Assembly (NCBI GenBank): GCA_002245135.1
Contig: NGBS01001168.1
Span: forward strand, 124,001-188,000
Source: Proteromonas lacertae
Taxonomy: Eukaryota
DNA length: 64,000 nt
Reading direction: 5' to 3'
Every line of letters starts with the position of its first letter. Position 1 is the stretch's first letter. The position numbers and the translations under genes were made by a program. The notes beneath the pieces were generated by a model. That model did not search any database. It saw only the letters and a program-made list of their open reading frames with translations, and had not been told where the DNA came from. Below are positions 1 to 64,000 of the stretch, piece by piece.

Positions 1-1140
1 GTTGGATATTGTTTCACTTGAATTTGATGGATCTACATTTGGTTCATATAATAATAAATCATCTGTAGTTTGCTCAGGAGGAGGTGGAACTATTAAGAAA
101 TATTAAATTACAAATAGAGAAAATATACTTGGATCAGTTCCTCTTATTCTAGAAACAAATGATACTTTTTCTTTTTCTATAAAATAAATATAATTCAATA
201 TTATATTTATATACTATGGTTATGTTCTTTCAATCTTATTTCTGCTCTGATTGTCCTTAAATAATCATCAACACTTCCATTTTCAAATGATACTGCTCCA
301 TTTGCTAGATATTCCATTAATATTTCATTTTTATTTAATTCATCATTTCTAAATAATTTTATTCCTCCTAACAGTGGTGGACGATGAGCTAAGGGTGCTG
401 GAGCTGTTGATGGTCTTAATTTCACTATTTAATAATAGTTTTAATATGTAATTTTATTATACAATCTGGTTCTAATGTGTCATTGTCAAAATCTACATTT
501 AAATCTTCATTATTTCTCATATAATCAGATATTAGATCTCCATTATAATATTCTAATGTTATTAATTCTGATATGATTTTGTTTTTTGAATTGTAACTAC
601 TTGAACAAGGATTACCACCTAAATCTAATTTTTTCAACTATTTATATTATATATAGTAGAATTAACATACACATGACAATTTCTTCAGTATATTTAGAGA
701 ATCATTAAAGTTTACTATTTGGTTACTATACGCAGAAAGTTCAATTAGTTTTGGATATTGGTCAATACCATACAATGATGTGAGTTTATTGTGAGAGATA
801 AATAGTTTTTGCAAATTTGGACATTCTAGACCTATTAGACTATCGATTTGGTTGAAACTGAGATTAATTTCTATCAAGTTCAGGAAATTAAATCCCAAAA
901 CATTATCAAACTCATTGTGTGATAAGGATAGCAACTCTAAATTGCCTAGTTCTTCCATTAAATTGTGATCAAACGTCTGAAGCTTTTGATCTCTTAAAAT
1001 AATCTACAAAATAGACATGAAATAAATAAAAATACTTCTCTCACATCACACAGTTCAAGTTCACCTGAATATTCTAGAACCAACTCTTTTGTAATGACAC
1101 CAGGATGTGAATTGATAAATTTAGTTTCAAATTCACTCAT
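1..1140 (-). CDS. Leucine-rich-repeat protein (SDS22/U2A'-like LRRs with an LRR cap); 3' end runs off the window
   Basis: ATG at 1140 (MSEFETKF...). Five GT-AG micro-introns join ORFs 662-958, 425-637 and 207-425 and further exons in frame. Repeats of LxLSxNxI/L type (LSLSHNEF, INLSFNQI, LFISHNKL) end in LDLGGNPC. Confidence 0.8.
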
Positions 1141-1426
1141 ATTGTTGTTTGTCTATATTAATCAGTGGTTATTGATTAAGAAATTTGAATTTATGAATTT
1201 GAAATAGATTCGTTTCATCCAAATTGGTTTTATTCATTATCTCAATAAAAGAATTACTAATGTAATCAGACTAAACTGATATTTTATTTATTTATATGCT
1301 AATTTTGTAAGGACAAATGGTAGAAGCCATTATGTTACCAAATTCATTTAACATCAAGATATTTTAGATATTATATCACACAAATTGTATGTGTAATAAC
1401 TACAAAATAAATAAACATCAAACAAA

Positions 1427-2674
1427 TCAAGATAATAAATAATTCATTAAATGAGTAACTACAGTGACATTTAAACTCTATATACACATAAAAATACTAA
1501 ATATATATATACATTTCCTAACAACGAACATCTTGTTCTTTCAGACATATCTTTAGGAAAAACAAAGTCTTTATCATATCCAAATATTGACTTTATTTCT
1601 TCACTTTCAAAATACCTTAATTTCATTCCCTTCAAATTATCAAAATCTCTAAGCATTGGTGGAGTAACATAGGGTATATTAGTTTGAATAATACTGCCAG
1701 CACCTCTAAAATACTTCCTATAAGCTTTGGTAAAACAAATTGAATATTTATCTGTAGGAGAAATAATGTCAACACATTTCATTGAATTTGTTTTAGATAA
1801 TATTGAATCAGAGAGATAACTACTCTCACTGATTTCTTCTTCTGGTAATAAATAACTGGATATTGCTTTACAATGTGAATTCAATTCATTCCATTTTTGA
1901 TTATTCTCTAAAGTTCCCATTTCACCTGTTATTGCATTATTCTTTATAAATTTACATTCTGCATCATCAGGAATTATTCTACAGAGATTATTTTCTATTA
2001 TATATTGCGGTTCTACTGTTATAAATGGTGTGAATTTTGCTAAAAAGAAATATCTATCTCTTTGATTTGGAATAGAAAATTGATTTGGTGATAAAAGAAA
2101 TTCCTATTGATATATATATATTAAATTAGTTATATACTTGATAATTATATCCCAATTTCTTAATTGTTAAAATGAGAAGGTTGTGTGAATCACTTACTTC
2201 AAATCCTTCAACATTTTCAAGGAGTATATAATTTGGTTTTATTGTAATTTGTGTTAGTATGTCTAATAAATGATGAAATGCATTAGATCGAGGATCATCT
2301 CCTCCTAATTTTAAACCATTTCTTGTGTGTCTATTTTAAATGTATAATTTGATGAAATTTTATACGGTTGACATGGTGGAGATAAAAGCCATATTTTAGC
2401 ATTATATTCTTCTATTTGAAATACTTTAAAGTGATTAAGTAACTATTTGGATGTATAGATATAAAATGATATGTTAATCCACATATATCACTTGAAATAA
2501 ACTTTGTAGAAGAAAAATTAAGTTTATAACTATTTAAACCAACTAAATGGCAAATTTATACACTTCATTTGAATTTGGACTTACATCAAATGCACATATC
2601 ACATCATAATCAAAATTGGACTGTTCTAATGCACAATGAAGACCTCCAATACCACAAAAAAATTCAAGTGCCAT
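1427..2674 (-). CDS. DNMT2: DNMT2/TRDMT1 tRNA (cytosine-38-C5) methyltransferase
   Basis: Spliced translation shows MALEFFCGIGG (motif I), WLLSPPCQPHTR (catalytic PC), ENVEGF, PNQRDRYF, the DNMT2 signature CFTKAY and terminal LLGNSLNV. There are five introns, one apparently non-canonical (2426-2472). Confidence 0.92.
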
Positions 2675-2734
2675 TTAAGCTCGAATTACTAATTATAGGC
2701 TTGACAAAACAATTGTCGTTTTTCATTATTTTTA
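2675..2734. promoter_or_regulatory. 60-bp divergent promoter (DNMT2 / giant GPCR) containing TATAGGCTTGA
   Basis: Start codons at 2674(-) and 2735(+). The same 11-mer occurs in the ECD/PKD spacer. Confidence 0.55.
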
Positions 2735-5700
2735 ATGGTTAAGGCAGTTAATAAAGTATATGAGCATTGTTTTAGTTTTATAGGGTTATCTGTATTTTAT
2801 ACTGATAATATGTGCATCGCTTAGCCCATCATTATGTATTTTATTTTAAATATTCATAACATAGGCGGTAAACCTGAGAAGACAACATATCGTGAGGATT
2901 ATAGTTTGGTAATAATTAAAGGTAGTATTATTACTCTTCATCCTCCAGAATGTTTCAAATCAGTTAGTTATAAAGAGAATCCACTAATGTACAGTGTTTC
3001 AAATACATATTTACCATCTAATTTTTTCGATAAAATACCAAAAACTTTATTGGATATAAATAATTGTATAGTGAAGTTAGACTATACAAAATTATTGAAA
3101 AACCGAGGAAGAGGATTAAAGCTATTGGAAATTAAGAGTAGATTTGGAGATTTTTATGAAACTATGGGTATAGTTTCATTCATTTATAATTTTTATAGCA
3201 TTAAATGAGACTAGTAATGGTTATCATATCCTTCCTACTGACAAGCATTCTTACTCTCATAAAACATATTATGAAGCTCCACAACTTGATTCTGACCTAT
3301 TGCATTCTAAAAAGAGAAAGTTACAAGCACCAACAACACCTCCAGCAACAACTCCATCTCCATCACCAACAACAGCTCCAACAACAGCTCCAACAACTCC
3401 ACTTGCAACAACAGAACCACCAACAGAACCACCAAAGGATCAAATCTATCGATTTGGTATAGCAGTTGAAGATCCACAAATCGCTGATGATTTTATACAA
3501 ATGATCAGTATATTATTCAATGAATCACAAAATGGTGGAGTTGATGATTTCAAAAGATTTGGAATTGAATTTTACACATATCAAAACTACACAACAACAG
3601 CAACTCCAACAGGATCTATACTTAATGAAAATTATACAATATGGGATGCATTTGAAGCTGATAAAGTAGATCATGCATTTTATGTGACAACATTAGCTGA
3701 TACTAGTAATTTAGATTATGAAGAAATAGCTTCTAAACACAATTTCTTGTTATGGGTATCTGATTATAATATTACTGAACCAACCTGTGGTAATTATATG
3801 TTTCATTTAGATGGACCTGATGCGTTTGCTAGACAATCATTAGAGCCATTATTTATGAGGTTTAATTCTAGAGCTATTTATTTATATGATAAAACTAATG
3901 CAACTGCTGTTGAATTACATGAAGATGCGCTGTTATTGAGAGATCAAAAGAATTTGAAAGTATTGGATTATGAGATAAGTGAAGTTAATGACGCATTCTT
4001 TACAGAAGTAGTAAAAGATGAGTATAAAGACTATCCAGTGTTTATGTTTTTACCAGCTGATAAAATCAAAGAATTTAGAAATTTAGCTACTAAAGCAGAC
4101 TTCTATACCAATCATCCAATTGTTTCAATGGGAATTGCTTTAGAAGAAGAATTAAAAGGCGATTATCAAAATGAAGGATATATGCTTACACATGTATTAA
4201 GTGATTCAGAACCATTTCAAGTTTATCATAAATTATTTAATACAATATTAAAAGATGATTTTATAGATTTTATTCATGGATCATTGTATTAAATATTATG
4301 TATATTTTATTTTTCATAGTTTATTGTTATTAAGAGTATTGTTTGGATTAGCCAATAATATTCAATCATTTGATAAATTAGGTATTAAAGTATATGCTCC
4401 TAATACAAAAATTAGTTCAACAACCTCTAAATCAGTCACTTATATTATTCCTGGAAATAGATTATCTATACCAATATATTTAGGACAATATAATGGTACA
4501 ACTAACCAATTTAAGCAAGTAGAAGAATATATTACATCAGCCTATGAACGTCCTAATATAGTTATTGGTATTCCAAGAAAACAAGAATGTACTGGAAGAT
4601 ATCCTATGTTACTAGGCTTATTAACTTACCTTAAAACTGATGGTCAACAATTATTCTTAAATGCATTTCTATCTAATTTGAGAATATTTAATAATGATGG
4701 AGGAATTCTAGGTAAATATACAACTGCCTTGTTTTTAGATGCAGGTAATGAAACAGCTACAAAAGAAAAAGTATTATATTATATTTTTATTTTTAAAATA
4801 GATAATAGAATATAGTTCAAATGAATTTGCATTAGATGTTATTTTTACTACTCTTTTACCAGCTGAATTAGATACATACTTAAATGATGAGAGATTTAAA
4901 GAAATATTATTCATTTCTATTTCAAATAGTCCAGGTAATATTTGTAGTAAGAATTATATATCTGTATTATATATATATATATAATATTTATTTATTATTA
5001 GATTGGACCAACTCCTGCAATATTCTTTAAGCCATTACAGTTATTCTTCTATAGACATGATGTTAGAACAATCTTTTTCATTACTTCTGATAAGGAGTAT
5101 ATTTATCATATTTATTAATATAAATAAATAGTATTTTAATGTCATACAATGATTATTTTGAAAAGAGAATAACAATGAACGATTTTGATATAGCATATGG
5201 AGGTAAAGCTATCTATTCTGATAAACAAGTTGAAAGTAATTACACAACATTATTCGATAAAATATATGCAATGAGTGATAATGATAAAAGCAGTATAATA
5301 ATAATAATATTATTATTATTATATATCAATAGATACTGTTATTGTTACTATGATTGACCCAATTATTTTTAATAATTTTATTGATGAATGGAAAAATAAT
5401 GCAAAATATAAAGAATTATTAACCAAAACCAAAGTAATTCATTGTTCTTATGATGATCATGAACAAAGTACTCTCGTATAATATATTATATATATAATAA
5501 TGAATGTATAGGATATGGCTGCAGTTAAAGGACATTATTTATTACATCATTACTTTGAATTTTTAGAAAAACCATTAGCTGTAGAATATAAACATGATAT
5601 TGCTAAAAGAACATATGAAGATCCAGATAATATTACAATTTGTGTAAAGTTAGCCGTTTTATATGATGCAATGCAAATATTAAGAAACTGTGTTAGTAGT

Positions 5701-8700
5701 TCATATGATGTATCATTTGATGCTATTACTACATCATTATATCAAGCATATTATCAAGGCGTAACTGGACATTTCGTAGTAAGTGTTGGTTTTACTAGTA
5801 GTTATGAAATGTATTTGGTTAAAGTATATATTATTTATTATTTTATTTGCATTTAATTATTATATTGTAGGTAAATAGTGGAGATTTAGTAGTTGATACT
5901 ATATCAAGTACAATACCTAATCCTGATTCATTTGTTGATCCAAATATTTATTGTGATGTAAATGCTGATAGTTCATCATCATTATATACATATATATTGC
6001 CAATAGTACTATATGGTGCAGATAATGATCAGAATCTTCAAATTCTTGATTTATTTATTAACACTGCAACAATGGTAACAATGAAATCTAGAAGTGGTGA
6101 TGTAAGATTCGTTCCAGTTTATAAGAAACTACATAATAAAGATGAAGTTAAAGATTATTTAAAGAAATATGAAAATGATGATAGAGTGTTGTTATATATT
6201 GCACATGTTATTTTCACTGGTTTGTTAGGAGAATATTTAGAAGGAAGTCAGTCGCAGAAGATTATTATGGTTCCTTTTAATACTAAAGCGTATATTTGTG
6301 ATTTTAGATATGTTCATGTATATATATATATATAATATTATTATTATTATTACTTATATAGACTGGTCCAATTTTATATAATAAGATTTTACCACTATTT
6401 TCAACATTTAGCGATAAATTTGAAGATTGTGTGATGATATATATTGATGATACAACTGATACAGGAATATCTTCTGAAAATCATAATAGATTCAATAGTT
6501 ATTTGAAGTATTTCTCAGCTGGTAAACATGCAAAATGTCTAACTGAGGTAGTATATAAACTTCCAGCTGGTACTACAGAAGCTGTTTATCATCAACAAAT
6601 AGCCACTACATTAAAGAACGATAATAAAGTGAAATCTAATTCTCATATTTTTGTAACAATAGATGTTAAGATATTACCGTTAATGAAAGAATTCAACGAA
6701 ACATTATTCCCAGCTAAACCAGATATTAAAGTGATAATATTAGATTTAACTCAACTAAATATTGATGTAAGTCCATATAAGAATTACACACTAGGTCATT
6801 ATTTAGTTGGTAATTATTTCAGAGATCTTGATATTGGTACAAATAAGAAATACGTTGAATTATATGAAAGTCATTATTGGAATATTCAATATCTGGATTC
6901 ATACTTCTTTTATGCTATTACTTCAATGAATATTCTAAGTGAAATTTACAATAATTTAGGAACTTTATCATCTTCAAATATGAATTTCTTCTTACAGACA
7001 TATTCTTATCAATCTTTTATTGGTAGTATGTCATTTGGAGTATCACAATATTTAAGTGCTTATGTTTTTGTTGCTGAAATTAAAGAAGATAGTTACACAT
7101 TTATAAGTAAATATACAAGTCCTATTGTACAACAAGTATTTGTTCCTATATTAGCTGAAAATACTGACAAAAGAAAGGTTTGTGTAACTGTTAATAATCC
7201 TCCTGAGAAAGATGAACATACATTCTTTGAAGCTTATATACTTGATTATAAAAACTCATTTTCACATTCTTTGTTTTCTTCTACATTAGTAAGTAACATG
7301 ATTGAAGCTAATGCTGAGAAAGTCACTGTGAATAGTAGAGTACAAGTATATTATAATTTATATATACTTTATATTTATTTTTTGTAGTATCCATTGTTTT
7401 TTAGTTGTCCTTCTAGTGATCAAGAATGGGCAACATTAAAGGAAACAATTAAAGATTATGATTTATTAGTTGTTCAATGTAATGATGTAAAAACTAAAGG
7501 ATATTTTACTGATGGAAGTATAAAGAATACAACTTTAATTGCTTATAATGGTTTGTTATATTCAAGTTTTTGTCATAGCAATTTGTATATGATTGTGTAT
7601 TTTATTTTCATAGCTTGAGTTATGGTTTTGAAACTTCATTTTATATTCCAATATTAGCTTATTTATTACCAAAATATGGATCAAATATTGCATATATAGC
7701 ACAGCCAAGTGGTGATAATTATGCTTCATACTATACTATAAAAGGATTTTTGGAAACAATAGGTGCTGGAATCAATCATATTGATTTAAAAGATTATTCT
7801 ACTGAAGAAAATCAAAGTTATTTATATGTTCAATTATCAGTGTTATTGAATGTAAATACAGGAATGAATATATTCTTTTTGTCAGGTATTAAAGATCAAT
7901 TAAAAGGTATGTTAAAAGTATTAAATGATTTAACAAATGCTTTGTATGGAGGTGATTTTGAAGAAGCTGGAAAACATTATATAGCTATTGGATTTGATGC
8001 TGAGAATTTAGAATCAATTGGTAGAGAAGAATCAAATTATATTAAAAACATATTTGTTATTGATTATTATTCATTAAAAGAAGAACATCAAACAGAAAGA
8101 ACAAAAGCAATTAAAAAGGGAATAACAGATTATACAGGTATGGATATTCAAGGAGATTCAAAAGTATATTCAATTTATTGTTTAACTGATAATTTGAAGG
8201 ATGTATTTCCACTTCATCAAGAAGGTCAACCATTTTCTTCCTTAATAAGGACATTAAGTGGAAAAACATTGGATTGGATTTATAAAACAGCAACTATTCA
8301 AGAATCTGGTATTTTAACTTCAACCTTATTCTTAACTGCTATTGAAGATAGTAATAGTGATAAAAATGAGATTATATCATTACAACCAACAAGTATTCCT
8401 TATTCTGGTGCATTAGATGCACTTACAATGAAACAATGTAATTTTGATTTAGAAAATCCAAATGAAATATTATATTCTTATTTAGTTGGAATAATTGTTA
8501 ATACACTTAATCAATTAGATATAGTGATGTATACTGCAATAGCTACAACTTTAAGATATGTTAGTGATATGGATTTACCTAATAATTATGTAATTAGACC
8601 ATATATAATTCAATCATATGAATCTATAATAGCAGAAAAAGTGAATGATACATTATATAATGAAGAAAAAAATATCATTTTTTACATTGGTGGATGGAAT

Positions 8701-11700
8701 AATAATATAAGAAAAAGTATTAATGATATAATTGGAGAATATATTAGAAATACTGGAGAAAAAAGATATTATTTATATCCTGGTCAAGTTGTTGGAAATG
8801 AATGTTTAGAATATACATTCTATTTGAATTTACCATTCATTTCAATGAGTAGAGTATTTACTTCATTTTTAGCAAGAGCTGTTGCAGATTCATTTTATAT
8901 TTTAACTGATCAAGATGAAGATAGAATGAGTCAAGTGAATGTATTGCAAAGTGAATTTAGAGAGAAATCTATAATATTAGATGGAATAACAGTAATACCA
9001 CCTGATGAAACTCAATTAAGTACAGTATTTGAAAGTGTATTAATGAAAATAAGAGGTGGAATTATAATATTAATATCTTATCCACTGAATATTGCAGCTG
9101 TAAATGCATTAGTTAGTTTACAGTTGAATATAACATCTCATCCAATATTTATGTATGAATTTGATATTGCTCAGTTTAATTCAATTGATGCTGTAGAAGC
9201 AGAAAAGTTGGTTAAATCATTTGAAGGTATATATTTACACTCAACTTATCCAATGGAAGTTACAAGTAGTTACACCGACAGATTCCGTAGTTTTTATCAA
9301 TATTTCAATAACTATTATTCAAGTGATGGGAAATATTTAGCAACTGATTATATCCATTATTTTGCAGGTTTAGAATTTATACGTGAAGTAGTAACAGCAG
9401 CTGGTGGTGTTGATAAGACAGAAGATTTTGATAAATATATTCATGGTAAGACATATTCATTATCAATTGGTAATGTATTTTTACAGAATAATAATTATTT
9501 CACAAATACAATGTCAATGATAATGATAAAGAATTATGAAATGAAATTATTATCTGCAATGTATTCTCCTTTACAAGCATCACCTTATTCAATTGCTTTT
9601 AATGGAAAAATAGTTGTATGTGATTGGGTAACAACAGATGAAGATATGAGAGGAATACATGATGTTCCTGATATAGATACACTTCCAGTTGGAATAATTC
9701 TATCATTTGGTAAAGAGAATATTATATTGAATCGTGCTGCATTTGATATGTTAATCACTTTAGTAGATTATATGAATGAACAAGGTGGATTTCAAAACAG
9801 ATTAATTAATTATAAATTATTTGATTATCAAGATAATTTAGAATTAGCTAAAGCTTATACAATTGGTTTAATTGATGCTGGAGTAACATTAGTAATTGGT
9901 TGTGTTGATAATAAATGTAGAAGAGCTGTTGGTCCATTATTTGATAATAGAAATTCAATATTAGTGTATTTAGGAAGTAATGAAGGTCAAGAATGTATTA
10001 AACATGTTTTACATCCTGGAAGAACATTTAGTCAATATTCTAACCTATTAGAAAGAGCAGTTGATATTTTACCATTTAAAGTAGTTTATATAGTAGGAAC
10101 AGATGAAATTTCTATTAATTATTTCTATGAAATAGCTAAGAGTATTTATACTAAATTATCTCCAACTTATGTTGTTAAGAAAATGGTGTTAAAACTACCT
10201 CAAGTAGAATTAACTACATTGTTATACGAAATAATCTTTTCACCTTATAAATCTGTGGTATTTGACTTAACATTAGGAACAGATTTTATTTTATTCAGTA
10301 CAATAATAAATAAAATGAATGTATCTCCAAATCAAGCATTGTTCATATCATTATATTGTCCAGGTATTAATTATGAAAATAAAATAGAATCATTTGAAGG
10401 TAGATATTGTATATCTAGTTTTTATACAGATGGTTCAATGTCAGAAACAAACTATTTATTATGGAAATTCGTTGCTAGAGCTGATGTAATGGAAATAATG
10501 GATAATTTATATTTAGCATTCACTGCATTTTTAGGTATTTTACAAACAGTTGATAATATATTCGATGTTGATGCTTGTATTGATGCTGGTTATTACACTT
10601 ATGTAGAATCAGCCAATGGTAAAGTGCAATTATTCCCTAATAGTTATTGGTCAAGAAATATGTATTTATTGAAATTAGAAAATCAAAAATGGGTTCAAGT
10701 TATTGCTCAAAGTAAACCTGTTGAACCATTAGCTTATGATTGGAATATTGAAGGATCTTATCAGAAATTATGTGATTTCGCTAATAGTATTGGTTTTGAT
10801 GGAATTGTTCCATTATATACAATTGGTATTGCTGTAGCACTAACAGGTCCATATGCTGTATCAGATGATGGATTAAGTGATTTAATGAGAATAACAATTG
10901 ATCAGTTTAATATGATGGGTTTATTACATGAAAAGAGATTATATTATATAGTAATAGATATTGGATCTGATGATAGTACTTGCTATCAAAATATAAAAGC
11001 AAAATTAGATAAAATGAATATATTATTTACCACAGGAACAATGACATGTCAGTATATGTTGGAAGAAGATTTAAAAGATTTAAATATATTATTATTCTCA
11101 TTAGATCAAAGTTATAGTGATAAATGTTCAACTAATATGATATTATTTGGTAGACATGCTAGTTTAAGTAATGATATTGTTGATAGATTATTGTTTTTAC
11201 ATAGAGATTTTGCATTAATTGGTGTTAGTAGAGATTATGGTGAAATGTATTCTAATTATTTTTCAACTTATATTCCTATGTATGGTGGTAATGTCTTATT
11301 TTCAGTATTAGTTCCACCAACTACAACTGATTATGATAAAATATTTAGTAATTTATTTGCTAGAATGTCTGAAGGTATTATTTTATTCTTTGGTTTACCT
11401 GAACATTTGTCAGTTATTATAAATACATTAAAACAAACAGGAAAAGATGAATTATTTGATGTTATATCTTTCACAGTTGCTGAAGAATTTAGTGAATTAA
11501 AAGATTCTAATTTCTATGCAGTTTCTACCTATTGGTATTCTTCAACAACTCAAGATATAGTAAATATGAATAATCATTTAGAAGAATTATTAGGTTATAA
11601 CAGAGTATTATCTGAGAAAATGATATTATCTTATTATGCATTACAATATTGGTTCCAAGCCGCACAAAAAGTACCATCTTTAGATTCGTTGAAAATAAGA

Positions 11701-14700
11701 GATACAATGTATACATTCCCTTATGAAGCTTATAAGTATGGATATTTCCAATTAAAGAAAAATAATATGATTTCTGCTCCAATTATATATGTCAATTTCA
11801 ATTATGGTAAAGGTAGAATGTTATATTATTCGCTATATTCGAAATTACCAAATCAATATGATTATCGTAAGACTTATGAGCCATTCACTTGTGATATTCC
11901 CTCAAACCAAATGAAAATCAAAACAGCTGATGCTAGAATTGCTTTATTATCTAGTATAACAGGAGAATGGAGATTTATTGAAGAATCTTATTTCACAACA
12001 TTTATCTATATAATCGATCAATTAAACGAAGAAGAAGGCGGAATATTTGATACATTTATAATTCCTGAAATAATTGATACTGAATCAAAGATTGAAGGAT
12101 ATGAAAGAGCAATGGAAAGAGTGGTATTAAGAGATGATATTCAAGCGACATTCTTCTTTGGAACAAAAGATGTAGCTGATGTAATATTAGATAAAGCTGA
12201 AATCTACAAGAAGTTAGTATTTTACAGTGGAAGAACTGAAACTGAGATATGTCCTGAATATACAGTAACTGTAGGTCCAGTAAATTCTCAATTACTTCAA
12301 GTATTTGAATTAATCACTCCAAAAGCAGTAGCACTCGTAGTTATTCATGATAATATAACAACGAATATTGATTTCGCTAATATAACTAAATATTATGCTA
12401 GTAATTTTGATACAAATTTCACTGCTTATGATATAACCGAATTAGAGAATATTCCAGAATTGTTAGAAAACGAATATGGAAAAGTTCATCCATATGTATT
12501 GTTTGCTTTAAGTCGTGAAAATTTGATTTCATTTTTGAAAGAAATTCCTCCATCTAAATATCCTCGAAATAAATATGGATTTACATTGTTAGGAATGAAT
12601 GAATATTTTATAGAGAAATATCAAAGTGATGTGAATGGTTTCTTTGCAATTAATTCAATGTTTGATACTTTATTAAGCAATAGAGATTATACTGATCCAA
12701 CTAAAGTATATGCTAACTTATATCAAAAACATTTGAATGGTAGAAATAAATACTATGTAACAGGTGATTCTCAAAGTGCATATGTATCAATAATGTTATG
12801 GCGAAAAGGAGTATTAAATGCATATTCTTTTGATCCATCTTCAGTAAGACATGCTTTATATGGATCTCAGTTAGACACTCCTGGATCTGAGGTAGTAGTT
12901 TTAACAAATAATTATATAACTCATCGTGCCTTTGCTAGTATGATAGTAAGTGGAAGAATAATACCAATTTTAGGTCCAAAAGATCCTTATCAACCAGTAG
13001 TTTATAATCCAAATTATAATGATAATATTTATTATACTTGTGATTGGACCATAGGTTCTTCATCATCATCATCTACAACAAAAACAACAGATTCATCATC
13101 ATCCTCAGAATCATCATCAACATCTCAATCATCTTATGCTAAAATCGAAAATCCAACCAAAATCATCGGATTTATCTTATCAATCACAAGTGAAACTAGA
13201 AAGAAAGCAATGCAATCAATATTCTATGCATCTGTATTAATCGATCGATTGAATTTAAAAGGTGGTTTATTAGGATATTATACAGTTCCAAAGATCTTTG
13301 GATATAGAGATAATAAAATAATGAAGAAACATATGAAAGAGTTTATAGATGATGATCGAGTGGTAGTGATATTTGGATGTTTAGATTTAGAATGTCGAAA
13401 TGAATATTTAAGTAGAGGAAATGGTAAAAAGATGTTATATTATTTTGGTCCAAATGTTGATAATTTCTGTAATCGATATGTATTGAACATGATGCCATCT
13501 GTTTTACAAAAGATTCCTGCAATAACTCGATATTTAATAAATTTGAAAGTAAATAAATTCTACAGTGTGACAAGTGGAAATGAAAAATATCTTTTTTTAT
13601 TATTATTATTTATATATTATAAATTTCCTTAATTTAATTGTCTTACTGAATTAGCTTATGTTAAATATACTGAAAGTTATATAAAATCTAAAGGATTAGA
13701 TTATTTAGGAACAATCTCAATAAATGCCACAGAGTCTGATATAAAATCCAAATTTGATGCAATTCCAATTTCAGAAGATCGAATAGCTTGTATATTTATT
13801 TATTTATCTATTATAATAAATAGTAATAATATTTGTAAAGAATGAATATGCTCCATTTTTAGGTAATTATTTATCCAATAGTTCTAGAGTTCAAGATAAT
13901 ATATTAAAAGCAGTATTAATGGATTATAATTACTTTGATTATGATGCAATCTTAGATCAATTAACAAATGTCTTAATTCCAAATGGTTTTGATAAAGTCT
14001 TAACATCTAGTGGAGTAACAATATTCCGTGAAGATATATTTGATTCATTAAGTTTTGATGTATCTGTTGATTTACATGAAGCAATTTCTACTGCTTTATC
14101 AATATGGCAAAGTGCAGTAAAACTAGCAAGTCAAAATATGGGTAGTAATAATAATGACAATGATAATAAACAATGGCCAACTATTGATTATGAAGCTTTA
14201 GCTATTCATGATATAACTCCTGATTTTCCATCAGGAAGTTCAACAATTGAAAGTAGTAATTATATAGGTAGAACAATGTATATATTTGAAGTAGATTCAA
14301 GTGGAATATTAAACCAAGTATTTCCTCCAATCGGAACAGTAATAATCGATGATCCAACTCCATTTATGAATAATAAAGAAAGTTGTAATTTTGGTCGAAA
14401 AGATACTCAATATGAATATAATGTAGGAATAGTTGTCGTGATTAGTTTATTAATGGCAATAGTAATAATCAGTGTAATATTATGTTCAGTATGGTTATAC
14501 AAACATCGTAAACATGCGATAGTTCAGATAGTTGGAATAAAACATTTAGTATTTATCTTATTAGGTGTATTTGTATTATGTTTATCTCCAATAATGTTTG
14601 TTGTTGCTCCAAATAATGATAGTTATTGTAATGGTAGAGTAGTATTTATAATGATCGGTGTGTTATTGATCTACAGTTCATTCTATTCAGTCACATTGAG

Positions 14701-15508
14701 AAATTTACAAATCTATCGAAGTGGAGTTCAAGGTGTAAATATAATGGGAAATGTTTATATAAATTTCATTTGTTTTGGATTGATTGAAATGATCTTTTTA
14801 GTTGTTTGGTTTATTAATGATCCTTATGTTTATACTAAAACATATTCATCCAAATATTCAACATTCTTTGAGGATGTTTATTTCCCTGAATGTGCTGTAA
14901 ATGGAAATAGTTATTTGTTTGGTCAATTAGCAATCTGTTTTTACATAACATTAATAACTCCAATATTTGGATTTTTCAGTCGTCAATTATTACCAGTATT
15001 TAATGAAACAGCTAGTTTATTTTATACAACTGTAATAACATATATCTTTTTTATAAATATATATAATTATAATCCTTAATGTAATTTAATTTTAGTAGGT
15101 CTTCTTATAACAGCATTAGATTTCATAATCTCTACAGAACCAAATTCATTGATATTAATTCGTGGATTTGGAATTGAGTTTATTTGTATTTTGATAATAG
15201 GAATCTATATTGGAAGTAAAGTATATGCCACATTTACAGATCCTGATGCAGTTCAAGTAATCCTTGATGTTGCTTCTTATGTACAAAATCTATATGTTCA
15301 ATCGAATAAAGATACTAGAAGTAGAAGATCTTCCACTCAAGCAATAGTTTCAACAGCCACAGCTACTTCCACTCAATTACGAAATTCAGCAGTTAGAGAA
15401 AGAATGACAATGAGAACTCAAACTCATTTAAGACCTTCCACAACAGGTGGAGCAGCAGGAACAGCTCGATTATCAGTGAAACTTCCTCCAACTGAAAAGA
15501 AAGAATAA
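2735..15508 (+). CDS. Giant class C GPCR-like receptor (~4,050 aa) with nine tandem UrtA/AmiC-like periplasmic-binding (Venus flytrap) modules and a C-terminal 7TM
   Basis: ATG at 2735 gives signal peptide MVKAVNKGYLYFILIICASLSPSLC after removing introns 2756-2783 and 2836-2864. Sixteen introns join the + ORFs from 2834 to 15508 into one frame. Modules carry GII..., NxxGG(I/L)LG, GCxDxxCR and EGQEC motifs plus CD(W/F)-type linkers. The 7TM shows a basic loop 1 (KHRKHAIV), P..SYCNGR, and FNETA before TM6. Confidence 0.85.
3325..3436 (+). repeat. Pro/Thr-rich linker repeats (PTTA/PTEP) in the giant receptor
   Basis: QAPTTPPATTPSPSPTTAPTTAPTTPLATTEPPTEPP is encoded by ccaacaacagct/acagaacca units, directly after KKRKL. 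Confidence 0.8.
13587..13646 (+). other. U12-type (minor spliceosome) AT-AC intron, 60 nt
   Basis: The 5' site is ATATCTTTT and the branch motif is TTTCCTTAAT, with the AC acceptor about 14 nt downstream. Removing it restores the frame (SGNEN|ELAYVKY). Confidence 0.85.
15042..15095 (+). other. U12-type intron, AT-AG (54 nt); alternative AT-AA end at 15089
   Basis: The 5' site is ATATCTTTT and the branch motif is AATCCTTAAT. Phase-1 removal rejoins TM6. The nearby GT at 15032 is phase-incompatible with the AGs at 15095 and 15098. Confidence 0.72.
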
Positions 15509-15630
15509 ATTTGAATTTTATTATTATTATTTAGTAATTATATTGATTTATGTTATTTGAATTTCAAAAAGAAAATAAACAATTTCAATATTGAATATAG
15601 AATGAATAAAATGAATGTAATAATAGAATA

Positions 15631-18600
15631 TTACATCATTTCAACTTGGTTTTGACATCCTTCTCCACTAAATCCATCAAAACATTCGCAAACACCTGTT
15701 GAGTAATTACAAATACCTCTTCCACTACAATCTCGATATTCATTTCCTACTGTATTTGTTGCTTCTTCTGGATCTTCACCAGATGGACATTCAATTAAAC
15801 TACAATCATATCCACGATGTCTTTTATCACATAAACAACCATAAACTTGATTATCAAATCCAACATCTCCACTCTCATGTTTATTTCCAAATCCTTCATA
15901 ACCATTACTCAAATCTTCATTTGATAATAATTCACTCAATGGAACACATCGACCATTTCCATTACAATTATTTGGACAATCTAATCTTTGACAAGCACTT
16001 CCACTAAATCCATCATAACATTTACAAACACCTGTTGTTCTATCACATTCTCCTTGTCCACTACATTCTAATGAAGCATGAGTAGATTGTTCAGAAGAAA
16101 ATATGACGGTTAATGATGATGGAGCTAATGATCGAGTATTACTTAATAATCTTTTACTAATAACTGGTTTACTAAAAGATAATTCAAATTTATTGTTTTT
16201 ATTTACTTTTACTTTCAGTATTTGAGTTTCTATTCCATTTATTATTAATTTTGTTCCAGCAACCATTAATTTCTTAATTTCAACAGTTATTAAGGATGGA
16301 GGATAAGCGATGAAAGGAGATTCAGGATCAGCTAATTTACCAACATAAATATTATTATCATCAGCCTCATTCTCACTAATACTACCACTTCCTATTAATT
16401 GAGTTACACTTCCATCATCATTTTGAATAGTTTTTATAGTATCATCAACAATATTACCATATTTACCAAAATAATAATCATTGCCTTCTTTTCTTACTAA
16501 TTCAAATAAATCACTTGATTCAATATCAATTTCATCTCCTGTTGCTGTTGCTAATAAATAACACATATCTCCATCTGATGGTTTCTCACCTGTAAATATA
16601 AATCCTAAATCATTACCATTGTCACTTACACTAACTTCATATTCTTTCATTAGTTTATCACTATTTGGATTATAACAAACTATATTTACACTCTTTACTA
16701 AAGATATATTGAATCCAACTGATTCAAATATTTGTTTATATCCTATCCATGCTAATTTATGAGATGTAGTATCATAATTTCCACCTTCAGTAGAATCTAT
16801 TTCTAATGGATTTAATAATGTCATATCATTTCTTGTTGATTGTATTTCATTAATATTACATTCAATATCATCAATATAATATTTATCATTTTCTACTATC
16901 TCTGGTTTTTTCTCAACTGCATGATCAAATTGAATATAAGTATATTGACCTTTATTTCCTTTTACATCAACAATTCCCATTACAGGTTTTGAAGTTACTA
17001 CAGTATCTAATGATCTTCTTCTTGGTGGTTGAGTTGTAACTACTGTTTCAATATATTTGCATTGTATTTTTCCTCCTAATACTGGTAATTTAATCATTAT
17101 ATTATTATAAAAATCAGCTACTTTATATAAGTGTTTCTTATCATCAAGTGGAGTATTATCAATTATAAGTGATTCTGTAGGTGAAGCAACACTAACAACT
17201 CCTGTTGCTTCATAACCTGTTGGTATTGCTGGTGTGAATGGAATTTCTATTGTTGAATCACTTAATAATAATCTTGATTTAGATGGTGATATGATTGTTG
17301 CTTTATGATTATATCGGCTAGTTACATCTTCTTTTCTTTCTATTTCAATTAAGATAGTTTCACCAACTGATAAATATTCTAAATCATTATTCTGAATATC
17401 CTTTTCAACGATAGTTATTTTTGATTCTTCTATTTTGTTTTTATGAGTATCAAATACAAATACTGGAAGTTGACTCTTTTCATCCACAGTAACTTCAATT
17501 CCTTCACTAGGTTTTGTGTATTTACCATAATAATAGTCTTCTTCATCTTCATTCTTTAATGGATCTCCTTTTCTAATATAAGCGCCTAAATCACTATCTA
17601 ATAAATTATCTAATTCTATCTTAACAATATTATCACCATCAACTTTAGCTGCTAAATAACAAATATCATCTTTTGATGGTTTAGATTGACTATCTCCTGT
17701 TCTACTTATAGTAAATTCAATACTTTCATCAGCTGCTGCTTTATCAACAGTTACAGTATCATATATTGTCATTTTATTATTATCACTACTACCAGGAGTA
17801 TAACATGCAAAATAACCATCAAAACTCTCAGCTGTAAGTTGTCTTCCTGGCGATGGTACTTCAGTTGGTTTAAATGTCATTCCAGTGAGTATTGTACCAT
17901 ATCCTTTCCATTTTAATTTATGATTTTCTTCATCATAATTTCCTGCTTCTAATTTCATTGGATTATACATTGTGAAATCTTTTCTAATGGATGATATTCC
18001 ACTACATTTCATTGTAGTAATTTCACTACTTGAAACTTGACTAGAAAATTCAACATAACTAAACTTAACAACTATTTTAGAAGTAATTTCTACTGTTATA
18101 TATCCTTTTACATCAGCAGATACAGCTATTGTAGAATCACCACTAATATAACTACATTTCAATATTCCTCCTAATTTGTCATTCAAATTCATTATTAATT
18201 TATCAGCCAAATTATATACTTTATAAATTGTAGTTCCAGTTATTGGATTAGTTTCAGCATTAGGTGATGGATGATCTAATGGATTTGATGAATGAGTTTT
18301 GATGTATGGTAACATAATTCCATCAATTTTATCACCATCTAGTTTTATTGTTGTTGATTCAGAAATAGTTCCCTTTTCTTCACTCAACTTTCCATCACTA
18401 TGATATACATCAACATAAACAACCCTTCCATTCACTATTAATTCAGAAGACATAGAAATTGTAGCAGTTGTACCAGCTTCTATTTTTACATAGTTTGCAT
18501 CAGTAGTTTTTATTACAGCATATCCATTAACATCAACAGTATTACTAGTATATTTACCTAATTTATAACCATTTTCTGTATTAACATAATTTATTAATTC

Positions 18601-19737
18601 AGTATTTTCAATGTTAATTGGATTAACATCACCACTCATTAAGCAATAACACATTTCATCATCTTTAGGATTAGCACTACCACTAAATGTAAATACTAAA
18701 TCGCCTTTTGTATTACTTTCACTATCTGTGTATGTTGCAGTTACACCATCATAAACTGTAATACCAGAAATTGCTGCTTTATCAGTTGGTTGAGTATAAC
18801 AAGCAAATTTAAAATTAGTCTTTTCATAAATCACTTCACCTTCCAATCCTCTTCTTCTTGCTGATGGAGTTGTTGAAGGAGAAGGAGATTCTGATGGTGT
18901 ATCTGAAGGGGAAGGAGATTCTGTTGGTGTTGTTGAAGGAGAAGGAGATTCTGATGGTGTATCTGAAGGGGAAGGAGATTCTGTTGGTGTTGTTGATGGT
19001 GTTGGTTGTTCTGTTGGTTTTACTTCTAATACACCTATTTCTTTCAATATTTTACCATAATATTCCCATGATAATACTTTTTCATCAGCTAATTGTCTTG
19101 TAGAATTACTTTGTAATCTTCTAGTTTTAGATTTAATAGTAGTATTAGCATTAACATAAACCATTGTCTTTCGAATAGAAATGATTTTATCACAAGTAAT
19201 TACAGTTTTATCTTTTACTGAATCTTCAGGAAACTGAACATATGCTGTTGTTTTATTATCAAAAACACCTAATACTTCAACAATGATATTTGCAGCACCA
19301 GCTATACTACATTGAATAACACCTCCCATTTTTGGTAATGACTTTAATAACTCATCAATTCCACTCACTTTCCATACCTTATTCTCAGCTTCGGTAGAGA
19401 AAGGTTCAATCAATTTCATTGTTGAGGGAGATAACACTCGTCTATTGGTATTCACAACCTCGTCCAACTCACGATAATCAGGAGAGTAGTCACTGTTACT
19501 TACGGGATATTTACTTGAAACAGAAGCGAATGGGTTGCCTTCCATACACTTCACTAAGGAACAGTCACTTCCTGTGTAACTCTTTCTACTCCCATCAACG
19601 CCAATACTGTCGTAACAAACACAATTGTTTGAAACGCATTTACCGTGGCCACTACAACCATTTGGGCAAACACATAGTCCCATAATCACAATCATGCTAA
19701 AAGCAATGAGATAAACAGTCTTGTTTTGCTGTTTCAT
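15631..19737 (-). CDS. Secreted EGF/tenascin-type Cys-rich protein of the stramenopile Sig1/tubular-mastigoneme family, with three large internal repeats (intronless, 1368 aa)
   Basis: Signal peptide, then N-terminal CPNGCSGHGKC...YTGSDCSLVKC. The C-terminus has ECSGQGECDRTTGVCKCYDGFSGSACQRLDCPNNCNGNGRC and CPSGEDP...RDCSGRGICNYSTGVCECFDGFSGEGCQ, the Cys pattern typical of Sig/Ocm/Mas proteins. Confidence 0.75.
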   Translation of the reverse strand: MKQQNKTVYLIAFSMIVIMGLCVCPNGCSGHGKCVSNNCVCYDSIGVDGSRKSYTGSDCSLVKCMEGNPFASVSSKYPVSNSDYSPDYRELDEVVNTNRRVLSPSTMKLIEPFSTEAENKVWKVSGIDELLKSLPKMGGVIQCSIAGAANIIVEVLGVFDNKTTAYVQFPEDSVKDKTVITCDKIISIRKTMVYVNANTTIKSKTRRLQSNSTRQLADEKVLSWEYYGKILKEIGVLEVKPTEQPTPSTTPTESPSPSDTPSESPSPSTTPTESPSPSDTPSESPSPSTTPSARRRGLEGEVIYEKTNFKFACYTQPTDKAAISGITVYDGVTATYTDSESNTKGDLVFTFSGSANPKDDEMCYCLMSGDVNPINIENTELINYVNTENGYKLGKYTSNTVDVNGYAVIKTTDANYVKIEAGTTATISMSSELIVNGRVVYVDVYHSDGKLSEEKGTISESTTIKLDGDKIDGIMLPYIKTHSSNPLDHPSPNAETNPITGTTIYKVYNLADKLIMNLNDKLGGILKCSYISGDSTIAVSADVKGYITVEITSKIVVKFSYVEFSSQVSSSEITTMKCSGISSIRKDFTMYNPMKLEAGNYDEENHKLKWKGYGTILTGMTFKPTEVPSPGRQLTAESFDGYFACYTPGSSDNNKMTIYDTVTVDKAAADESIEFTISRTGDSQSKPSKDDICYLAAKVDGDNIVKIELDNLLDSDLGAYIRKGDPLKNEDEEDYYYGKYTKPSEGIEVTVDEKSQLPVFVFDTHKNKIEESKITIVEKDIQNNDLEYLSVGETILIEIERKEDVTSRYNHKATIISPSKSRLLLSDSTIEIPFTPAIPTGYEATGVVSVASPTESLIIDNTPLDDKKHLYKVADFYNNIMIKLPVLGGKIQCKYIETVVTTQPPRRRSLDTVVTSKPVMGIVDVKGNKGQYTYIQFDHAVEKKPEIVENDKYYIDDIECNINEIQSTRNDMTLLNPLEIDSTEGGNYDTTSHKLAWIGYKQIFESVGFNISLVKSVNIVCYNPNSDKLMKEYEVSVSDNGNDLGFIFTGEKPSDGDMCYLLATATGDEIDIESSDLFELVRKEGNDYYFGKYGNIVDDTIKTIQNDDGSVTQLIGSGSISENEADDNNIYVGKLADPESPFIAYPPSLITVEIKKLMVAGTKLIINGIETQILKVKVNKNNKFELSFSKPVISKRLLSNTRSLAPSSLTVIFSSEQSTHASLECSGQGECDRTTGVCKCYDGFSGSACQRLDCPNNCNGNGRCVPLSELLSNEDLSNGYEGFGNKHESGDVGFDNQVYGCLCDKRHRGYDCSLIECPSGEDPEEATNTVGNEYRDCSGRGICNYSTGVCECFDGFSGEGCQNQVEMM
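18862..19002 (-). repeat. 60-bp tandem repeat encoding PSTTPTESPSPSDTPSESPS (about 2.3 copies)
   Basis: Near-identical gaaggagattctgatggtgtatctgaaggggaaggagattctgttggtgttgttga units at about 18880 and 18940. Confidence 0.9.
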
Positions 19738-19892
19738 TTAAGAATAATTTTTGAGTGAATTATCCAATCAGAATGGAGAATAGCCAAACATGTTTGAATG
19801 TAATTTATGGTAATTTACAGATAAATATTTACATTATAATTCTTTAGTTTTAACCATCACAAACAATAAAAAAGCATTTATAATCTTAGTAA

Positions 19893-22077
19893 TTACAATA
19901 AATCATCTAATAAAGAATCTTCATCTTCTACTGTAACATTTTGAGTTGGTAATGGACTTACTACACTTGATTTTGGTTCTAACCATTTCCAAAATTCATT
20001 AACTTCCTCATCATCTACATCTACATTTGCACTTTCATTCTTACCTATTAAACCACAATTATCAAACTTCAAATCAATCCAAAACTTCACTCTATTTAAA
20101 TATTTATCTTTCCATTCTTTAATCACATTATTATATTCATTTCCTTCTTTTATATTGATACAACCATCTCTAAAACATTCTATACATTCTTTAGCTTTTC
20201 TATCATAAATTATACCACCTTCTTCTAAAAACTTAATTATCACATTCTTCATTCCCTCAATAGCTGGTTTATATAATTGATGATTAATGGATTTTATCAT
20301 CGAATTGAAATCTTCAATTGGATTCATTGTTGATACACTACTAGCAGTATATTGGAATATATTTTCATCGATTGAATCATCATTATTACTATTAGAATTG
20401 GAATTATTATTATTATTATCTCCTGCTAATTGAACATTATCAATATTTTTATCATTATCATCTTTATTCCAATACTTTGGCTTTTTATTGTTCTTATTAT
20501 GTTCAACCATCTCTAATGGAAATAATGATTTCATTTTATCAAATATATCAACTTTTCTCTTCTTTTTCATATCATTTATTAATTCATAATTTCTCAACAT
20601 ATAACTATCAAGTGGAGGAATATTACAATTTTTATCTAATGCTCGTTTTTGAAGTGCTTTATTAAATCTTTGAATTGTTGGGTTAAATGTAGTATCAGGA
20701 ATTAATATTTCACTATTTGAGTTATTGATTTTAGTTAAATCAAAGGATGTGATTAGATTTTTCATTATTTCATCTTCTTCACTAGTAACACTATTTAATG
20801 CAGTTATCATTGATGGAAATTCATATTCTCTACAATCGTCTCCAAATGGTAGTTGATTAATTAAAAACCCTTCATATATTATTTCATTGTTATTATTATA
20901 TTCAATATAAGGACTTAATACACATAATGATGGATCACCTTTACTTCTCTTCACAAATCGAACAATTATTACTCTGTCACTTTCTTTACAAGCTTCAATC
21001 AAACTACTCAAGCCAACTTGACTGTTTTCATCCATTGGAGCTGCTACAGCTATATCACATGTTGACATATAACTATATCTACTAATATTGTTTTTATTGG
21101 TAAAACCTAATACACTCATCTCTTTTTCACTTATATATTTCATATTACTTTCATCTTCAGTTGTAAAGGGAATATAATCTTTACCATATCGATATGCTTT
21201 TATTCGATATTCTTCAGTAACTTCACTATCAGGATCATCGATTGGTCGATATAATCTATCCATCTTTACATTACCACTTTCTTCATTATCTATTACACTC
21301 ATTTTCTTTAACGATGGTAATTTTTCTTCCATTGTTTTGGAATATACAAATACATTGATTGATAACATATTGTTGATTGTCAATGGACCACGGAATTTTG
21401 TTGTTTGACGAACTGTTCTTCGATTACATTCACTTAATAATTCCATCGCTTGACTGATAGCTAAGATTTCACCACCTACTTCTTTTACTAATTCTTTTAA
21501 TTTTTCTTCATTATTTTTACCTTCTATTGATTTGGTTTCTAATCCAAAGGCTACTCCAAATATTTCAAATTTACAGTTTAAATCTAGAAATAAAGATTTC
21601 ACTTCTTTTAGTTTATCACTTAATGGTGATTCTGCATCTGTTATTATAATACAACGTCTTGTATTGTTTGGATTGGTTTCTCTTTTATTCCTTTCAAACC
21701 CATTTCCAATCCACTCAATATATCACTCTATTATTATATATTCACCAATAACAATACATCAATGGCTGTTGGCATTATTCTGTTTATTAATTGGATTGTT
21801 TTCAGAGTTGGATGGCATAAAGGCCATAATATATTACTGTCACTACATGAAGATGCTGTTATTATTGATATCTCATCAGTTTTGGTGTAGAGAAGCTAGT
21901 AAGGATGAAGAATAGTCAAATTTAAATACCTTTCCTTGAACTAACATCGAAACTGCTGCTTTAGCATATTCTAGTCTACTTAAGCCAGAACCTCCACACA
22001 TGGATTTACCAACATCCAAAACTATTAATAACTCCTCCTAAACATGTAACAGAACTATATACAAAAGATCTAGGCAT
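19893..22077 (-). CDS. KU80: Ku80 (XRCC5) NHEJ protein; apparent frameshift near 21670-21690
   Basis: The vWA start MPRSF|EELLIVLDVGKSM follows micro-introns, then RRCIIITDA. The core has KAYRYGKDYIPF, LGFT, IIVRFVKR, LPFGDDCREYEFPS and NPTIQR. The Ku-PK-bind region reads NPIEDF...KAKECIECFRDGC, ending DSLLDDLL. Confidence 0.9.
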
Positions 22078-22232
22078 TGTTGATGAAGTAGCTCTGTTTT
22101 TGTGAAATTTAAAAAAATGGGTATTTTAATGAAAATATTTTGAAAAACCAAAAAATCAATAAAACAAAATAACTCTTAAAATAAACAATATTCAAGAAAA
22201 GAAATCATATTACCATAAGAATAAAAATGTAA

Positions 22233-22461
22233 TTATTTAGTTGAATTTATATGAATAATGAAATATTGGTATAGGCAGAAAATAAAACCACTTACAACAG
22301 CAAAATAGATTTTATGTGTTGTCTATTGCATTATATCAATAATTATAATGTATACATTAAATAAAATACCAAAGCATAAGCCAATGGCAAATCCTTTCAA
22401 AAATACTTCAAAATAGTTAGCATTAATTAAAGGACTTGGACTATAGCATTGTCTTTCAACA

Positions 22462-22501
<40 letters not shown>

Positions 22502-23525
22502 ATGAATACATGTAGTTCTATGAAATGGTTTTTTCAAATCATAATCATTCTTCTTATTTTCACCATTATTCACATTTTCTTTCATTATTTCCCAACACTC
22601 TTTATAAGCTGTATAGTGTAAACCATGTCCTTGATTCTTCAATATATGTGGTTCAACATCTATAAATATACAATATATAACATATAACATATATACGTAA
22701 TGCTTTTCCAATTATTATACTATTCTTATAACTATATACTCTATCACAATCTCCAGCTATAACTGCTTTTGGAAATGGTGTGCTTGATAATATCTGCTGT
22801 TGTTGCTGTGATACATAATGTCTATATCCAGCATAAAAACTCATGAATGTTCCTCTTATGGATGATGCAGCTATTAATGATCTTGAATCATCTTTATCTT
22901 GGGATATTTGAATTAATTGCTCTTTAGATGCACAATTATAACTATATTTGTTAAATATCAATATATTTATAAATACAATGCTCTCATTGAATGATAAAAT
23001 TGCTGATCAGCGTCTCGAATAATACAACTCATTATTAAATGATATAATCCAATCATTCTTGGAAAACCGTATATTCCTCCAAATGAAGTGCACATTAAAG
23101 TACAGGAAAGTACTCGATATGGGTACAATAAACAAAATTGTTGACACACCATTCCTCCTTGAGAAACACCACCAATGTGAACTTTTTGCCAACCAAGAAA
23201 ATCTATTAATTGCATCATATCTGTTGCCATAGTCTGAGTTGAATGATACATTAAAACTGCATCAGAACTCTGATCAACACCTCTCGGACTAAATACGCAT
23301 ATCTAGAAGAACATATTTTCAATAATACTTGATATTCATTATTTGAGTTACTTAACATATTATTTACCTATAACATATTTCAATTACAAACCATACAAAG
23401 AATTTCCACCTTAAAAGAGATCCTAGTAGCCCACAGTGTAGAACAATTTTTATTGGTCCTGTTCCATGTATTTGATAGTGAAGATAACCTTCAGGGTTGT
23501 AGAGAGGAGCAAAACCTTCTTCCAT
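22233..23525 (-). CDS. Alpha/beta-hydrolase with C-terminal hydrophobic segments
   Basis: Spliced MEEGFAPLYNPEGYLHYQIHGTGP..., then SPRG, the nucleophile elbow GVSQGG, IAGDCD and QGHGL (catalytic His). Multiple micro-introns. Confidence 0.8.
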
Positions 23526-23598
23526 CAATCAAACCAGAATTCAAGTTTTTCATATTAAACCTTCAAAATTTAAAATCAAAGATGTATAAAGAATTATA

Positions 23599-25199
23599 TT
23601 ATAATGTTACAACCAAATCTCTACTTATACCTGTGCCTTCTTCTTTGGCTGTGACTTTCAAAATACCATTCACATCTAAAGTGTAAACCACTTCTACTAC
23701 TGCTTTTCCTTTTGGTGCAGGTGTAATACCATCCAATTTAAAGAATCCTAAAACCTCGTTATCCTTTTGCATTTCAGAATCTCCTTCAAATATTTTCACA
23801 TCTACATAAGTCTGATTATCAGTAAATGTACTAAATTTTTGCGACATTGCACAAGGAATTCTTTGATTTTTATCGATAATGTTAACCACTTTATCATCAA
23901 TTGTATCAGTTGATAAAGCATGACAAGTAATATCATTAATCTTCAAGTTAATCAAATTATTGTTATTAGCGACTATGCAAGCACCCATTGCAACTACTTC
24001 ATCCACATTTATATCTTTCAATAATGGAACTCTTGGAAAATTAATTCTTAATAAATCTTGTATTGCTAAAATTCTGGAAGTTCCACCTACTAATACAATT
24101 CCATCAATATCTTCATTTATATTTAATTTAGATTCTTCTAATACTTTCTCAGTTATGTTTATAGTTCTTCTATATAAATCTTGATTTAATTCTGTTAATA
24201 AAGCTCTTGATAAATTCAAATTTACTTCAGTATCTTCCAGAAATTCACAATCCACTGTTGTATTATTTTCTTCAGTCAATAACATCTTACTTTTTTCACA
24301 TTCTCTTTTTAAACAGATTAATTTCTTTTTCATACTTGGATCATATAAATCAATACCACATATCTCTTTATATTGATCAGCATAATACTTTACTATATTA
24401 TTATCAATATCTCTTCCACCTAAATGATTATCAGCCTCCTGTTGCTAGTACAGTAATTTCTATTGGATGAGTTGTCATCCTTACTACACTTATATCAAAT
24501 GTACCACCACCAAAATCATATATTAAATATGTATATGATTTATCATCGCCTACTATTACTATTGTTGTTGTTATGTGTAAGTTCATATATTTTGTTATTA
24601 CAATAAGCAATGGCTGCTGCTGTTGGTTCATTGATAATACGTAATACTTCCTAGATTTGCTTTCTCAGCTGCTGTTATTGTCTTTTTTCTTTGGACTATT
24701 ATGGAAATAAGCTGGAACTGTAATAACTGCTTTTGTTTTCTTGTTTGCATCATTTCCAGCAAAGATATCTCCAATCTTTTTGAGGTATTTTAGAATTTCA
24801 CATGATATATCTTCTGGATCTAACTGAATATTAGAGTTGTTATGTTTTATTAGGAATTTTTATTTTATCTCCATCTTCTATAACTTCAAAAGTCCAATTT
24901 TTCTTTTCTTCATCTTTCAAGTGACTATAAGGTTTAGCTAACATTCTTTTAGAATCATAAATAGTATTCTGAATGTTATTCTTTTGATTCTCTCTAGCTG
25001 CCTCACCTACAACCACTTCATTATCTGTTTTAGAATAATATACATAAGATGGGACAGTTTTATCACCCTTACTAGAAGGACAAGCATCAAATCTGTAACT
25101 AGTGGTTTCACCTTCACTACCTTGTACTCTTATTATTTTCATAACATAAACACATGAATTGGTTGTACCTAGATCTATTCCAAGCATTACATCATTCAT
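23599..25199 (-). pseudogene. HSP70: Divergent intronless Hsp70 lacking the C-terminal lid; five +1 frameshifts (pseudogene or assembly errors)
   Basis: Motifs GIDLGTTNSCV, TVPSYV, NTIYDSKR, KAVITVPAYF, LRIINEPTAAA, YDFGGGTFDIS, DNHLGGRDID, VLVGGTSRI and TFTDNQ...IFEG are spread over shifting frames. The protein ends at GISRDLVVTL* with no EEVD. Confidence 0.85.
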
Positions 25200-25500
25200 T
25201 TTTTACGTTTTTACTTAAGAAGAAACTAGTCGTTTTAGTCACTCTAAATGTCTTTGATTGAAGGGACATTGTTGTATTATCAACTCAGAAATAAAAAGCA
25301 ATTTTACTCAAATTATTAATTTTCACATTTTTTTTATATGAAGTGCAATATGAAATGTCTGTTTGAAAATGACTTTAGAAATCATTAATTCTATTTTGAT
25401 TTTTCTAATTATTATTTTTTTCATGACGTATTAGTGATTAGTTTTTGAGAATAAAACAAAAGTATAATTCATCACAGCTTGGCTTGACATTGTTTTTGTA

Positions 25501-26648
25501 ATGAATAGAAAAATCTTATCGTATAAAGAGAAATTTGGTCTAATTTTTATAGTGATAACTTAGGATTGATAGGCACTCCACACTACCTTAAAGCATTAGT
25601 GTGCTTTGCAGTATTGGTAATTATTTTATACATTGGAAGAGAAACATTGTATTTCATTTGTTTATATTTGTAATAGTAACAGTTATTTTACTATATTTAT
25701 TACTATTTTCTCCTCGTTCTTTTTAATCATTTATTTGAAGCAAGAAGAAATGGTATATGTACCATACCAAGAGGCATTACCAGGCCCATTGATGCTAAAT
25801 CCAATCGGGTTTAGAAATCCTCAAGAAGTTAATTTGCATTATGAAGATATATCAATCACATGTCCTGATGGAGTTAAATTAAATGCTTGGTTCATAGGTC
25901 AAGAAGATAGAGAACTTCGTTCCAATTGTTTTACAGTGTTATATTTCCATGGAAATGCAGGAAATATAGGAACAAGATTACCATATGCAAAACAACTATA
26001 TGATGAGATGAAAGTGAATATGTTATTAGTGGATTATAGAGGATATGGAAATAGTGAAGGTTATCCTAGTGAAATTGGCTTGCAGAGAGATTCAATTGCT
26101 TCGTTAGAGTATTTGAAAAGTAGAAATGACATTAATACAAACAGTATATTTATTTTGTTTATATTGTATTATAAATAGAAATAATTGTATTTGGGAGATC
26201 AATAGGTGGTAATGTTGCAGTATATTTAGCTTCATTATATTCAGTATTTTATAAAAACAATTATATTTATTTTATTAAATAGAATGATTTAAGTGGAATA
26301 ATCATTGAAAATTCATTTTCATCAATTGCTGATATGGGAATATCCCTTTTTCCTTTGTTAAAGTTTATTAAGTTCATATTACCTTTTTTCCTATTCAGCA
26401 ACTGGAATAGTATTAGAAAAATACCAAAAATCATATGTCCAATGTTGTTATTATGTTCAAAACATGATGATGTTGTTCCGCATGAACAAATGATGAAGAT
26501 TGTTGATACTGCCAAAAATCGAAAAGATTGTTTGACTGTTGTGCATTTGTTTGAACATGGAAATCATAATACTATTCCTGAAGCAAATCCACAAGAATAT
26601 GTAGAGCAATGGAGATCATTTATGAATATTTTAGAAAAAAGAGAATAA
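25501..26648 (+). CDS. ABHD13: ABHD13/BEM46-like alpha/beta-hydrolase
   Basis: ATG at 25501. Motifs LYFHGNAGNIG, VDYRGYGNSEGYPSE, spliced FGRSIGG, IIENSFSSI, DDVVP and GNHN. Four micro-introns. Confidence 0.88.
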
Positions 26649-26811
26649 TTTTTTATAATTTAAAGTATTTGTGATTTTTTAACGTGTTATTTATGATTTT
26701 TGGGTGAATTTTGAAATTAAAAGAAAAATGATCGTTTCATTTATCAAGCCTTTGACAAACTGTAACTGCTTGATTTTGAATTAAATAATTATTGCACTTT
26801 GCCAATAAGAA

Positions 26812-29800
26812 ATGGATCCAGACCCACTCAAGAGCAGTCCTCTAATGAACCGCATTCATAAAAGAAATGCAGATGAGCTAAGACGTAATTCAGTATTTTT
26901 TAATGGTTTATTCTTCATTATTTCAATAGATAAGTCCAGGCAGACGTTCTATTACCGAAAATTCTAATAAGCCAAGAGTAGATGTAGGAAGACCAACCAC
27001 ATCTCGAAAAATACCAAATCCAAACCCTGATGTTTATTGTGATTATGTTGTACAATCCCCACCATCACAAAGAAATAAGAAGTATTATATTTGCAATTTT
27101 ATACCTCTAATAGTGCAAGAGAAGAATTAATTTTAGATTATGATTCAAAATCAACAGAGAGCTATGAAGATATTAACAAGAAGATTGATGAAGCAGGAGC
27201 TAATGATGTATATTGAAATAAATAATTAATTTTATAGTTATCAATACTTACATCCTATTTACAGAAATTAGCAAACAGAGTTGATTCAATAGAAACAAAA
27301 CTTACAGAAAACAAACAAAATCAAGATTCTATCAAGCGCAAACGAGCCGCATCACCTTATGCATTTTATGCACCAGAAACAAAGACAGGAGATACAGAAT
27401 CTGAAGATAATAACAACCGTTCATCATCCTCTGAAGAACAAGGAGAAGAAGAAAAAGATAATGATGATGATGATGATGAAGCAGGTGAAGAAAGTGAATC
27501 AGGTGGTGAAGAAAGCAGTAGTGCAGAAGCAAACAGTGATGATGATAATAATAATAATGAAAAAGATCCAAGTCCAAGTGATGAAGACAGTGAAAGTGAT
27601 ATTCCAATAGAAAGTAAATCACCATATCGATCAACTAAAGAGATATATAAAGATTATGAGAAAGTACAGCAGTTATTCCAAAGCTTGAATAATATTTTAC
27701 CAACCTTAACACCAGAACAAAAGAAAGATACAATTTCAAGAATGGAAGAGTTGATAAAGATAAGTGATTCATTGAAACAAGAACACACATTATCGTCAGC
27801 TTGGGAAGAAAGAAATACACCTGTACATCAACGTGTTATAAGTTCAACCAATGATAATCAAGATAATCAAGAAGAAGAAGAGGAGGAGGAAGAAGAATAT
27901 AACCCTGAGAATAACAATTATCAAAGACAACAACAATTACAACAGAAACAACAACAACAATATCGTAATGATCAAGAAGAAAGAAGAGAAAAAGAAGATA
28001 ATAGAAGAATAGAACAACAACAACAACAACAACAACAATCTCCAATCAAGATGAGATCTGCAGCTGAAATTAGTAATGATATAAAACAAGTTCATATGTT
28101 ATTTGCTGCATTAAAAGAATCATTAACAATCTGTAAAACTAGTGATTGGAGTAATCACATAATGTCAATATTTTCTGAAAGATTTGAAGAATTAGGTAAT
28201 GAATTAAGAAATGCTGAACAATATTATAAAGACCATCCAATGACTCCTGAAAAGAAAAGAGCATCATTAACAGCAGCCACATCTCAACAACAACAACAAC
28301 AGAATAATAATGATAATAAGAAGTTTATGACTCCAACTATTAGAATACCACCAGCTAAACCAACTGAAGATGTCAATGTTCCATTGTCATGTCCAGCAAA
28401 GACAAGAAATCAAAATATTAAGCCAACATATGATCCATTACAAAGATTTAAAGATAATAATGAGAATGACAATGACAATGATAATAGAAAGAATGAAAGT
28501 CATTCTTTCTCACAACGTTTCAATTATGATGATGATATTGACAGTTATGGTAATGAAGAACCACCAAGACCTCATTCTGAACCAACTCTTGAAGAAGTTG
28601 ATGAGAAATTAGATAGTGATAATGATAATGATAATAATTATTATGATTTACCTCCACCATCTTCTCAACCATCAAGAGTACAACAGAAACAACAATCAAT
28701 GAATGAAGAAAGATCCAAATTAACTGCGTATTCAAATGAAGAACAAGTTCTGAGTAATGAAATTGAAACATTGCAACAAGAATTTATACAATTACAAAAG
28801 GATTTAGGTAATGCCAAAACACCTGAAGAAAGACAACAGATTGTATATAGACTGATGGATTTAGAAGGTAGATTCAAAACTTTAAATCAAAAAATGAGTG
28901 ATTTAACTAATAATATACAAGGAAAGAGAGAAAGAACTGAAAAGGATATTAAAAAGGATATTCAGTTATGTTTTGCTGAATTTAGACAATTAAAAGATGA
29001 ATTAGAATATGCTTCAGAATCAAGAAAGAGTGAAATAGTGAAGAGATTAATGCAAATTAAAACAGAAATGGATGAATTAGCGGATGAATTACAGGAATTA
29101 AACAGCAGTAGTGTATTTTCAGCACCATCTATTCAACCAAGCACACTCAGACAACAAGCCCAACAACAGAAACAATTAAAAAGTAAACAACAACAACAAC
29201 AACAACCATTTACATCATCTAATATAATGGAAAGAATGCAATATATTAAAGATGAATTTACAAAATGTAAAGAAGAATTAAAAACAGCATCCCCACAAGA
29301 AGCTGAAATAATAATGGGAAAAATAAGTGCATTAAATGACGAAGCTGAAGAAATAACCAGAAGTTTAAATGAAAGAAGTAATGAAAATATCAAATATAAA
29401 GCCCAACAAGATGCTAGATCAATGACATATGATGAATTACAAGCCTTAATCGATGATAATGATAAAAAGATCAATGTATTAATCAACAAAATACAAAATA
29501 ATGATGATAATAATAGAAATGGTAGTAATAATGATGATTTAGATGAATATACTAACTTAGTTGAATATAATAAAGCATTACAAGAATGTTTAAATGATAG
29601 AAATGATTCTAATAAAGCTACACCATCCAGTACAACTGCTAATAGTGATGCAGATGATGATATTGAATTGAAAGATTTATATAACAGATTTTTATTATTA
29701 CAAAAGAAAATTGCAACTGCTAAACCTTCAGATTTACCAAAATACAAAGAAGAATTAGTTAATATACAAAGAGATATGGGCAGATTACATACTTCTAAAG

Positions 29801-29813
29801 AATCTGGACCATC

Positions 29814-29862
<49 letters not shown>

Positions 29863-30084
29863 CGTAATGGAGAGGAAGAAGGTGATGATGATGATGATGA
29901 TGATGATACAATACAAAAATTGATTTATTTAGCTGTTCTATCTTCAAAAGATTGTGAAACAATGGAAGAAAAAGAAGGATTCTTCAAACGATATTTCAAT
30001 GAGAAATTAGGAGGTTTAGGCTTTAATGATGTATTAATTAATAAGTTTGTTGATACTGCAATGGAAATAGCCAGATTGCAGTAG
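26812..30084 (+). CDS. Low-complexity acidic/Gln-rich coiled-coil protein of unknown function
   Basis: ATG at 26812 with micro-introns near 26892, 27082 and 27208. The long exon is continuous with ORF 27685-30084. Repeated helical hairpins (LKDELEYAS..RKSEIVKRL; CKEELKTASPQEAEIIMGKI) and poly-Q/E/D tracts. Confidence 0.65.
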
Positions 30085-30205
30085 TCATTAAATAAAATGT
30101 TATGATATATTTTTTATATTATCAATATAATATATATAAACTCTTTTTTTTTTTGATTAATCACAAACACATAATAAAAATAATCTATTATTATTATACA
30201 CTTAA

Positions 30206-31252
30206 TTAATCTGAATCACTATATTCTACTTTCTTCTTTTTACCTTTTGTAAGTTTCTTTTTCTTTAGATACTCCCATCTCTTTATATTTCTACAACAAA
30301 AACAATGTTTCACTATTTTTAATTTATTCTCATTATATGGTTCATGCTTTTTACCATTACCTTTTTGTTTATCTCTTGATAGAAATGACCATAACGGTTT
30401 ATAATGAGCTATTCTCCCACATTTACAAAAACCATTTGTTTTTATTCTTTCTTCTTCTTCCCATGATAATCCTGTTAATTCATCAATTTTTCTATCCATT
30501 GCACATTCTATACATAAAAATGTATATTTTATTTTATCATAAAAACATTTATATAAATTATTTTCTTTGTTACATTTTGAACAAACAACTTTCATTTCTT
30601 CATATTGAAGATACATACTTAATGCTTTTTTGTCATAATCTTTATCTAATCCATAAAATTCAGGATTTAAATTTTTATAATAATATTTGTTTAAAACTGA
30701 AGACGAGTTAATTATTTGAGATAATATACTCTTTGGATCTGATAAACTAGACAATGATGAAAATATATCATCTTCACTATAAGTTTCTTTTGAACCAGTA
30801 GTTATAGATGTAGGATGAGAAGATCTGTCTGCTGGTAATGATGCTGCTGCTGGAAGAGATTCTTCTGTAGCAATAATCTCTGTGTTATATATTGTTTGTG
30901 AAATTGGATTTTGAATAAAAGTAGAGTATTCTGATGATTTTTGTGGAGGAGGACTAGAAGAATCATTATCATATTTCAAACTCATTGAACCAAGTTTCTC
31001 TGATAAGAAATCACTACAGTCTATTCGACTATTTGGTCTAACATTAACACTTCTATCTCTATCTCTTAGAAAATCATTACTATTTACTAACTCATCAGGA
31101 ATTGATTCACTAATATTAATTGATTGAGTGTAATCAACATGTTGTAAATGTTCTCCACCCTTGTTTGTATCAAGATCAGACAGATTGTCTACAAATGCTG
31201 AACTAGTAGAATTACAGGCGTCTTCATCATCTTCTATGAAAGTTGAAAACAT
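30206..31252 (-). CDS. Cys-rich zinc-finger family protein (subtype C), intronless
   Basis: Disordered Ser/Asp N-terminus, then CSKC...CIEC...FCKCGRIAHYKPLWSFLSRDKQKG...CFCCRN. Close paralog of 61151-62185. Confidence 0.75.
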   Translation of the reverse strand: MFSTFIEDDEDACNSTSSAFVDNLSDLDTNKGGEHLQHVDYTQSINISESIPDELVNSNDFLRDRDRSVNVRPNSRIDCSDFLSEKLGSMSLKYDNDSSSPPPQKSSEYSTFIQNPISQTIYNTEIIATEESLPAAASLPADRSSHPTSITTGSKETYSEDDIFSSLSSLSDPKSILSQIINSSSVLNKYYYKNLNPEFYGLDKDYDKKALSMYLQYEEMKVVCSKCNKENNLYKCFYDKIKYTFLCIECAMDRKIDELTGLSWEEEERIKTNGFCKCGRIAHYKPLWSFLSRDKQKGNGKKHEPYNENKLKIVKHCFCCRNIKRWEYLKKKKLTKGKKKKVEYSDSD

Positions 31253-31485
31253 CAAGCTTAAGCTTGATATAAAAAATCTTTTGAATATTCTATCTCTATT
31301 ATATTAAGATTAGATGTGAATGATATTATTTCTAATCATAATAATAACTTAACACTGTATAATGGCTATACTAAGGCAAAATTTTGTAAAAAGATGAGAT
31401 TGATTGTTCCACGACAAAAATACATTAAAAATAATCAATTATATACTATATTTATATGAATCAATATTCTCTCTTCTTCTTCTTC

Positions 31486-32491
31486 TTACCATTTCAATTT
31501 GTACTTTTTCTTTTTCTTCAGATATTCCCATCTCTTGTAGTTTCGACAATAAAAACATTGTTTCTCTAGCTTTAATGCATTTTCATTTACAGATACATGC
31601 TTTTTACTGTTAACTGTCTGTTTATCTCTTGATAAAAAACACCATAAAGGTTTATAATGAGCTAATCTTTTACACTTACAAAATCCTTCTATTCTACCTT
31701 TTTCTTCTTCTTCCCATGATAATCCTGCTAAGTCTTCACCATTCTTATTAACTGCGCATTCTACACATAAGAATGAATTATCTTTTTTATCACAAAAACA
31801 TTTATACAAATATTTTTCCTTTCTTACACTCACAACATTTTACCTTTTTATATTCATTTTGAAGGTATTTACTCAGCTGCTTTTTTATCAAAATCAGCTT
31901 TTAATCCATAAAAAACAGGATTTAAATTTCCAGAATATTTGTTTGAAATAGAAGATGAATTGTAAATTTGAAAGATATTCTTTGGATTTGTCAAACTTGA
32001 CAATGATGAATAATCTTCATTTTTATAACTTCCTGTAATGTTTGAAACATCAGAGACAGTTGGAGGTTGAGGAGTTGTGCAAGTTGATAACGACGGCGCT
32101 GGATGTGCTTCTTTTATATCATCAGCTTCTGTGTTATTTAAAGATTCTGCCATAGAAACACAAGTGTGTAATGAAGAGGAGTCTGGAGGTAGATTTATAG
32201 ATATAGAATCATCCTCTAAACCTATAGTGCCATACTCATCACATAAACTGTTACTCTCCTCTAATGGATTTTTTGGTGTAATATCACCACTTATATCCCT
32301 ACATCTCAATAATTCACGGGTGTTGTTTGAATTATCAGGGAGTGTTTGAATATTATCTAATTCTAATGGAAAATGGCAATATTGAATTTTTTCTGCATCA
32401 CTGCCTGTGTCTAGATAATGCAGAGGGTCTATTACTGGTGATCCACTAGCATTATTAGTATATTGTTGATTAATCATAGTTTATTAAAACA
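31486..32491 (-). pseudogene. Zinc-finger family copy (subtype C) broken by two +1 frameshifts and a damaged start
   Basis: ORFs 31869-32477 and 31486-31833 join through DFDKK./.LSKYLQNEYKKVKCCEC/KEKYLYKC after two single-base shifts. The ATG homologous to the paralogs' start is followed by TTT TAA. Confidence 0.75.
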
Positions 32492-32649
32492 TCAAACCCA
32501 AGCTTGGTCAAAATAGAAAATTTTTACATAATTTCGACATGGAATCATCATGCAAGTAAAACATTATTATAACTATCGATATGATCTATTCTAGTATCAG
32601 TTTCTATGTCAGTTGATGTTTTCCTACATATTTCCAATTTTTATCTTCA

Positions 32650-33120
32650 CAATAAATATTATCAAATAATTTCAACATTATAAACAATGTGATTCAGGAC
32701 TTTATATACATCCATATGTTGCAAACACATTCGTATTCTTATCCTTATCCTTTTCTATTTATAAAACCTATTGTATTGGTTATAAATATGGAGTTTTATT
32801 ACATCCTTTGATATATATATTCGATGCAGCTAAATTCTATTACCGAATTGATTTTTATCATTATATATTGGCTTTATAATCCCTTTCCATAGACAATTTT
32901 TATCATTATTATTATTATTATCATCAATTAAACATTTTATACAAATATTATAATTATATTCCGGTTTTGCACATGACTGTAAGTGTTTTATTTCTTCACA
33001 ACAGTATCTTCACACTATATTCTTTTTAAATCTTTAATAAATTGATATATTTCCAATTTCATGTTTTTATTATCCTTTAGATTATGATCAGGGAATATAA
33101 TTCATCATAACTACCTGACA
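32650..33120 (-). pseudogene. Heavily decayed relic of the zinc-finger family (subtype B); may extend upstream to about 33870
   Basis: Minus-strand fragments read PDHNLKDNKNMKLEIYQFIKDLK / KNIV*RYCCEEIKHLQSCAKPEYNYNICIKCLID / EKDKDKN...SPESHCL*C*NY. They align by eye with SDYNLEGNIFTKEDVYEYIKQAKETVVCNVCRKVIKKLHSFGKP...QKGKDKN...PEKQCSYCRNF of 58794-59699. Confidence 0.7.
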
Positions 33121-34039
33121 ATTGTATTGTAAGCAATAGTTCATCTTTTATTGATGTTTATCAACGTGTTAATAGTGACAAAAATGGTGATGGTTGATAA
33201 ATGATATTATTTGAATTATTCACATAGAAAAATGACAGATATTTATTTGCAGATCATTAATTAATCATGGTGATAATCCATTATAATAACTAATGAGTAG
33301 AGATAAATGGTGAATTGAAGTATAGTAAATTATCCATTTATTATTTTGGTAAAATTGTAATATTATTGAATGTTGGTTTATATTTCAGTATTCCTTTAAT
33401 CTGTTCAACTTCTTTGATTGTTGAAATGCATTTATTGTATTAGTCAACTAAATTTGATTGAATTAACCATCTTTGATTCACACTATTTATATCCTGTTTT
33501 AAATAATATTTTCTTCCTTAAAATTAATAATCGATTGTGGCGGAAGTGTTTGGTGTTGTATTCAAAGGTGTAATTACTCATTTTTATTCTTTTGAATGTT
33601 TTCGACTGATAGCTTAATTTTCATAACAAGAAGTAATTTGTTTAACAGCATTCAGTATAATATAATCCATTTTGGTTCAAACACAAATTTACATGAACAT
33701 ACCTCCAACTTTATCTATGTTTCTTTTATTTCATATATAATTCAAGTTTTATTTAAACTGATATCATCTGTACTATTATCTCAATAATTCAATTAGAAAT
33801 TATCTTATGTTGAATGTAATGAAATAGCTACAATACGTTTGTTTGATTTTATTTGATTATATACAAATAAATAACTACTTAAAGAGCTCTGTAAACACCA
33901 TTACTCTTAATTTGAATAAAAAAGCTTGACAAAAGATTTGAGTAAAAATTATTTTTATGTATATCTACACATTCCGTAAATATAACAACCAATTTCATAA
34001 ATTCAATAAACAAAATCTAAAATTATAAAATATAAATAT

Positions 34040-35260
34040 TTAATTTTCTCCAGAAGTACGATTAATGTTATTCACAGATTCTAATGGTTTGAAAGAGTCA
34101 TTTTTTGCTTCTGGAGGAGGTGGTAATTGTTGTTGCTGTTTCTGTTCTTGTTTTTGTTGTTGTGGAATTGAAGATAATCTTGATCTTCTTTCATATATTT
34201 CACTTAATCGATTTTCATCAATCTTAGGTAATGGTGTAGTACACATACTTCTACATCCATTATCATTCTTTTCAATTCTCAATAAAGACTCTACTTTAGC
34301 TCTACAAACTGGACATTTATTAGTTTGTAATCTCAAAGCCATACTACATTCTGAACATAAACAAATATGCCTACATGGCAATAATATTGTATTCTTTGGA
34401 GCTGACATACAGATAAGACAATCTTTACCTTCATCTAATCCAAATACTTCATTTACTATATAACCATAATGACTTACGTGAATCTTTTGTTTAATTACTT
34501 GACAAGTTAAACCAGTATCAGATCCACTATTTACATAATAATTATATATATATATATATATATATAATACATAAATGTTAAATATGTTAATAATGAAGAG
34601 GAAGATCCTTCTTCTCTATGTAACATTCCATATAAATTCATATTAATATAAGTGATGGAGATAATCATCGGATATATATTTGGATCTATGTTTTGTTCAT
34701 ATTCAATTCTATTAGATGGGAATTCTTTTGGATGAAATATTAAATTATGTTGTGAAGAATCAAATGTTTGATTTAAGCCAGCTTTACAGGTAATAACGGT
34801 TGGACTAGTTCTTTTCTCACCTTCATTATTTGGTAATAGTTCAAGTGATGTTGTTTCATGTTTTGATCCTTCTGATTCTTTTACAACAAAGAAACTATAA
34901 CAAATAATATAATATTATTGTTATTAATACAAGCTTATATTCACATCAACATTTGCATCATATTTAAATTGTATTGTAAAATCATCTTCATCTTCAGATA
35001 TCATGTTTATATTAAACGATTTTGGATCTACCATAAAATTGTTCTTGTAATGTCTAATTTTTGTAGGATTCGCCTAATCAGAAAATTAGAATTACTAATA
35101 ATACAGAAGGTATTTTAGGAGCAAAAAGTGACCAACCATTTCTTTGACCAGCCATCATTCTCACTTGATCTGGTGAATAAAACTGTGTAGCTATATGATA
35201 TATGTTAACTGATATACGTTGTTCAAAGTCAGATATTGCATTACTAAAAGCAGCACCCAT
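34040..35260 (-). CDS. MGRN1/LOG2-like RING (C3HC4_3) E3 ubiquitin ligase, copy 1
   Basis: N-terminal MGAAFS (possible myristoylation). Then QFKYDA, IYPMII, VIKQKI...VNEVFG and the RING CLICMSAPKNTILLPCRHICLCSECSMALRLQTNKCPVCR. Micro-introns. Confidence 0.87.
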
Positions 35261-35411
35261 ATCTTACACAAAACAAAGAAAACACTTTTTTTCTAAACCA
35301 AAAAGCTTGATTCTGTTTGAATGATTCCAAACTGAAATGCAGAAGAACAAATAGAAATATGGTATATTTTATACAATTAATACATAAAATAGAATATAAA
35401 AAATACAATAA

Positions 35412-36394
35412 TTAATCTAAATTTACTATTAAGGATGATTCAATTTCACTTCTACACAAGGGACATATATTGGTATTAGCTCTAATCTGCATACAACATT
35501 CATTACACAAACAATAATGTCTACATGGGAATATCACAGTGTCTCTCTTTTGAGACAAACATACAACACAATCTGTCCCTTCAGAGTTATTAATTCCATA
35601 GATTTCTTTCAAATAGTATCCATGATCCATAATATGTATTTTTTGTTTTATTAATTCCAATTTAGGAGCGTTAGTAGGAGATCTACATAATAATCATAAC
35701 TACAAATATACAAAACAGTAAAATAGGATAATTGTGATGTAATTGTTGGACTAGAAATACCTGTGAGTGGATACATTGGATTTCTAATTGCAACTATTAA
35801 TGGATAGTTATTTCTATCAGCAGATAATAATTTAGGATTTGATGGTAATGAAAATGGAACTTCCACCTTCTGTGTATCTACAACAATTGATTCTCCCTAT
35901 AATATAATATATATATATGAATATGCTTTAGAAAATGTCTGAATTAATGGAAAAGGCCTTCCATCTGGATTTATAGGAGTTAACTGTATTGTTTCAAGAT
36001 TAGATCCAACGGTTTCACTTGCTAAAAAGTATCTACAAGTTAATAACAAGAATGAAATACATTTCAACTTGACATTCTATCGATGCTTCTATTTCAAATG
36101 ATATAAAAAATTGATTTGACCCATTATTGGTAAATTTAATAGTATCGTTTTTGAAATAAAAGTCATTATGAACATGAGTAGCATTCATAGTTCCTCCCTT
36201 TAATATACAACGATATTTATACAACTGATATATCTGGAGCTGGTCTATTTTCATGTGGTACTTGATATGGTGAATTTCTATTTACACTTCCTGAATTAAC
36301 AAATTGCGGTGCTATTGTAAATGTTATTCTATAGAATATATATACGAGGAATTCTATCCTCTCTAAATGCTTCTTCTGAATAGAAACTCCCCAT
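35412..36394 (-). CDS. MGRN1/LOG2-like RING E3 ubiquitin ligase, copy 2 (contains GC-AG intron 35897-35926)
   Basis: ATG at 36394 (MGSFYS). Then NYPLIV, LIKQKI...LKEIYG and CVVCLSQKRDTVIFPCRHYCLCNECCMQIRANTNICPLCR. Confidence 0.85.
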
Positions 36395-36487
36395 TTTTTA
36401 CGAAAAGAAGAAGAATTTTCATACACCCAATTCAGTCATTACATAGTAAAAAGAATATAAGGAAATAAAAAAAAATGTAACTTCTAT

Positions 36488-37840
36488 TTATATGTAAACC
36501 TGCAAATTTGAATGTTTTCTTTCAATCGATTGTAATAATAACTGAATACTATTTGTATCAGAAAAATCATTACCTTTTACATCCAATATTCTCAATTTTG
36601 ACAAAGATTCATCATATATAGGTAAAATCAAATAGTTTATACCTTGTGAACTTATACGATTAGCTAAACACAAATACAAATAAACCAATAATAAAGATAC
36701 ATTCAATGTAAATCTCTTCTAAATAAGGAAAGAATTTTCTTTGGATTAATTGAACAAAATCCATCAATCCTTTTGAAGATAAAAAGTTGTTATTCAAATT
36801 CATAACTTTCAAACTTGAAGCACATTTCATACTTTCACCTAGAAAGCGGAATGAATCAGGATTTAATTGATTTGACTCTAAGTTTAATAATTCTAAAAAC
36901 ATTAATGATTCACTTAATAATTCACCTAAATATCTCATTCCATCTTCTGTTAAATAAATTGATGATAAATCCAATGTCGTAAGACGTAAAGATAATGGAA
37001 ATGGTTTACTTGGATTCAACTCTTCAATCTCTATTGACATATATGATTTAGACTAATTGACAATACTATTTATTAGTTTATTTGTAATGTTAAACCTATC
37101 CACTTTAAGTGATCTTGCATATCTTGTTAAAGGAGTTGATGAACTCTTTGATAATATACGTGCCATTTCCTTTAATCCATTACTTCTAATGTTATTTCCA
37201 CTTATATATAATTCTCGAATATTTGGACAAAAATAGAGTGTATATAAAATTGGTTTTATTGATCTTTCAGTAAGAGTATTGTGAGATAAATTCAGTGAAT
37301 ACAATCCTATAAACTTTCCTAATTGCAGTACTTTGAGAATAAAATATAACCCATTATCTGATATATAATTATCTAATTAATGAAATATAGAGTAAAGTAC
37401 TTGAAATATCTAATGAAAATGGATATTTAACTGACAAGCGACACAAAAATTGAGATAATGGCTGCATACAAGCATCATTCAAATTGTTATCTATAAATAT
37501 GTTAGGATATATACTTGTTAATTGCAGTTCTCCTAATTCATCAAGCTTTAACAAAGCAAATTGACCAAATAATATCTGATAGTTTGTATATAAATTATCA
37601 CCTTAACGATATTAGTATATATTGTTACATTTTATTTTTTGAACATGTTTATATGACATTAAAACACATAATAATGAATTTAAATCATTATCACTTAATG
37701 TACCTAACAAATAACTCATTCATAGTATTACCTGTTAATTCAATGATTGAATCATTTGCTGATCTGTTTATGAACAAGGCATCAACTGCATTATTACCTG
37801 TTGTAGGTAATATATCATCGTTAGGCATTAAAACTTCCAT
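36488..37840 (-). CDS. RNI-like leucine-rich-repeat protein
   Basis: ATG at 37840. Spliced exons carry LNLSHNTL, LYISGNNI, LNLESNQL, MNLNNNFL and LDVKGNDF repeats at about 28-aa spacing. Confidence 0.75.
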
Positions 37841-38000
37841 TGCTTCAAAAAAACACGACTATTAGATTATACTGACTATTATATACTGTTATAATATGTA
37901 TATTGAATATAACATTAATTTATAAGAAAATATCAATTATGAAGTATTTTCAATTAAATCAAAATTCAAACACTGTTATGTTAATAACAATAAATAAAAT

Positions 38001-40295
38001 TTATTTTAGTGATGTTGTTGGTCTAAATTGCACATTATGAGATGTATTATCCAAGGGAGCGCTACTTGCCATTAAATTACCATTATCCATTAAAATAACT
38101 GATTGTTCATAATCATTAGGTGGATAAATCTATATATAATAAATAAACAAATAAAATATAAATACATTATTCTTTTCTTTGGATAAAATATCAAAATTAT
38201 TAGTGAAAACAATAGTTTGTCCATTACTACCAGTTGTATTACTATCATTCAACCATCCTTTATATAATAACATATTATCCATCCATATTTCAATGTCTTT
38301 AGCACCTCTATTGGGAGTTTTATGATAATTCCATATCTTTATATAAGATAATATAATTGGTTTATCAAATAAGAAATATAATGAGTTTGTTATATATTTT
38401 CTTCTTCCTCCTTCTCCATCTTCCTCTATTGTTCTAGCTAATGGACAAAGCCATGAATGCTTATCACTTGAGATTTTACCATCTACTAAATTAGAAGGTA
38501 TTCTTAAATCGTCTTTGGATTGTTGTAATATATTAACACTATATGGAGATGCAAATATTTGACTATCTTTAACAGATATTTTATTATTATTTATATCATA
38601 AAAGCCTATTTCATTCAATCCAATATAGAATGGATCACCATGGGATTCATTTAAATTAATTTTTATTGAAGTGCCAAAAGGATGTAATACTGTAGTATAA
38701 TACTGAGAAGTGGTTACTTTACCGTTTATTGTTATATCTCTAGGAATATTGTAGTCTACTAAGGGTGAATGAAAATATAACTTTTGAGCATAATCAAAAC
38801 CTGATGAAAATCCATAAGCTGGTCTTAATATAAATCCACCAGGTGGAGAAACTAGTTTTTCATCACAATATACATTCATTCTTTTTACACAAATTGGTAA
38901 ATCATCTTCTGATTTGTTATAATTCCAGATTAATAATCCACCAATAAAATCAGCTATTTTAAAATCAATAAATATTTTTATATTCTTTTCTTTCTCTTTT
39001 TCTTCTCCTTGTGGAAGTTTGAAATAACACATATTATTTGGATTTGTAGTTTTATTTATTCCATTCACCAAATTGAATATCATTGGCATTGCACTATCAA
39101 CACTGGATGATGAAGATATCATATTAATTGTCAATTTCTGTAAATTTGTTTCAGAATCTTTCATTACTGCAATTCCAGTTAATCCAATACATTCTTTATC
39201 ACCATAATTCTCTAATAATTCCAAACATAATAACTTTGTTCTCTCTAATCTCATCTTTACTTTTTTCTCATTCTTTTGTGAGGGAGGTGTAGCATCTACT
39301 TTTGGAGCTACTCCTCGTTTACCAGGTGTTATTAACGGTGTTTTACCAACTGCAGTAAATGGTCTACCATCAAATGTAACTAAATTCAACTTAGGTCGAT
39401 GATGCTGATCTTGTTGTAGTTTTGAAATGTCTCTTTTTTCAGCTGTACTTGGACGAGCTAAATTGAATTGCTGTAATGCTTCTTGTAGACATGTTGGTGT
39501 TCTATCTAATGCTAATATTTGTGCTTTATCATATTGTTCTATCTCATTTCTAATTGCTGGATCGTTTGTGAAGTATAACGATTCTCTACATTCATCGATA
39601 TTTGCCATTGTTCCTGGTGCTTGTCTTATATCTCCATTGTAAATGATATTATTATCTAATTTCACTGTTATAGTTCTTGCTCCTCTTGTAGAGTGTGTTC
39701 TACATTTATTATAATTCCATATTCTCATCATTGACAAATCAACAACACCATCAAATGTGACATAAATCATATTGTCCTTATCAACATAATATGGAGCTAA
39801 CCATATGTGATAATCATCTGTAGTATAGTTTACACCATCTAATAAATTAGTCACTACTCTTGGATCATCATTGTAATCAGGTAAAACATTAATATCAGAA
39901 GGATCAGCTTTAATTGTGCTTTGATTAGCTATATTCTTAGGGTTTCGAAATCTTATTGGATGACCATTTTCATCATAGAATTCTATTCCATTTAATCCAA
40001 TGTAATATGGATCACCCCATGTAGAATGCAAAGCAATTTCCATATAATGACCATGTGGCATTGTATTTAAAATCATTGTTTTATTATAAATGACATTATC
40101 TAAAATAGACTGAGAAGGATTATTAATTAATGGTGTACTTGCCATATGAATGTCAATACCAAATGATGGTTGTTGTTGTTGTTGTTGTTGAGATTGTTGT
40201 TGAGATTGTGGTGTATTTTGAATATCGATTGTGAAAGGAGTAGAAGTCTTTTGTTCTGGTGTTGATAATCTTTGTGATTTAGCAGTTGGAATTCT

Positions 40296-40338
<43 letters not shown>

Positions 40339-43133
40339 GGTTGAAAAAGAGGTAAAGTCTCATTTAAATTAGGTGATGATATTGGAGGTATTGATGGAGA
40401 TAATATTCTTTTGGATATACTATTTCTCTTTTTTGGAGATATATTCTGTTGTGGTTTAATAGATATATCTTTAGGTAAATCAATAACAGGTGTTGATATT
40501 CTATCAATATGAGGAGTTGCAAGTCTTTGATATTCTCTTGGTAGATTCACAATTGGTGTAGATGGATTAATACATGGTGTTTCTGGCTTTTATTAATGGA
40601 GTAGATGCTGATACTGTTGCATTTGCATTAATATTAGCTGTTGGTACTCTTTCTGGTGAAGTTGATATTTTGATTGAAATATCTTTTGGTAAATCAACTC
40701 TTGGAGTAGTTATTAGTCTTTTTGATTCAATTGGCAATTCCAATTGCGCAGTTTTTCCTAAATTATTATTATTATTTAAAGGAGGAGTAAGAAGTGGAGG
40801 AGTTATTGGTTTATTCAATCCAGTTGGTGGTCTTTTAGAAGGTGTTTGTGGTTTCTTAGATGGAACTTTACCAGATATATCTTTTGGTAAATCAACAACA
40901 GGAGTAGATAATCTCTTTGATTCTTTTGGTAGATTTAACTGAGAAGTTGATCCTAAATCATTTGTATCTGGTTTCAATGGAGTATTACCATTAGATATTC
41001 TAGTAGATATATCTTTGGGTAATTCTATTCTAGCTGTTCCACCCATTTTACTATTATTGTCATTATTATTTTTTGATTGTGTATTTGGTCTAGATGCTTT
41101 TGATGTTGGTGAATGTTTTGGTAAATCTAATGGTATTGTTGAATCTAAATTATTATTATTATTATTATTAACATAGGGAGTTTTAGATGGTTGTTGTTGT
41201 TGTATATTTATACCATTACTTGGATGTGATGGTGGAAGTTTATGTATATCAAATCCACCACCATTATTATTATTAGAATTAGCAGTAGAAGTAACAGGAC
41301 CATGTGGACGAGGTTTATTATGTGATGGTGATATAATTGGAGATGTATTTGATTTCTTACGCTTATTAATATCATTATTATCATTATAATTTGGTTTAGG
41401 TAATAATCCTAATATTGATGGATCTACTTTGTTATCATTATTATTATGTATATTAATAGTATCATTGTCATGATCATTATTGTTTATGTTTACAGTTTTA
41501 TTATCAGAGTGTAATGGAGTATGAACAATTGTTTTAGTAGGTGATTTTTCAATAGGTATTGTAGATTCAATATTTAGATTATTCTCTAATTTTGTTTCTT
41601 TTATTTCATTTAATTCATTTACTATAGGTCTTGTTCTATTTAATTCATTATCTTTTGAACTATTTGGTCTAGTTTTAACAGGTGTTTTTCTATCATTATC
41701 CATTATTGGTGATAAAACTATATCTTTAGTTGAAACAGTATGTTTTTTTCTTATTTCATTCTCATGTTCAATTGGACTAATTTGAGCTATTTCATTTGGA
41801 TTGATACTATTTATTTGTTCTAACAATGGAATACTTATAGAATATTCGCTATCTTCACTTCCAATTGATCTTTTTATAGTATTTTCTGATATTGACATTC
41901 CATCATATTTTATTTCTAATTTCTTTACTCCAGCTCCAAGTAGATTAATATCATTATAATTCCATATTTTTATATAGGATGGTGGTAATTCTAGTGATGG
42001 AAGTAATTCTATTTTTATTGTTATTGGCATATTTGGAGTATAATCACATTTCCACATATCATCTGATTCTATTGTCATATATTTACCATTATATAGATTA
42101 GAGAGATTTTCAGTTTCAATATTATTATCATCTATATATATATATATATATATTATAATAGAATAATATTATTATACTTTGTATTATTTCTATATTACAT
42201 TTTGATAAGTCAATAACATTACTATTTCTATCATATAATTCAATATTCGTCAATCCAATTTCTATTGATTTATTATACCATGTTTCATGTAAGATTAATT
42301 CTAAATATTTTGGCCTTTGCATTTGCTTTTTCTGTGGAGATTGAGATGATGGCGGTGGTGATTGAAACATATTGTCAAGATTAGTTTCTCCTTCATTTAA
42401 TAACGTTAATATTTCCTTTTGTTTATTTAAATCTAATTTTACTATTTTACGAAGTAAATTTTGTGTATTTGGATCACTTTCCAATATCTCTATATATATT
42501 ATGAATATTAATAATAAATAAATATACTTTGTAATGTTGAGTTATTTTTATCTGGAGTATTTTTCTATTTTAATTGTAATTATAATAATAAATATATATA
42601 TATATTATACTATTGGAGATTGTTTTACAGGACTTTCTACATCTGGAAAATCATCTATAAATGTATCACTTTCATTCTCCTCTTCAAATTGAGTTTCTAA
42701 ATTATATCTTTTTGTAGGAGAGCCGAAGTTTCTATTTTCATGAATGTCAATTATTGCTATTAAACACATAGATTATAATAATATACGTCCTGGACATGAA
42801 ACAACACCTGAAAGTGATCTTTTTGGTGTACTGGATGATCTAGTTCTTCTATTAGCTGCTAAATGCAAATATAACACTAACTAAAATTATACAAAATGGT
42901 TTTTGTTGTGCTGAACCTCTATTGAGAGATAAATATTGTAAAGAATACGCTCTGGTTGAACATCTTGCTGAATTATTTTTGTCGTCATTAGCTCCTCTGA
43001 AATGCGTTGAAAACATCCTTTCTCTTTCTAGCATTTCTCTATCATAGTCACTCATTTCAGCTTCCTTCTTCATTTTCAACAGTCTATTCTTTTCTTCTAA
43101 TTTTCTGAGATATTCTTGATTTCTTTTGCTCAT
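38001..43133 (-). CDS. KATNIP: KATNIP/KIAA0556 (DUF4457) cilium/basal-body-associated protein; +1 frameshift near 40590
   Basis: N-terminal YLRKLEEKNR...ERMFSTHFRGAN. Four repeats of the STWGDPYYIGLNGIEFYD...NLLDG...IWNYNK module, ending in RPTTS. Pro/Asn-rich insert with PVVDLPKDIS repeats. Confidence 0.85.
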
Positions 43134-43278
43134 CTATCTCAAAATATGGTTTTAAAATTATGAAACGGTATTATTTTTGAATTTTAAAAAAGTATATGAG
43201 ATGGAATATACCATCGATAATTATCATAAACAATTAGTTATAAATTATATAATATTAAATAACAAAATAAAATCTCAT

Positions 43279-44932
43279 TTAAGATCTCACAATTATTGGT
43301 TCATCTTCTGTTTCATGCACTGTCTTATGAAATGATGTAAATGTTGGTGAAATAAAATCACTATCAGATATTGATATTCTTAAATCCATTTGTCTTATAA
43401 CCTTTTCTCTGGTAAAGATTCTCAAATTAGAAGTATCTTTCAAAAGAGATCTTAATTCAGGTAATATAATCAATAAAAAACCATTAGCAACTTCTGGTGT
43501 TAAACCTGTCAATTCTAAACCTCTATCATTACTAAGATTCTCAATAGTGTGACAGGTATTAAACCATCTAGTCAATTGTGATCTTCTAGTTGGATTATCA
43601 CTCCATGTCTCAAAAATAGCTGTCACAGCTTTATCTTCAAATTGAATTCCTGTTGGTGGTGGCATGTCTAGGTATTCCATCCATCCTTTCATTACACTAC
43701 TTCTTGCATTGTCCTCTGCTGCTTTTAATAATTCCAATTCACTCTTTAAACACTGTAATTCATATTCTTGAGATATCATATCTTCATATGACATTAAATG
43801 ACTTTCATATAATCTCTATATATATTATAAACATATAACAATGTTATAAATATATACTATTCTCTCATTAAACGAATTAACTATAATTGACTGTTGAGCA
43901 ATTTCATTTCTCTTTTCTATACCATAATGCTGTAGTATTTTACACTTCTCATTTCTATCTTCAGCTTTCTGCTTCAATGATTGGATTATAGATTGAAGTG
44001 ATTCTATGGTTTGAGCTTGAGTTGCTAAGGTAGATTCTTGTTTCTTATTGATTGTCAATACTTCTTGAATCGATGATTTTAAATCTTCTAATTGTTGAGA
44101 TAATTGTATTTTTTCATCTTCCATATTCATATTATTAGATTGTAATTCTTCTATTTTGGTTTGTAATTCTTTCTATTTAATATAAATAACAATATTAATA
44201 CTATTTCATTTTCTAAAGCAATAGTTTTCTTTGAATCATTTTCATTTACTGATGCTTTAAGTATTTGAATATCGTTTTCTAATTGTACTACTTTATTTTT
44301 TGAATTCTAATTCATTATAATAACAAAGAATATATATATATACACTATATTTAGCTGTTAAAGAATCACATTTCTGTTTTAGCTCATTGTATTGTTTTTC
44401 TTTGTTATTATACTTTTCTTCTAATTCACTTACTTTTGCTTTACAATTTGCTTCTGTTGCGGTTATTAATGACTTTAATGATAAATTTGTATTTTTAGAA
44501 GCATCCAAACGAGTTCTATGAATTTTAAATACTTTATAATACATTAATGTTGAATTTTCATCTTTTAATTTAATTATCATATCACTTAAATTCTATTAAT
44601 GTGTTAAATGTTTTATAATATACTGAATCATTATCATCTCTTGGTGTATCCTTTTGTGGCGTTAAAGCTTCTATTGACATTGACTCTGCAGATAGCTTCA
44701 ATTTAGAATTATTTGCTCTTTCAGCTCTAAGCTCATCTTCTAGTTCTGCTATTTTAGATAAAAAATAGGATGTGTTTCTTTGAATATCAGGAGAGACTGT
44801 TTCACTCTTTGAAGCATTTTTGTTTGAATTAGAGTTAGAAGATGCAGAAGATAGTTTTTGTGATAATAAATCCCAGTTTGGTGCATCTGTATCATAATTT
44901 AATCTTTGTAAGGCTTGTAACTCAAGATCCAT
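43279..44932 (-). CDS. Coiled-coil protein with a globular C-terminal domain, unknown function
   Basis: ORFs 44582-44932, 44293-44580, 43825-44130 and 43279-43794 are separated by GT-AG micro-introns. Heptad-rich sequence is followed by WMEYLDMPPP...GFLLIILPEL. Confidence 0.6.
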
Positions 44933-45114
44933 TTTTATGTTTTGTGTTTAAGATCTGCTCAAACCTCAAATTTGATAAATGATTTAATCTCCTCATCAGC
45001 TATGTGGATTATAGATATGTTGTTATTTTTATGTTTAAGACAAATATACAGATAAAAAGAAAAAAATGGATTGATATTAATAAATACACTAATTATCATT
45101 CATTCTTTATGTTT

Positions 45115-46070
45115 TTATTTGTCCTTCTTTGCTTTTCTTTTTATTTCTTGTTCATATTGATTTATTACATCTTTATCAATAAAACTTTCAGCTACTTCCC
45201 AAGTATCACTTTCTGGACCATAATTAACCCATCTCACTTTATATTGAACTACTCCTTTAACTATTCTTTTGTCCAGTATCTTATCAACAAAATAGACTTC
45301 TTCACTAAACTGTTTGGATGAATCTGATAAATACTCGTCTGAATCATCATCATCATCAAAGAATGACATTTTTTTGTTATTTCTTTTTGGTCTTTCTTTT
45401 CTTTCAACATTATTTTTTGGTTTAGTATTCACATCCTTCTTTTTTCTATAGCTATTCACATATTCTTCATTTCCAGAATCATCTTCTAACATACTACTAC
45501 TAGTTTTACGTCTTGATTTACTATTATTAATTTGTTGTTGAGAAGCTGTAGAATTAGTTGGTGATGAAGATTTAAACTTTGATGAATTACTTGTGTCTGA
45601 ATTCTGAATGGGAGATAAATCATCTGAAGAATATGAATTATCATGAATAACAGGACGTGTTTCATAAGATGATAATCTAGTCCTTTTTGATTTTTGATTT
45701 CTTTCTTCTACAGTAGATTTTCTCTTTTTTCTTTCTAATGCTGATTCATTATTTTTATTTGGTGGTTGTAATGGTGGTGGTGAAATAGCTGGAGATGTTG
45801 AAGGTGGTAAAGGTAATGAATTATTATTATTATTATTATTATATGTATTATTACCGAAATAAGATCCTTGATTTATTATTTCACCGTTATTTGCAAATAG
45901 TTGAAGATAAGAAGGTTGTGAGAATGAATTGGATTGATTTTGTTGAGATTGATATTTTAATTGGTTCTGTTGAGGTACAAAAAATTCTTTTGAATTTTGA
46001 ATTCTATTAATTCTATTGGATTTTCTTTTAGGTTGATTTCTACTACTATCTGGTATAATATTTTCTTTCA

Positions 46071-46101
<31 letters not shown>

Positions 46102-48571
46102 GGAGGTATTATTGCTATTTCTTTTTAATCTTCTTTTTACACTAGATGATGTTGAATAAGAATCAGAATCATCCTCTTCTTCTTCCAACATTTCTTCATC
46201 ATTACTTGTATAATCTTGATCGAATGAATCATCATTTTCAGAATTAGTATTTCTTCCTTTTCCTTTCTTACTCATGTATTTATGTTGATTATAATACTTT
46301 CTGCTATAATAATCTTCCTTTGTGGAAGAATTATAACTGTCATATTGTTCTTTATTTTTAAATACTTTATTCATATATATATTTACCACTTCATTCTTAT
46401 TTAATTGTATTATATACTGTAATATTGGCAATCCTAAACCAACCAATTTCCCATATTGAAATTTCTTATCATATTCAACATATACAGTATCACCATAATT
46501 TATTCCATAATTCTTTAAATAGGTTAGTAGTATCTCTTGATTATAGTTAGTTTTTTCTTTTGAATATAATGCTATATCCCTATTTGTTATATTCATTATA
46601 TCTATTAAAGCTTTGTTATTACTATCAGCATTTGCCTCATTATTATCATTATCAGATACAGTATCAATTCTTTCCATCTTAACTTTAGATGGATCTATCC
46701 ATTGAATATCATTATCTGAACCATCATACTTTACTCTATACTTACCAGTCTTGTCTTTATACGATATTATCTCTCCTTCTTTTACATTTTTATGCAAAGT
46801 CACTTTCACTTTACTTCCAATTTCAAATGAAGTAGAATACTGAGTGTGTGGATGACATAAAATATTATGGTTATCTAATACTTCAGATGAAGAAAATCTA
46901 AACTTGTGATTTCCAGTAGAACATATATATTCATTTTTTGTACATAGACAGTAACGATGATTATATAATTCTATTATACTACCAAAACTTTCTCCACATT
47001 TTGAACATTCAATATACGAAGTTCCAGTAAATGGTTGTTGTTTAAATGGCTATTTATATGCATAATAATAAATATCAATAAATACATGATCTACTTTCTT
47101 TAATTGTCCACATCCTGTACTAGTAGCAATCTTTTTATAAGATTGAAACACATCTTCATTGTGATTCCAATCAATATTTAATATTTCAAATGATATATTT
47201 TCATATGTATTAGGTGATACTGGGAAATCATTAACAATTTCATCTGCCTTTTCTATCCTTTCCGTTTTGTTTTGATTTATACTATTATTCATTGCAATAC
47301 ATGCACTTTCAAAATCTTGCATTAACCCTGTAACAGATAATGAATTATCTTCTTCATTTTCTTCATATTCCTATATTTAATAATAGCTGCAATAGTAATA
47401 CATCTTGTTCACTTGGCGTAGGATAAGATGTTTGATTGACTGAATATGCTAAAGTATTTGGATTTGATAAACAATTAGACTAATTACAATGAATAAAGAA
47501 TAATACATACGACTGTTGGATATTTGAATAAAGGTGTTACTTGTTGCTGATGAGCACAATTAAAACCAACAAACTGATGAACTAAATCAGTAGTTTCATC
47601 AATAGGCAAAAACTATATAAATAATATTATGCAATAATATATATATATATATATATACAGATTCACATTGTGGATTATCATTTATTTCTCTACTTGTATG
47701 ATAACCACTATACATGGGATGTATTATTTCAAACGATTGTTTCAACGGTTGAGAAGATCTAAACATATACCTTCCAAATGCAACTGGATTTACTATAGCT
47801 GAAGATATTGGTCTACCTACATTGGAAGTATCAATTTGAGTTGGATAACATGACTAATAGAATTTAAAATAAAACTACCGTTTAACATACAGTATAAGAA
47901 GAAAAATCAATTGTGTTGGTTTTATATCCTAAAACAACTCCATCAACTACTTTAAAACGAACTGATTCATTATGATTCTTAGCTCGAACTAATTTAGAAA
48001 TTCATTATATTAATTATACTTGTGGATATATTTGAACACATATTTTTTAGTTTACTACGATATGGATCAATTATATTATTATAATATTTTATAATATTTG
48101 ATCTCCATTCATCTAATTGAATTGTAACGTAATATTATACCTTCATTTGTCGTTGTTTGAAATAAAGTGCGAATCGTATATTTAATATCATTAGGTGCAT
48201 GTTCCAATTGTTTATTCAACCATTTTTCTGCTTTTACTGCATCATCGCCTTTATAAGAAATAATTTTGCAAAATGAACGAACCCAATCGGCTATAATTGT
48301 TTATCATATTTTTATACGTATTGCATTACCATTAGTGTTATGGGAACTTACGTACAGATCAACCATACTACAATGTTCGTCGATACTCTGTTGTTTACGC
48401 TATTTTAATTATTACATACCTATTATACACTACACTTTTGGCAGGTTTGCCTGGCTGTTGGTATTGCATCTGAAACTAGCAATTTGCAGTTTGGACAGAC
48501 ATAATAAATTCCATAATTCTATAAATAATATATATTATAGTGATTACGCTTTTAACTTGTTTTAATTCCAT
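45115..48571 (-). CDS. Chromatin protein: Cys/His zinc-binding motifs, Tudor/Agenet-like domain, C-terminal chromodomain
   Basis: ATG at 48571 with many micro-introns. Motifs CPNC..CQKC, CSKC...HRYCLC, IGSKVKV...EGEIISY...YRVKYDG...IQWID, and chromodomain [33 protein letters not shown]. Confidence 0.78.
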
Positions 48572-49691
48572 CAATAAGCAAAATTTGATATTTATGGTCT
48601 TAATAAAACACTGATAAAAGTAATTGTTTTTATTAGCTTGGAATTAATCTGTTAGTGATTTAATAAACACCCTCAGTTATGTGTTTATATAAAAAGATTT
48701 AAAAATGTTTTTTGGTCAAAAATGATTGGATGATACATAAAAAACGATTCAAAATCTCATTACATCAAAGAAAGCGAACTTTTAATATTTAATAGTTATG
48801 CTGATTCTACAGACCAAGATATTTAAATTAAGTAATTACACAGTTTCTTGTGATATGTAATAAAACAGATTGAGGTACGCTTTAGTTGATTGTATTATAT
48901 TCATAATATAAAAGGTTGAATATATCTTTAAGAACATTTACAACTATTAGTAAACTATAAAAAGACTAAATTTCATATTATTGTATTTTGGAATTGTTAG
49001 CATATGAAATGATAGATTTTATATAATTTATAAGGTATTAAACAGAACAACTAGTTCATAAATACCTTTAGTCTAATAGATACATTGTTGAGGTTACAAC
49101 TTCATATTCCTCTAAAAGTATTAATCATACAATAATATTACTAAATAAATATATTTTATGCTTTATAAATAAAATTGTGACAATAGATTAAATGAAAGAT
49201 AACGTACAATTCTATATACCATTTATTGACTTACTACACAAATTGAACCATATTTATCTTGAGTATATGAGAAATACTGCATTCTCAGTATTTTTAAGCT
49301 GGAATGCTTACTTGCCAGGTTTTAATAGCGTAAATGTGCTGCAAATAAAATGAAAAACAATTACTAATGTAAAATATATCATTTGATTGGAATTATTCCT
49401 ACTAAAATGGTTTTGATTTTGTAACGACTCTTTTTGTGTTTTAAGAGTATGAAAGATTATTAGATAAAGATATCTTCATTGAGTTGCAATTGAGATAATA
49501 TATATGATATGTTGTAAAAGACTTAATTTTTATTGATCTAATAGATGATATTCAAAATGGTGTATTTTTTCATCATTCTATATAACTTTATATTATATTA
49601 TATATAGTTACACTAAGACATTTTAGCTGCTGAATCTAGTATTAAGAAATTAACTACAAATGGAGCTATATTGTTTTATATATCAAGAACA

Positions 49692-49706
49692 ACAACAAAC
49701 AAACAC
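49692..49706 (-). terminator. Candidate TGTTTGTT 3'-end/polyadenylation motif downstream of the ECD stop
   Basis: The minus strand reads TAA ttgttgatattgTGTTTGTTTGTT. TGTTTGTT is the described Blastocystis 3'-processing motif. Related TGTTTG(T) follows the DNMT2, Ku80 and 30206 stops. Confidence 0.45.
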
Positions 49707-49717
49707 AATATCAACAA

Positions 49718-51593
49718 TTACTTAGGATTTTTAGAATTTTTCTTTTTCTTTTCAACATTTTCATAAATCATAGATAATAAATTACTAGCAGGACCTGACA
49801 TTCCATCTTGAGCTTCCATTGATTTTAATAAATTTTCAATCATATTGAAATCTTTTGCATTTATATCATTATATACGTCTGAATGATCACTAATTGATTC
49901 TAATTCTCTATCCATTTTTTTTTCAATATCAGAAGGCGGTAAAGAAATATTATCAATATCATCTTCTACTTCTTCGTTTAAATTCACTCCATCATATTCT
50001 GATGATTGTTGAAGTATTTTTTTCAATTGTTTAGTTAATTGCTTTAGTTTTATATGTGTATTTTCAGGTATTTCTTCACCATCTTCTTCTTCACTGTTAT
50101 CATCATCATCATCATCAGCATCATCTAAATCAGTTGGTTTTAAATGTGTCATTCTCATTTCTAATACTTTGTCTAAATCGTTTTCTGTCATCTATTAAAC
50201 AATCAAAATACAATAATCATTCATACATATAGCCAATCTTCAGAATCTGAATTGTCATTATTATTATTATTTGAATCAATCTGAATGGAATCATTATAAT
50301 TTGATAAAATGTCTTGTATTAATAAATAATCATTAAAGCATGAATCAATATTTTCTTTCTATTATGAGATTATAAATAATATCATTCATCTATACATTTA
50401 AAAACATGATTTTTGCTTGTTTAAATAAAAATTGGTAATTATCACAATCATTTGACATATCAAAAGGAAAATATCCATTATTATTTAATGATTCAAAAAA
50501 TAAATTCCATTTTTCATTGTTTTTCCAATCAAATTGTGTTGTTAATTTTTTCATTTTATTCACTATATGTTGATAATACATTTCAAATGCACAACACACT
50601 TTAACACCTAAATCAAAACTTCTATATAGATAGGAAATACTATTTAAATACTTTCTATTACTAAGTGGAAGTTCAGTCTTCACACCTTTTGGTGTTTGAA
50701 ACTTTTGACCTTGTAATTGAGCATATAAGAATTTAGTGAATTTCACATTATACTATATATATTTATTATTCATATATCTATACTTTTGTATTTAATTCCT
50801 TTCCAACAAATGACATAGAATGACAATAATTACAATCAGTAGATGTTCTTGTGTAAAAATAAGACAAAATTTTGGATATAAATTGAGGTTCTTTTAATAA
50901 TACATATGCCACTTTACGAGTTAAATAACAGTGAGCTAATCATTATAAAAAAATCATAAATATAAAATACAATGATGAAAATCTGAATATATTTTAGATG
51001 GATATTGTGATATAATTTCGTTCAGATGAGAATCTATACCAGCAATTGTCTGTGTTTGTTTTGAAAACAATGTTGATAGAGAGTTTTCTATAGATTTTGA
51101 TTCTTCACTCATTTTGTCTAATGAAACAAGATGTAGTTGTCCTTTATGAATAAATACTCTATAATCAGAATTATCAGGATCGATCCAATCAGGAACATAA
51201 TCTGCAGCTTCTATTAACAAAAATTCACCATCAGAATCAACAATATTAACCTAAACAATAAATGCATTAATATCAATACTGCTATATTATTAAATTTCTT
51301 TGATATTTCGTAAAATAAAAAAACAATAAACCATTCATCATCGATATTTTCACCAATATATACAGAGCCTTCTAAACATATAAATTCTTTAGATTTTATT
51401 GCTTCATTAGAAGGAAGTAAATAAAATTCTTGATTTGTCCATATGTAGTCTTTAACATAGGATTGAATATAAGTCAAAATATGTTCTATAATGAAATATT
51501 CCTGAGTTTTTGCATCACTATTCTAATACACATTCATACTATTAAATATACTTGAATATAAACTTTGTAACACACAGAATCAATTTCATTCAT
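49718..51593 (-). CDS. ECD: Ecdysoneless/SGT1-family protein
   Basis: Motifs YIWTNQEF, GENIDDEWFIVFL, DSDGEFLLIEAADYVPDW, RVFIHKGQLH, FTKFLYAQL, DLGVKVCCAFEM, SDSEDWL and NLLKSMEAQDGMSGPASNLL. Confidence 0.9.
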
Positions 51594-51657
51594 TATATAG
51601 GCTTGATTGCTGTTTGAATCAGTTGGGTATTTGTTTTTATTGAGGGTTTTCTAAATA
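51594..51657. promoter_or_regulatory. 64-bp divergent promoter (ECD / PKD-RyR channel) containing TATAGGCTTGA
   Basis: Start codons at 51593(-) and 51658(+). The motif lies at about 51596-51606. Confidence 0.55.
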
Positions 51658-52561
51658 ATGAAGGGAAGGAAACTATCTCAATCTCTCGAAAGATCTGCTT
51701 TAAGGTATTTAATATCGAAATATACAGCATTTAGGTCTAAACGAATGCAATTTCAAAAACCTTCAATAAATTCTAACTTTGATAAAACAGTTTCTCAACA
51801 TTTAGATCCAGTAAAAGAAGAATCTCCTGCATTAGTGTCTATGACGAATCTGTCAATTACTAGTCCTACTGCCAAAATAAGCACTCCTACTCATGCATTT
51901 CAATCTTCATCGCCTGTAAATATTCCAACAAAGGATGAAATGAAGATGTATCTCCTTTAATCTATGTTTTGTAGAATTAATCGTAAGAAATGGATTTTAC
52001 AATTCCATACAAAAGAATTGAATATTCATGATGCTTTATTAGCTGATTCATCAGAAGAATTGAGAAATGTATGATTATATATATAAATATAATGAATAGT
52101 TTTACTGTAATCTATTCTTATATTTAATATATTTGATATTGATATTTGTGTCTCTATTCAAGTATATTGTATAATATATAATGCATTAGATCTCCAATCC
52201 ATTTTCCTTATGAACAGAATCAATTTCTAAGAAGCTTGTTTTTGGATAGAATGTACCAAAGTCAAGATTATGATCAAAACTTTGATGATATTGTATCACA
52301 TAAACAAATGTGGTTTTGGATAAATCAAACAATGGTACCTGGATTATATGAATATGAAAAAATATCAGATCAAACACTGATAGGTGATATTGAAGTAAGG
52401 CAGATGAGAGTGAAGAAAGAGAGTTGTAAATCTCCAATTGATGTATTTAGTAATGAATCATGTATTCCTCCATTTTCACTAAGCAATGAAGAAAAATCAC
52501 CATATAACTGGTATAAAGGTAAAACAGGACCAATATATAAGTATTTATATATATATATATA

Positions 52562-52602
<41 letters not shown>

Positions 52603-55600
52603 GGAATATACAACTGATCATTCCAAATTAACAGGATCTACAACATATACAACAAATGCATTTAATATAGATGTTGATTATGGTCATGGTGGTTTTGTAT
52701 TTTATTTGCCAGGAAGTGATAAAAACAAAGCTGTAGAAATATTAGAAGAAATGCAAGATGAAGGATATATTGATAAGCAAACAAGAGCAATGGCATTCTC
52801 TATACTTTATTATAATAAACATGCAAATCTATTCTCTACATTAAGAATTGTATTTGAGTTTTTTGGTACTGATTATATTGAAAAGACTGCTTTTATTCAA
52901 ACATTTGAGTTATTAACAGATCTTTCAACATCTCAATCTGTGGTGAGAAATGGTTTGATTATAGTAATAGGGCTTTTTACAGTCTATTTCTTATATCAAG
53001 AATATATAAATATAAGAACTCAAAGATGGAAATATATCACATTTTGGAATGCAATTGTTTTTACTCAATTTATATTAATTATTGTTTATATTTGTATGTT
53101 CATAGCATACAGTGTAAGAAGTGTAAAAACAAAAGATGATTTATTTGAATGTTATAATACAGGAAATAATCAAAACTGTTTTGTTGATATATTTGATACT
53201 TTTATATTCTTCAATCATTATAATAATGTAGCTGCATTTGTTAGTTTTGTTACATTCATTAAAGTATATTTATATTTATTATATTCATTTTGAATAGATA
53301 TTCAAATACTTAAGATTCAATGATAAATTGAATATGTTATGGAATACTCTAAGTTTAGCTATTCCAGATTTAGTCGCATTTGCATTATTGTTCTTGACCG
53401 TGTTTATTGGTTATTCGTTGTTAGGTTTAATTGCATTTGGACCAAATGTAAGGTCATTTCATAATTTTATGACTTCTGTATGGACTTGTTATGGTTACTT
53501 AGTTGGTGGAGGTAATGAAGAAGAATTAGTATATGTTCAACCAACTGTAGCTACAATATTTTATATTACATTCATTCTATTTGTTGTTCTTATTTTGATT
53601 AATATGTTTATTGCTATTATCAGTCAGTATTATGCTTTGGAAAAAGAAAACACAGAAAAGAGAAGTAAAAAGAAAGATAATTCTGATTATACAGTAGAAT
53701 TTGATCTTTATAAACAATTGAAAAGATTTTTCAAAGGTTTAAGACCAAAGCTTCAAATAACAGTAGAAGGAGATGAATTAGATGAATATCAACAGACGAT
53801 GTATCTTCAGAAAGGAAATACTGTAATTGTTATGGATTGTGATTATATTCAAGCAGAAAGAGCAAGATTACGTAAGTTATTTCAAGGTGCAGCTCATGTT
53901 ATAATGATCTGTTCAAGATTCTGGAGATTAGCTGGAGGTTCTCAATTTGATTTTATTGGTGGGACAGAATATGTGCCTCCAAAAGTAACTCCACAAAAGT
54001 ATCAAATATTGTATCTACAATCGATGAGTATTAGTTCGTTGAATTTATTACAATCTGTTAAAAAGGGTAGTAAAATAGTATTAAATGATGAATCATTTAG
54101 TAGTGATAAAGTTATATTGGAGTGTATCAATACTCCTCCTTTATTCTTTCAATATCATTATTATATTGGCTCAGGAATGCATGCTAAGAAATATAAGATT
54201 ATACAAGGTGGAAGTGTATTTCATAATCAAGAAGTTAGATTTCCATTCTATACATATATATTACAAATATTTTATGCAATTATGACATACTTCAAAACAT
54301 CCTATCAGAATTATTTAGATCAGAAATATGTTCATTTAGATTGGAAGAGTTTCTTATTATTAAGTCAAGAAGAAATAAGAGAAGTATTAATTAAATTATT
54401 GAAAATGGGTAAAACAAAAGTAAGATTTGATGAATTGATAAAACATATTAGAATTGTAGCTGCAAAGAAGCTGATTAGAATGGGAGTTGAGAATTTAAAT
54501 GAAAGAGTTGATTTAATTGTAGCATCACTAATGTTTAAACATTTCCCACAATTATCTGAGATTACTAAAGCAGAAGCTGGTAGACAGTATATTCATTATA
54601 TATTTTTATCCTATTTTTTTTAATAGTTATGTTCCTGATCCAGTAGATACTTCAAAGATAGAATTACCTCCAAAGGTGTTGAAGTTATGTGATATTATAG
54701 CAGCCAATGATCATGAAGTATGGTCTCAATCAAGAATAGCTGAAGGTTGGACTTATGGACCTGAATTAGATTCAGCTGAAAAAGAAAACCCTGATTTAGT
54801 TCCATATGATGAATTAGATGAAAGTGAAAAGGAATATAATAGAAGTAGTGCTGAACAGATTATTAAGATGATTTTATATTTAGGATATGGTATTTATAAA
54901 GAACCAAATTTAAGATGTATTAATTGGACTTATACAAAGAGGCAATGTTTCTCTCCCAATACTTATACACCAAATCCTTTCCCTACTTCATCGATTAAAT
55001 TAGTACCAACAATGTTAGATTTAGCCGATTTAATAGCAGAGAATAATCATGATGTTTGGGCAAAAGCCAAAATAAAGAATGGATGGAGATATAGTCCACT
55101 TAGAAACGATGAGAATAAACAACATAATTTATTAGTTCCATATTTATTCTTAAGTGAACCTGAGAAGAAATATGATAGAGAAGCTGCAATAGAAACATTG
55201 AAATTGATGGTAGGTTTAGGTTTTAGATTTAAGATTGGTGTTTCTGCATTAGATGATAGTATATATATTATATTATATTATATTTTAGAGGATGATGAAG
55301 ATGATATTGTATTAATAACAAGGCAGTCAATGGCATTTACTCCAACTCCAAAAGTACAAACACAAAAATCAGTTCCAGTATTACAATCAGTAGCAGAAGA
55401 ACCAGTAACAGAAGAAGATGTAGTTCCAGAAATGAAAACACCTCCAAAAAGATCTAGAAATGGTAGTATGACCAAACCATCAACAGTGTTATTAGATTCA
55501 CCTACACATTCTGCATTAAATGATGCGGTAATGAATAATGCACAATTACAACGTCAAGATTTAATCACATCAATTCCAGAAGAATTAGAAGAAGGAAATT

Positions 55601-56715
55601 CTTTAGGTAATTTAATGAAAATGCCATCTCCATTTACAGATTTAAATAAAAAGGGATTGAATAATCAATCTACAGCACCTGTTAAACCAGTTTTAATTAC
55701 CCCAACATCAAATAAAGCATCACCAATATTACCACCAAGTGAGCCAAGATTCTCCAAAACTCCATCTCCAAATTCTACCTCATCCACTCCATCTCCTTTA
55801 AAACCACCTTTATTGAAATCAGCTACTGCTGCTCCTACATTAAAACCAACACTTTTAGCTGCTCCAAAACCTGTTTTAATATCAGCAACTAAAGAGACTG
55901 AATCTGTAAGACCAGCTACAACAACATCAGCTACAACAGTTTCAAAACCAACATCAACTGCTGAGCCTACAAAGCCAGTTTTACAAACAACAGCAAAACC
56001 AACTACAGCTACTACATCAGCAACTACAACACCATCAAAGCCTGTGTTACAGACTTCTGCAGCTTCAACAACACCAGCTAAACCAGTATTGCAAGCATCA
56101 ACAAAACCTGCAGCAACAACAACATCTACACCTGCAAAACCTACAACTACATCAACTACAGCTAAACCAACAGCAACATCATCATCAACAACAACATCAA
56201 CTGATAAACCATCATCAACTACTACTTCAACACCTGCTAAACCTGTGTTACAAACAGCTACAAAGCCAACAGCTACTACTACTACTACTCCTTCTAAACC
56301 ACAAACTACAGCAACAACTACTTCATCTACAACAAGTGCAAAACCAGCAACTACATCAGCATCATCATCATCTACATCACCTTCAAAACCAGTTTTACAA
56401 ACTGCAAAAACAACCACAACTACAACAACAAGTAATAGTTCAACTCCAGCTAAACCTGCTAAACAGACAACTCCACCAAAATGCCCAACTACTTCATCTT
56501 CCACTACACTCCCCAAAGTTTCATCTCATAAATCCTTAGAAACCGGAAGAAAAGGAAGTGCAAGTTCAGCTACATCTGTAAAAAGTACAACAAGTCATTC
56601 AAGCTCAGGAGGACATTCAAGTTCAGGAGGAAGTGTTTCTTCTCAAAGAATAGCTCATACATTACCAAGGACATCTACAAATAGTAGACCTAGTGGTAAA
56701 ACAACTAAATCATAA
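51658..56715 (+). CDS. Polycystin/PKD2-like cation channel fused to two RyR repeats (PKDRR-type) with a Thr/Ser/Pro-rich tail
   Basis: TOP-domain motifs IGDIEVRQMRVKKESC, YGHGGF and YIDKQTRA...YNKHANLF. S4-S6 reads KIFKYLRFN...LAIPDL...GYSLLGLIAFG...ILINMFIAII. Two RyR domains follow (PDPVDTS...NDHEVW...GWTYG...PDLVPYDEL; PNPFPTS...NNHDVWA...GWRY...LLVPY). Confidence 0.88.
55680..56510 (+). repeat. Degenerate KPVLQT/KPTT Thr-rich repeats in the channel tail
   Basis: At least 7 KP(V/T)L units separated by Thr/Ser/Ala runs. Confidence 0.8.
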
Positions 56716-56908
56716 TAAAATTATTTCATAAATTATATTATATTTCTGTAAAATGTGTTTTTGAAATGTAAATATAGTTAAGTTTGAGAAAAGCTTGATA
56801 TTTTAAAACTTTTAGAAAGAGCTAATACATCATTTTCTTTTGATTTTATTGTTAATAACTGAAATATTTATTATATAAACCATATTGCAAATTGAAGTTA
56901 ATCAAATT

Positions 56909-58165
56909 ATGGAGGCAGTGTTAAGTGAGTCTGATAATCAAATAATAAGTCTTCCTTCTGATTCTTCCCTCTCAGACATTGATTTAGTGAACAGTTCTTT
57001 AAAAAAGTACAACAATACGCCGTTTGAAGATTTATTAGATCCTTTAACACAAAATTCAACAAACAAATATTCAGAACATATGCTGTGTAGTATAGAAAAC
57101 CTGTGTGATAGAGATGAATATCTGTTAGCTTCTAGTCTAGAGAATATGAGTATATCAGAAAAAGAGTCATCGACTTATGGTAGTTTTAAAGAAAAAGACA
57201 GATCAAATCATAATAGAGAATACATTGTTAACAATAATGTCATTGATAAACACACAAATTTTACATTTAACAAACCTAATCATAATAATAATAATTGTAA
57301 AATTCCTATGGAAGTTGATTCTAAATTCGTTCCTATTATACCTCATTCTCCTGTATCTTTATCTCCTATTCCTGCTCCAGTTGCAAGTGCTATTCCTACC
57401 CTTTCACTTCCTCATACTCTTCAACAACAATCTTTTCCATCATTAACTATTAATCTAATACCAGAAGCGGATAATAATAAGACAAAGAGAGGTAAAGGAA
57501 GACCAAGGAAATCAAAAGACAATAATATCGTCCCATCTATATCACCATCCTCATCAGAATGTAATAATAATAATAATAATAAAGTGAAAAGGAAGAAAGG
57601 AAGACCACGAAGAACAATAGATAATAATAATAGTGATTCACATATGCGTGTTTCTATAGAAGAACCACCACCTATGCATGTTAGTAAAAAGTGTGGTATA
57701 GATCTGTCTGATGAAATTAAAGAATGGTTTGAAGACGTATGTTCAAAGAAAACGGAGAAAAAGAATTTACCAATTCCAAATGATGTAATAAATAAATTCA
57801 AAATGATAAAAGACGAAATTGAAATTTGTGAATTTTGTAAAAAAAATAAAAGAAAAAGAAAATTGGATTGTTTTTTATATAATGGAAAATATATTTGTTT
57901 TGATTGTGCTGGTGATTTTGTTAAAAAGGAAGAAGTGAATAAATTACAACATTGGGAAAGTGAAGTGAAAGATGGAAAAGGATTGTGTTGTCAGAGGTTG
58001 AATCATTGGTATCCAGTTCATGATTATGTAGAATTAAAGAACTGTGATGATGATGGCAGACCTGTGAGAGGTGAAGCATATAAATCATCTCAGCAATGTA
58101 TATTTTGTAGAAATTTTAAGAAGTATGAATATAGAAGAAATAAAAAAAACTTAGAGTGTAAATAA
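56909..58165 (+). CDS. Zinc-finger family protein (subtype A) with two AT-hooks, intronless
   Basis: KRGKGRPRK and KRKKGRPRR, followed by CEFC...CFDC...LCCQRLNHWYP...QCIFCRNFKKYEY. Confidence 0.75.
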   Translation: MEAVLSESDNQIISLPSDSSLSDIDLVNSSLKKYNNTPFEDLLDPLTQNSTNKYSEHMLCSIENLCDRDEYLLASSLENMSISEKESSTYGSFKEKDRSNHNREYIVNNNVIDKHTNFTFNKPNHNNNNCKIPMEVDSKFVPIIPHSPVSLSPIPAPVASAIPTLSLPHTLQQQSFPSLTINLIPEADNNKTKRGKGRPRKSKDNNIVPSISPSSSECNNNNNNKVKRKKGRPRRTIDNNNSDSHMRVSIEEPPPMHVSKKCGIDLSDEIKEWFEDVCSKKTEKKNLPIPNDVINKFKMIKDEIEICEFCKKNKRKRKLDCFLYNGKYICFDCAGDFVKKEEVNKLQHWESEVKDGKGLCCQRLNHWYPVHDYVELKNCDDDGRPVRGEAYKSSQQCIFCRNFKKYEYRRNKKNLECK

Positions 58166-58270
58166 TTAAAAAATAATATAATGTTATATATTATGTTAAT
58201 GTTTATATATCTTCTTTTACATAAAAATATGATCAAGCCAATTTTCGAGCTTCTCTGTTTTTTGTTTTAA

Positions 58271-59622
58271 ATGAGTAACAAAGATGGTTTGAATAACTCT
58301 GATGGTATTTATTCTGGGTTATCAAATCTGTACGACTCAAATGAAACAAAAATACCTATTACATATTCCAATTTTACAAATGTACAGAATTCCAATGATA
58401 CTACGCATGAAATGCATGGTGATAGAGATATTGATAGAAGTGTAAGAGTAAGAAGTGGAAGTGACAATATTGACAATAAAATGAGTCATTTAAATATTTC
58501 TGAAGCAAACCGTTTATATGGTAGTTTAAATCCACATGAATATGATTTACCAGTGTCTGATAGTATTGAATATATGCCACCTTTGCCCTTAGATAATAGT
58601 GAGATGCAATCTAGTCTATCTGATTCATTTCCAGGCTCAATGTCATCATCACTTCCACAAAATGATTATAATGTAATACCACAACCACTACAACAATCCC
58701 AACCACCATCACGCCTATTAGAATCAGATAATTCATTAAATGCATTGTATGATTCATTAAACATGGAAGAATCAGCATCACCAGCCAAATATCTTGGTCC
58801 AACAACAACAACAACAACAACAACAAACATATGTGAATAATCCAAATACTTTCATTTATCAACCAATAACATCAATGAACGAACCTCCATCACCACTTTC
58901 ACCACCACTTCAAACAACAACAACCACAACAAATAGATCACCATCATTATCACCACCAGAAATACCTCCACGAAGAACTAGATCAAAACAAACACCACAA
59001 CTATTACCTGAAATTCCATTACCACCATCTTGTGAAGATATTAATTTATCTGATTATAATTTAGAGGGTAATATATTTACAAAAGAGGATGTATATGAAT
59101 ATATTAAACAAGCGAAAGAAACTGTTGTATGTAATGTATGTAGAAAAGTAATAAAAAAACTACACTCATTTGGAAAACCTAAAGATTGTGTTTATTATTG
59201 TGTGCCATGTTCAATTAATGCAATAAAAGATGATAAAAAAGTAAGAGAAAATGATTGGGAATATAGTGAAAAACCTAGTAGGAGTATTGGTAGGAATAAA
59301 AAAGGAGGTGATAGTGAACCACCACCACCTGGTTTTAGATTATGTAAAAGAATGAAACATTATAAGCCAAATTGGTCATTTATAGAAAGAAATAGACAAA
59401 AAGGTAAAGATAAGAATAAAGTTCGAAAAAATAAATTTGCATTAAAACCGGAAAAACAATGTTCATATTGTAGAAATTTCAAGAAGAGACAGAATATGAA
59501 GAAAAAGATGAAAGATCTTCATGAAAGTTTCGAAAAAGTGACAAAAGACTATTATGATGAAGAAGATAATATATATCAAGAAGATGATGAAGAAAAAGAT
59601 ACCTATCCAGAAGGTGAAGAAG

Positions 59623-59654
<32 letters not shown>

Positions 59655-59699
59655 GATGAAGAAGAAAGTGATGATGAAAAAGAAGATTATGATGAATAG
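58271..59699 (+). CDS. Zinc-finger family protein (subtype B) with one +1 frameshift near 58795-58830 and an acidic tail
   Basis: ORF 58271-58840 continues in the +1 frame as 58794-59699, with CNVC...CVPC...LCKRMKHYKPNWSF...QCSYCRNFKK. No GT-AG intron spans the break. Confidence 0.68.
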
Positions 59700-59833
59700 A
59701 TTTAATTATTATTTTTTATTATATTATTACTGTTGGTGGTTGTTTATTTAACTTAAATAAGCAATAAGATGAAAATGAGATAAAATATTATCAAGCCAAA
59801 ATCAAGCTTTTCAATTTTCTTTTTAAAATTTAA

Positions 59834-61045
59834 ATGAGTGGCAATGGAGGTTCAAATGATTCTGATGATATTTGCTCATCCCTAACTGATCTATTTATTT
59901 CGAATGGAAGGAATATAGCCGATAGTTCATCTTCTGCAACATATATTGACAGTTCATGTGAAATCAATTGTGGCGTAAGTGATTGTCATTTGTATAAAAG
60001 TAGAAGCTATAAAAAAGATAATGATGCTATTTTTAGTAGTGTACCAAATAATATTTGTTTGTCGTGCCCTTATAAAAATGAAACTGATAAAATGAATGAG
60101 AGTAATATGCCACCACTATCTGAAAGTATTGGTAATATTAACTGTGATATAAATCTATATCCATCATTACCAATAAGCACTAGTTATGATTATTTAATTC
60201 CGTTACCTAAAGAAAGTTATGAAATAGATGATATACCAGAAGAAATTCATTCACAACAAGTATTTAATACAAAACAACCATCTGTTATTGTTGAGCAGAA
60301 TAGATATGATATAAAAACAATCTATCCAACCTCTTCTATTCCACAACAACAACAACAACAACCATCTTCACAACAAGTCATTAATTCAAAAGGAGAAGAA
60401 TATTCATTCACCAAAATATATGAACAACAATCTGATATTATTCCGCGTACTCCACAGATATATGCCTATACTTATGAATAATCAACCATCACCATTCTCA
60501 CAACCATCACCTTTAATGAATAAATCAAATCTCACTCCTAGATCATTAACTGAAATACCATTACCAGATAGTTATGAAGATATTAATTTATCTGATTATA
60601 ATTTGGATGGTAATATATTTACAAAAGAAGAAGTATATGAATATATTAAACAATCTAAAGAGGTAGTAGAATGTAATATATGTAAAACAATAATAAAGAA
60701 GATTTACTCATTTGGTAAACCATCAGAGAATCTCTATGTTTGTTTAGAATGTTCAAATTATTTAAAAGATGTTAAAGAATACGATTGGGAAGAAAGTATA
60801 AAGGGGAAGAGTAGTGATAAGGGTAAAATTATAAACAGCATAACTACACCAAATATTCGTTTCAAAAGATGTAGTAGAAAAGCTCATTTTGAAACCGATT
60901 TATGTCATATTTAGAAAGAGATAAACAGAAAGGCAAAAATAAGAATGATGTTTGTAAGAATGAATATGCATTAAAAGGGGAAAAGCAATGTCTATATTGT
61001 AGAAATTTCAAGAAAAGATTCACTATGAAAAAAATAATGAAATAA
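59834..61045 (+). pseudogene. Zinc-finger family copy (subtype B) with frameshifts near 60440-60480 and 60890-60905
   Basis: EIPLPDSYEDINLSDYNLDGNIFTKEEVYEYIKQ is nearly identical to the upstream copy. The terminal SYLERDKQKGKNKN...EKQCLYCRNFKKR lies in another frame, past the stop at 60914. Confidence 0.72.
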
Positions 61046-61150
61046 AGATAAGAATTACTTTATTTTGATAATTATTATATTGTAATGTTAAGTAGATGAT
61101 TGTATGTAGAAATTGTGTAAAAATTTTGTTTATTGTCAAGCTTAAGTTTG

Positions 61151-62185
61151 ATGTTTTTAAATAATTTTTTAGAAGATCAAATTACTTATGTATATGTTGA
61201 TTCACCATTTGCAGATATTTTACCTGATTTAGATGCAAGTAGCGATGCAAATAATTTTCAATATAGCCATACTCCACTATTTGTAGATTCAGGTAAGATA
61301 CTTCCTGATGATTCATCCAATAGTTATAATTCATTTATACAAAAAGATAGAAGCAAGAAGGATGAATTAAAGAATCCATTTGACGAATGTGAAAGTTTAT
61401 CCGAGAGACTTGATTCAATCAGTTTAAAATATGATTGTATTTCATCTGGTTTACCTAATGAACACTCTTTAGAGAATAACAGTTTTGTACTAGATCCAAA
61501 ATCCGAATCTTTGAGTAGTTCAGTAGAACATGATATAAACCAACCACCATCATTACCATTATTATCAATTGATGTATCTCCACAACCTCTATCTATTTTT
61601 GACACTTCAAAAATCTCAGGAAGTATTAAAAATGAAAAATATTCATCTTTATCATGTTTATCAGATCCAAAAACTATATTGCTACAAATATACAATTCAG
61701 TATCTGTTTCAGATCAGCTTTCTGACACTTTAGATCCTCTAAAGTATGGACTAGAAGCTGATTTTGATAAAAATGCATTGAGAAGCTATCTTGTAAATGA
61801 ATATAGAAAAGTGAAATGTGGTGAATGTAATGAAGATAAATACTTGTATAATTGTTTTTGTGATAAAAAGGAGAATATATTTTTATGTGTAGAATGTGCA
61901 GCTAATAAGAATGGTGAAGACTTAGTAGGATTATCATGGGAAGAAGAAGAAATAGGTATTATTGAAGGTTTTTGTAAATGCAAAAGATTAGCTCATTATA
62001 AACCAATATGGTCATTCTTATCAAGAGATAAACAGACAGGTAAAGGTAAAAAGAATAAACCATTTAATGAGAATGCATTAAAAATAAAGCAGCTATGTTT
62101 TTATTGTAGAAACTACAAGAGATATGAATATCTTAAGGGGAAAAGAATAAAAGGTAAAAAGGAGAAGAAATCAACAACTAAGTAA
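61151..62185 (+). CDS. Zinc-finger family protein (subtype C), intronless
   Basis: ATG at 61151 (MFLNNFLEDQ). CGEC...CVEC...FCKCKRLAHYKPIWSFLSRDKQTG...CFYCRNYKR. Confidence 0.78.
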   Translation: MFLNNFLEDQITYVYVDSPFADILPDLDASSDANNFQYSHTPLFVDSGKILPDDSSNSYNSFIQKDRSKKDELKNPFDECESLSERLDSISLKYDCISSGLPNEHSLENNSFVLDPKSESLSSSVEHDINQPPSLPLLSIDVSPQPLSIFDTSKISGSIKNEKYSSLSCLSDPKTILLQIYNSVSVSDQLSDTLDPLKYGLEADFDKNALRSYLVNEYRKVKCGECNEDKYLYNCFCDKKENIFLCVECAANKNGEDLVGLSWEEEEIGIIEGFCKCKRLAHYKPIWSFLSRDKQTGKGKKNKPFNENALKIKQLCFYCRNYKRYEYLKGKRIKGKKEKKSTTK

Positions 62186-62357
62186 TTCAGAATAATATAT
62201 TATTGATTATAGATTATGCTTTTGTGGTTTTTGTTATAAACCATTAAATATTATATTTTTTGTTTATTCTTTGATTGATTAGCTCATTTTAGAGTTCTAA
62301 AAAACTAGTCGTTTTTTATATTAAAAAAGAATTATAAATTTATTGGTAGAGAATAGA

Positions 62358-63689
62358 ATGAGTCATGCTGAGGAAGAATATTGTAGATATGAAAGTGCAA
62401 AGAAAACATGTGTGAGGTGTAATAAAGAAATCAAAATGACAGAATTGTTTAAACTGAAAGAGATGAAATTAGGTGAAAGAGAATATAGTTATAATTATAT
62501 ATGTGTCAATTGTGCTAGACCCAGTGATAAACTATGCAATTGGACAAAAAGTGATAAGCAATGTGTGAGCTGTAAAAAATATTACAGAGATTGGACATTT
62601 TTAACTCATAATAGTGATGGAACCTTTAGTAGATTTGAGAAATGTCTTTGTTGTAGATTGTTTGAAAGAATGTTTAAAAATGTTAAAGAAACGAAAGATA
62701 TAGATGTAGATATAGATGTAGATGTAGGTGATATTGCTAAAGATTCAAATAGTGGTAAAAAAATAACCAGAAGTCGTTCTAATCATAAGAGAGATAGTAA
62801 TAGAACATCCTATGATGTAAATGATTTATCATTACCAAAATTTATTCCTTCTCCTCAATCTTCTTTAGTTAATAATATTGAATCAGGAAAAGAGGATATA
62901 GATACTTTACTAAAATGTTTTCCTTTACCATTTTCAATGAAAATGAGAATAGAAGATAGAGATGAGAGAGATGAATATAAGAAATATAAAAGATGTGAAA
63001 GAAAATGTGACAAATGTGGAAATAATAAATCAATTTTAGATCTATATATATATGATAATAGAAAGAGTTATTGCTTAAATTGTGCAAGCGATGAAAAAAG
63101 AAGAAATAAAGAAATTGTTTTTAGCAATTGGATTTTACTTGACAATAGAGGTAAAGAATGTAGTAGGTGTAATAAAGTATATCCACTTTTTTGTTATATT
63201 CAGGATGATTACAGTGATACTGATATATGTTTGGATTGTAGAAAAAATGAAAATTTAAGATATGTGATAGAGTGTGATACTTTAAAAGAAAATGTTGATG
63301 ATGGAAGTTGTAAGGATTTAACATCCATTTATGATGATTTTAGAAAGAATAATAAAAGAATAAAATGTTGTTTATGTAATACAATTATTGATAAAGTCAG
63401 TGCATATGGATCTGTTAGAAAAGATAAACATATTGAATATGAAAAGAAAAATAGATATTTTTGTATTGATTGTGTTGCAAGGCTTAAGCAAAAAAAAGGA
63501 AAATACTTTAAGCGAGTATTTGATGATGAAAGTGAGGAAGGACAGGAATGTAGTAAATGTAAGAGAAGATATCCACTGTGGCATTATGTTCCAGATAGAA
63601 CAAAAGGTGAAATAATGATTACTGAACTTGACAAAAGTTGTTTAGAATGTAGAAGTTCAGAAAAGCTGACAAAATACAAAGAATGGTAA
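62358..63689 (+). CDS. Protein with three tandem 8-Cys double zinc-finger modules (related to the adjacent family), intronless
   Basis: Three units of CxxC-CxxC-(W/F)-CxxC-Y(P/R)xW/F-CxxCR: CVRC/CVNC/CVSC/CLCCR, CDKC/CLNC/CSRC/CLDCR and CCLC/CIDC/CSKC/CLECR. Confidence 0.75.
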   Translation: MSHAEEEYCRYESAKKTCVRCNKEIKMTELFKLKEMKLGEREYSYNYICVNCARPSDKLCNWTKSDKQCVSCKKYYRDWTFLTHNSDGTFSRFEKCLCCRLFERMFKNVKETKDIDVDIDVDVGDIAKDSNSGKKITRSRSNHKRDSNRTSYDVNDLSLPKFIPSPQSSLVNNIESGKEDIDTLLKCFPLPFSMKMRIEDRDERDEYKKYKRCERKCDKCGNNKSILDLYIYDNRKSYCLNCASDEKRRNKEIVFSNWILLDNRGKECSRCNKVYPLFCYIQDDYSDTDICLDCRKNENLRYVIECDTLKENVDDGSCKDLTSIYDDFRKNNKRIKCCLCNTIIDKVSAYGSVRKDKHIEYEKKNRYFCIDCVARLKQKKGKYFKRVFDDESEEGQECSKCKRRYPLWHYVPDRTKGEIMITELDKSCLECRSSEKLTKYKEW

Positions 63690-63816
63690 ATAAAAATAAA
63701 TCTTGTTTATTTTTATATTATTTTGTTGTTATTACCGATTTTAATTACTTTGAAAATGAACTTCATAGTATATTGTATTTTTTTTATTATTTAAAAATAT
63801 AGTCGTTACATATATA

Positions 63817-64000
63817 ATGAAATCCTTAATTGAGTAAGAATTATAAAATATTATTGTTATAGAATATTCGAAGAATTAAACAGTGATAATAAATTTGATG
63901 GATCAATAGTTTATTTGGATAAAAGAGCAAGTGAAGTATATACTTCGTTAATTTTAACTTAGATTATTGATAAAATAGGTGGTATGAAGTATTTATTGTC
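63817..64000 (+). CDS. 5' end of a gene, possibly SCFD2/MIP3-like Sec1-family protein
   Basis: Two micro-introns give MKSLIEIFEELNSDNKFDGSIVYLDKRASEIIDKIGGMKYLL. This resembles the AVVYLD...ES...LL N-terminus of SCFD2/MIP3 by recall, but the fragment is short. Confidence 0.4.

What the first reader, a model, noticed from the sequence alone, without database searches (positions are those of the whole stretch)
2735..15508. Giant class C GPCR with nine tandem bacterial-type UrtA/AmiC ligand-binding modules
Seen: 16 introns splice about a dozen apparent ORFs into one ~4,050-aa protein. It has a signal peptide, a ~190-aa N-terminal segment ending KKRKL, a Pro/Thr stalk and nine ~380-aa modules starting near 3450, 4600, 5990, 7220, 8480, 9680, 10815, 11930 and 13160. 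Each module closes with a Cys linker (ECTG, YCDV, VCVT, QCNF, VCDW, LCDF, TCDI, TCDW, SCNF), and a 7TM with a Ser/Thr-rich tail follows. Established: class C GPCRs (mGluR, GABA-B, Dictyostelium Grl) normally carry at most one Venus-flytrap-type domain. Motifs such as GCVDNKCRRAVGPLFD...LVYLGSNEGQEC and CDW resemble the bacterial urea/amide-binding UrtA/AmiC family more than animal ANF-type flytraps. Inference: a bacterially derived solute-binding domain was fused to a eukaryotic 7TM and amplified nine-fold. The modules diverge strongly and the membrane-proximal ones look best conserved. This could be a multi-ligand metabolite antenna or a long sensory stalk. I know of no description of this architecture.
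Basis: partly seen in the sequence, partly recalled or inferred. Interest (0 to 1): 0.9.

Follow-up and report, generated by a model that had tools for sequence, protein, structure and literature searches.

The report
Nine-flytrap urea-binder-derived class C receptor
This protist gene encodes one giant cell-surface receptor in which nine copies of a bacterial urea-binding protein fold sit in a row on a class C G-protein-coupled membrane domain; it belongs to a wider family we did not find described, and it likely senses small molecules other than urea.

Summary
Sixteen introns give one stop-free 4,053-aa frame; two of them are AT-start, U12-like introns. Every module-module and module-7TM junction lies inside an exon. 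All nine modules beat 200 shuffles each on a profile built from homologues. Profiles, PDB sequences and folds rank UrtA first, AmiC next, animal flytraps far lower. The 'Cys linker' is the C-terminal tail of cyanobacterial-type UrtA.

The gene is not unique. Of 150 listed hits, 38 are AT-rich-coded tandem-module relatives whose modules group by position from the membrane. A single-ORF nine-module 7tm_3 protein (P0008) and a Capsaspora receptor share the design. P0008 keeps the full urea pocket in 5 of 9 modules; the window's modules keep 0-3 of 8 residues.

Best reading: a rigid flytrap chain, mostly relay modules, with one or a few re-tuned pockets (M7 best) driving a class C 7TM. Ligand, splicing and G-protein coupling are untested. 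Bacterial-binder/7tm_3 fusions are known; this tandem UrtA form was not found in print.

The parts
2735..15508 (+). Whole gene: 17 exons, 16 introns, 4,053 aa (4,055 with the alternative last acceptor)
2735..2866 (+). Signal-peptide-like N-terminus (aa 1-25, across introns 1 and 2)
   Evidence: read by eye from the translation; no signal-peptide predictor was run
2867..3323 (+). About 140-aa N-terminal segment ending KKRKL, possibly a pro-piece cut by a kexin/furin-type protease (inference)
   Evidence: the only such basic motif found; no Pfam match at E 0.01; no similarity to the modules
3324..3434 (+). Pro/Thr-rich stalk
   Evidence: sequence
3435..4593 (+). Module M1 (most eroded; Cys 322 and 578)
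   Evidence: homologue profile 14.9-25.7 bits, 0 of 200 shuffles as high; not above shuffles with the bacteria-only profile
4594..5957 (+). Module M2 (Cys 686 and 957)
   Evidence: bacteria-only profile 21 bits, homologue profiles 101-111 bits; partial Peripla_BP_5 E 0.02
5958..7186 (+). Module M3 (Cys 1072 and 1352)
   Evidence: Peripla_BP_5 E 1.3e-6; TIGR03407 E 4.3e-5
7187..8442 (+). Module M4 (eroded; Cys 1468 and 1747)
   Evidence: homologue profile 18-31 bits, 0 of 200 shuffles as high; not above shuffles with the bacteria-only profile
8443..9624 (+). Module M5 (Cys 1869 and 2141)
   Evidence: bacteria-only profile 15.6 bits, homologue profiles 106-118 bits; no PBP family in Pfam or NCBIfam
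9625..10776 (+). Module M6
   Evidence: Peripla_BP_5 E 5.9e-19; model against UrtA 7s6f Z 45.8, rmsd 2.1 over 374 residues
10777..11895 (+). Module M7, best candidate for a working, re-tuned pocket
   Evidence: end-to-end match to UrtA 7s6e, E 1.4e-11; 8 of 9 pocket positions identical in P0002 against 56% background, P 0.045
11896..13044 (+). Module M8
   Evidence: TIGR03407 E 2.2e-14; model against 8tg1 Z 43.2, rmsd 2.7 over 359 residues
13045..14389 (+). Ser/Thr insert plus module M9 (membrane-proximal, split by two introns)
13587..13646 (+). U12-like AT-AC intron (ATATCTTT ... TTCCTTAAT ... AC)
   Evidence: the splice aligns without a gap to intronless relatives; ORFs P0001 and P0002 run out at the same point, reading EYPF and EYLF
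14429..15205 (+). Class C 7TM domain (aa 3713-3953)
   Evidence: seven hydrophobic segments; 7tm_3 61.8 bits, cut-off 33.5; PDB hits are mGlu receptors
15042..15095 (+). U12-like intron in TM6 (AT-AG, or AT-AA ending at 15089)
15206..15508 (+). Ser/Thr-rich cytoplasmic tail
   Evidence: 27% Ser+Thr over the last 93 aa; relatives 21-33%

Best explanation
The gene encodes one class C receptor with nine UrtA-derived flytrap modules joined head to tail on a 7TM domain, and it likely works as a rigid chain in which one or a few re-tuned pockets (M7 the best candidate) close on a small molecule other than urea and pass the change down to the 7TM. Shown: the architecture, the UrtA fold, loss of the urea-binding residues, near-constant linker length, and position-specific conservation across the family. 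Predicted: fixed packing of neighbouring modules and of the last module on the 7TM (AlphaFold pTM 0.77 and 0.79). Inferred: a cyanobacterial-type UrtA, tail included, was fused to a GABA-B-style 7TM (no cysteine-rich domain) and duplicated in tandem. Members such as P0008 would still sense urea. In this AT-rich lineage the gene then multiplied, and the pockets drifted while the scaffold was kept, as in a chemoreceptor repertoire. Most modules, including M9, would be relays rather than binders. G-protein coupling and dimer formation are assumed from the class and untested.
For: Every junction lies inside an exon. Single ORFs carry modules plus 7tm_3: P0008 (9 modules), P0018 (7), P0019, P0036, P0021, Capsaspora P0080. 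MAFFT put 32 of 32 relatives in the same register on M6-M8. The third and second positions from the membrane form clades of 35 and 36 modules, support 1.0 and 0.986, holding M7 and M8. Linker length has a median of 19-20 at each of the five junction types nearest the membrane, n 18-33 each. Models: window M6-M8 pLDDT 85.4, pTM 0.77; last two modules plus 7TM of the paralogue P0018 pLDDT 88.2, pTM 0.79. Residues conserved at 70% or more per position are mostly Cys, Gly, Pro, Trp and Tyr, while most pocket columns vary. Window pockets keep 0-3 of 8 UrtA residues, and none of 163 AT-rich modules keeps more than 4; P0008 keeps 8 of 8 in 5 of 9 modules and only 2-3 in its two membrane-proximal ones (residues from PMC10392092). 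The M7 pocket is 9 of 9 identical in P0001 and 8 of 9 in P0002.
Against: The M7 signal is weak: P 0.045 for one of three modules with a full comparison, uncorrected, and P 0.27 against P0001. M6 and M8 pockets are no better kept than background (3 of 9 each against P0002). Pocket positions were mapped by profile alignment, which is uncertain in these loops. pTM shows one confident packing, not allostery, and only five of the nine positions were modelled (two of them in a paralogue). The window and P0001 carry a long Ser/Thr insert at the M8-M9 junction (44 and 35 against about 19) that could loosen the chain. The modelled flytrap-to-7TM geometry differs from GABA-B and mGlu (rmsd 24-32 A over 700-820 columns), so their activation path may not apply. 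The window's TM3 has Val where P0008, P0034 and P0036 have the Lys of K-x-W-R (its role as ionic lock is recalled). An AU test does not reject placing the AT-rich modules outside UrtA (p 0.455).
Confidence: 0.5

Rival explanations
1. Multi-ligand antenna: most of the nine modules bind different solutes and the receptor sums their occupancy.
For: All nine keep the fold signature and the Cys pair. The modules differ strongly from each other (best pairwise E 1.4e-8). P0008 shows that several active-looking pockets can sit in one chain. Variable pockets across paralogues also fit diversified ligands.
Against: M6 and M8 pocket positions are not conserved above background in the closest relatives. 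M1 and M4 are barely recognisable. Membrane-proximal modules lack the urea pocket even in P0008 and P0063.
Confidence: 0.22
2. Structural stalk: the pockets are dead, and the rigid array is a spacer or adhesion rod that carries a tip (M1 or the N-terminal segment) through a surface coat; the 7TM is gated by force, protein contact, proteolysis or a ligand of its own.
For: No module keeps the urea pocket. Conserved residues are structural. Linker length is fixed. There is a mucin-like stalk, a basic cleavage-like motif and 22 N-glycosylation sequons. P0019 has a basic RRR-x-x-RQL stretch at the junction before its last module.
Against: M7 pocket positions are kept across three related genes. Position-specific identity over at least five positions is more than a plain spacer needs. 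The tip modules are among the most eroded. GC-richer relatives keep full pockets.
Confidence: 0.25
3. Artefact: separate binding-protein genes and a 7TM gene were joined by over-generous splicing, notably through two non-canonical introns.
For: The model uses two AT-start introns, and no transcript was examined.
Against: All junctions lie within exons, and in-frame GT-AG alternatives also exist at both sites (6 and 10). The AT-AC splice aligns gap-free with intronless relatives. Eleven AT-rich relatives plus P0008, P0063 and P0080 run from modules into the 7TM in one ORF.
Confidence: 0.03

Closest known systems
GABA-B-type class C GPCRs (and mGlu/CaSR/T1R)
   Same: 7tm_3 domain under a type I periplasmic-binding-protein flytrap; short stalk without the nine-cysteine domain, as in GABA-B (PMC12716839 passages); Foldseek aligns the paralogue model with full-length GABA-B and mGlu chains at E about 1e-23.
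   Different: Nine flytraps instead of one; flytraps from UrtA, not ANF_receptor (Z 45.8 against 31.9); different predicted flytrap-to-7TM geometry.
Non-animal class C receptors with bacterial solute-binding ectodomains (Dictyostelium Grl with Bmp; Allomyces and chytrid OpuAC, SBP_bac_1, PBP_like_2; Plasmodiophora; anaerobic gut fungi)
   Same: A bacterial solute binder fused to 7tm_3 in a microbial eukaryote, often in expanded families (PMC3251606 section; PMC4815078; PMC5168858; PMC10445921).
   Different: The passages read name other binder families and no tandem array. The longest ectodomain in PMC3251606 is 1,667 aa, against about 3,710 here.
UrtA, the urea ABC-transporter binding protein (TIGR03407; PDB 7s6e, 7s6f, 8hic, 8tg1)
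   Same: Top hit by profile, sequence and fold; same EGxEC Cys and C-terminal CDW Cys; the cyanobacterial tail motif survives at 29 of 166 junctions in AT-rich relatives.
   Different: Far below the family cut-off (51-65 bits for M6-M8 against 492.75); urea-binding residues mostly gone; part of a eukaryotic receptor, not a free binding protein of a transporter operon.
Capsaspora owczarzaki CAOG_05347 (XP_004347032; P0080)
   Same: Tandem Peripla_BP_5 modules plus 7tm_3 in one 2,173-aa protein; its best module groups with the other eukaryotic modules.
   Different: About three to four modules with long inserts; named only as a hypothetical or family 3 GPCR protein by its sources; pocket 3 of 8.
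Other multi-flytrap receptors (trypanosome receptor adenylate cyclases, BvgS/EvgS; recalled, not tested)
   Same: More than one flytrap in series above a membrane signalling domain.
   Different: Two modules, and a cyclase or kinase output rather than a 7TM (recalled).

Membership tests
Class C GPCR (7tm_3) | Seven-helix domain scoring as PF00003 | tested here: met
   61.8 bits against cut-off 33.5, E 1e-16; seven hydrophobic segments; seven helices in the paralogue model
Class C GPCR (7tm_3) | Large N-terminal type I binding-protein (flytrap) ectodomain | tested here: met
Class C GPCR (7tm_3) | Cys at the top of TM3 and Cys in ECL2 (recalled hallmark) | tested here: met
   C3779 and C3867 align with conserved Cys of the relatives; the bond itself was not examined
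Class C GPCR (7tm_3) | TM3 Lys / TM6 Glu ionic-lock pair (recalled; typical, not strictly defining) | tested here: not met
   TM6 FNE is kept; the TM3 Lys of K-x-W-R in P0008, P0034 and P0036 is Val in the window
Class C GPCR (7tm_3) | Signals through heterotrimeric G proteins | not testable with these tools
   no genome is held for this window, so G-alpha genes could not be sought; needs an assay
Class C GPCR (7tm_3) | Obligate dimer | not testable with these tools
   needs cross-linking, FRET or cryo-EM
mGlu/CaSR/T1R subgroup | Nine-cysteine domain (NCD3G) between flytrap and 7TM | tested here: not met
   only 14 residues and no Cys between the last module Cys (3698) and TM1 (3713); no NCD3G hit
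Animal-type ANF_receptor flytrap | Scores as PF01094 rather than as bacterial binder families | tested here: not met
   best single module E 0.0078, 15.7 bits against cut-off 25.4, while Peripla_BP_5/6 reach 1e-14 to 1e-20; first eukaryotic receptors rank 35 and 37 in Foldseek
UrtA (TIGR03407) | Type I binding-protein fold of the UrtA kind with its C-terminal Cys tail | tested here: met
   M6 Z 45.8, rmsd 2.1, 374 aligned; M7 aligned end to end with 7s6e
UrtA (TIGR03407) | Curated score cut-off 492.75 | tested here: not met
   best single module 64.8 bits
UrtA (TIGR03407) | Urea pocket W120, S122, Y141, Q144, E146, Y190, N246, S274 (PMC10392092) | tested here: not met
   0-3 of 8 in each of the nine modules; 8 of 8 in three of the four annotated UrtA controls and in 5 of 9 P0008 modules
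UrtA (TIGR03407) | Descent from within the UrtA clade rather than from AmiC-like or LivJ proteins | tested here: inconclusive
   three trees place the modules inside UrtA (support 0.976, 94, 99) and two place them with cyanobacterial-type UrtA (98, 96), but the AU test does not reject a place outside (p 0.455); branches are long
AmiC amide sensor | Closer to AmiC than to UrtA | tested here: not met
   PDB sequence E 0.002 against 3e-18; Foldseek 9e-18 against 2.5e-22; Z 39.4 against 45.8
U12-type (minor) introns | RTATCCTT donor, TCCTTAAC-like branch site near the 3' end, often AT-AC ends (recalled consensus) | tested here: inconclusive
   both introns have ATATCTTT (one mismatch) and TCCTTAAT; one ends AC; homologue ORFs end EYPF or EYLF at the same site; minor snRNAs and transcripts could not be examined

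The most novel reading that the evidence does not exclude
This is a member of an undescribed, cross-supergroup family of eukaryotic GPCRs built once from cyanobacterial UrtA. Its conserved members (P0008 type) are urea receptors with up to nine flytraps packed into one rigid allosteric rod. In this AT-rich protist lineage it has become a large chemoreceptor repertoire with re-tuned pockets, and signals travel tens of nanometres through flytrap-to-flytrap contacts.
Probability: 0.35. Interest if true: 0.9.

Novelty: new variant of a known kind. Interest (0 to 1): 0.76.

Why it matters
Class C receptors are understood as one flytrap per subunit. A family with three to nine flytraps in fixed order and spacing asks how closure far from the membrane reaches the 7TM, and it offers natural short and long versions to test that. 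P0008 gives a direct experiment: five modules keep every residue known to hold urea in UrtA, so it is a candidate urea-sensing GPCR (I recall none described; not checked beyond the searches named). The expansion to dozens of divergent relatives, all from unnamed assemblies in the 17 looked up, points to a large sensory repertoire in a protist lineage whose receptors seem unstudied. The family also carries a conserved U12-like intron position.

Tried and rejected
No whole genome is held, so paralogue counts and G-protein genes in this organism could not be surveyed. No RNA holder was listed; this says nothing on expression. Two metagenome scans found no relative. Word-index searches with the window's M9b-7TM (longer proteins) and with the P0008 7TM (shorter proteins, E 1e-10) found nothing; both are weak tests. 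The ESM Atlas gave no answer. A two-copy complex of the last module of paralogue P0019 gave no verdict (score 0.00, alignment not used). The first automatic model with GT-AG-type introns only (15 introns, 4,033 aa) was dropped: it lost the signal peptide and cut conserved residues in M9 and TM6. The careful IQ-TREE searches did not finish, so the trees are quick trees with SH-aLRT only, on 61 and 43 rows chosen from about 290. Twelve of 303 modules with fewer than 250 aligned residues were dropped before the FastTree run, and its root was not placed as asked, so only unrooted groups are used. The claim 'descent from cyanobacterial UrtA shown by phylogeny' was weakened after the AU test; it now rests on shared motifs and scores. 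The full tail motif is absent from all 8 window junctions. 'AmiC-type' and 'animal ANF-type' origins scored lower everywhere. Earlier scan notes held nothing by sequence or place or for the first word set. The organism's lineage was not determined.
Full report
Observation. A splice-aware script gave a 15-intron frame. Reading the sites by hand gave 16 introns and a stop-free 4,053-aa protein from 2735 to 15508. Introns are 28-60 nt and 10.8% GC against 27.5% in exons. Two begin ATATCTTT and carry TCCTTAAT near the 3' end, like minor (U12) introns; they are the only matches of that pattern in the window. The first splice (AT-AC, 13587-13646) aligns without a gap to relatives that lack the intron. 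The ORFs of the two closest relatives, P0001 (79% identical over the long exon) and P0002 (47%), run out at the same point, as do about a dozen other relatives. For the last intron an AT-AA end six bases earlier matches homologue length better. All nine junctions, including M9 to 7TM, lie inside exons, so the architecture does not depend on any intron joining whole domains.

Nine modules. Pfam sees M3, M6, M7, M8 and half of M9 as Peripla_BP_5/6; NCBIfam names UrtA as best family for the same five, far below its cut-off. A profile of six bacterial proteins scores seven of nine modules above all 200 shuffles, failing on M1 and M4. Profiles from homologue modules that exclude the window, P0001 and P0002 score all nine above all shuffles, and seven control sequences from the window score at most 3.6 bits. 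Each module has two Cys 255-280 residues apart. They match the EGQEC Cys and the terminal CDW Cys of UrtA; a disulfide is inferred, not checked. An AlphaFold model of M6-M8 has pLDDT 85.4 and pTM 0.77. Its best matches are four UrtA structures (E 2.5e-22 to 1.4e-21; Z 43-46), then AmiC (Z 39), with mGlu chains at Z 32.

The 7TM. It scores as 7tm_3, and all 25 PDB sequence hits are mGlu receptors. There is no nine-cysteine domain. The TM3 and ECL2 Cys and the TM6 FNE motif are kept; the TM3 Lys is not.

A family, not a one-off. A phmmer search with M6-M8 against 1.84 billion representatives gave 313 hits at E 0.001. Of the 150 listed, 38 are proteins with AT-rich-type composition and 3-9 tandem modules; most are probably single exons. 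Eleven run into the 7TM in the same ORF, four of them through all seven helices. P0027 has a signal-like start and nine modules, ending at the shared intron site. All 17 AT-rich hits looked up are unnamed Logan records, so I cannot say how many species they represent. Five hits have GC-richer composition: P0008 (3,745 aa, nine Peripla_BP_5 plus 7tm_3 in one ORF, starting mid-module), P0063 (three modules plus 7tm_3), fragments P0039 and P0045, and P0080, which is Capsaspora owczarzaki CAOG_05347. That P0008, P0063, P0039 and P0045 are eukaryotic is inferred from the 7tm_3 domain or the tandem layout.

History of the array. Modules group by position from the membrane, not by protein: 35 third-position modules with M7 (support 1.0) and 36 second-position modules with M8 (0.986); deeper positions and M6/M9 are poorly resolved. 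MAFFT independently put 32 of 32 relatives in that register. So the array predates the gene expansion. The linker is the UrtA tail: 79 of 80 fetched loci, nearly all titled cyanobacteria, end in a CDW..G..Y/F motif; it recurs at 9 of 15 GC-richer and 29 of 166 AT-rich junctions, against 5 of 106 other hits, 0 of 5 non-cyanobacterial references and 17 of 20,000 shuffles; the window's own 8 junctions have lost the full motif. Two mixture-model quick trees place all eukaryotic modules with cyanobacterial-type UrtA (98 and 96), and one of them as a single clade (83). Against this, FastTree separated the AT-rich modules from most GC-richer ones, and an AU test did not reject a place outside UrtA (p 0.455). 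One origin from cyanobacterial-type UrtA is likely but not shown.

Pockets. Using eight residues that hold urea in Prochlorococcus UrtA (PMC10392092, passages), the window's modules keep 0-3, and 163 AT-rich modules from 39 proteins keep at most 4. P0008 keeps all eight in five modules and 6 of 6 covered in its truncated first module, but only 3 and 2 in the two nearest the membrane; P0063 keeps 8 in its second-last module and 1 in its last. Among the three closest genes only M7 keeps its pocket positions above background (8 of 9 against 56%, P 0.045 uncorrected); M6 and M8 keep 3 of 9. Across paralogues the conserved columns are structural.

How it likely works. Linkers are almost constant in length (median 19-20). 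Both multi-domain models have high pTM: 0.77 for M6-M8, and 0.79 for the last two modules plus 7TM of paralogue P0018. I infer a rigid chain. A ligand would close one or a few clefts, and the change would pass through fixed contacts to a non-binding last module and so to the 7TM. In P0008-like members the ligand would be urea; here it would be something else. This is committed at 0.5. Rivals are a many-ligand antenna (0.22), a dead-pocket stalk (0.25) and a splicing artefact (0.03). The Ser/Thr insert before M9 and the unusual flytrap-to-7TM geometry are not explained by the relay model.

Organism. Not determined. Short AT-rich introns, U12-like AT-AC introns (common in Blastocystis: PMC10639083 and PMC5608401, passages) and a polycystin-RyR gene (reported from oomycetes: PMC7399828, passages) suggest a stramenopile. 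This is inference.

What is known. Bacterial solute binders fused to 7tm_3 are described from fungi, Dictyostelium, Capsaspora and Plasmodiophora: PMC3251606 (passages and one section), PMC4815078 (passages), PMC5168858 (passages), PMC10445921 (passages), PMC3971589 (passages), PMC12716839 (passages; the one supplementary file held had no match to the Capsaspora ids or Peripla_BP_5; its domain table, file 12, was not seen). PMC12965686 (abstract) describes a flytrap without 7TM in Entamoeba. PMC8687355 (passages) adds nothing. The main texts of two Blastocystis genome papers do not contain 'GPCR' (PMC12129017; PMC5608401). Searches listed no paper on tandem UrtA-type class C receptors; no paper held both 'GPCR' and 'UrtA' as whole words. 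Subscription journals, figures and most supplements were out of reach. An earlier scan note reports five ANF-type flytraps on one 7TM in invertebrates (e1-8666125; unchecked), so tandem flytraps may have arisen more than once.

Verdict. It is a class C receptor by sequence, with UrtA-derived modules that are not UrtA by pocket. It is a new variant of a known kind, and one member of a broad family not found in print. Interest 0.76.

Noticed in passing
P0008 (unnamed record, 3,745 aa): Single-ORF receptor with nine UrtA modules and 7tm_3; five modules keep all eight urea-binding residues. The best candidate for a urea-sensing GPCR and a better test object than the window's gene.
   Followed up: partly
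window 52182-56715 (+): Polycystin channel exons joined by a 40-nt GT-AG intron (54587-54626) to two RyR domains: a PKDRR-like channel, which PMC7399828 calls oomycete-only. If this organism is not an oomycete, the range widens.
   Followed up: partly
window 13587-13646 and 15042-15095 (+): Two U12-like introns in one gene, with donor ATATCTTT. The first position is shared by about a dozen relatives whose ORFs end there; P0034 ends at the second position.
   Followed up: partly
window 38130-40589 (-): DUF4457 protein, E 1e-134; recalled as a cilium-base protein (KATNIP/KIAA0556), which may hint that the organism has flagella.
   Followed up: no
window 15631-19737 (-): 1,368-aa secreted-looking protein with EGF/teneurin-type repeats at its ends and several RRLQ/RRRSLD-like basic motifs, tail to tail with the receptor gene.
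   Followed up: no
P0126 (unnamed record, 421 aa): Single UrtA with a eukaryote-like leader that groups with picocyanobacterial-type UrtA apart from the receptor modules: possibly a separate transfer into a eukaryote.
   Followed up: no
window about 30200-32500 and 56900-63700: Several ORFs with similar Cys-rich C-terminal ends (C-x2-C and C-x-C-C-R-N-like motifs) that look like a local family of divergent zinc-binding proteins; not scanned against Pfam.
   Followed up: no
P0044, P0046, P0059, P0075: Proteins of 1,450-1,600 aa with one UrtA-like module at each end and a membrane segment between, probably bacterial sensors; another use of UrtA as a signalling module.
   Followed up: no
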